From: Rhizaria sp. SCN 62-66 | Lineage: Eukaryota | Length of the DNA stretch: 51,269 nucleotides | NCBI GenBank assembly: GCA_001724265.1 | Contig: MEDY01000385.1 | Coordinates: 1-51,269, forward strand | Direction of reading: 5' to 3' | Shown: positions 1 through 51,269 of the stretch, piece by piece | How the letters are laid out: every line of letters starts with the position of its first letter | Numbering within the stretch: position 1 is the stretch's first letter | The notes under the pieces: model-generated | Database searches by the model: none | The model's input: the letters and a program-made list of their open reading frames with translations, nothing else | What the model was told of the DNA's origin: nothing | Made by a program: the position numbers and the translations under genes

Positions 1-137
1 AGGCGGGGTGGGGACCGGGGTGGGGGTCTCATTGGGCGGGAAGGGGACCGGGGTGGGAGTCTCATTGGGCGGGAAGGGGACCGGGGTGGGAGTCTCGTTG
101 GGCGGAGTGGGGACCGGGGTGGGGGTCTCGTTGGGCG
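1..137 (-). repeat. 33-nt coding tandem repeat (~4 copies visible) encoding PPNETPTPVP(F/T)
   Basis: The plus-strand unit ~gggaaggggaccggggtgggagtctcattgggc recurs with a 33-nt period and is truncated by the window edge. Confidence 0.9.
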
Positions 138-765
138 GCACGACCACAGGGGGCGACGGGACAGGGGTCTCGTCGGCGGGGAACGTGAGGTCAGGGTCAA
201 CCACGACAAGGTCGTCGTTCTCGGCGTCAGCGTCGGCCTCGGCCTCGGCGTCGGCGTCGAGCTCGTACTCAACCTCAGCCTCAGCCTCGGACTCGTACTC
301 AGCCTCGTACTCGGCCTCAGCGTCGAGCTCAGCCTCAGCGTCAACCTCGGCCTCGGCGTCAACCTCGGCGTCAACCTCAGTCTCGGCCTCGGCCTCGGCG
401 TCAGCCTCAGCGTCGACCTCGAGGAGGACGATGCCCATGTCCTTGAGACCGAGCTCGTTGTTGAGCTCCTCGTCGACCTCGGCGGCGATCTGGGCCTCCT
501 CGCGCGAAACGGAGTCGAGGTCAAGCTCAGCGTCAATGTCAACCTCGGCCGCGGCAGAGTTCTCCAGGTAGCTGAAGCGGGGGAGATCGACGTCCGCGTG
601 CGGGGCGGCGTGGGCGGGCTCGCTGTCCTCCAGGTCCAGGCCAAGAGACTCGAGGGCCTCCTGGACCGTCAGCTCCGCCTGAATGATCGGGGAGAACTGC
701 GCTGCGTGAGTGGCGACAAGCACCGCACTCAGCGCTGCAAGCATAGCAAGGATTGTCCGTGACAT
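1..765 (-). CDS. Secreted/surface acidic, Pro/Thr-repeat protein (3' end runs off the window)
   Basis: Not in the ORF track because there is no stop inside the window. ATG at 765-763 follows a probable 5'-UTR intron acceptor (ttgcag|G ATG). It reads MSRTILAMLAALSAVLVATHAAQFSPII... (signal-peptide-like), then an Asp/Glu/Ala tract (EVDAEAEVDAEAELDAEAEYEAEYES), then NETPTPVP(F/T)PP repeats. The frame is open to position 1 with GC3-rich codons. Confidence 0.85.
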   Translation of the reverse strand, partial: MSRTILAMLAALSAVLVATHAAQFSPIIQAELTVQEALESLGLDLEDSEPAHAAPHADVDLPRFSYLENSAAAEVDIDAELDLDSVSREEAQIAAEVDEELNNELGLKDMGIVLLEVDAEADAEAEAETEVDAEVDAEAEVDAEAELDAEAEYEAEYESEAEAEVEYELDADAEAEADADAENDDLVVVDPDLTFPADETPVPSPPVVVPPNETPTPVPTPPNETPTPVPFPPNETPTPVPFPPNETPTPVPTPP

Positions 766-1633
766 CCTGCAACGCTTACACACTGTGAAAGCGACGAAAG
801 AAAGCGGACGAGTCGGGCAGCGTTCATGAGAGAGCAGGCGAAGGAGGAAACAATGGGAGAAATAGAGGGTGAGCGAAACGTCATCAGAGGCTCACGTGAT
901 ACGAAAGGATATAATCAATGTGGCAAAAACAGTTGTAAAAATGGCATAGCGAAAGGTCGCGGGGAACTAGCCACCAAGGACGACTAGGCACACAACCATC
1001 GCCTCCCAAAGAGAAGCCCTCCCAAGGAGCGTTACAGCCTCCCTGCAGAAGGCCTAGATAAACCCATTCGCATCTGTCAAACAAGCAAGGAATGCATTGT
1101 CTAGATTAAATGTCTCTCAAATTGCCACAAATGCATAGTCGCAGGATTTGGTGCTCTAATCAGCCCTTTTCGTCAACTTGACTTGCCCCCTTAGAGAAGC
1201 TTCTCCCACAAGATGACCGTGAGCAGCCGAAAAAGCGACGACTTTTTCGGTCCATGCCCATCTCACCACACCATCGAATTGTTCATTATTCGAGTTCATG
1301 TCAACTTGAACCCAGACTTTTGAGGTATAAATATCGTTTTTTGTAAATTCATATGTGTCATTATTTATTATAGTGGCAGAGAAATTTCAAAAGTCTTGTT
1401 CTATAGAGAGATGTAGCTGCGGAAGGGCTAATCTTATAGGCGGTTCTCGTTCAAAAAAACATCGTTATGTATCATGTTTCCAAACTCAATAAGCGTTAAA
1501 TCAATATTATGACTTGTAAATATTACTAAACTTAGCAAATACATATGTAAAGTGTTTTGAAACGTTCCTGTTATCGTTGTGTGATCACATCTGTGATGCT
1601 GCTGATTTTGACTATGGAGCTTTAGATATTCCC

Positions 1634-4600
1634 TCAGAGCGTCGAAATGGCGTTGTCGATCTGCATGACCCTGTTCATGGCCGACTCAACCCCCATGTGC
1701 AGCTGCAGCTGCAGCTCCGGGTCGAGCGCGGCCCGCAGCCGCCCCGCGGCCTCGTCGGGCCCCGTGAGCGGCAGCGTCGCCCGCACCAGCGCGCGCACGT
1801 GTTCCGCCACGCCCCGCAGCGCGGTGCGCGTATCCGCCGTCCGCGCGGCGGCGTCGCCCGCCTCGCCCTCGCCCGCGCCCGCGCCCGCCTGAGCGGCCTT
1901 GATGGCGGCGACGGAGCGGGTGATCCAGGCGAGCACCGTGGGCAGCGCGTTGTCGAGCACCGAGAGCACCTCGAGCGCCTCCTCGGCGGTGAAGCTGGCG
2001 CCCAGGGGCGACACGGCGAGCACTGCCGAGACGACCGCCAGACACATCTCTTCGTCGAAGTCGTCCTCCTCGCCCTCGTCAGCAGCAGCAGCAGTGTAAA
2101 CAGCGGAAGCAGGAGCATCATGGGCAGCGGAAGCAGGAGACTTGCTATCGCTGTCGCCGAGGAGGGTCGCACTCCCCGCGTCGCTCGCCTGCGTGCTTTG
2201 ACTCGGAGTGCGCGTGTCAGCGGACTGGGTCGAGGACAGCTGGAGCCCGTTCAGCATATCCGAGCCCTGGGCGTGCTGTTGCTGCAGCTGCCTCTGTTGC
2301 TGCTGCTGGAGCACCAGTTGCTGCTGCTGTTGCAGCTCCAGTTGCTGTTGCTGCAGCTGCTGAAGCTGTTGCAACTGCTGCTGCCGCAACTGCTCTTGCT
2401 GCTGATGGAGCTGCATTTTCTGCTGCTGCTGCAACTGTAACAGCTCCTGCTGCTGCTGTTGCTGCTGCATTTGATGCTGCAGCTGCAACTGGGCCATCTG
2501 CTGCTGCTGGTGCTGCTGCAACAGCTGCAACTGGGCCTGCGCTCTGGCAGCAGCTGCGTCTGCGCTCTCCGCTTGACTCTCCTGAGCCTGCGCCTGCGTC
2601 TGCACCTGCGCCTGCGCTGCCAAATTCGCCGCCTCCTGTTGCTGCACCTGCAACTGCTGCTGTTGTAGCTGGCTTTCCTGCTGTTGCTGGGCATAATGCA
2701 TTTGCTGCTGTTGCAGCTGTTGTTGCTGTTGCAACTGCTGCTGTTGCAGCAGCTGCTGCTGCTGTTGCTGCTCGTATTGCTGAGGCTGCAGTTGCTGCTG
2801 CTGCTACTGCTGATGCTGTGCCGCCGTGGCTGGCGCCCCCAGCACAGCCTGCAGCGTCGCGCTCGCGCACTGCGCGACGTCGACGCCGCTGTCGCCGATC
2901 GCGGCCGCCGAGGCGACCGTGACCTCGGCCAGGTGCTGCGCCCCGCGCGCGGCCAGCTGCGTGCTCGCGAACTCAAGCGTGCGCCGCGTCGTCGCCGCCA
3001 GCCCCTGCAGCGCCTGCGTCACCGTCGCCTGCGCGGCGCCGTCCTCGCTGCTGCCGTCTTCGATGCCGCCGTCCTTGCTGCCGCCAAGAGCAACGGCGCC
3101 GGCGACCTTGTCGACGAGGGTGAGGTCGCGGCCGCCCTCGAACAGGTGCCCGTAGGTCGGGAAAGGCAACGCCAGCGCAGCAAAGACGCCGCGGTTGAGC
3201 GTCTGCCCCAGCAGGCGCGTGGCGGCGGCCAGCGCGAGCACCGTGTCCTTGGCGGCGAGCATTACTGTCGCCGTCAGCGCGCGGCCAGCGTCTTCGGTCG
3301 TCACGGGGATGTACAGCGGGCGCGCGACCAGGATGTCGCGCGACACGTTGCAGCTTGCCACGGCCTGCGCGGCCTGGATCGTCTCGGGCGCGATGCCCAG
3401 GTTCAGCAGCGTCGCCGCCGCGGGCACTAGCGCCTCGACCGAGAGCAGCAGCGGAACGAGCCGCGTGATGAGGAAGTACGCTTCGAGCGCGACGCCGTTA
3501 GACTGTGAAGACGGGTGCGACTGGGCGAGCGCCGCGGCCGAGCCCACGAGCGTGGCCCAGTCGGCCGACGCCTCCGCGCCGCCGTGCAGCAGCGCGGGCG
3601 GCAGCGGGGCGGGCGCGGCGTCGGCCAGCTGCATGCGCTTGGGCGAGTAGGCGCCGAGCGCGGGCCACACGCGCACGGCCGCGGCGAGCGCGCGGCGCGC
3701 CGACGCCGTCACGAGCCCCAGCAGCGACTGCAGCGTCGCGGCGGCGAGAACCCCAGACGACAGCTGGAGGTGCTTCTGCGTCTGCTGGGCGCCCGCAGCG
3801 CGCCACGGCACGCGCGCGTTGAGCGCCTCGCGCTTCGTGAGCCACATGTGCGCCGCGTTTTGCAACGCCGACAGCGTCACGAGGAGCGGCGCCAGCGGCA
3901 GCGCGCTGGGCAGGTGCAGCGCGGATGCGGCGCCGAGCAGCGGGCAGGCTGCGACGTCGGCCGCTGGGTCCACGAGCTCCAGCGGAAGCGCCTGGTCCTC
4001 CGTGAAGGGCGTGGCAAAGCGCAGCGGGGGCATGCGCCAGCGCGGCGGCAGCGAAATGTCGCCCGCGCTGAGTTGGCGTAGATGCCGCAGCGGGCGCAAG
4101 TTGATCCGAGCGGCCTTGGGCTCGGTCGCGGCCACCACGGCCGCCGTGGCGTTGCGCGAGAGCACCACGGCCGGGTCCCGGGCCGCGTGCGCGAGCGCGG
4201 CCGTCATGGCGGCGTGCACAGTGGAACGGTGGGCGGCGTCGGTGGAGACCAGCGCCGCGGCCGCCGAGTCGCCCTGCGGCTGCATGCGCACGCCGGAGCC
4301 GGCGGGGCTGATCTGCTGCTCAAGGCTGGAGAGCGTCTGCTGCATGTCAGGCAGCGGCATCTGCTGTTGGTACTTGAGCAGAGCGTGCAGCTTTTTAATC
4401 ACGGGCAGCGCTGAGTAGGTCTGGCCCTGCACACCAGCAGCAGCAGCTGTAGCAACAATATCAGTAGCAACAGGAGAAGCAGTAGCAGAAGCAGCAAGAG
4501 CAGAAGGAGAAGTAGCAGGAGCAGCAGCAGCAGAAGGCGCGCCGCTGGTCAGAAGGCCGCCGCCGACGCCGCCAGCGCCGCCAGCTGCCTGGTCGCCGAG

Positions 4601-7600
4601 CGCGGACGGGCCGCTGAGACCTCCGTCTCGCGGACTCTGTTGCTGTTGTTGTTGCGATTGTTGTAGATGTTGCTCACGTTGCTGCCGATGTTGTTGCTGC
4701 TGCCCATCAGCAGTCAAGTCGGCACCCGAGCTCGGGCTCGCCCTGCCAGCACCGAGCGCGTTGATCGTGTTGAACGCCTCTTGACCGGCAGCCTTCTGAC
4801 GCGCCCGCTTTTGAGATTGCGGCTCAGGCGCATTCGGAGGACTCGGACGCAACTACCCCTGCTGCTGGAGCGGTTGCTCTCGGCCGTGCAGCTCAGGCGG
4901 AGTCTGCGCCGCGTCGAGCAACGCCGCTTTAGCGTACGCGCGGCACGTGCGCAGCAGGTAGTGCAGCCGCGCGACCGCGGCCGTGGCGAGTGCGTCGAGC
5001 TGCCCGGGCCGCAGCGGCACCACGGGGTACATGAGCGGCGGCATGACGGGCATCGAAGTCACGTTCCCGTGCACGCCCGGCGCAGCGAGGCGGCAGATCT
5101 GCGCGCGGAAGCTGCTATCAGGAGCGTGTACGCCTGCGTAGCGGTCGCGCAGCGGGTTGGGGTGTGAGCTGTACCGCAGCCCTGGGACGACGGACGCGTC
5201 CTCGGTCGCGGCCTTCTGCAGCAGCGACAGCTGCGCCTGGCGGACAGTCTCGCGGCCCACGGCGGCGAGCAGGCCGTGGTAGCTGTACCACTCGCGCGAG
5301 ATCACAGTCACCAGCGGGAAGCCCACGCGCGCCTCCCAGCCCGCTCTGTTGTTCGCGACAGTGTCAGCGCCCGCGTGGGGGGAGCTCTGGGGCGAGCCCT
5401 GGGGCGGGTCTGCGAGCCCGGCGATCATGGCGTCGCTGACGCCGGGACACAGCAGGCCGCTGTAGTTGATCTGCACGTCCGCGTCCGCCACCGCTGGCCC
5501 GTGCATGTGTTTGGGCCAGCCGCCGCCTAGCACGATGGACCGGAACGGCAGGTCGCCGTGCGAGAAGACGCCGAGCATCCACCCGTGCTGCGCCGAGGTC
5601 AGCAGGCCCGCGAGCGCCGCGGCCGGAGCGCCGGCGTTGGGGTTTGATGGCACGAGTGCCCGCGGCACAAGGCGGTCGAAGCCGAGGCGGTGCGCGGCCA
5701 CGAGCAGGTGCCGGTCGAGCTCGCAGCTCCACCAGGCGGCCGGCAGCGGCGGCGTGCCCGCGCTGGGGCCGTGCGGCGCCGCGGCGCTCAGCGCGAGCAG
5801 CGGCATCGGGTGCGCCGTGTACGCGGGCGGCCACATCGTCATGCGCCGGCCCGTTTCCGGGAGCGTGACAACGTCCGCGGACGCCGCGCACTGGCGCGCA
5901 GCTTCGGGCGCGCCGTCGCTGCCGTCGGGAGCTGGCGGCGGACACAGGTAGCCCGTCGCGCGGTCGATCAGCCAGCGCACAGGCACCGGCTCGGGGGCCG
6001 CGTGCCGCTGCGCATACTCGGCCTCAGCCAGAGTCAGCGCGCTGGGGGCCGTCGGCTTGGAGTCAGTCTCAGCAGCTGACGGCTTGGAGACGGCGTCCGC
6101 GGCCGACGATGAAGATGAGGACTCGGACGCAGCCTCGGGCTTAACCTTCACGTCAGCTGAAGCGGCGTCAGCTGGGGCAGCAGCAGCAGCAGGAGCAGCA
6201 GCAGCAGCAGTCTCAGACTCAGCCTTGACGGCAGCAGTCCCGGGCTCAGTCTTAATGACAGCAGCCCCAGACTCCGTCTTGACGGTGGTCCCGGCGCCGT
6301 CCGCCATTGCGGCGCCAGCAGGCGCACTCACACACGCACTGCCGCCCTCAGGCTTGACATCCGTACTATCAGTCATTTGAACCGGTGCGGCCGCTGCAGT
6401 CGCTTCACCTGCGGCAGTCGCCCCAGCCGCTCCAGCTGCCTCAGGCACCACCGGAGCAGGAGCCGCGGTCGCAGCGGTCGCTTGAGCCGCGTGCGCGGCC
6501 GCAACGGCCCTGTCGCGCGCCGTCCCGCGCTCGATGGCGGCTTTGTACGCGGCCTCCATGCCGACGCGCGTGGCGTGCCACCACTGCAGCGAGCCCTCGA
6601 GCGCGCGCAGCCCCGAGGCCACGGTCGGCGGGATCGGCTCGTGGACCACGGTGGCGCCCGCGGTGCCGTGGCCGCCGCGCGGCGCCGCGGCGGGCCCGGG
6701 GCTGGGCAGCGGGCCGAGCACGGGGCGCGCGAACAGCCGGTCCAGCAGCGCCTGATCCGAGAGGGCCTCGAGGAGCACCGGGAGCTGTTGGTGCAAGGCG
6801 TCGCTCGACGGACCGACGTTCATAAAGGCCTGGTTCAGGGGCAGCATCGGCGACAGCAGCGTTGACGCCACGGCCTGCGCCGACATGAAGGAGCGGAAAA
6901 AGGGCCGCGGGAGCGGGTTCGAGTCTGGCAGCGCGGACGCAAGCTCCTCGGCCGACCGCGCCAGGGCGGCGGTGGCGGCGGCCGCGGCCTCTGCGTCGTC
7001 ACCGTCGTCCGGAATGAACAGCCCCGCGACATCGCGGCCGGCGCGCAGGTTGCTCAGCCGCACGATCGGGTCCAGTAGCGTCTCAGGGGTGGCGAGCATG
7101 GCCTCCTGACTGCAGCCGCGCGCCGCGGCCTCCGAGGCAATGATGCGCTCGATGATGGGCCAGACCTGGCCCTGCGCGACGCCGAACACGGGCGCCTCGA
7201 TGCGCACGCAGATCTCGCGCAGCTCAGACAGCTCGAACGGCGCGTCGATAAGTGTGCGCGTCTCCTCCTCGGTCGCGCCCGCAGCGGCAGCCACAGCGGC
7301 GCGCCGCTCGCGCGCCGCCGCCACGGCCTCCATGAGCTGGAAGCGCAGCGTGAGGCGCAGCGACAGGAACGCCGGGTCGCGCCGCAGGACGGGCCCCATC
7401 GTGGGGTTGACGGTGACCATGAGGTCGTGCAGCAGCGCGGGGTCCTGCAACAGCGGCGTCACCGAGAGCGGGGCCGACACGGCTAGCCGCGGCGCCGCGG
7501 AGTTGGTGAAGGCCACAGGCAGCACAGACTGCAGCGGCCCGTCGGCCGGGTACGCCTCCCCAACCCGCAGGCCGAGCGCGACGAGCTCGAGCAGGCACCG

Positions 7601-10600
7601 GTACTGGCGGGCCGCGTCGCCGCGGTCCAGCTGTGCCGGCGTGGCGCCGCGGCCGACGTTCTCGGCCGTGGCCACGGTCATGACCGCGCCAGCCGAGACG
7701 GCGGCCACGGTGACTGGGTCCGAGCCGGGCGGGAGCGTGGCGAGCTGCGCCAGCGCGGGCGGCATGAGCCGCAGCATCTCGGGCGACTGCGCCTGCGCCT
7801 GCAGCTCCGCCAGCGGGACGGGCAGCGCGAGCATTGGGAAGTGCCATGTCGACGCGATCGAGTGCAGCAGCGCGACCTTGATGGCGGAAAAGGCGTAAGA
7901 GCGCAGCGCGTTGTCCGAGAGGTCAATGTAAGGCGTGAACCGCGCAAGCACTTGGTCTGGCACTGGCGCGACGCCGAGGCGGAAGTTGCGAATGAATACC
8001 CACGGCGTGCGCGGGTCCTGCTCCAGCGTGCCCTGCGCGATCTCCGTCTGCAGCGTGCGGCGGATCTCGCGCCAGCGCCCGTAGCCGAAGCGCGCCAGCG
8101 CGGCGACGAAGGCCGTCAGCGCGGCGGGCCACAGCTGCGAGTCCCTAAACGAGTACCCCACCGTCGCCGTGGCGAAGTCTGGCAGCGCGGACGCCGGGAC
8201 CGTGACGGCGCCGCGGAACATGGGCGGCGTCACCGGCAGCGGCTCTGCGCCCGTGTACACGCCATCGGTCGGCAGCACCATCTGCTCGATCCGCGCCTGC
8301 GCGCCCTTCACCGACGTCACTTCGATGCCGTTGTAGGACCAAATCTGCGCGGCGGCCGCGGCAGCGGCCGCGGTTGCGCGTGCGACCGCCTGGGCGGCGC
8401 GGGCACTCATCTTCTTGGCGCCGGCGCCCCTCGCAAGCCCGTCAGCAGCACCTGCGGCAGCACCGGCAGCGCCAGCGCTAGCAGCAGCGGCGGCGGTGGC
8501 GGCGTTGGCGGCGGTGTTGCGATGCGCCGCCGCGGCCGCGCCACCGCGCGGGGCGGCCCCACGCTCGGGCACATAGTCGACGTCGCTGTCGGTGTCGCTG
8601 TTGTCCGAGTCGTCCATGTCGCTGCCGCTGGACAGCACCATGTCGGCGTCGCGCTTGGCGGCCTTGCTGCCCTTAACGTGGCGCATGACCGTGACGTCGT
8701 CGTCGGCGTCCATGCCCGCGAAGCTGCCCTTGCTGCCCGCGCCGGTGCCGCCCAAGACGGAAGCCACGGCGGCGGCGCGGCGCGAGCGCGGCTCCAGCAT
8801 GAAGGCCCCGCCGTCGCCCTCGAGGCCGAGGCCTAGGGAGCGCGCGATCTTCTCTTGCTCCGTCAGCGCGGCGGGTGCCAGGCCAATCTTCTCCCAGAAC
8901 AGCGGGTCGTCAAGATCCACGTTCGCCGCAGCGCCGCCCTCGGCCGTCTCGACGAACACCGCGCTGGCGAAGGCGTTAGCGGCCGCCGCGGCTTCCTGCT
9001 CTGCGGCCGAGATCGTGGTGGTGGAGGCCATGCTCGAGGTGCCGTAGAGGATGCGCTCGATCTCGTCATCGGTGATCTCGCTGCTCGCCTCCGTCGCCGC
9101 CGTGGTGCCGTCGCCGCCGCCCTCGAGGAAGACGCTGTAGGCGCCCTCGCGTAGCAGACGCTCGATGTCGCGCGCGCTCGCAGACGTGCTCTTAGACCGC
9201 TTTGACTTGGACACGACGCCGTCCTCGTTCGCGCCGCCGCCGCTGTCGGCCGCGGCCTTCTTGCCCTTGCCCTTGCCCTTAGCGGCTTTGCCCTTGCCGG
9301 CCTTGCCCTTGGCCTTGGCCTCAGCGTCACTGTCATCGCCGTCGTCGTCGCCGTCCTCACCGTCGCCGTCGTCCTCGTCGGAGGACGACACAGTCTTGCC
9401 TGCTTCTGACACCTGCTCGGTGACGTTGTGCAGCACGGCACGCTCGAGCCCCAGCTTGCGCGAGGCCATGTCAAACATCTTCTGCTCGTACGAGCCCTTT
9501 GTGATGAGCCTGAACACGCGCACCTCCTTCTTCTGACCGATGCGGTGCGCGCGCGCCTGCGCCTGCACGTCCTGCTGCGGGTTCCAGTCCGAGTCGAAGA
9601 TGATCACCGTGTCGGCCGCGGTCAGGTTGATGCCGACGCCGCCGGCGCGCGTCGTGAGCAAAAACACGAACTTGTCGCTGTCGGGCGCGGAGAAGCGGTC
9701 GATAGCGGCCTGGCGCGCGTTGCCGTGCACGTCGCCGTCGATGCGCTCCATCGCGAAGCCGCGCGCGTCGCAGTAGTCGTGCAGCAGGTCCAGCATCAGC
9801 TTGAACTGGGAGAAGATGAGCACGCGATGCCCGTCGCGGCGCAGGCGCGGGAGCAGCTTGTCAAGCAGCTTCAGCTTGGCGGAAGGAGCAGCGAAGAAAT
9901 CGCCCTAATAAAAAAATGTGTGTCAAGTAACAAAACATGGAATGAATTCAATTTGAGCTTGCTCAAGTATTAGAAAAAAATGATTTTGTTATAAGACAAT
10001 GCATAAATATGTTGGAACGATATCGACGTCGTTTCGTACCTGGAACTCGCGCTTCTGCCGCGCCTCAATCGCGGCCCTGGCCTCCAGGTCTGGCGCCGCC
10101 GCCAGCTCGGCCGCATTCCGCCGGTTGACCGCGGCCGTGATCTCGCCCGCGTGCGCGGCCTCGAGCCCGTCGAGCAAGAACGGGTGGTTGCAGCACTTGC
10201 GCAGCTGCATCGAGATGTTCATCATTGACGGCACCACAGCGTCGGACGCGCTCTTGCGCGCCAGCTCGTGCAGAATCGCCGAGTTGCGGTCGAACACGGC
10301 CTTGTAGTATGTCTTCTGCAGCGGCGTGAGCGCGACCTGCACCAGCGTCTCGCGCAGCGGCTTGAGCGCCTTCTCCACGTTGGCCTTGTTGCGGCGCAGC
10401 AGGAACGGCCGGATGAGGTCGTTGAGCTGCGCGACGTCGGCGCCGCCCGTGAGCTCGCCGTATTTCTCCAAGAACGCCGCCTCGGACCCGAAGCCGGCGG
10501 GGTGAAGGAAGTGCAGTAGCGCCCAGAGCTCGGACATGTTGTTCTGGATCGGCGTGCCCGTGAGCAACAGCCGGAAGCCCGTCTTGAGCTTGTTACAGAA

Positions 10601-13600
10601 CTGGTAGAAGCGCGCGTGCGGGTTCTTGAGCCGCTGCGCCTCGTCCACGATGAGCAGAGTCCACCGCAGCTGCTGCAGGTGCGCCGAGTCGGCCAAGAAC
10701 GACTCGTAGCTCGTGATGAGCACGTTGAACTTGGTGACGCGGTTGCGCTTCAGTTCCGGGATCGTGCGGCCAGCGTCGTCCTTGTACCAGAACTCGAGCT
10801 CGCGGATGAGCCGGCGCGACTCCTCGTCGCCCTGGTACACCACGGCGTTGAGGTCCGTGCACGCCGCCACCTCGCGTTGCCAGTGCGGCAGCGTTGACAG
10901 CGGCGCAATCACCAGCGTCGGCCCACGCACAGACACCACGTCGTGCAGGAACTTCACGAACGCCACCGACTGCATCGTCTTGCCGAGGCCCATTTCGTCC
11001 GCCAGGATCGAGTTGCGGCGGTTGATGTAGTTGAACGCTAGCCATTGCAGCCCGTCCTCCTGGTACGCGCGCAGTGACCGGCCCGACTTAAACTGCATCG
11101 CCTGCACCTCGCCCATCAAGCGCCGCTGCAGCGACGGCAGCGATGCGATGTACCGCGCGCGCGCCAGGGCGGCCGCTCGCTCTGCGGCGGCCTCGGCAGC
11201 CTCCTCGGCAGTCATCTGCTCGGCGCCGTCGCCGCTCGCGAGCGTGAGCGTGATGTCGGACGCAGACGTGGGCGCGGCAGGGTCGAGACGGGTGCGCGCA
11301 AGGGCCAGCGCCTCCTGCTGCGCGGCCTGCCGCTGCACGATCGGCGACGACTTGGCAACGGCGTGCGCAGAGGTGCGGAACTCCTTGGCGCGCGCGCTGT
11401 TGCGGCCGGCATCAGCGTCGGCGTCGTCGCTGTCTTCCTCTTGCAACGCGCGCTTATTGCGCTTGCGGCCGCCGCCGTCGTCGTTGTCATCAATGGCGCT
11501 GCCGTCGTCGTCGGTGTCGCTTGAGCCTTGCGACAGACCCAGCACCTCCTGGCCGTGCTCGTCATCGTCGCTCCCAGAGCCAGCGCGCGCGGCGGCAGAG
11601 CCGGACGCAGCGGCAGCCGTGGCCTTCTTGCGCGAGTGCTTCAGCAACTCCTCGGTGAACTTGCGTTTGGCAGCGGTAGCGCTCTCGCTCTGCGCGCCCG
11701 CGGGCTGCTCGGACCAGACGTGGAAGCGTTCCATGGCGTCGTCGTCGTCGAGCTAGTTGACGTCCACCCACGTCGCCTCGCCGTAAGGCAGCGAGCGCCA
11801 CTTGACCAGCAGCATCACGTCGCCGGTGCCTGTGTTGGGGAAGAACGCCAGCGGACCGCTCGCGTTGTTCGGTCCGTGTTTGCCGCCCCGCTGCTGCGGA
11901 GCGTCGATGCGCCACTCGAGCACACGGTCGACCTCGCAGAAGTCCGGGTCGAAATACTGTCCGTTGGCCCACTCCTCGCTGTTGGGTAGCCCCTCTGCCT
12001 CGGCCTTGTTGCGCCAGCGACGGATGTGTGCTGCGCACATGGCCGTGGCCCACAGCGCCGCGCGAGGCACCCACACTACGTCGCGGAAGCTGCGGCCGCG
12101 CAACTTGAGCAGGAACTGCGTCTGCGTGACCGTGGTGCGCCGCACCGGCGCCAACAGCGTCACGGGCCGGTGCAGCCGCGCCTCGTGATCGGCCTTAGCA
12201 GCCGCGGCGGCGGCCTCGCCGGCGGCCAGCGCGGCGGCCTCGTCGCTGCCGGCGGCGCGCGCGGCCTGCACGGCGGCGACACGCGCGGCCGCGACCTCGT
12301 CGGCGGCGGCGCGCGCGGCCCTGCGGCCTTGCAGCTTCTCCTTGACGAACGTGTCAAGCAGAATGTCCGGCGACATGAACTGGAACGACACAAGCAGTTG
12401 CAGAGAGCTGTGCAGGTTCTCGATCGAGATCTCCTGCAGCAACGGCTCCGTCACCACGACCGAGGGCGCTGTGCCGCGGCTAATCACGGCCTGCTTCGCG
12501 GCTGCGCGGAGCTCGGCCTGCACCTCCCCGTCGAGTGCGGACAGCGCCGTCGCGCCCAGGGCCCTCGCCGCGGCATCGGCCTCGGTCAGCACCGCGGCCT
12601 GCGCGGCAGCGCGCGCGGCCATGATGGAGACGAACGGGAACGGGTTCGGCAAGTACGACGTTTGGTTCAAACTGTGGTCGAAGCCGCCCGGAAAGACTAT
12701 CTTCAGAGGGGCGAGTGCGGCAGCCGTGGCCTTGCTGTGCAGATCCGCAGCCGAGGCAGCCAAGGCAGAGGCCGGCGGGTACAGGTGAGCAATGTGGGGC
12801 GGAAACGGCCCGTCGGCTGCGGCGACCACGGAGCGGCGTAGCGCGGGGTCAGCTGGGAAAAACACGTTCAAACGGTCCCAGGTACCGTACTCGTCATCCG
12901 CTCTTGAAACATGGGCCGCCCCACTCGCACTCGCGCTCGCGCTGGCACGGCTACCGCTGTCGGTCATCGCGGAACCAGCGCGAGCGCCGGCGTCCTTGTT
13001 ACTGTTGGACTCGGCCGCGTGCGCGTGCGCATGCGCCGCAGACCCGTGCAGCACTGTCGTGCGCGCCGCCTCGCGGCCCTCGGCCAGCTCCTCGTTAGCG
13101 TAGGCGTCGCCGCGGCCCCAACGTACGGCCGCGCGCGTGTCGTCTTCCTCCTCGTCCTCGTCCGCGGGCTCGCTACCCTCAGACTCGCTCGCGTCGGCCG
13201 CGCGCGTGTCGCTATCCTCAGTCAGTTCGACCTCGGACGTGTCGACGTCGGACCCCAGCCCGTGGCTCCCGTCGCCGTCGTCGGCGTCCACACCCGCGGC
13301 CGACTGCAGCCGGTGGTGGCGCTGCCGCTGCGGGTCGAGCAGCGTGCGCATCTCGCGCCGCTCGCGCACGATCTCGGCCTTTTTGCGCGCCACGCGCTGC
13401 CGTAGCCGCGCGTCGCGGGCCGCCTTGAGCCTCTTCTTGGCCGCCGCGTCCGCCGCGGAGACGGTGGGGACCGCGTCGAGCTTCTTCTTGGCGAGCCAGT
13501 TCTGGCGCACGCGCCGGCCGAACCGCACGAAGGCGTTGCGGATCTTGGTGTTCTTCTTGAAGAGCGAAATGAGGTCCGGCAGGGACTTGGTGCCGAGACA

Positions 13601-15735
13601 GAGCTCGCATCGGTACGCGCCCTCGGGCACGCAGTCGAGCTCGACGCAGAACGGGTGGTACGGCCGCGTGCACGTGTCGCATAGCAGCAGCTCGCCGCCG
13701 CCGCCGCAGATGTGGCACTCGTCGGCCGACGCGGGCGGCTCGACGTGGAGCTCAAACACGCGCTGCTGCACGAACGCGAACTCCTCGCGCGGAACCGCCT
13801 GCGTGCGGAAGCAGTGCGCAGACTGCACAGGCCCGTAGCCCGGCAGCTCCTGCACGCCCGTCGCCTCGGCGTCATAGTGCGCCACGCACAGCGCGCCCGG
13901 CCACCGCGACGCGGGCTTGTCCTTGGCCGACGACAACGGGGCCTGGGAGCGCCGCAGCCCGTTGGGCGCGGTCAGCAGCTCAAGGTCGCGCGCGCGGCGT
14001 TCGCGGGCCGCGCGGCGCTCCTCTTTGGTCTCCTTCGCGGGCGCCGGCTCGGCGGCGGCCTTGCCCTTGCCCGCCTTGCGGGAGTCAGTGCGCTTGCCGC
14101 CGCCGCGCTTGTCGTGCTCGCGCTGCCGCTCGCGTTCCTGCTTGCGCTCCTGTTTGGAGCGCAGCGCGGCGGCCTCGCGCGCGGCCTCGGCGGCGCCCGC
14201 GGCCGCGCCCGCGCCGGGCTGCTTGGTGCCCGGCGGCCGCCCGCGGCCGCGCGGCGTGGCGGCGCGGTCATCGCTGTCGCTGCCGCTGCCGCTGCCGCTG
14301 TCGCCGTCGCTGCGGGCCCGGGCCTTGGAGCGCGCGCCGGAGTCTGCCTCAGAGTCTGAACCAGAGCCAGAGGCAGAGCCGGAGCCCGACGCGGAGTCCG
14401 AGATGGCGACAACGTCACTGTCACTCTCGTTGTAGTTGCTGTTGCTGTCGTCATTGTCCACGTCATCGTGCACAATGCGCGACCGGCCACGCTTCCCGGC
14501 GCCCTTGCCCTTGTCCTTGTCCTTGCCCTTGTCTTTGTCGCGAGAGCTTTTTCCGCTCTTGCCCTGACTGCGCTTGCTGCCGTCACGGTCCTTGCGGCCC
14601 TTGTCGGCGTCGCCGGAGCCCTTCTTCGAACTCGCACTCACACTGGGGCTCAAGCGAGGGCGGCCGCGCCCTTGACCGGAGGGGGCGATGCCCTTGCTCC
14701 GGCCGCCGTCGCCGTCGCCGTCGTCGTCACCGTCGCTGCCGCTGCCGCTGCTGCTGCTGCTGCTACTGCTATCGAGCTTGTAGTTGACGGCGGCGCGCGC
14801 CCGGCGGACCGGCCGGCCCTTGTTGTCATTGTAGTCGCCGTCGTCGTCGTTGTCGCCGCCGTCAGCATCCTCGCTGTTGTCGTTGCCGTCGGCCGGCGTC
14901 GCTAAGCGGGAGCCGCGGCCACTGGCCCGACCACTGCGACTCGCACTCGCACTCGTACTGGCGCTCGTACTGGCGCTCGCGCTGGCGCTCGCGCTGGCGC
15001 CGGCCAGTGGGGTGCCAGCAGCAGAGCCAGCGCCCGCGCTAGAGCGCGAAGGAGGTGCGGGAGGGCCGTGGGTCTGACCCTGACTGTGGTTATTCGAAGG
15101 GCGACTGCGCTTCACGCGGGCGTCAATGTCGATGTCACTATCATCGTCGTTGATGACAACTTCGTCGTCGTCGTCGTCGTCGTCGTGCGTTGCGCGGACG
15201 TTATCTGAGTCAGAGTCAGAGTCTGCGGGGCCGGCGCGGGCGGCAGCGCGGGCGTTGGCCGCCGTCGCGGGGTTGCTGTTCTGGTTGCTAAACATGTGGC
15301 CAAAGAAGCGTGACAAACACGGAGGCGTTACAAGCACATAAGATGAACAAAGAGACACAGGTAAGTATGGGCGAGTCAAGGCGGATCAGAATGACTTGAT
15401 ATAGCGAGGAAAAAGTTGTTAAAGGGTTAGTGTGCGTACGTAGGAGGACTTGACGAAGCAAGAGAAGCAACAGAGCCAGTTTTGACGCCATTGCCGCTGC
15501 TGCTTGTGTCGGCTGCGGAGCACGACAGAGACGAGAGCGAGGCAGAAGAAGAAGGTGGCAGAAGAGCAATATGTGAGCGTGAAACAGAAATAAGAGCATG
15601 GCATAATGGAGTAACATGTGTGAAACAGAGCCCGTGAAGTGTGGGTTGTGTGTCCACCTGTTAAAGTTGTGAGATGATGGAGGAGATTGGGTGGAACGTA
15701 CCCATCTGACGTGCAGCCTCGGTGAAGCGACGCAT
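1634..15735 (-). CDS. CHD-family chromatin-remodelling ATPase (PHD + 2 chromodomains + SNF2/HELICc + SANT/SLIDE-like + polyQ tail), ~4,540 codons, with 3 in-frame TAG codons
   Basis: Exons are 15735 (or 15705)-15702, 15512-15440, 15287-10040 and 9904-1634, with GTACG donors, YAG acceptors and consistent phases. Motifs: [27 protein letters not shown]...CELC; chromo [16 protein letters not shown] and [102 protein letters not shown] (CHD6-9-like). Five ORF-track pieces join in frame through the TAGs at 11753-11755, 4853-4855 and 2804-2806 plus one intron. The gene ends at TGA 1634-1636. The 5' exons are less certain. Confidence 0.9.
2270..2820 (-). repeat. Imperfect CAG/CAA polyglutamine tract in the CHD C-terminus
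   Basis: Long runs of (CTG/TTG)n on the plus strand; translation is Q-rich with interspersed L, H and M. The tract contains the in-frame TAG at 2804-2806. Confidence 0.95.
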
Positions 15736-16768
15736 GCAGATACCGCTTGGGAATCGCGGCAGTCACTAAGTGGAGCAGACTAACAACAAAGTGAAACCGC
15801 TGTCAAATGTAAAGGTGGCCAAAAAGGTTAGAGAACGCAGATCTGTGGACAAAGGGCGGAAACGGTGGGAAGAACGGCGGGAGTGAGAGGGATCGGGGTG
15901 AGCATCGGATCAACACTGCGCATCACTCAAAATAGGTCGAACCTTCCGACAGCGAAGGTATAAAGTGCGTATAACATAGGAAACACATAAATTTAATATG
16001 CCGGTTTACTAAATTCTTATTCGACTCAATTAGACGTGACACGACCTCGCAGACGAAAAACGCGCGAGTCCGACGCTGGGAGCGACTGGGCGGGGCCCGC
16101 TCGCTACAGATACAGCTACACGTTTCTGACGCTCATCACTCGCAGCCAGCCATGGAGAAGAAGCGCTTCGTGGCTGACTCACGTGCTTGAATTGAGCGGG
16201 AAGGGCGACAGCTGGCGCGATAGTTTGTAAATATTCGGCGTGAATAGTGCTGGAAAATAACGTCGTTATATTCATTGGAGTCAAAGACGGGAAACGAATG
16301 CGTATATTCCCCGAAAGATCCTTCTCAGGACAACCTCCCCAAGCGAGTGCGAGGTCTTCATTGCTGGATATCTCCCCTCAACATTCGTGTAATTGCCAGG
16401 AGCGCTTTTTATACGATAAATCGCTATTAGATTCAATTGTTTCTTTTGTATTTCATTTCCGTCAGAGTTGCTTTCTAGGGTAACGTCACTGTTTCTCGCC
16501 CAACAAGGTCAACGTCGATGGGCGTGAGTCGTTAGTCTCTGCCTAGCCACCTTCTAACTCACGACTCAGGTCCTTTATGCAGCTCAAAGAGAACTATAGT
16601 ATCTAATTTTGTATTAAACTCATCTTATAGTTTTTCACACTTTGCCTATTTCCTCTCGTCTTTGCTTCCTGTAGTCATAACACCGCTAAAGAAAGAGCAT
16701 TCCCTTCCCGACCCTGAGCTTTCTCCTTTCCCGTCCTCGCGTGCTCCTCCGTCTGCTTTCCTCTCGCG

Positions 16769-17257
16769 ATGTCGACCGCCTCAAGCGCCGCCTCGTACCG
16801 GCCGCGCACCGCGGACCGGCTCACGATTGACATGAGCTCGCTTTCAGTCGGGAAATACCTCAACTCTTCCGCCGCGACAGCTCCAGCCCCATCAAGCACG
16901 ACCAACAGCTCCGCCGCTGCCGTCGTCACCTCTGAGTGCTCCCTCGGCAAGCTCACGCTCGACGCCTCCTCGACCGCCCTTACTCGCGCACCCGCGACGC
17001 GCCCTGGCACCGCTGGCGCCGCCGCCACGGCGTCCTCGTACCCCCTCGGCTCTCCGCTCTGCCCGCCCGTGGCGGACCCGACCGAGCTGCTAATCTCCGC
17101 CGCGCAGGCCAAGACGCAGCTCGTACTCCGCGCCTCGGCCTTCACGCAGGTGCTGTCTTCGCACTACGACGGGCCCGTTGCCGCGCCTGCAGACGCCTCC
17201 CCGGCCCCCGCACTCCCCGCATTCTCCTCCTCTGCCGCCCCTGCTGCCTCTGCTTCG

Positions 17258-17289
<32 letters not shown>

Positions 17290-20200
17290 AGCAGCGGCCT
17301 CGTCCGGCACGCACTACGCGCACCCGTCGCTCGCCTTCTCTGCGCCCAATGTGCCCGCGCCGTCCTCCTCCGCGTCTGCCTCGGCTGCGGCAGTGGCAGC
17401 GCTCTCGGCGCCCTACGCCAGCGACGTGCACCGCTGCAGCGCGCTCATCGCCGACTTCCTCGAGGACGCCCTGGGCGTCGACCGCGCGGCCCTGTACTAC
17501 GTTTCAGATTCAGAGGTCGGCGGACTCGCCCCGGACTCGCTCGACTTCGCCCCCGCGCACGCGCACCACGCCGCTGCCGCCGCCGCTGCTGCTGCTGCTG
17601 CCGCTGCGAATGTCGCCGCCAACGCTGCTGCTGCCAACGCTGCCGCCGCTGCGTCCGTGCCCGGCTCTGCCTCGTTCACGCCTAACACGGCCCTCGCAAT
17701 GAACGCGGCTGACGGCGCCCTGTCTGCCGCGAACGCCGGCGCCAGCTCCAGCTCCGGCTCCGGCAGCGGCAGCGTTGTGGGCTACGTCGCCGCCGGCTAC
17801 GACGACTTCCGCTGCCGCCGCGCCCCGCTGCGCTTCGCCGCCCACTCGCCCCTCGCGGACTCCGCCGACGCCGCCAGCACCGCGAGCAGCGCGGCCGCCG
17901 GCGGCGCCAGCGCCAGCGCCAGCGGCGGCGGCGAGCTGTGCCCGCTCGACTCGCTCCTCATCGGCCACGCGCTCCGCTCGGGCGCGCTCACCGTCTGCGG
18001 CGACCCTTTTAAGGAGCGCTCCAACACCGCCGGCGCGCAGTCCAGCCACGGCCTCGGCGCCGGTGCGACTGCGAGCGGGCTGCGGCTGGACGGCGAGTGC
18101 GACTTTGTGCTCGCGACGGGCTACCGCGTCGCGTCGTCGCTGGCAGTCCCGGTCCGCGACCCGCGCACGGGCGCCATCATTGCTGTCATCCAGCTCCTCA
18201 ACAAGCGCGCTGCCATTGCGGCGTCGGCCGACTCCGCTCCGGCGGCTGCGTCCGCTGCGGCTGCGGGCAGCGGTGGCAACGCGCTGCTGAGCCCGCTGAC
18301 GTCATCCTCTGCGTCGGCGACCGGCGTCGTCGTCTCAGGCGACTGTGACGCCGCTAACAGCGGCAGCGCGGGCAGCGCTGAGGCCTGGCACTTGGCGCTC
18401 GTGGGCTCCTCCGCCATCCGCAACAGCTCCAACGCCAGCAACGCGCTCAACGCGTCGACCAACAGCAGCAACCACAACGCGTACTACGGCGGCGCCATCA
18501 GAGTGCCCGTGCTCGCCCCGGTGGTGCCCGCGATCTTCTCCGACACGTACCTCGCGCGCCGCTCCACGCGCGTGCCCCTGCTCGCGCGCGCCACGCGCTC
18601 GATCGTCGCCGGCACGGCGCCCTACAGCGCGGCCAACGCGAGCAATAACAATAACAACAACAGCAGCAGCAGTAATAACGCGAGTGTTGCCGACGACGTG
18701 CTCGGCGCGCTTCCCGGCGCTAACAACAGCAGCAGCTCGTCGAGCCACCTGAACACGACTTCTGTCAGTGTCGCTGGAGCCGGCATGAGCGTTGTCGTCG
18801 ACAACGCCTCTGGATCTGGCTCCAACAACAGCAGCAACGCCGTCACGCCGACCTCGCGCCCCCGCGGTCTGTCCACCTCCGTGGTGCCGGCGTCGCCCGC
18901 GCAGTCGACCAGCTCCATCCAGCCCGCTAACAGCAGCAGCAACGCGAGCAGCTCGAGCAATGCGGCTGCCGGCCCTAGTGCGAGCGCGAGCGCGAGCGCT
19001 AGTGCAGTCGGCAAGCACACCCGCACGACGTCCCTGCACCGCCGCACCAGCTCCCTCATCGACTCTCTGCCCAACGCAGCCGTGCTCAACGGCTCCGCGG
19101 CCAGCGCCAACGACGGCGCGGCTGTTGCTGGCGTCGCGGGGGGCTTCCACGACTCGCTCCCGTCGCTCCCGTCGCCCATGTACAACAGCAACACGTACGC
19201 CGAACCTAGCAGCAGCAGCGCTGTTGCGAACAACGCGCTCTTTACGACTTTTTCGGTCCAGGACCTGGAGCTCACGCTGCTGCTGACGTCGCTGCTGGCC
19301 CCAGCGCTGTCTGCGCTGCACCGCGAGGCCCTGCTCGCCGCGCTCATCACGCCGCCCTGGCGCTCACTCACCAACACCGCCGTCGCTGTCGCGAACAGCA
19401 ACAGCAGCAGCAGCGCGAGCTTCGGCAGCGGCAGCAGCGCGAGCTTCGGCAGCGGCAGCAGCTCGAGCTTCGGCAGCGGCGTCGAATCTGTGGCGGGTGT
19501 GGCGGCGGCGGCGGTCACCGACTCCGACGGCGACGCCGCTGCGCATGGAGGCAGCAACACCAACAGCAGCAGCGACGTCGCGGCCCTGCACCTGATCACC
19601 TCGGCGTCTGGCGGCAGCAATAACGTGCATGCCAGCTCCAGCTCCGGCTCTGGCTCTGGGATGAAGACCCTGCCGCTTACATCGGCCACCTTCGCGCTCG
19701 CGCTGCCCTCCAGCAGCAGCGGCGGCGCCAGCGCCGCCAGCGGCCTCCCCAGCGGCAGCGGGTTGATCACCGCAAGCGCGACGTCAAGCGCCGCGTCCAC
19801 CGTCGTCGACTACGACAGCCTGCGGTCCTTCCTCTCGCTCTACCTCAACGACCGCACGGTCACGCGGCTGAACTTCCCGCCCGGCTCCCGCGCCGCGCTG
19901 CTCTGCGCGGCCGCGGCTACGACCTCCGTGGTGTCGTCCTCGGCCTCGATGCCGCCGCCCGTCGCCGCCGCCGCCGCCGCGACCGCCGCCGCCGCCGCCG
20001 CCGCCGCCGCTGCGCCTCTGTGGGCGCGTCCCCCGCTGCCGGCCTCTGCGCCGCCGCCGCTGACGCGGTACCCGTTCTTCTCGCTCCCGCGACTGGACTC
20101 GCTCGAGTTCAACGCGCTGGACCACAGCCTCGACACGCTGTGCGCCGCCGTGGTGGCCGTGCTCTCGACCTCGGGGCTGCTCGACGGGCTCCACGTCTCG

Positions 20201-21610
20201 GTCGCCTCGCTGTCGGCGCTTGTCTTCGCCATCTGCGGCAAGTACCGCGCCAACCCGTTCCACTCGTTCCACCACGGCTTCGCGGTGTTTCAGTTCGCAT
20301 ACCTGCTCCTGCGCCGCACCGACGCGCTGTCGTACCTCTCACCGCAAGACGCGCTCCTGCTGCTGCTGACTGCGCTGGGACACGACATCGACCACCCGGG
20401 CCGCACCAACTCGTTCGAGGTCGCCACGCGCACGCGCCGCGCCGTGCTCTACAACGACCAACACGTGCTGGAGAACCACCACGCGTACACGCTGCTGACC
20501 ATCCTGCTGCGCGACTCGGCTGCGGCCGCCGCGGCCATGACTTCGTCCGCCGCGGGGGCGCTAGGCTCGCCGCTCGCTCCCGCTTCTGGCGCCAACGCTA
20601 CCAGCGCCGCCTTGCTCAACAGCAACAGCGGCAACAACAGCGGCAGCGGCAGCAACAGTAGCAGCTCGAACAGTGGCGCCAGCGCCAGCGCCGTCGGCCC
20701 CGCGGGCGGTCTGTTCAGCCGCCTGTCGCGCCCGCAGCGGCAGAACGTGCGCGGCGTTGTCGTGAGCGCGATTATTGCCACCGACATGGCCGAGCACGTG
20801 GGCATGATGGACCGCCTTAAGGCCGTCTCCGTCGTCGTCCCGGCCCCCGCGCCCGCGGGCACGGCCACGGGCACCACGGCCGCCGCCATCGCCGCCGCCG
20901 TCCCCGCCGCCGCCGCCGAGAGCGCCGCCAACGTCGTTGTCGCCGTCGGCAACGGCAACAAGTACAACCTCGCGACACTGAGCGCCTACAACAACGCCCC
21001 CGGCGGCCAGGGCGGCTTCAAGGACGTCTACGACGGCGCTCCGCTGCCCGCGCTGTCTGCGTCCGCGGCCGCGGCGGCGCTGTCCCGCTCGCAGTCGCTG
21101 TCGCAATCGCTCGGTACGGGGCTAGGCCGCTCGCACAGCGCCGGCACCACGTCCGACGACTCCGTGGCCGCGTCCCCGACCGTCAACAGCAGCGCGGCGC
21201 TCGCGGCGGCTGTGGCGCCGCTCCGACTGTCGCTGCGCCCCGCGGTCGGCGCCGACCGGCAGCTGCTGATCAACGTGCTCGTGCACAGCGCTGACCTCTC
21301 GGGGCAGCTGCTCTCGACGCCGGCAGCCGCGGCGTGGGAAGCGCGCATCACGCAGGAGTTCCGCGAGCAGGCCGAGGAGGAGACGCGGCTGGGACTGCCG
21401 CCCGCGCCGTTCATGCAGAAGCTGGACCAGCCGCGCGTGCGCGCCAAGATGCAGGTGGACTTCATCGACTACGTGCTCATGCCGTGGTGGAACGCCGTGC
21501 TGAGGCTGTTTCCCATGCTGCAGCCGTGCGTCGACAACCTGAAGACCAACAGGGAGTTCTACATGTCTGTCGCTAAGGCCCCCGAGAGCGACGAGAGCAA
21601 CAAGGCGTAA
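16769..21610 (+). CDS. Class I 3',5'-cyclic nucleotide phosphodiesterase with an interrupted N-terminal GAF-like domain
   Basis: Single 1613-aa ORF ending in TAA. Catalytic motifs: [70 protein letters not shown]-like segments: [14 protein letters not shown]...[10 protein letters not shown] and FSVQDLEL. Confidence 0.93.
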
Positions 21611-24284
21611 ACTTAACTGTGCAAAACTGAGAATACCATTGCAGAGTACAGTATGGTCAAGCCGTGCATCAACAGGGACGTGCTTGAATCATGCTTTTTG
21701 ATCCAAGGAGCGAGCTGTTGTGCACGTGTTTATTTTCATACTGTTTGTTTGCTGTTGTTGTCACTGTTGAAGTCGTGGTGCTTGGTTTTAAGTGCGAGTG
21801 ATTTCAAATCGCACTTATATGATTACATGCAATGCATTTTCTTGATTAACTAACTAAAACCACAGCATGCTGATATAATATCAACAACAGTCGTGACCAA
21901 AAAATAATGCCAACACTATCCTGTCGATCGTCTAGATCCTTGTGTTTCTCTGTTGCTCTCTTTTAACGCAGCTCATTAGTCGTTTGCATTAAGTCCTCTC
22001 GTTGTACACATGTCCTTGAAAACTTGGCTGTTCTTAATTCCCCACCCCAGTCACTTGAATTTGTTGCTTTGATTCCCCCCTTGTCATAATGTTATCACTA
22101 CAACATTTTAGAAAATTACTTTTTCCTTTATACTTTGGATTCGCTTTGGTTTTTTCTTCACATACGTCCACGCACCGTGCACCAAACGCACGCGCAAATA
22201 ACAAGTGATGCTGTTTTTTCTGCGTATGCTGTGTGGTCCTGTGTCGACTCTGTGAAAATGTTCCAAACTTTCTATGTCACATTTTCTTCAAACAGCTCTT
22301 CAGCCCACTGACGCTCGCATTCATACTGGTGAGCGCAGTGTTGCTTGAATGTTGGCAGTAACTCTATGACTTGTCGTTACTTGTTAGGATGCTGTTTGTG
22401 ATGACGTTGATCTGATGTTCTTCTTGCGTCGGATTTACTCCTCATGGTTCGTTTTTTCTAGTATTCGCTTCTTTTTTATCAGACCTTGTTAGTGTTGCTT
22501 TTTTCTGGTTCTATCCGTTTGTTTCCCCGTGTACGTGAGTGTGCTGCGTGTTTTTCCTTTTGCAGAGCGATCTCTATCCCGTCATCTTTATTCTCTTCTT
22601 GTGGTCTTTCCTTGGTTGTCTCTGTCTGATGCACTTTTGTTCATGTAAGTAATCCAAAACCTACAACTTACAGCGTACAATTATCTTTGCACTTGCTCCA
22701 TATAATTCCTGCTCACGATGCAACAAGGTTGACATTTTCATTATCATTTGTCGAGCGTCTGACAGGATCTCAGGCGCGACTTGTTTTGCTCGAAACAAGC
22801 TTGTTTATCTCGTTGTTTATCTCTTTCGTTTCCCCTTTTTTTTCGTCTTTAAGCTCTTTCTCTCTTTATGTCGCTTCTTCTTCTTCACCAACACATCTTT
22901 CTTTCATCGCTCATTATTCCCTGTGTTCTTCTTTGCATCCTTTTTCTCCTTTATCTCGTTAGTTTTCCTCTCTCTTCCTCCTCGTCTCGTCTGTCTCTCT
23001 CTTTGTCTTTCTCACTCACTGAAACAACATGATTTTTTCATCCGGTAGCACGCGTTCTTGCGCTGTTGCTCCACATGTTGTTGGTATTTTATCATCACAG
23101 CGACCCTTGAACTGTACTGTATCTCGTGACGTACACGTCCATGCTTCCTCGCCTGCACGCCCCCTAACTCCCTCAGTTTGTGTGAAGATATTGTTTTGTT
23201 TACAACGCGGCACACTCTCACTTTTATATATCTTATTACCCCTTAGTTTTTAATCCTGTTTATTCTCGTTTTGTTTCTGTTTTCTGTGTGTCTTTCTATC
23301 CCTATTTGCGTTCTGTAACAGTTACAACAGTCACTGATGTAGTCGTAACTTTAGTCATAGTAATAGCTTTCGTAATTCGTGATGTTTTTGTTTGTTTTGT
23401 CATCCTGCCTGGTGTATTTGTGTGCATATGTGTGTGCGTGTCTGTTTTTGCTGACTGACTGTGAACGATGTGTCACATCACGCAGTCTCAATCTCGGCCA
23501 CCCCGCTAAGCTCCCGTGCTACTCCTGCCTCTCCTGCTGTTACGACTACGACTGCGTGTTGCTGATGTCTTTTGCAGCTTTGTAGTTGATTCCTATGACG
23601 AGTATGACGACTACACTCCCCCTTTTTTTGTTTTTCCTGCATTGTTGGGGGTTGTATAGTTTGCCTATGTGACTTTGTTTACTGTATTGATGCTCTCTGA
23701 AGCCATGCTTGTTCTGGGATGCGTCTGCACTAACTCCCGTGGATACTTTGACTGCTACTGCATTGTCACAGTCGCATGCTTTTGTTTGCCGGTTTCCTTG
23801 CATCAACGCTTGTTTCCGTCAAGAATATAAACAGCGACCAGTAACCAACCAAGAAAAAATTAAGAGCTGTAGTAGAGTCCAAATGAATGGATAGAAAACA
23901 ATATGACTCAAGCATGTACATCGCTTAAAACGCTTGACAAATCGCCGAATAAATATATCTTTGATGATCAAATTACATGTCTTCTTACAACTTTTGACTA
24001 TTTTTCAGTCAGTTTCAGCGGCGCAACGGTCAAAAAGAGAGAGCCGCTGAGAATCGCAAAGTTGCACGCAAAAGCACGATAGACCTGCATCACAGTTTCC
24101 GTGTATAGCCATATCAGCGTTTGCACTAAATTTTCTCGTGGGTTTCCCATCTAGTTTCAATTTAATTTCTCCGAATCTTACATCTGCTCTCTCTACACTC
24201 CTTTCTGTTTGCTCACCAGTTCAGGCGCCTCCGCTCACACAACGCATAACACAAACGCGAGTCTAACGCGAGATCTTTTAAAAT

Positions 24285-27200
24285 ATGTCTTCTGAGGTGC
24301 GTAATTAGAAACAATGTGGATTTAACCGATCAATTCATCTGTAAAATTTGAATACCACTTGCTAACCCCTGCGCTCCATCTATATTACTTGTGCTCAACG
24401 TCCGACACGACAGAGCTTGAAGCGTCCCGCTTCCAGCGCCCAGGATGCATCCTCCTCAGTCGCTTCCGCCGCTAAGCGCGCCGCGCCCGCGTCTGCCCGC
24501 CACAGTTCTACCGCGACAACCCGCGCTGCACGCCCCGCGTCTCTTCTCCCGCCGCTGTCGACCTTCCTGGCGCCGTACTACCTGTCGCTGCTGCCGTCGT
24601 CGCCGCTCTACTACCGCTCCTATGGCTTGCACCGCGCGGACGTCTCGCACGTCACCGTGTCGCCCTACTTTGCCGCCACGCCGCAGCGCCTTGCCTGGGA
24701 CCACGTGAAGCCCCGGGTCGTGGCCGCGCTGCTCGCCGCGGCCGCCCGCGCCTCGAACGCAATCAGCGCCACCTCTAACGTGAAAGGCATCTCTGCGCGC
24801 TACGCCGCCGCGCTCGCCGCCGTCAATGCGCTGACTCCCCCCGCATTTGCCGCCGTGGCCGGCGCCGGCGCTGACAGCTCCGCCGCGACCGCCGCGTCAG
24901 TGGGCCACCCTCTGGTGCTCTCGGCATCCAAGGACGGCGTGGTGAAGCTGTGGTATCTTCGTTACCGCTCCACCGGCGGCGCCGACAGCGCTGAGGACGG
25001 CCAGGGCGGCGACAGCGACGATGAGGACGTTGTCGCTGTTGATTCCAGCACTGTTGGCTCTAACGCGTTGTCAATCAGCCCCAGTTCTACTACTAACACT
25101 GCGAGCTCTGCCAACGCTGCCGCTAAGCCTGCCGCTGACGCTGATGCTGGCGCTGAGGGCGACAGCGAGCTTTCCCGCCCGGTTCCGCTGACCCTGCCGC
25201 GCGTGCGCGCCCGCTTTGCGTCCACGGCGCCGTCCCTGCAGCAGACGCGTTCCTTCACTGCGCACTCGGGGCCCGTGCTTGCACTTGCCGTCTCCGCCGC
25301 CGCCGCCGCGCCCGCAGCGTTCTCGCTGGGCACCGACGGCGAGCTGTGCTGGTACGACCTCGCGCTTGGGGACATTGCCGGCGCCGTCACGGTTGCTTCT
25401 GCGCCCGCCGCGAGCGCCGGCGCCGGCGCCGGTGCGGCGCTGGTGGCCCCGGTGACCGCTGCGTGTTTCGTCGGCGAGGCCGGTATGAACACTGACGCGG
25501 AGGCGGTCAGCTACGCGCTCTCCCTGCTTTCACCCGCGGCGGCCGCGGCGGCTGTGGCTGCGGGCGCCAGTGCGGGCGCGAGCACGGCGCTTGTGGCCGT
25601 GGCCAGGGATATCTTGCTGGGTGAGACCGTGATTGTACCTATCGCGGCTGTCGCGAGCAATGTCAGTACAAACGCCAACAGCGTCAACGGTGACTTCGAG
25701 AGCGACGCAACTGCTACCAGTGCACGTAGCGGCGCCAGCAGTGGCTTTGTCACACTGCCTCCTGGCCAGGGCTATGTGTTTGTGTACTCCCGTTCATCCG
25801 CGACGCCCATCGCCATCGCGCGTCCCCACCAGTACGTTTCTCTCTTATTTGCGAAACTGTCTACTTGACGTTATTCATAACACGAGAATCATATTGTAAT
25901 GATAGATTTTGTGTAACTATATGTTTATGATATCCTGTACTTTTAGTTTAATTTTCAAATTCTCACATATGTCCCGCTTTATATTATGGTTTGTCATTTT
26001 CTTACGCTTTCCCAGGCACTCGATTGTGGCGATGGCGCAGCACCCCACGCTGCCGTACGCCGTCTCCGTCGACTGCCGCGGCTGCATCGAGTACTGGTCT
26101 ACGCGCGGCGGGCTCCTGCAGACCGTACTAGACCGCCACGCTCTCGCCAACCCTTTGAACAGCAGCAGCAGCGCGAGCGGGCTTGTCGGCAGTGAGAACT
26201 CTGCCTCTGGTAACGCCGGCGTGCTGCCGTGGTCGGGCTCCGCGCTGACGGCCTCGTTCTTCCGCCGTCCGCCCGCGCCTCTGGTCTCGTTCGAGCTCAA
26301 GTCTGCCACAGACCTGTACTGCCTGCAGTCGACCCGCGCTGCCCCCGCGCTCTCTCTGGCCTTCGCGCCCACTGGGCAGCTCCTCGCGCTGGCCACCAAG
26401 GACGGCGCCGTGCGCGTGTTTGACGCGCGCAAGGGCAAGCTGGTGCGGCAGTGGAGCGAGGGCGCCGAGGCTGAGGTCAAGGCGCTGCAGGCGCTCATCG
26501 CGAGCGCCAACCAGACTCCCGGCGCGAAAACGATCGTGGGCAGCGGGAGCCAGGTGACCGTGGGCAGCGCTGACGGCGGCCAGATGACCGTCGCGGCCTC
26601 GGGCCTACTCACGGTCAGCACGCCCGTTGACAACTCGCTTTTGCTCACCACCAGCGCGAGCGCGGGCGCGCATGGCGGCCGGCCGCCGGCGCCCGACTCG
26701 ATCGTTATCGCACAGAAGCTGTCGCTGGAGAAGGAGCTCGACCGCGCTCTCGCCGTCGCCACTGCCCGCCCATCCGCCTCCACCGCGAGCGCGACTGCGC
26801 ATGTGGCGGCGGCGGCGGCGACTCAGAGCGTCGCTGTGGCCCTCGCCGCGCCCGCGACGAGCTCGCTCCTGTCGTTCGACGGCAGTGGCTACTATCTCAC
26901 GTACGCGACCCTTGCGGGTATCAAGACGCGCTCCATTGTCACGGGCGCCGTCGTCCGTCTGCTGGGCACCGCTGAGGCCGGCGACCGCTTCCTTTCGCTC
27001 GCCTTCTACCACGGCGGCCGCGTCGGCGGCGCGGGGGCCGCGCGGTCCATCGCCGGCGCCGCCGCCGCCTCCGCGGCCGCCGCCGCAGCAGCAACCGCGG
27101 GCGGGGCCGCGGGCACCGTGCGCGGCGGCGGCGGCGCGAGCGTCGAGGCGGTGATGACCACCACGGCCGCTGTGGGCGTGGACATCGTCGTGCCCAGCAT

Positions 27201-28341
27201 TAAGCGCGAGGTCAAAGGCGAGTCTGCGGGCAACGACTTTTCGGCCCCGCTGCAGCCGTCGTCCACTTCCTCACTCACCAGCTCTGGCTCGAGCTCGAGC
27301 TCTGGCTCGAGCGTGAGTGTGCCTGTCGTGAGCGGCACGGTTGACTTCTCCGAGGAGCCCGTATTACTGGCTGTGGCGTTCCGCAAGCCCAAGGTGTACC
27401 TGTTCGCGTGCAGCGCTCCGGGCGCGGTCGGCTCGCGCGACAGCCACGACGCGCCTCTCCTCTCCTCGGCCGCCGCCACCGCGGGCGCGGGCGCCGCCGG
27501 CCCGGCGGGCGCGGCCGCGGCGGGCGGCGGCAAGGCAAAGAACACAGGCGCTGACGCGCAGGCGGCCGAGGCGGCGGCGGCGCTGACCGCTGCGGGCGAG
27601 GTGACCCGTGTCACGCTCCACACGACGGCGGGCGATATCATGATGGAGCTGCTTCACGATGTGGCGCCCAAGGCGGCGCTCAACTTCGCCACGCACTGCC
27701 GCAAGGGGTACTATGACAAGACGATTTTCCACCGTCTTAGTGACGAGTATGGTATCATGGGTGGTGACCCCAACGGAGACGGTTCTGGTACGGAAGATAA
27801 TAACACGCATTTATTTTTTTGACTTGATATATTTTTTACGTCATACTTTATGTTCGCTGAATTCCATGCTAATCATCACTCCTATGTTCTCTCTTCATTC
27901 ATCGCCTACAGGTGGTTCGAGTATCTGGGGCCGGCCCTTTGCCAACGAGACGCACCCTTCAGTCAAGCACAATGCTCCTGGTACTGTGTCGATGACCAAC
28001 CGTGGCACGGGCGCTAACGAGTCACAGGTACGCAATTACCCTCTAATACGACACACACACTCTTACTAGCAGCACATGTTCATTGTAACACTTACACATC
28101 CTCCATCACTCACTCCCACGATGAATCACACTTTATTTGTATCTTGTTGTCGTTTTTTGCATAGTTTTTTATCACCACGGCGGCCGTGCCGCGCTTCGAC
28201 GGCCACCACACGGTGTTCGCGCGCGTCACGAGCGGCCTCGAGACCGTCAACGCCGTCGCCGCGGGGGCCAAGTCCAAGGAGGGCCGGCCGCTGGCGCCCG
28301 TGCAGATTGTCTCCACCACGGTCAGCGTGCGCAAAGCGTGA
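24285..28341 (+). CDS. PPWD1: WD40-repeat + C-terminal cyclophilin protein (PPWD1/CYP71 type), ~1,164 aa
   Basis: Exons 24285-24296, 24414-25831, 26016-27787, 27912-28027 and 28165-28341 (GT-AG, phases consistent), ending in TGA. Motifs: YYRSYGLHRADVSHV, SASKDGVVKLW, AVSVDCRGCIEYW, FELKSATDLY, FDGSGYYLTYATLAGIK; cyclophilin LHTTAGDI...APKAALNFATHCRKGYYDKTIFHR...GGDPNGDGSGGSSIWG...SQFFITT...HTVFARV. Confidence 0.92.
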
Positions 28342-28653
28342 AGGCATCGCGATCCATCATGGGGAAACTATGCGACTGAGATATGACGGCCACGGCCAGT
28401 GTCAAAGATAGTAACAGTCGAGGGAGTGCGACGTGATTATTTGACTTAAACATTGCAATATCGATAATAACTAACGCAATAAAGATAAGATATTGATTAC
28501 AAGTGTGATAGGAGTACAGCCGAGTGGGTGATTTGTAGAGAGAAAGTTGTTTTATTCCTTAGATCATAAAGTCATCGTTGTTAGTGTAAAAAGCACGGCA
28601 GGGGTTTGGTACACAGGTACCTGGTACCTCACCAATATCGACCTTTAACTCAC

Positions 28654-29357
28654 TTACGCGGACTCCTCGACGGCGGCGGGGGCGTAGACGGACATGCCAC
28701 CGGCGGGGGAGACGACCTTGAGGGAGCCGTTCTTGGTGAGCTCGCGAACCAGGCGGCGCGCCAGGGAGCCACTTGTTCTTCTTCTCGCGGAGCTTGGTCT
28801 TCTGTAAATGCGCAACAGGAACAACGTAGACGAGAGCAATAAGGGAGGAGTGGGAAAGGCAGAGAAGGCAAGGGGAAAGGGAGTTAGCATAGAGCACTGG
28901 TAAGACGCAAGGCTGCGTTGAAAGAAGAAAGTAAAGGTGGAAACGAGTGTGGAAAGATAGCTACGAACCTTCTTGTTCTTGTTCTTAGACTTAGAAGAGG
29001 ACTGGGCGGCGAGCAGCTTGGCGGCCTTGGACTTCTGAACCTTGGGGGGCTGTGGGTGCGCAACGACAAGACGAGGGAAATGAAGCAAAAGGATGCATGT
29101 GAGACACAGGGACATTATGACAGGGTTCTTGAGACCGGAAATTAGTGTGTGGTTATGGTCAGAAGACGACAGAGCTCTGGAAAGCAGCTGAACAGAGCGC
29201 CCGCGCAGGTGGGGAAAGTGGTCTCTCTCACAGTGAGCCGAAGAAGCCTGTTTGCGGGGCACTCTGTGGAAGCGCCAAAGCCACTAAAGATTCCGTGCAA
29301 AATGCGCGGAGAAGCAAAACAGGGTCGGCAGCAAATATGCAATGGGCAACGTACCAT
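28654..29357 (-). pseudogene. RPS25: 40S ribosomal protein S25 (eS25) with an internal deletion and frameshift (pseudogene or assembly defect)
   Basis: Exons are ATG only (29357-29355), 29049-28969 (PPKVQKSKAAKLLAAQSSSKSKNKNKK) and 28801-28654. Exon 3 reads KTKLREKKN, then 4 nt (AAGT), then GSLARRLVRELTKNGSLKVVS...VY...TAA in another frame. The conserved central eS25 segment (~33 aa, VLFD...ITP..VSERLK) is absent. Confidence 0.8.
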
Positions 29358-29696
29358 CCGGGATTAAGGGAACTCTACAAAGTGAGACAAAGAAGACTCG
29401 GCACCACGGGTCGTCTCGTCAAGCCCGTCCCAGTCCGGCGCTCGGACCGTGGGCCGGCGGCTTAACTTCCGTGCCAACCACAAACCGATTTTTGGTTTCG
29501 AGAATGCACTCCAATGACTTGAAGCCAGTTCAAATTTGACTCTGTCCTGACATTCGTAGTAGTTATATTCTCATTATATTGCGCTGTTGCAAATTGACGT
29601 GGCTAATTCTGTTCTGCTTTGAAATCATGTTTCTTAGAAAGTAGGTCTTGCCCTCCAACAGATATCTCCCCGTGCTGCTCTTTCTCTCTTACGGGA

Positions 29697-31766
29697 ATGT
29701 CCGGATCTTCGTCCGCCTTCTTCCGTCTCCCGGTACCCTCCTTAGTGGGCTACCGCGCGCGGCACATTATTACCGACGATGACATTCAAGACATTGCTTT
29801 CTTGCGCTGCTGCTCGTGCCACGCGCTGACCACGAGCTCCTGCAGCCGCGGCCGTCAGACGCACGGCCCGCTCAGTCTGCCCCAATGTCTTCCCCACCAT
29901 TCCCCGCGCGGCGCGGCACGACTTTTGGCCACCAGTCCAGCTGCAGCGGCAGCTTCTGCTGTAGAGGCACTTGAGTCCGCAGGAGCAACAGATCTGACGA
30001 CAGACTCTTGTGTCACTGCGACGCACACTCTGCGCGCTACGTGCCAGGTTTGCGAGCTCTCTCTTGATCGCTCCTCTGAAGCCTACAGCGCCTACCAAGA
30101 CCACTTGCACGACCTGCAGCGCTGCAACACCTGCAACCTCAATTCGAGTAGCAGCGCCCCCTTGCACCGCACAAGGTTGACTGGCGACAATAACATTTCA
30201 AGCTCAACGCCAATTTCAACACACGCCAGTGACAAGAATAGAGAATCTGACGAAGGCGACGACGATGTGCGCGGTGTGCGGAGCAGCGACGGCCTGTTTC
30301 TGCGCCACCGCCTCTCACATCTGCTCGCGCTGCGCGCCGCGCTGCCGTGGGGTGCCACTGATGCGCCTGCGGCCGCCGAGACGGCTGCGGCCGCGCACGG
30401 CTACCTCGCGGTCTGCCGCATCTGCAGCGCATACTCACCGCTCCTCGTCCTCACGGGCTCCTATAATAGTGAGCTCGATATCACAAGCACGGCAGTTACT
30501 GAAGGTGCGAAATCGAGTTCGCATCACGGCAGCAGCAACGACACAAACGCTGTCGCACCAGCGAATATTCCTGTTACTGAAACTAAGGCAATCAGCAATA
30601 ATCAAACTGCAATGGACTCGAAAGACGATGAGCTGAATGTAGCAGCGCCGATTGCTGAAGTGTGGGCCGAGTTTGACGCGCATGTTATCGACTGGGACAA
30701 CCCGCCCCCGCTTGGCTGCGGTGTGTTTGACTTGCCTGCTGCACATGACAGCGGCAAGAAGAAGGATAACAAGACATCCTCAGAGGTCGAGAAACCTAAC
30801 AACAAGCAGAGTCGTGATACTGCGTTTGGCGTAGTAAATGAGCGCGAGAATGCGCTTTTGTGGCTGCAAAGCGCAGAAGAGCGCGCCCGGCGGCTTCACT
30901 TTTACTCCGGAGGCCCCTGTGACAGCGGCCATATCAACGACATCACAGCAGCTCTTGGTGACACAAACAGCGGCACGAACATTAGCAGCAGCACTAGCAG
31001 TATAGCGGAATTTGCTACTGAGACTCTTTCGGTGCTTTTGCAGCGCGCGCTGGCCCGCATGGAGCACTTCAGCCCGCTCTGCTGCGGCTTCCTCGACGCC
31101 GCCCCCACTCTCGCGCTGGCGCTGCCGGTCAGCTTCGCCGCACCGGCGCTCAGGCGCGCGCTGCTGGAGCAGCAGGAGGTGCGGTCGGCGCGCGCCGTTA
31201 CAGTTGCCGCGGCCACGGGGCTGCCGCAGTATAGTCACCGTGATAGCGCCTGTGAGAGTGCGAATGCGAGCGTGGATTCAAGTGGCGGTGGCAGTGGCAC
31301 TTGCTTTGGCGTTGGTGCTGCGCCGATGTACGCTGCGGCGATCTCTGTCCCTCGTCGTGTTCCCACTGCGTATAATCACCTAAGCAATCGCACTGATACA
31401 CACAGTAGCAGTAGCAGTAGCAGTAGCAGTGAGAGTGAGTGTGCTGTGAACGAACGCGCTGTGCGATTTGGCGCTGTTGTTATAGACGATAAACTCGAGC
31501 TGCAGCGCTGCAGTGACGCCGGCAATGGCGTCAATGATAGTGGCAGTGCGACGGCAGCGATGTTAGGCAATAACAACTATGACAATGGCGGCGACTGGGA
31601 CTGCGACTTGGTTTACAGTCAGAATCGCACGAATGACAAGATTGTCGCTAACAAGAGTGCCAAGGCTACTGCACAGAACACGAGAGACGAGCGCAGGGAC
31701 CGTGGACGTGGTGGTGTGCGGGGTTACTGCGAGATGGAGACACTGTTACCTCCTTTAAGTCGTTGA
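29697..31766 (+). CDS. Hypothetical protein (~689 aa) with four spaced Cys pairs
   Basis: Long open frame with first ATG at 29697 and a TGA stop. GC-rich, coding-like blocks alternate with Ser/Asn-rich linkers. CxxC/H motifs: CSCH, CQVC, CNTC, CRIC. No family recognised. Confidence 0.6.
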   Translation: MSGSSSAFFRLPVPSLVGYRARHIITDDDIQDIAFLRCCSCHALTTSSCSRGRQTHGPLSLPQCLPHHSPRGAARLLATSPAAAAASAVEALESAGATDLTTDSCVTATHTLRATCQVCELSLDRSSEAYSAYQDHLHDLQRCNTCNLNSSSSAPLHRTRLTGDNNISSSTPISTHASDKNRESDEGDDDVRGVRSSDGLFLRHRLSHLLALRAALPWGATDAPAAAETAAAAHGYLAVCRICSAYSPLLVLTGSYNSELDITSTAVTEGAKSSSHHGSSNDTNAVAPANIPVTETKAISNNQTAMDSKDDELNVAAPIAEVWAEFDAHVIDWDNPPPLGCGVFDLPAAHDSGKKKDNKTSSEVEKPNNKQSRDTAFGVVNERENALLWLQSAEERARRLHFYSGGPCDSGHINDITAALGDTNSGTNISSSTSSIAEFATETLSVLLQRALARMEHFSPLCCGFLDAAPTLALALPVSFAAPALRRALLEQQEVRSARAVTVAAATGLPQYSHRDSACESANASVDSSGGGSGTCFGVGAAPMYAAAISVPRRVPTAYNHLSNRTDTHSSSSSSSSSESECAVNERAVRFGAVVIDDKLELQRCSDAGNGVNDSGSATAAMLGNNNYDNGGDWDCDLVYSQNRTNDKIVANKSAKATAQNTRDERRDRGRGGVRGYCEMETLLPPLSR

Positions 31767-32375
31767 GCATAGCTCCGCAGTCACGGACACACAACAACAA
31801 GCAAACTTGCGGTTAGATATCTCGTCGAACAATGACAACAATCACAAAGTGGGGAAACGTTCGTGTATATCGTCATCAGCATCGACATCATTGAAGTATC
31901 TTATGTTATATAGTTATGTATTTTTTAATAGTTAGTACAACTTACATAGATGAGATAACAACCACTATTCGGGTAAAAATACAGTAAAACTGTTCAAGTT
32001 AAAGTGTTTGTGGTTCACGCATTCCCAGAATGATATCTCTATGGGATACGCTTGAACAAATTAGTTAACGTAAAAAAATAAATATTGTGTTAGTTTCTAT
32101 TTTATGTCGCGGTATAATCTTCATATCTATCGAATAGCGCAAGATATGACGATAGAAAGAGACGAAACATGAACGCTAACTGCGGCGGGCAGACGGTGAG
32201 AGGGTCGAGACTTCGCGCCAAGACCCAAACGACATGCAAGAGATCTTCAACAAGATATTTTACCGTCATTTCGTCGTCTCGAATCAATATTTTGATCTCA
32301 CCGGATTTTTATTTAATTGTTTGATTAGGTCTCTCTTTTTATATTCCTTTAACACGTCTGTAAGCGCCACAAAGT

Positions 32376-32608
32376 ATGCGTTCGTCTGGCGCCTCGAAGC
32401 GGGTGGGATCTCCCACCCCTGCCGCCGCCAGGACTGACCGCGTCTCGCGCTCCTCCTCCCAGCGCGACTCTTCTCCTGCCGCTTCCTCCCGCGCCGGCGC
32501 CGCCGTACGGGGCGCCAAGGCCTCTCCCCGGCCCGCCGCTGCCGCCGCCCGCAGCCGCGCCGCAGCGACCAAGAGCAGCAACAAGTCATCAAAGCGCGCC
32601 GCTAACGA

Positions 32609-32650
<42 letters not shown>

Positions 32651-35600
32651 CGCTGACGAGAGTGCGGACGACGCCAAGAACGACAACGACACAGACTACA
32701 ACGATGATGACGACGTGAGTCTCTCGTCGACGCCGGCTAGCCCGCGTCCTCGCGCCTCCGCCCGCGGGCGCGCGGCAGTCGCGTCGCCGCCCACCTCGAG
32801 CTCCCCGGCCGCGGCCTCGCCCGCCACTACCCGCGGCGCGCGCGGCGTCGCCGCCGCTGCTGCTGCGGCTCCGAGCACGCCCTCGCGCTCCGCCAAGCGC
32901 TCAGCCCCGTCCCCTGCTCCGTCTGCGAGTGCTACCGCTGCTGCTGCTGCTGCTGGGGCTGGTGCGGGCGTGTCGACTCCCAGTAGCGGCCGCGGCTCCC
33001 GCGCGCCTGCCGTGCCCTCGCTGTCCCCCGCGCCCTCCAGCGCCACGGCCGCCCCGACAATGCGCCTGTCCGCGTTGGCCTCGGCCTTGCTCTCATCTTC
33101 CGCGGGCCGCGCGTCGGCGGTGGCGCAGGATTGGCTGCGGCGCTACCGGCGCTCGCGCGCGGCCGCGACGGCCGAGCTCATCACGGCGCTGACCCAGGCC
33201 ACCGGCGCGCTGCTCACGGTCACCGAGGCGCAGCTGCCGGCGCTCAATGCTGACCCAGCGCCCTTTCTCGCGCGCGTGACGGCGTGCGCGGATCGGCTGC
33301 CCGCGGGCGCCAGCGTCGGCGAGTCGCTCCCTGCGCGCGTGCGCTGCGTCGAGGTGCTCACGGAGATTATCGACGCCGCCAAAAGCGACCTGCTCTACGC
33401 CGGCAGCGGCGGCCCCGACTACAGCGGCGGCGGCGCGGGCAGTGTGACGCTCGGCGCCGACGACAGCGGCTGCCTGGGCCCGGTGGTGGACTGGCTGGTC
33501 ACGCTCTCGGCGTGCGAAACGCGCGTGGTCCGCTCGGGCGCCACAGCCGTCGCGCTCGAAGTCCTGCTCGAGCTCGCGCGCCGGGGCCAGTGGCTGGCGC
33601 GCCGCGCCCAGGACGCCCTCTCGCAGTCCCAGGCGCAGTCGCAGCGTCGCACCAGCAGCGGCGGCAGTCACGGTCAGACTGGGCCTGAGGCGGTGCTGTT
33701 GGCGCAGCTGGCGTCGCTCGACGGACTCATCGCGCGCGCCGCCGCCGTGTGTGTGCACCGCTACCGCGACGTTGACCCGTCGCTGCGCGCCGCCGCGCTG
33801 ACGGCGCTGGGCCGCGCGATGCTGGCCTACCCGCGCGTGATGCTCGTCGACGGCTACCTGCGCTATCTGGGTTGGGCGCTCAACGACACGCACGCCGCGC
33901 CCCGCGGCGCCGCGGCGCTCGCCGTGCTTGGGCTCTACCGCCGCGCCAACAACGCCCCCGGCGTCAACGCCAACGCGCATCGGGGCCACGATGACGACGA
34001 AAGCGAGAGCGAAGAGGAGCGGGAGGAGGAGCAGGGCGACGGGGTGAGCATGAAGTCCATGTCGATGTTCACGACGCGGTTCCTGGACCGCTTCTGCTCG
34101 CTGTGCCGCGACGTGGCGCCCGCGGTGGCGGCGACAGGCATCGCGATCATGACGGCGCTGCTCAAGGCCGACGCGCTGGACGAGAACGCGGGGTCGGACG
34201 TGCCGCTGTACCTCTGGGACGCCGAGCCCGCGGTCCGCGCCGCCGCCGCGTGCTTCCTGGCCGAGGACTCGTTCCCCGACACCGCCGTGCCCGCGGGCAC
34301 GCCGCCGCCCGCGGCCGCGCTCTCGGCTTCGGAGCCCTCGGCGGCGTCCTCGCAGAGCCAGTCGCTCGCCGGCACGGCGGCGACGATGACGGCGCTGAGC
34401 AAGGACGAGTGCACGCGCCGGCGCGAAGACCTTGCGCAGCTCATCAACGTCTTTCTCAAGTTCTCCCCGGCGGCCTCGGCGCGCCGCCCGCTGGCGCCCG
34501 CCGCGCTCCAGGTGCTCGCGGACACGATGGTCGACGCGCTGTGGGTCCACGTGCCCGCCGCGAGGGACTGGCGCCTCATGGCCGAGGCGCTCCTCGCCGG
34601 CGGCTGCATTGTCCGCCCTAACCCAAGCTCCGGCTCTTCTGCCGGCGCCAGCGCGAGTGCAAGTGGGAGCAACGTGCTTCGGTTCGAGGACCCTCAGCTG
34701 ACTGTGTGTTCGCTGCTGCTGCTGGCCGCGGTGCGGCGCACTGTTACCGCGCTCACTGCGGGCGCGCTCGACGACAACGGCTGCCCGCGCGACCTCTCCG
34801 CCGGCGCGGGCGTCACCGCGGGCGCCATGGCTGCCGCCGCGGCCGCGGTCGTCGGCGCCAACGCCAGCCGCCAGTCATCGTCGTCCTCTGCGTCCTCCGC
34901 TGTGGCCGCTGCGATGTCCGCCGCCGCGGCCGCGATGGCAACGGCGGCGCCGCTGACTGCCGCTGCGGCCGCCGCCGACGCCGCCAGCGCCGCCTCAACG
35001 GCGTCCTCGGCGGGCGCCGCCGCGGTGGCCGCCGCCACGGCCGCGGCGACGGCGGTGCCGCTGACGGTCGAGTATGTCGCCAGCTGCATCTTCCGCCGGC
35101 GCGCGGTGACGGCGGCGCTGCTGCCTGTGTTGCCGCGCCTGCTGCGCACCTTCCAGTCGGACGCGCCGCTGCTGGTGCCCGTCACGACGCTCTTCTCGGC
35201 CGTCGCGGCGGACGAGTTCACCACGCGCGGGCTCGCGGGCCTCCACGCCGAGCTACTCTCGTTGCTTAAGAGCGCGCTGCTGCGCGCCAACGACGCCGTC
35301 GTGCTGCGCCGCAGCGCGCTCGCGCTGCGCTCCCTCGCGCTCGCGCCCGACGCGCTCGGTGCCGCCGCGGCGGGGGCCGCGCGCGAGACGGTTGCGCTGC
35401 TCGCGGCCGCGCTCGTCGAGGCCGTCGGCGCTGCCGCGCGCGCCACTGCGGCCGCGGGCGCCGCGGGGGCAGGGTTTGGCGCCGCCGCGTCGTGGCAGGC
35501 CGCCGACGAGACGGCCACCGCGGTCGCCGCCGCCGTCGCGCGCATCGAGGCGCTGCTCGTGACGCTCGGCGACGTCGTTTGCGGCGACTCGATCGTCCAC

Positions 35601-37976
35601 GAGGCCGTCAAACAGGCGCTCGCCGCAGCGCTGGGCACCGCCGAGCCCGCGCAGGCCCAGTCCGACGCCAGCTCGAGCTCCAGCGCCAGAGTGAGCGCCT
35701 ATAGTGATCGGACGGGGGTTCCGGCGTGGGCGCAGTCGGGCGCGGTCGTGCGCTCGCTGTTGCGGTCGCAGCACGCGATCTTCACGCACGCGCTCGAGGC
35801 GGCCCGCGTGGCCATCACTGCGCACGCGGGCTTCGCGCTCGCAAGCAGCAACCGTGCGAACATGAACGATGACGACAACGACGACGACGGCAGCGAAGGG
35901 GAGGAGGAAGAGGAGAGTGACAGCGAAGCGCAGCACAAGAGTAAGAAGTCTCGTCTCGGCAGCACGACCAAAAAGACTTCCTCCAGCGCCAGCGCCAGCG
36001 CCAGCGCCGGTGTCGGCGCCAGTGCGAGTGTCGACGTGACTGCGCTGCCTGCCTCGGCTGCGGCGAGCGTGAGCTTCCTGCGCCAGTGGCGCGCGCAAGC
36101 CGTGCTGTCTCTGCTGCGCGCCAGCTCCATGTTCCGCTCGCCGCTCACCGCTCACTCCGCGGGCTCCGGCGGCGCCCGCGGCAATGGCGGCCAGCAGCGC
36201 TTCCTGTCGCGCCGCACGCGCACGCTCGCGGTGGTGCTGCTGTGCGAGATCCTCACGCAGTCGTCGCCCGCGCTGTCCACGGGCCCCGCGGCCGCGCTGG
36301 TCGGCGTGCTGCCGCGCCGCCACGCCGCCGCCGTGTCCGACTCGGCCGTCGCGCTGCTGGCCGAGTACGCGCGCCGCGCCGCCGCCCTGCGTGCGATGCA
36401 GCTGCAGCACGGCGGCGCGGACACCGACCCCGAGCAGACGCAGGCGCAGGCGCTGGTGCTGCTGTCCTCTGCGGCCGCCAACGCCGCGGTGGACGCGGCG
36501 ACTGCGGACGACACGGACGGCGAGGACGAGGCCGAGGACATGAGTGAGACGATGCCGGAACCCACCTCGAGCAGCAGCGCCGCTGCGGGCGCCGACGGCA
36601 GCAGCGACGACGGTGGCAGCGACTCCGCAGCTTCAGTGACTGCGGCCGCGGGCGGCAGCGGCGCGGTGGGCAGCAGCGGCGCGCTGCAGCTGCTGGTCGC
36701 GCTGGCCAAGGTTGCGGTTTACTGCCCGCGCGAGACGGCCCCCGGCGCAGTGGCGGCGGTGATGATCCACCTGGGCCAGCTGGGTCCCGCGGGCGACGCC
36801 GTCGTCAAGCACGTCGCGCGCACCCTCCGCGGACGCCCCGGCGGCAACGAGTACCTGCTCGAGTCGATCGCGGTCGCGCTCGTCGATCTCGTCCGCGCCG
36901 CGCAGCGCGACGACTACAAGCCCGTCGAGGCCCTCGCGGCACGGCTCGTGCTGCTCTTCCCCATCCGCACGTCGCAGCGCACGTTCCAGCCGCTGCTCGA
37001 CCGCGCCATCCCGCTTGCCGTCGCAGACGCGCCCTCGCTGCTCCCGCTACTGCTCCCGCTGCGGCCCTTCATCCAGCGCGCCTCGCACGCCGACCTGCAG
37101 CGCGCTGCGCTGGTCCTAGCGTTTAAGGCGCGCGAGCTCGGTCTGGCGCGCGCGCGCGAGGCGTCGGTGCGCGAGGACCCCGCGATGGCGGCGGCATGGG
37201 CGCCCCTTGAGGAGATGCGCCAGCTGCTCGCGCGCAAGCAACACGTCATCTCGTCCGACGTCCTGCCGCCCGCTCCGCTCGCCGCAGCCGCAGCCTCTGC
37301 CGCCGCCGCCTCTGCTGCTGCTGCTGCTGCTGCGAGCGCGACTGAGGGCAAGCGCGCCGCCGGTGGTGCGAAGGGCAAGACGCCCGCGAAGGCGGCCGGC
37401 GGCGGCAACGTCGTGCTCGGCATGGGCACCAGTCTGCTCGGCGCGGCGGGGGCGCGTGCCGCGAACCAACGCATTCGCGAAGCCGCCGCGGCCGCCGCCG
37501 CCGCGTCGTCGTCGTCATCGCGCCGGAGCAGCGGCCGCAGCCGTCTCGACGACGGCGACGAGGAGGAGATTGAGGAGGAGGACGAGGGGCTGCCCACGGT
37601 CAGCTGGGGGCTTGACGGCAGTGACGACGACGACACTTACACCACCGTCAACACCTCCTCGAACAACAGCGCCAGCGGGCGCCGTCGCAGTAGTCCCGGC
37701 TCTGCGGGCGCGCGCGCGAGTCAGGGGACCCGCCGCGCGTCTCGCGGCGAGGACGCTGACTTCGGCGAGGGCGAGCTGTTCAACATCAGCGAGGACGAGG
37801 ACTTCAGCTCGACCTTCTCCTCGCCCGGCAACAGTGGCAGCGGCGCTGCCGCGCTGTCGCCGATCCGCGCTCCCGCCTCGGTCCTCTCGCGGCCGAAGCA
37901 GCAGCAGAGCATTGCCAACGCGACGGTCTCGCGCGGCCGGCGCAGCGCGGGGCGCGCGACGGAGGAGAAGGATTGA
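32376..37976 (+). CDS. SCC3: Cohesin subunit SA/STAG/Scc3
   Basis: 1866-aa ORF ending in TGA. It has the STAG-domain segment DWLVTLSACETRVVRSGATAVAL and the stromalin conservative domain VHRYRDVDPSLRAAALTALGRAMLAYPRVMLVDGYLRYLGWALND, followed by FTTRFLDRF..L.RDV. Both termini are disordered and acidic. Confidence 0.92.
32607..32648 (+). repeat. (GAC)n microsatellite encoding 14 Asp
   Basis: GAT followed by 13 GAC codons, in frame in the STAG N-terminus. Confidence 0.95.
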
Positions 37977-38274
37977 GCGCGAGGTTATCATGTTGTAACA
38001 CCAGTGTGCGTGAGGTAAAGCTAAGATGGTCAGAAAGCACAATGCTACTTGTTTGTAGACGAGAATAACTGACTGCTATTGCTATGAAAACGACTATGTA
38101 TGTGTGTATGTTTAGTGGTCCTTTGATGGCCATGTGATGAAGTGTAAACATTGATATCATTAGGAATATAGAAATAATGAATACACAAACGAATAATAAC
38201 TGTTCTTAACTCAACACTCACAAGTGCACTAAAGGCTCACTGATGAGCTCATTGTTAACAAAGCTCCGAATCGC

Positions 38275-40654
38275 TCAAGTCCACACACGTGCAGTGCCGT
38301 CCTGCGCAGTAGTGGCGAGCGCAGAGTGGAACGGGTGTGGCGCCAGACACAGCGACTCCTACACGAACAAAGCGAAAACAAAAAAGAAAGGTAACATCCG
38401 TCATGAATCTTAAACACAATCTAAACATAGTTTAAAGAACACCAAACGAACATAGTAACCACTCCGTACCTTGTTGTGCGCCTTGAACGCGGCGGCCGTA
38501 ACCGCGGTGTCGATGTCGAAGCAGTAGACGACGGCGTCGGCGGCGAGCGCGTACACAAAGCGCCCCTTGGCGCTGACGCAGCCGTGCGTGAACTCGGGTG
38601 CGGGCGCGGGCTTGTCCGACCGCGCGAGCGCGGGCGTGAAGACCTGCAGCACCGAGTGTGAGACCGTGGAGACGAGCGCGGCCGCGCCGCCGCGGAGCGT
38701 GACGTAGAGCGTGTCGGGCCGCTGCGGCACGCGCTGACACGCAGTCACCGCCGAGTCCGCCAGGCCGGCGCGCGCGGGCGCGTTCGGGTGCGCCTGCGCG
38801 TACGCGGCCGCGGCGCGCTCGCCGGGGACAACGGTGGCAATGCACTCGCCGGAGGGGAGCGCCCAGGTCTTGAGGGAGCCGTCCGTGGAGGTGGTGTGGG
38901 CGCGGGAGCCATCAACGGAGAACACAGCCGCAGTCAAGAAAGACTATAGCAAACAATAAAAACAAGAGAGATCATCGCAAAAACAAATGAATTTAATAAA
39001 TATAAACTATATTTAGCGATATATAAATTTAATATATTGAGAAAGTTATGTTTAGCCAAGAGATATAACGTACCTTGTGTCCGCGGAGCTCCGTGATGAC
39101 GGAGCCGGAGCGCAGTCCCAGAACCTTTGCAACGCCGTCGTGCCCAGCCGTGAGCACCTGCGAGCAGTCAGGCGCAAACGCAAGCCCGACCACGGGACCC
39201 GTGTGCGCGGCGGGGAACTTGCGGAGCACTTCGCCGGTGTAGTAGCGCCACACCTTGACGTCTCCGGCGACCGAGGCCGAGGCGAGGAGCTCGCCGTCGG
39301 CGCTGAAGGCGAGGGCCGAGATGGCGTCATCGTGCAGCAGCAGCTCGTCCGCAGCCTGGTATGGCAGCTCCGTGGCCAGCGCGCCCGTGGTCCAGTCCCA
39401 CGACTCGATAAAGCCGTCAGAAGAACCCGTGACCAGGAGTGCGCCGTTGGGCGTGAACGTGCACACCTCGGCGTTCGTGCCGCTGCCGGCGGCGCCGAGG
39501 CGCAGCGAGCGCGCCAGCGCGGCGACAGGGCGCTCCTCGCTCGCGGCGGCAAAGACGGGGAGGCCAGTCAGCAGGTCGAAGCGGCTGCCGAGGATGTCAC
39601 GCGTACCCGCAGCATCCTGCTCATTCCCGTTACCCGTGCTACCGCTGCTTGCGCTGTTGTTGCTGCTATTGCCCGTGTTGGCGAAGGCCGCGGCGGGGAG
39701 ACGGCCGGTGTGCGCCTGCCACTTGAGCGCGTCTGTCAGCAGCGCAAGCAGGCGCCCGGGCGGCGCCGCGGTGAGCGAGTCGCGCATCTGCGCCGCGATG
39801 GCGTTGCGCTTGCGCTCCTTGCTCCAGCCGGGCGCGTAGGCCTCAGCCGCCGAGAACTCGTTGCGCTGCAGCAGCCGCTCAAGCCGCGCGTAGCGGTCGG
39901 GCGCCTCGGTGCGCAGCAGCTGGAGCGGGGCGGCGGCGCGCAGCAGCGCGCGCGCGGCGTCGATTTCGCGCGCCTCGGCCAGCTCGACCACGATCTGCTC
40001 GAACAGATCAAACAGACGCAGCGCGGGCAGCGCGACGTTAGCGCAGGTGGAGAGAACAGTGTCCCAGCGGCCGTGGACAATGTCATCGCTAAGGCGGGAC
40101 GGGGAGTCGACGACGTTCAGGGCGACGCCGGACTCTTCCTAAAGAAGTTGTGCGTGAGGGGAAGTTTAGGAATTTTTGAGAGAGGATAGAGCGGAAATAT
40201 TAAATGTGTTCATATAAACAAGAATACTCGCTACATATGGAGTAATATAATATAATATAACGAGAATCTAGTCCTCATAGTGCTCACATGAGAGAACTAT
40301 GTGCGTAAGATATGAATTGGAAGCACTATGCAACCAACGGACCTGAAGCGTGCGGAGCGACTTAGTGAGGTTGTGCTCGAGCAAGAATTGCTCGATAACG
40401 CGCAACACGTCCGAGGAGTCAACCTCAACGGGCTGCGTCACAGCTGCGAGTGTGGATAGGGGTGACTGAGTCGTGGCAGTCTCAGAAGACGCTGAGGCTG
40501 TGACAGCAGGAGCAGCTGCGGCGGAGGCTGGGGCGTAGGGGTTCGCTGTGCCTGTGCTAGCGACAACAGCCTCACCCTGCGCCGCGGAGCCCGCGGCGGG
40601 CGCCGAGTGCGGGTTAAAGTGAAGCTGAATCTTGAACGGGTGGCTCTGACTCAT
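38275..40654 (-). CDS. SMU1: Spliceosomal LisH/CTLH/WD40 protein SMU1, ~644 aa
   Basis: Exons 40654-40343, 40138-39074, 38943-38470 and 38358-38275 (all phase 0, GT-AG), ending in TGA. Motifs: EVDSSDVLRVIEQFLLEHNLTKSLRTLQEESGVALNVVDS, GRWDTVL, LFEQIVVELAEARE, PPGRLLALLTDALKWQ, LVTGSSDGFIESWD, LPYQAAD, ELRGHKSFL, HPFHSALATTAQDGTARVW. Confidence 0.95.
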
Positions 40655-41141
40655 TCAAGATGCTGCGTACACAGGACAAAGACACGCAACCGCATCAAAC
40701 CGTTGGCGATGAGAGAAAAGTGCGCAAGACAAGGATTGAGGAGGAATATCAGTGAGTTAGATAAAGTTGTTCATTGAACATAAACTTTCAAACCACTCTA
40801 GTGCATATCAATCGGTATCATTTGGTTGCAATCAAGTTAAGTGCTTCAAATCCTTAGAAGTCTGTAAAGTTGGGGACAGGTTGACCGAGGGCCAAGCTGT
40901 CGCCTCACGGTTGAGGTGAGATGACGGCCTTAAAAGTGGCATATTCAAGTGTGAATAGTACAAACATAAATTTTCCATAGCATTCTTATTGAAACCCACA
41001 AGTAAAATGCAATAGTTTGACATAATGCGGTCAGAAAACAGAATTTGATGTGAGGGCAACTCGGCACAAAGCCGGAGATGAGCAGTGGTGAGAGAAAAGC
41101 TGTTCTTTTGCCAAGTTCTCCGACTCGTTGCAGACGTCAGA

Positions 41142-44100
41142 ATGCAACCCAAAACTGGCGAGCGGGTGGAACCCAATGGATTCTCGGTACGTACTTTATT
41201 ATACTTTGCGAAACGCGATCTGTCACCCGAAAATCTAGCTGAGCTTCATTTCGTCGGCCTTGCGCGCGCTCACTCCTTGTTTCGTCGCTTCAATCCATGT
41301 ATACCCTTCGTAGGCGCCTCTGGTGACGAACTACACAGCTCCTCTAGAGCGAACCGTACTTGACCTCTCCCGGCGTGCAAACCAGCGCGCCATCGATGAC
41401 GTTATTCGCCACCGCATTGCAACCCAAGACATCTACAAACGTGACGGCAAGCGCCACGCGTCTGCTGTCGCCCCCAACGGTCGTCCCGGTCGCGCCGGTG
41501 GCCATGGCCTCGGTGCAGGCGGCGCGGGTGGCTCAGGCGCAAGCGGTAAGTCTCTCAGTCCTCTTTCGCCCTTTCCTATTTGCTCTTTACCCTACCTGTG
41601 ACTCCTGACGTCGCTTGCTTTCACTGGCACCTACTTAAACGCACTCACCTATGCACTTCGTTTCTCTGTGTCTCTCTCACTTCCTTGTGTTCCACCGCTT
41701 CAGGTGAGCGCGGCGCTGACGGCGCACCCGGCCGCGACGGCCTAGACGCGGGCGACACTATGGTGTACGTGTCCTCATCCGGCGGCGACGACGTCACGCT
41801 CTGGCGCAGCGATAACCAGTCCACGACGCAAATCGCCGTCTCGGACCCGGGTTTTGTCTTCGTCGACGCGCGCGGCGGCGACGGCGCGCTGGGCCAGAAG
41901 GGCGGCCGCGGCGGCGACGGTGGCCACGGCGGCAGCGGCGCCCGCGGTCGCCAGGGTTCCTCCTCCTCCTCCGGCCCCGGCGGCCGCGGCGGCCCGGGCG
42001 GCCGCGGCGGCAACGGCGGGCGCGGCGGCGACGGTGGCCGCGGCGGCGACGGCGGCAACGGCGGCCGCGGCGGCAACACGGTTATCTCCGTTGACGAGAA
42101 CCAGCTGGCGCTGATGTGGCTGCTCGAGGCCGACTGTCGCCAAGGCTTCGGCGCCTTCGCGGGCATCGGTGGCGACCCCGGCAACGGCGGCTCGGGCGGC
42201 TCCGGCGGCTCCGGCGGCTCCGGTGGTGCCGGCGGCCGCAGCGGCAAGCGGCACTACTCGCGCGGCTCCTCAGGCTCCACGGGCCCCAGCGGCGTCCGCG
42301 GCGGCAACGGGCGCGAGGGCGAGCGCGGCCGCGACGGCCATGACGGTGCGCCCGGCAGCGTCTTCTGGCAGGTCACGCGCGGCGGCTCCGTCGTCGGCTC
42401 CGCCAAGGACCGGTTTAACGCGTCCGTCGAGAGCTTCACCATCTACGACGACAACGGCGACGGCGTGTTCGAGCCCGGATCCGAGATTTATATCCGCGAC
42501 ACGGTGTGGCGCAACGTCGGCCAGCTGCCCTTCCCGGCGGGCGCCGTGGTGACCTTCTCGCCCGACGAGGCCGACGCGACCGTGAGCGACCAGAGCTACG
42601 CCATCTCGCCCCTGGTGCAGGCCGGCGAGCGGTGCGAGGTGCCGCACCAGTTCTGCATGCGTCTGCTCGACGCCGGGGACCCCAGCCACAACGCGCCGTA
42701 CCGCCGCACCGTGCACGTCAACTCGCGCGTCGCGCTGCTCAACCGGCCGTTCCCGCAGGCCGCGGTCAAGTCCGCGCCCATCACGGTCGAGTGGCCCGTG
42801 CGCGTGGAGGAGATCATCGGGCTCAACTGGCTCGGCGCCGGCGAGACGACGCGCGTGACGGTGCGTGTGCGCAACGTGTCGAACCGCGTCTACGGCGGCA
42901 GCGCGGCGCAGAGCGACGCCACAGCCGGCAAGGTCGAGCTGCGGCTGTCGGTGGACCCCATGCTGTACCTCCTACCCACGGACCCCGCGACGCTAGCGCA
43001 GGGACAGACCGCGGCCTACACGATCGAGGGCGAGGCGCACGCGGCGTCCATCGTGCTGCCGGAGATCCCCGCCGCCGGCACCGTCGACGTCGTGATCACC
43101 GTGTACATGGGCTCCGAGGCCGGCGGCAAGCTCTTTTGCAAGCTCCCGCTGCGCTACGACCTGCTGCTACGCGACCGCTGCATCGAGTACTACTCGCGCA
43201 CGATCCGCGTCACGCCCATCTTCGTCGCGAACACGGCCTCGGACGCCGTGCTCGTCACCTGCGACAAGCTCTCGCGCAACACCTTCCTGGCGTGGTCCTA
43301 CCTGTTCCAGATGCTCGGCATCTCGGTCCAGTTCTGGGACATCCAGCGCTACAACGGCTTCTCCGCGCCCGACGTGACCTGGGTGGGCACCACGCGTCTG
43401 CTCGTTGTCGCGTCCTACGTCCTTGACGGCGTGCCCAGCGAGAACCCGCCGTCGTTCGCGTCCTCACTCTCGGCGCCCGCGTTCGGCAACATCGGCATGT
43501 CGGGCAGCAGCTTCAACCCCAACGGCGCGCGCGAGGTCGTCGACTACCTGCGCTTCGCCGAGTTCACACAGCACATGCAGGGCCACGTCGAGACCGACGG
43601 CGCGCGCGCGTGCCCCGACGCCTTCCCGAACCGCGCCAAGAAGGGCGGCGGCCCCGACCAGGCCTTCGTGCTGCTTGGCGGGTGCCCCGACAAGGCCTTC
43701 ACGCGGCTCATGTACGATCTGAACCAGCCCGTGCAGGGCAACCTCGGCGCCGACCGCGACTCGATCTCGCGCCCCGTCAAGGTCGGCTATCTCGGCGCCG
43801 GCAAGAAGGCCCAGATCAACGACACCACCACTGCGCAGGTGCTCACGCAATCGACCTCCGCCCCCGCCCTGGGCCCCGGCTTGGGCGCGAACGGCGCCGA
43901 GACCGGCAGCACGAGCGCTGCCGGCGAACACGGCGTTCTGACCTCCCCCAGCGGCTACGGCGCGCGCGTGTGGCCGGAGCCGTCCTCGGCCTCGGCGTCA
44001 TCTGCGCCCCCGCTGGCGACCCCGCTGCCGAGCCCGCTGCCGCGCCGCGGCTCTGTGACGCTGACCGAGGACGACGGCCACAAGACCGAGTTCCGCGTCT

Positions 44101-45740
44101 CTGCGGGCGGCGAGTGCACGTATCTCTGCGCGCTGTGCTGCGACAGCTGCTCGGACGACCCCGCGGTGGCGATGGAGCTGCTGCAACGCAAGATCCACAA
44201 GGAGGACCCGTCGCGCGTGCACCTGATCGTGCACAAGGAGCGCATGGCGGACCGCGTGCTCGAGGTCGAGTGGTGCTCTTCGCAGTCGTGTCCGCTTAAC
44301 GTGCATCCGTGCCTCTACACGCGCTCCGCCCCCGTGGCGGCCGTGCCAGACGAGTGCATTGACTCGGGTTGGCTGCCCTATACTTTCGACGGCACCACGT
44401 TCACGGCCAAGCAGGAGCCCTGGCAGCCGAGTCCGTTTATGGACGCCTTTATTGCCATCTACCACACGCTGCCGATTGAACACCGCATCATGACCCTGGC
44501 CAACAACTACCTGGCGCGGCTTAAGTTCGCGCTGCCGAGTTGCGGCGTTGTCGGCATGAACGCTATCGCGCTGGCCTCGCTTATGCGCACCGTCAAGGCC
44601 GAGCACGACACGCGCGACACAGCGCTGCCGCTGGCGAACCGACTCGTGACGGCGTGCCTCGAGCACCCCGACTGGGTCAAGGCCGACATCCACCTCGTCG
44701 TCTCGGCGCTGCGCGGGCCCGGCATCGACCTGGGCTCTGACGCCGGCGAGAAGCTCGAGGCGCTGTCGGAGAAGCTGGCGGGCTTCTTCGAGGGCCGCAT
44801 TGGCTCTACCAAGAGCAACATTCTGCTGCACTCGCGGTACATCCGCCCGGCGCCGATGCTGTGCGGCGACGACCGCCAGTACGAGGAGATCATGGCGCTG
44901 TCGCCCTGCTTCGCGCTGTTGTGGTCGCCGTGCGAGGACACGCACCCACGCGGCCGCTTCGCGCGCTCCTCCGAGTTTTCGCTCAACGCCAAGCTGGGCG
45001 TCAACGTGCGCGTGTACGAGCCGCGCCACGCTGACGAGCAAGCCACGTCGTGGTACTTCGCCGACTCTTACGCCATCCAGCGCCTGCAGACGCGCCAGGC
45101 GCGTGAGGCCGCCGCGGCCGCTGCTGCTGCCGGCGCTAGCGACCCGCGCGCAGCCTTTTTCGCGAACCCGAGAGGCGGGCGTACGATCGGCCCCGCGGCG
45201 GTGGCTGGCGCTGCTGCGGCGGCGGGCCAGTGGCAGAACTACGCGCCGCCGGCCCCGCGGTGGGCGGAGGCGTTGCCCGACGGCACGGTGCTCATGGAGG
45301 CGCCGCCGCCGCCGCCCGACGAGATCATCTTCGCGTCTGTGGAGCTGTCTGCGCCACCGCCGTTCGAGTCGCAGGTGTCGATGCTGGAGCTAAAGGCGGG
45401 CCCGCCGAGTTACGAGGCGATCGACACGTCGGCCGTCATGGCCGCGGGCGGCGTCGCGGCCGCCTCTGCGCAGCTCAGCACGCAGGCGATGGGCCAGATG
45501 AGCACCGAAGCGCTGGCCGAGGCCGCGCGCGCGGCGAGCTCTGCGCCCGTGGATAGAGATGAGCTCGAGCGGCAGAAGAAGAGCCGCTTCGGGCAGCAGA
45601 TGCAGGACATCGAGGGCACGGAGAACCACCCCGAATCGCCGGTGGGCGAGTACGATGGCGAAGTCGATGACAACAACCATCACAATGACAACGGTGACGA
45701 TAACCACGACGACGGCGGTGATGGCGGCCAGGATGAGTAA
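41142..45740 (+). CDS. Uncharacterised ~1,437-aa protein: Gly-X-X repeat N-terminus, probable beta-sandwich domains, C-terminal PPxY motif
   Basis: Exons 41142-41186, 41314-41545 and 41704-45740 (GTACGT and GTAAGT donors, phases consistent), ending in TAA. Blocks such as GGRGGPGGRGGNGGRGGDGG and GREGERGRDGHDGAPG are followed by YDDNGDGVFEPG and beta-rich segments (TRVTVRVRNVS). No signal peptide is evident. Confidence 0.85.
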
Positions 45741-46656
45741 AAGGTATGCTTGCTTGCGCGCGTATTGTTGTTCATTCAGTCGGTTGGTGATTGGTGTGTT
45801 TTTTTGTGACCTGATGTGTCGATGTTTTGCTTTTTATGCCGTAAACGCAGTTTTAGTTTGTGTGTTTTATACATTTGCTGATTCTGCCGTTGTTGTTTGC
45901 GTGGACGTTACTGCGGACGAATGATGGCAGATATTAAACGATTTATTGTATCTGTTTTCCCCGCCTTTTTTGCTTGCCTTTCCCCTTTTTGTCCTGCTAC
46001 GTTCAATCAGTTGTATTTTTGTAACATCAGCCTCCTCTTGTGCCTCAAGCACAACAGACAAAAACACTGTGAACTCGCTTTCTTGCTCGCAACAAAAGGC
46101 AGTCATTTCATATCGTCGCTATATGATCTTAATCTTTGTTGTGGACTCGTGAGTTAGTGAGTGTAACACCGTGTTTTGTCACGTCGTTGTCCAACCTGCA
46201 CCAGAGCGAATACGTCGTGATAGATTGGCTTTGTAATATAATAAACAATTTTGATTAAAATCCAACTGGGAAGCTAACTTGAAACACTAACGTTAACGCT
46301 CTATCTGTTTATCTTACCATAGCTACTGTGATTCTACCGTCAAAAGGTTTCAATCCACCATTTGTGTTGCCTGCATGCGGCAGACGACGACGTCGACTAA
46401 TGCATGGCGCGAGCGGTTCAGTTCAGTCTTAATATCGCAGTGTTCGGATCGTCATTAGAATTTTAGTCGGCATTTTAACATTTTAATCAAAACTTTATAT
46501 TTGATAGAACAACTAGATTGTCGACTTCAAGTTTATATGGGTATGTATGGGCCTCATCGAATCAGTCCGCCATTTGCCGTTTGAACCTGTCCTGCCTATT
46601 TGTAGCTACCCTTCGCTTTCCTTCTACAGTCAGCTTTCTCAGCGTTTTATACCGCG

Positions 46657-47994
46657 ATGGCGTCTGTTGCCGCGGACCCTTACGCGTCCGAGAACGCTGC
46701 TGCGTCTCGAGGCGATGCAGTCACCCCGATGTCCTCCCCCGCAGCCGCGGATGACAGCTCCTCCAAGAAGAACGCCGCCAGTCACAGCTCGATGGGCATT
46801 GAAGACAGCCGCAGCGCCGACTCCGTGACTCCCGGCAAGACGTTCCTGACCCCGAACGCGGCCGCTACGTGGGGCTACGCCGTCATGTTCTTCCTCACCG
46901 CTCTGCTCGCGCTGCTGTTCCGCTACGTCTACTCCTTCACTGTATCCCTGCGTGCGCTCGACTCGTTCGACGTATGCGACGGCGTCGGGCTCTCCTGCTA
47001 CGGCAACCAGGCCGTGTACCGCTTCTCATTTTCCCTCGTTGTGTTTTTCGTGCTCATGGTGATCGTCACCGCGATCACGCCGTCGATGCACCGGTCCTGG
47101 TGGTTCGTCAAGCTCTTGTTCTGGGCGGGAATCACCGTAGCTTGGTTCTTCATCCCCGGCACCGTCTTCGTCGTCTACCGCGAGATCGCGCGCGTCATGT
47201 CCTTCTTCTACGTTGTGCTGCAGATCCTGATTCTGCTCAACATGGCGTACTCGCTGCACGAGACGCTGCTGGCGCAGATGGACCCCTCGAACGACGGCCA
47301 CGACGACAACGGCATGTCCCCGCGCACGGCGCGCGTCATCTACGTCGTCCTCTTCACGCTGCTCTTTGCCGCCAGTATCACCGGCATCGCGCTGCTGTAC
47401 GTGTACTACGGCAAGTGCCCGCTGCACGACGGCCTCATCTCGATGACGCTCATCCTCGCCGTCTTCTGCTGGATCGTGGGGCTGCTGGCGGGCCGCGGCG
47501 TGCTCGTGCCCTCCGTTCTTGTGGCGTTCAACGTCATGACGACGTACCAGGCGCTGCAGAGCAACCCCGACGACACCTGCAACCCGTTTGCGGACCGCAA
47601 CGTGCCGGTCTGGCAGCTCGTCATCATGATCGCGTTCAACCTGCTCTCGCTCTGCTGGAGCGCCACGCGCGCCGCGCAGAACACGCCCTCGGTGCTCGCC
47701 GGCCCGGCGCACAAGCGCGACGGCGAGAAGAGCCCGGCCGCGGCGTACAACGGCGAGGCTGCGGCGGAGCCGTCGTGGTGGACGTTCCACCTGGTGATGA
47801 CGCTCGCGGCTTTCTACATGGCTATGCTGCTCACGGGCTGGGGCGCCGAGCACACCGACTCCAAGATCAACAACACCGACGCCAGTGAGATGTCGCTGTG
47901 GATCAAGATCGCGTCTGTAATCACCGTGTATGTGCTTTACTTGTGGACGCTGATTGCGCCGAAGCTGTGCCCGAATAGGGACTTTTCTTCGTGA
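46657..47994 (+). CDS. SERINC: Serine incorporator (Serinc/TMS1/TDE) multi-pass membrane protein
   Basis: 445-aa hydrophobic ORF ending in TGA. Motifs: CYGNQAVYRFSFSLVVFF, WWFVKLL, ALQSNPDDTCNP, FHLVMTLAAFYMAMLLTGW, SLWIKIAS...LYLWTLIAPKLCPNRDFS. There is a probable upstream intron at 46541 to 46629 or 46633. Confidence 0.93.
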   Translation: MASVAADPYASENAAASRGDAVTPMSSPAAADDSSSKKNAASHSSMGIEDSRSADSVTPGKTFLTPNAAATWGYAVMFFLTALLALLFRYVYSFTVSLRALDSFDVCDGVGLSCYGNQAVYRFSFSLVVFFVLMVIVTAITPSMHRSWWFVKLLFWAGITVAWFFIPGTVFVVYREIARVMSFFYVVLQILILLNMAYSLHETLLAQMDPSNDGHDDNGMSPRTARVIYVVLFTLLFAASITGIALLYVYYGKCPLHDGLISMTLILAVFCWIVGLLAGRGVLVPSVLVAFNVMTTYQALQSNPDDTCNPFADRNVPVWQLVIMIAFNLLSLCWSATRAAQNTPSVLAGPAHKRDGEKSPAAAYNGEAAAEPSWWTFHLVMTLAAFYMAMLLTGWGAEHTDSKINNTDASEMSLWIKIASVITVYVLYLWTLIAPKLCPNRDFSS

Positions 47995-48543
47995 ACAAAA
48001 GTCTGCAATGTGGTATTAACAGAAGTGTTGTTCAAAGAATTGGTTTTGATTTGTTTTGAGATACTAGTATAACTCCAACCTGAAATCTAGGTTAAGGTCA
48101 CGGCCATTTCAACTGAGACTCCGTCTAAGCCTAATGTGATTGTCACAATGTTATGTTGCTTGTGTTTCGTGTCCAGTCGTCGCGAACGCGTTGGCCACCT
48201 CGAGAGCGTTAACTTAACCAGAAATCTTGCTTATTGAAGGTTAACTATACACGAACGAGCTTTGTCCTCATTGTCTTATTTCATCGATCAATTACGTCAG
48301 TTGTGACTCCGTCAGCCATCTACTTACGATACGCAACATAGTAATTGGAACCCTCTCATTTGTAAGCCCAAATTCAACTAGTTGTTGTGTATAAACAGCA
48401 ATTTGTATTCACGGACATTTCAAACAAGTTCTCATCATAATCTCCAGCTCGGTACAGTCTTTTATCGAACCTACATTGTTCTCGTCCAGCGGTAGTTGAG
48501 GCAGCATAACTTGATTTTTACTTAGTTTCGTTGAAAAATCAAG

Positions 48544-48837
48544 TTAGAAAAAGCGGCCCCAGCCGCGGCCAAAGCCCCAGCCGCGGCCAAAGCCCCAGCC
48601 GCGACCAAGGCCCCAGCCGCGGCCATAGCCGTAGCCAAGTCCGTACGTAGGATAGTACGATCCGTACACCACGGGCGTGGTGTACATGATGGGCGAGTAC
48701 GTGGTCAGGCCGTAGCCGCCATAACCGCCCCAGCCGCCGTAGCCGCCGAAACCACCTCCGAAACCGCACGCGGTGGTTTGCTCGACCAGAAACGCGGCCG
48801 CCACGAGAGCAAAGAGCGCGAGGATCTTGGAGAACAT
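48544..48837 (-). CDS. Small secreted Gly/Tyr/Trp-rich protein (97 aa)
   Basis: GC-rich island within AT-rich DNA, ending in TAA. Signal-peptide-like MFSKILALFALVAAAFLVEQTTA, then GGF/GGY/GGW repeats and four GRGWG units. Confidence 0.85.
   Translation of the reverse strand: MFSKILALFALVAAAFLVEQTTACGFGGGFGGYGGWGGYGGYGLTTYSPIMYTTPVVYGSYYPTYGLGYGYGRGWGLGRGWGFGRGWGFGRGWGRFF
48556..48624 (-). repeat. 18-nt coding tandem repeat (GRGWG[F/L]) x4
   Basis: The plus-strand unit gccccagccgcggccaaa is repeated with minor variation. Confidence 0.9.
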
Positions 48838-51060
48838 CTCTAAGGTCGCAAGATCAGACGAAGGTTGTTGATGTGATGAGTGTCTGAAGCTTATTGCGAT
48901 TTGCGTTTAAAAGATTAGGCACACTCTTTCTTCCTTCAATAGGTAACTAAAACATGACTGCTTGAGCTAAAACTATTTCTGTTTCGTTTTGCGCTTTCCT
49001 GCGTCCGGAATCGATTTGATCGAGCCGACCACGGTCATTCGAATGGACAACTTTAAGTTGAAGACACTCCTTCCAAAATAAAACTTAAGTCGACTGCGTT
49101 CTCATTTCTTATTTAAGTTGGTTTGTGCTTGTTTGTATGTAAATTCAAAGATCGTTTCTGGGCTACCGGCGCCTTTCTCAACGAAGTGTATTGTTGATTT
49201 TTAAGTCATCAGCGCGAGGGAAGAAAGGGGAATACTTAATCGCGTTTTCACGACGCCACCAGTTTAAAACAATAATATTTCACATTGTCTTTAAAATCTA
49301 GCGTGTAAATTTATGTTTTGTCTTAGAATACTAAGGTGGATTTTCTTCAGAACGTGTTTCCATAGTTATATCTTGCGATTTGTGCGTTCGGTGAAAAAAA
49401 AGTGTTTGTGGCTAAAACCTAACTTGCCGAATAGATGTGAATATATCAAGACCTGAACTAAAACTGGCTTTTTTACGTAATCAACAGGTGTATTTTAATA
49501 CATTAAACTTGTTTACTCTCGGATCTTGCCCCTGAAACACACTTTATTAGATGTGCGCTGCTTCAAGTCACATTCCACTTAACAAAGCTGTCTCGTAGTC
49601 GCGTGATACATCAAGGCATGCAAGTGTAATTGACATTTTAGCTTCGAATGTGTGTTTATTTTAAACAATTGCTGGTGCAGCGACGTTATTGTGTTCACAG
49701 TGGAAACTTTGGTGTTGCAGAGCGCCAAAGCATAGAGTAACAGTCTCAGCATGTTATTGTTTCTTGGGTTAAGATGCGGACTTGCCGTTGTCTAACACAT
49801 GTAACGTCATCGCGCAGCTTTGAAACTACATAAAATTGCAATACGGGCAATTAGCATCCTCAAAGACTGCTAACTGATGGCACCTGCAACCGATGTTGAA
49901 CTGCAATTCAAGTGCGCAACTTGAACACAGTGCAAGTTCAATAGTATGCGCTCTCATGTGAGAGCGACAAGAGTTACAATTATAATATAATTATTCATGC
50001 ATTGACAATATGTCTTGGTTGATCCAAAACTTATTATGACCAGCTGTAGCTGTCAAAGACCGACGTATCTTCCACATTTGATTCATTATTTGATTGGCAT
50101 TAAATAGCTTAAAATTCGAGGCGTCGCCAAAACTTTGCGTAAATTTTTAAAGATATGCCGGTGTTAATTAAATAATTGCGTGAAACTGCTGTATTTTTCT
50201 AAATCAGACTTTATTTTACATCATTTTGTCGTGTTTAAGTTATGTAAGAATCTTAGCTTCGACTAGGCATCAGTATCACTTATTGTTTAAGTCGGCTTCA
50301 AGACCGATATAACTAGCAAACAAGAATGCGTAACATTAAACAGCGTTGCGTTTAGAAGCTGTTTTTTGTTTTATAACTTTTGCTATCATTGGTTGTGTGT
50401 CTTCATCGAATGCGCAAAGTTCGCTGCTTCATTATCTCTCTGCCTCACGCATACACGGAGCAACTTTGATCATATCGCAAGTCCGTCGCTTTAAACGTCG
50501 AAACTGCAAAATTTCATAGAATCTGCGTAACGTGTGTGTTATGCGAGTTTACAGCGCTGTCTGTGATCGCGCTCATCACGAGGAACAAGAACAGTAACAT
50601 CGAAATTTGGCAACTGCGTGCTTATTGATCTTTGTATCGCTATATTTGCTTAAATGTCAAATTTTAAGCTTTGATTCAAGAGTAAAAATATCATTGTTAC
50701 TCAGAAATGTCGTTTATTTGTATGCTAATACCAATTACAATGCAGGAGTCAGTGTTTTTTAGAGTTGCTCAAGTCATCTGAGTCAGGAGTCACCAAGAGT
50801 AAAAGGATTACTCGGCGGTGCTGTGGCTTGAGCCAACCGGGCAGACTCACGGTCTTGTCAGCGCAACTTTGAGCTTGGAAACTACCCTCTCTTTAACGCA
50901 AGATTATTGTGCGGCATCTTTTTTGTGATTTGATCGTTTGTGAACATCACATTTTGTAATTAAATTCTAGCTGGATCGATGACCACCACTCACAAACACC
51001 ACTTCCGCAACTACTTCTTGTCCTCGCCCAACTCCGGTCTCATTTTTCTCTTTACAGGTC

Positions 51061-51269
51061 ATGAAGGTACGCATAATCGCGTTTTGAGCGTCTCTCGCTG
51101 TTTTTCTGTGTTCTACCAACCCATTTACATCTCTCACTCCTGTCCACTCCCCCGTTTTCTTTCTCCCTCCACAGTACAACAAGGCCGTGTCCTCCAACGT
51201 GAGCAAGCTCCGCAAGGCGCACTTCACTGCCCCCTCCTCGGAGCGCCGCATCATCATGTCTGCGCCCCT
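51061..51269 (+). CDS. RPL26: 60S ribosomal protein L26 (uL24), 5' part
   Basis: ATG AAG (51061-51066), intron 51067-51174 (GTACGC...cacag), then [31 protein letters not shown]. This matches the eukaryotic L26 N-terminus (MK.N..VSS...K.RK.HF.APS..RR.IMS.PL). Runs off the window. Confidence 0.93.

Follow-up and report, generated by a model that had tools for sequence, protein, structure and literature searches.

A gene for a CHD-type chromatin remodeller, on the minus strand of the 51-kb stretch of DNA analysed here (the window), contains three genuine in-frame TAG codons; its reading frame is otherwise intact, and one of the TAGs is present in RNA. Either the organism decodes UAG as an amino acid, or the gene died recently. 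The reading ranked first, held at somewhat less than even confidence, is that UAG is a rare sense codon, probably for glutamine; recent inactivation of the gene and a change of code have about equal chances.

The CHD gene extends from 15295 to 1634 (13.7 kb), with approximately 4,504–4,507 sense codons and the three TAGs. Exon 1 (10040..15295, minus strand) starts at the first ATG and contains TAG1; it is supported by frame and translation, GC3 phase, and Pfam matches to PHD, Chromo, and SNF2-rel_dom. Exon 2 (1634..9904, minus strand), supported by translation, GC3, and a Pfam Helicase_C match, contains TAG2 and TAG3 and ends at a TGA terminator (1634–1636). The intron between them (9905..10039, minus strand; 135 nt, GTACG...TATTAG) is recognizable from its sequence and is AT-rich, with block GC down to 0.44. 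The 22-letter peptide at the exon junction corresponds to a 14-letter one in P0001, a metagenomic relative, and a piece of a contig from library X5 breaks off at 9903 and leaves 115 letters unplaced, as would fit splicing. The first-pass annotation had extended the frame to 15735, at ~4,540 codons. Since the frame, anchored at 15385 for translation, is closed 5′ of that position and its first ATG is at 15295, the CDS begins there and 15296–15735 is 5′ flank. The three in-frame stops it reported, all TAG, were recovered both by minus-strand translation and by direct reading of the DNA. That there are exactly three, with no TAA or TGA, holds for the exons but not for the raw frame, because the intron (GT..AG, a multiple of 3) carries in-frame TAA, TGA, and TAG between 9991 and 9905. 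The annotation's description of the DNA as “intron-rich” was overstated, with one intron in the 13.7 kb of this gene.

All three TAGs are on the minus strand. TAG1 (11753..11755) lies inside chromodomain 2, in an 18-letter protein context, and is found in contigs of runs X3 and X4. TAG2 (4853..4855) is in a poorly conserved linker (PLQQQG-TAG-LRPSPP) and is found without differences in X3 (DNA), X5, and X6 (polyA RNA). TAG3 (2804..2806) lies where a long polyQ tract begins (CAT CAG CAG TAG CAG CAG CAG CAA) and is found in an X3 contig. X3 is an independent DNA run from another study; its contigs (2452–4609, 4620–6167, and 10549–14157) cover all three sites with no differences from the window, and the TAGs are therefore not assembly errors. 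An X4 contig over the TAG1 region (11622–12195) has a single SNP, not at TAG1, and an X5 contig (4417–4981) covers TAG2, X5 being an RNA-Seq library rated as probably DNA. Elsewhere in the gene, in 9521–9629 and 10364–10418, variant X4 contigs show third-position differences from the window. P0121, a protein piece from beyond TAG1, is present on five contigs. Consensus error, with CAG as the true codon, had been named as a possible explanation, and it is TAG that appears in the independent contigs (X3 at all sites, X4 at TAG1, X5 at TAG2). All runs were compared as contigs, from which rare variants drop out. Removal by splicing or editing had also been suggested, and for TAG2, the only site covered by RNA, this is answered: an X6 polyA-RNA contig (4802–5285) retains it unspliced, with no differences. 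Presence of UAG in mature mRNA was thus seen for TAG2, while the listed RNA pieces cover neither TAG1 nor TAG3. Other X6 pieces are distributed along the entire gene, including positions 3′ of TAG2 and TAG3 (1634–1940, 3956–4242).

Coding signal continues through the gene. GC3 is ~0.9, mostly 0.8–1.0 in 50-codon blocks, and remains in the same phase after each TAG with no frameshift; dips are confined to low-complexity tracts rich in GCT/GCA and CAA. The usual hallmarks of a pseudogene (frameshifts, mixed stops, loss of coding signal) were not seen, and TAA and TGA are absent from the exonic codons. The predicted protein has a PHD finger (13598..13717, minus strand; Pfam PF00628, residues 557–596 of the 11756–15385 translation, E 2.4e-5) and a second chromodomain spanning TAG1 (11720..11818, minus strand; Pfam PF00385, alignment with 11 CHD homologues). 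These are followed, downstream of TAG1, by the ATPase, with its SNF2-related lobe 1 (10178..11065, minus strand; Pfam PF00176, E 6e-76) and Helicase_C lobe 2 (9536..9877, minus strand; Pfam PF00271, E 6.5e-25). A chromodomain N-terminal to a bipartite SNF2 ATPase (SNF2_N + Helicase_C), plus PHD, identifies the protein as a CHD remodeller. The chromodomains form a tandem pair, and the tail of the protein is long and of low complexity. Its ATPase motifs are intact, as had been noted: the DEAQ box and a 19-letter motif are identical to those of P0001. A conserved C-terminal block lies 3′ of all three TAGs (1904..2035, minus strand), with 61% identity over 44 residues to positions 2530–2572 of P0001 (E 1.3e-9) and a GC3 of 0.96.

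P0001 is a 2,686-aa protein in a single open frame with no in-frame stops. It aligns colinearly with the CHD gene both upstream of TAG2 (E 1e-21) and downstream of TAG3 (E ~1e-9), and by this alignment the two regions are shown to correspond to one predicted protein in the relative. This, with the reproduction of all three TAGs in independent runs, argues against the view that the gene is an artefact or mis-modelled, through consensus errors, short in-frame introns, or adjacent genes sharing a frame by chance. That view could draw on the real CHD intron, which like the SMU1 introns is a multiple of 3 and ends in TAG; on the position of TAG2 within GGTAGT, which is loosely donor-like; and on the long open frames that chance yields at ~70% GC. 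However, introns here are AT-rich (GC ~0.3–0.44), against a GC of 0.65–0.73 around each TAG; the X6 polyA-RNA and X5 contigs are colinear across TAG2; and TAG1 falls within a contiguous chromodomain alignment. An artefact is largely refuted, with only a very slight chance left to it.

In its domains the protein resembles the CHD3/4/Mi-2-like members of the CHD family, with PHD, Chromo, SNF2-rel_dom, and Helicase_C in canonical order. Among stramenopiles, rhizarians, ciliates, and fungi, named CHD proteins are 40–50% identical to it, but they fall far short of its ~4,500 residues; the long polyQ tract and the three in-frame TAGs are further differences. Some 2,800 residues of its tail are shared only with P0001.

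One argument for translation of UAG comes from TAG1, which interrupts chromodomain 2. Cut at TAG1, the Chromo match scores 17.8 bits, under the Pfam cut-off; read through, it rises above it, to 27.5 bits (residues 95–127, TAG1 being residue 115). The column itself is variable, with T, V, E, A, F, A, D, D, D, D, and D in the 11 homologues and S in P0122, and TAG2 and TAG3 are in low-complexity, unconserved regions with no alignable homologue. The earlier preference for glutamine thus comes down to the polyQ context of TAG3. Leucine is less likely than glutamine, since the probability of all three TAGs falling in the CHD gene is 0.05 if TAG is Leu and ~0.24 if it is Gln, with 283 of the ~457 Gln codons counted being in this gene. 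By codon count alone it is ~0.05. Counted as Gln, TAG accounts for ~0.65% of the Gln codons in the window.

As the annotation had cautioned, the TAGs are all in one gene. In-frame TAG was limited to one of the ten genes examined in the window, rather than occurring in many independent conserved genes; the other nine have none in ~8,003 codons, where ~82 would be predicted from composition, and the CHD gene has three where position-specific composition predicts ~53. Overall, TAG is used at ~2% of the composition prediction (3 vs. 53 + 82), and on these figures it behaves almost like a stop in the window. This would fit a standard code and a recently inactivated CHD paralogue, a possibility given a little over one chance in three. 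Once the gene could be spared, one nonsense mutation (possibly TAG1) would have become fixed and then two others, each by change of a G-ending codon such as CAG; transcription would go on, but with only a truncated product. The restriction of TAG to this gene and its avoidance elsewhere, as strict as that of TAA and TGA, both favour this, as do the change at TAG3, of CAG-to-TAG type within a CAG-rich tract, the unconserved low-complexity setting of TAG2 and TAG3, and the lack of such stops in the orthologue P0001. The uniform use of TAG at the three sites says little for a new code, because random nonsense substitution in this gene, given its codon content, would yield TAG with a probability of 0.73–0.75, and three of three with a probability of ~0.39–0.41.

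Other observations fit a dead gene less well. Nonsense changes are 2.6–3.4% of substitutions in the CHD gene, so that three hits imply ~100 neutral substitutions. The indel:substitution ratio in eukaryotes is usually ~0.05–0.1, and several frameshifts would then be expected; none was found, nor any TAA or TGA in the exons, and the ATPase motifs remain identical to those of the relative. Runs of 2015–2025 from four studies show these three TAGs again and scarcely any other change, and RNA contigs occur along the gene. Of eight within-species differences in the CDS, six are at third codon positions, though just one of these six is downstream of a TAG. An intact copy of the TAG1 region was not found in two protein libraries. 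In comparison with a transcribed unitary pseudogene, the gene is similar in having premature stops in one gene with continuing transcription, but differs in having no frameshift, TAA, or TGA, intact motifs, and undiminished GC3.

Terminators bear on both readings. The nine window genes with terminators end in TGA (six) or TAA (three); TAG, whose use as an ordinary terminator would have counted against reassignment, closes none. Absence of TAG terminators speaks against simple inactivation, but with only nine to count it has a probability of ~0.08 by chance if TAG is 25% of stops, and is compatible with the standard code at p ~0.08–0.13. No tRNA genes were found in the 51-kb window by ARAGORN, nor any Rfam matches, and eRF1 is not among its genes. 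Metagenome, genome, and viral contigs were scanned for further DNA of the organism and yielded none.

The bases following TAG1, TAG2, and TAG3 are C, T, and C, against a purine next to eight of the nine true stops; this weakly favours UAG as a sense codon. C and T after a stop are weak termination contexts in eukaryotes, and together with the coding signal and the conserved C-terminal block downstream of the TAGs they could point to leaky termination or programmed read-through in the CHD mRNA only, with UAG still a stop and near-cognate tRNAs allowing some full-length remodeller to be made. A pyrimidine at all three sites is nevertheless weak evidence, expected by chance with p ~0.11, and none of the three TAGs is followed by a motif of the CARYYA type, a known kind of read-through signal. 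Three successive read-through events would also multiply to a very low yield, and we know of no programmed read-through gene with three internal stops. Read-through of this kind is unlikely.

If UAG is instead a rare sense codon, ribosomes would not stop at it, while UAA and UGA would remain terminators. The amino acid would be inserted by a tRNA bearing the anticodon CUA, probably of tRNA-Gln origin, and UAG codons, very rare in use, would have arisen from CAG by C-to-T transitions. Such rarity implies that the reassignment is young or inefficiently decoded. Translation of UAG, the means of it, and the residue inserted are all inferred here, and transcription of the gene does not imply its translation. 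None of the contrary outcomes named by the first-pass annotation that were checked, among them CAG in independent runs, loss of TAG from RNA, and TAG terminators elsewhere, overturned the idea.

The meanings of UAG and UAA nearly always shift together, with only a handful of lineages differing (PMC5304391, PMC11687900). According to the first of these (Panek et al., 2017, PMC5304391), the fornicate Iotanema spirale reads UAG as Gln and keeps UAA as a stop. The case here is similar in that UAG is the only stop codon to occur in frame, genes are closed by UAA and UGA, Gln is suggested by the context, and UAG is a minority Gln codon. In the same account, however, I. spirale has UAG in many genes, at ~8% of Gln codons (PMC5304391), as opposed to three codons in one gene and the much smaller share above; and its conserved aligned columns give Gln with overwhelming likelihood (PMC5304391), whereas the TAG1 column is variable. 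The genome here is also GC-rich (GC3 of the genes ~0.9), and no tie of the organism to fornicates was found. The sainouroid rhizarian exLh reads UAG as Leu, with 384 UAGs in 71 genes (PMC5304391); uncultivated phyllopharyngean ciliates read it as Leu, and Hartmannula and Trochilia as Gln (PMC11687900); and Scotinosphaera reads it as Ser (PMC11687900). As described there, all of these resemble the reading proposed here in that UAG and UAA differ in meaning, and the phyllopharyngean case likewise draws on metagenome-assembled data. They differ in having hundreds to thousands of in-frame UAGs, with tRNA-CUA genes in the ciliates, compared to three TAGs here.

The source of this DNA is best explained as an uncultured, deeply branching, GC-rich eukaryote of bioreactor communities or of wastewater, where it recurs, from a lineage barely sampled so far; its SMU1 and CHD proteins have just one metagenomic relative above ~50% identity. 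We tentatively suggest, with the balance slightly against it, an independent nuclear reassignment of UAG only, probably to Gln, at a very early stage of low usage and outside the ciliates, fornicates, rhizarians, and green algae. If the CHD gene is a fresh pseudogene, the finding is an ordinary one, although the lineage would still be noteworthy. If UAG has been reassigned, public DNA and RNA runs exist with which this can be tested, and a GC-rich case with extremely rare UAG would reveal the earliest stage of stop-codon capture.

The CHD gene is on the minus strand, with its first ATG at 15295 and a TGA terminator at 1634-1636. The minus-strand frame that takes 15385 as its anchor has TAGs at 11753-11755 (TAG1), 4853-4855 (TAG2), and 2804-2806 (TAG3), at the positions and in the contexts recorded by the first-pass annotation. 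Its statement that the frame has just three stops, all TAG, is true of the exons but not of the raw frame, where TAA, TGA, and TAG also occur between 9991 and 9905. These extra stops all fall within a 135-nt AT-rich intron (10039..9905, GTACG...TATTAG) between the two ATPase lobes, and the exon junction across it agrees with P0001, a metagenomic CHD relative. From the first ATG to just before the terminator the exons have 4,504 sense codons, with no TAA or TGA and, as had also been claimed, no frameshifts seen. GC3, taken in 50-codon blocks, is high in one frame from ~15000 to 1700, with dips at low-complexity tracts rich in GCT/GCA and CAA.

Pfam domains of the predicted protein follow the CHD order: PHD finger, chromodomain, SNF2-rel_dom (E 6e-76), and Helicase_C (E 6.5e-25). 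TAG1 is inside the second chromodomain, and the ATPase is thus downstream of it. If the protein is cut at TAG1, the Chromo score is 17.8 bits, under the 25.1-bit cut-off; read through, it is 27.5 bits (residues 95-127, with TAG1 as residue 115), and the alignment over this site is gapless in 11 CHD homologues. The nearest protein in a library of 5.8 billion sequences is P0001, a 2,686-residue open frame on a JGI metagenome contig of 8,366 bases, with 67% identity in the ATPase. It is colinear with CHD: ahead of TAG2 the identity is 30% across 299 columns (E 1e-21), and beyond TAG3 it is 61% across 44 residues (E 1.3e-9), with no match detected to the 682 residues between these two TAGs. The ancestral protein thus covered all three TAG positions. 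Named CHD matches are 40-50% identical and scattered over stramenopiles, rhizarians, ciliates, and fungi.

An artefact or a mis-modelled gene would be a very improbable source of the TAGs, as contigs from other runs reproduce them. Logan contigs from four runs, in which rare alleles are invisible, were aligned to 1634-15735. Those of X3, a DNA run from a study other than the likely source, cover 2452-4609, 4620-6167, and 10549-14157, including all three TAGs, without any other letter. A piece from a second DNA run, X4 (11622-12195), includes TAG1, with one SNP elsewhere (12077), and one from X5, an RNA-Seq library rated as probably DNA (4417-4981), includes TAG2. In X6, a polyA-selected metatranscriptome, a piece at 4802-5285 crosses TAG2 and continues 51 bases past it with no differences; further X6 pieces among the matches listed are at 1634-1940, 3956-4242, 6888-7591, and 13256-15070. 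Consensus error is thus not indicated: the contigs have TAG rather than CAG, and no difference was recorded at any TAG among the matches listed. As to removal by splicing or editing, TAG2 is kept in polyA RNA, while none of the RNA pieces among the matches listed covers TAG1 or TAG3. Low-depth X4 contigs also differ from the window at 9521-9629 and 10364-10418, almost solely at third codon positions (e.g., 9521, 9524, 9536, 9542, 9554, 9572, and 9578), so that sample contains a sister species or a CHD paralogue.

At the protein level, the piece of CHD following TAG1 (P0121, 581 aa) is recorded from five contigs. In the word-based library, nothing in the length range 979-3117 was closer than 67%, and a search of that library centred on TAG1 (lengths 330-1050, E ≤ 1e-20) gave only P0121 and one 47% relative. 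With an exhaustive HMMER search of the 600 residues around TAG1 against 1.84 billion representatives, the close matches were P0121 (100%) and P0001 (71%, residues 479-600); neither a TAG1 read-through allele nor a pre-TAG1 piece was found among these representatives. Protein cluster look-up gave single-member clusters.

The window (51,269 bases, no N) has very GC-rich genes (GC3 ~0.85-0.95) with AT-rich spacers and introns (GC 0.36-0.5). TAG terminates none of nine genes (p ~0.08 if its share were 25%), in keeping with the proposal that UAA and UGA remain stops. Six end in TGA: CHD, a PPWD1-like WD40-cyclophilin gene of several exons, ORF719 (29607-31766, plus strand; 719 codons, no Pfam family), cohesin SA/SCC3, SMU1 (38275-40654, minus strand; at least four exons), and Serinc. 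The three ending in TAA encode a GAF/PDEase protein, a DUF7932 protein (41550-45740, plus strand; 1,396 codons, a Gly-rich repeat region, DUF7932 E 4e-19), and a small Gly/Tyr-rich secreted protein (48544-48906, minus strand). Another secreted protein gene (1-765, minus strand) runs off the left end, with a signal peptide (MSRTILAMLAALSAVLVATHAA), acidic Glu/Ala/Asp repeats, and then PNETPTPVP repeats. ORF719 has a GC3 of 0.62, far below that of its neighbours, and may be evolving fast or be of foreign origin. Two AT-rich islands (21650-24350 and 48000-51269; GC 0.36-0.43, the genes of the contig being ~70% GC) have no convincing ORF of at least 90 codons apart from the Gly/Tyr-rich gene. No tRNA genes or Rfam families were found in the window, and a search for a dispersed non-coding repeat turned up low-complexity coding repeats alone.

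That the in-frame stops are only TAG is weak evidence for a code change. Across transition biases of 1-4 and GC-to-AT biases of 1-3, 73-75% of the single-base changes to stop in CHD codons yield TAG, so that three of three would be expected with p ~0.39-0.41. Position-specific composition predicts 53 TAG, 5.7 TAA, and 4.1 TGA in CHD, versus three, zero, and zero observed; for the other genes the prediction is 82, 9.5, and 9.4, and none of the three was observed. TAG, at ~2% of expectation, is thus shunned almost as strictly as TAA and TGA. An ORF at 16191-16832 that is open only with TAG as sense (five TAGs) was rejected as a gene because of its featureless translation and non-coding composition. 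Frames antisense to GC3-rich genes can lack TAA and TGA for hundreds to more than 1,000 codons and yet contain numerous TAGs (the 1,204 codons at 16678-20289, minus strand, have 11), so being open except for TAG is no evidence of coding here without homology or correct GC3 phase.

UAG may, tentatively and at somewhat less than even confidence, be a rare sense codon in this organism, the code evidence coming from 51 kb only. It is also quite possible, though doubtful, that CHD is a recent pseudogene: no informative residue is aligned to the TAGs, the P0001 orthologue has no stops, and all three TAGs are in one gene (p ~0.05 by codon count). Read-through limited to the CHD mRNA is an improbable alternative. 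If UAG is translated as Gln, the clustering of the TAGs in CHD is unremarkable, since CHD has 283 of the ~457 Gln codons (p ~0.24); for Leu (419 of 1,120 codons) p is ~0.05, both tallies leaving out the second PPWD1 exon entry (PPWD1_ex2). Nonsense changes are 2.6-3.4% of the possible CHD substitutions, so three would imply ~100 neutral substitutions. At usual eukaryote indel:substitution ratios several frameshifts would be expected beside these; their absence counts toward UAG translation and against a pseudogene, as do the lack of TAG among the nine terminators and the recurrence of the same allele in RNA and in runs spanning a decade. Also in favour of translation, the bases following the in-frame TAGs are C, T, and C, versus a purine after eight of nine true stops (p ~0.11 by chance). 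Overall, rough likelihoods for a sense codon and for a recent pseudogene are within a factor of about two; the odds left over after these two readings, read-through, and an artefact go to causes outside the four. Gln would be the likeliest residue, since TAG3 sits in a polyQ context, CAG can become TAG in one step, and the Gln-codon share fits.

The stretch 2500-12000 is present in bioreactor, wastewater, and activated-sludge runs from seven studies, with half or more of its sampled words in four runs and three partial entries recorded as RNA; the window is therefore a metagenomic contig of a eukaryote. The SMU1 orthologue is interrupted by three or more short AT-rich introns, each of the form GTACG...TAG. 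Among 5.8 billion proteins it has a single close relative, P0124, from a JGI metagenome (72% identity, ~90% in the WD40 part), which shares an intron position; all other matches are at most 42% identical. This suggests a deeply branching eukaryotic lineage that has hardly been sampled. Among the matches listed in metagenome contigs for the SNF2 lobe, whose motif EMGLGKTM is common, the best locus was 40% identical, and the contigs of the window and of P0001 were both missing. An exact 40-mer had no match in genome contigs, and an SMU1 alignment used as a pattern gave 32 matches in genome contigs and 42 in viral contigs, none of them relatives.

According to PMC5304391, UAG encodes Gln in I. 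spirale (~8% of Gln codons) and Leu in the rhizarian exLh (384 UAGs across 71 genes, where UAA (56) and UGA (15) serve as stops); PMC11687900 adds UAG-only changes in phyllopharyngean ciliates (Leu, and Gln twice) and Scotinosphaera (Ser). No report of UAG sense codons in stramenopiles was among the full-text literature matches listed. Compared with I. spirale and exLh as described there, UAG is far rarer here, with three codons in one gene, an extremely low usage for a UAG-sense lineage that also favours a pseudogene. A genuine code change would make this a further UAG-only variant, from a new lineage and unusually early in its course.
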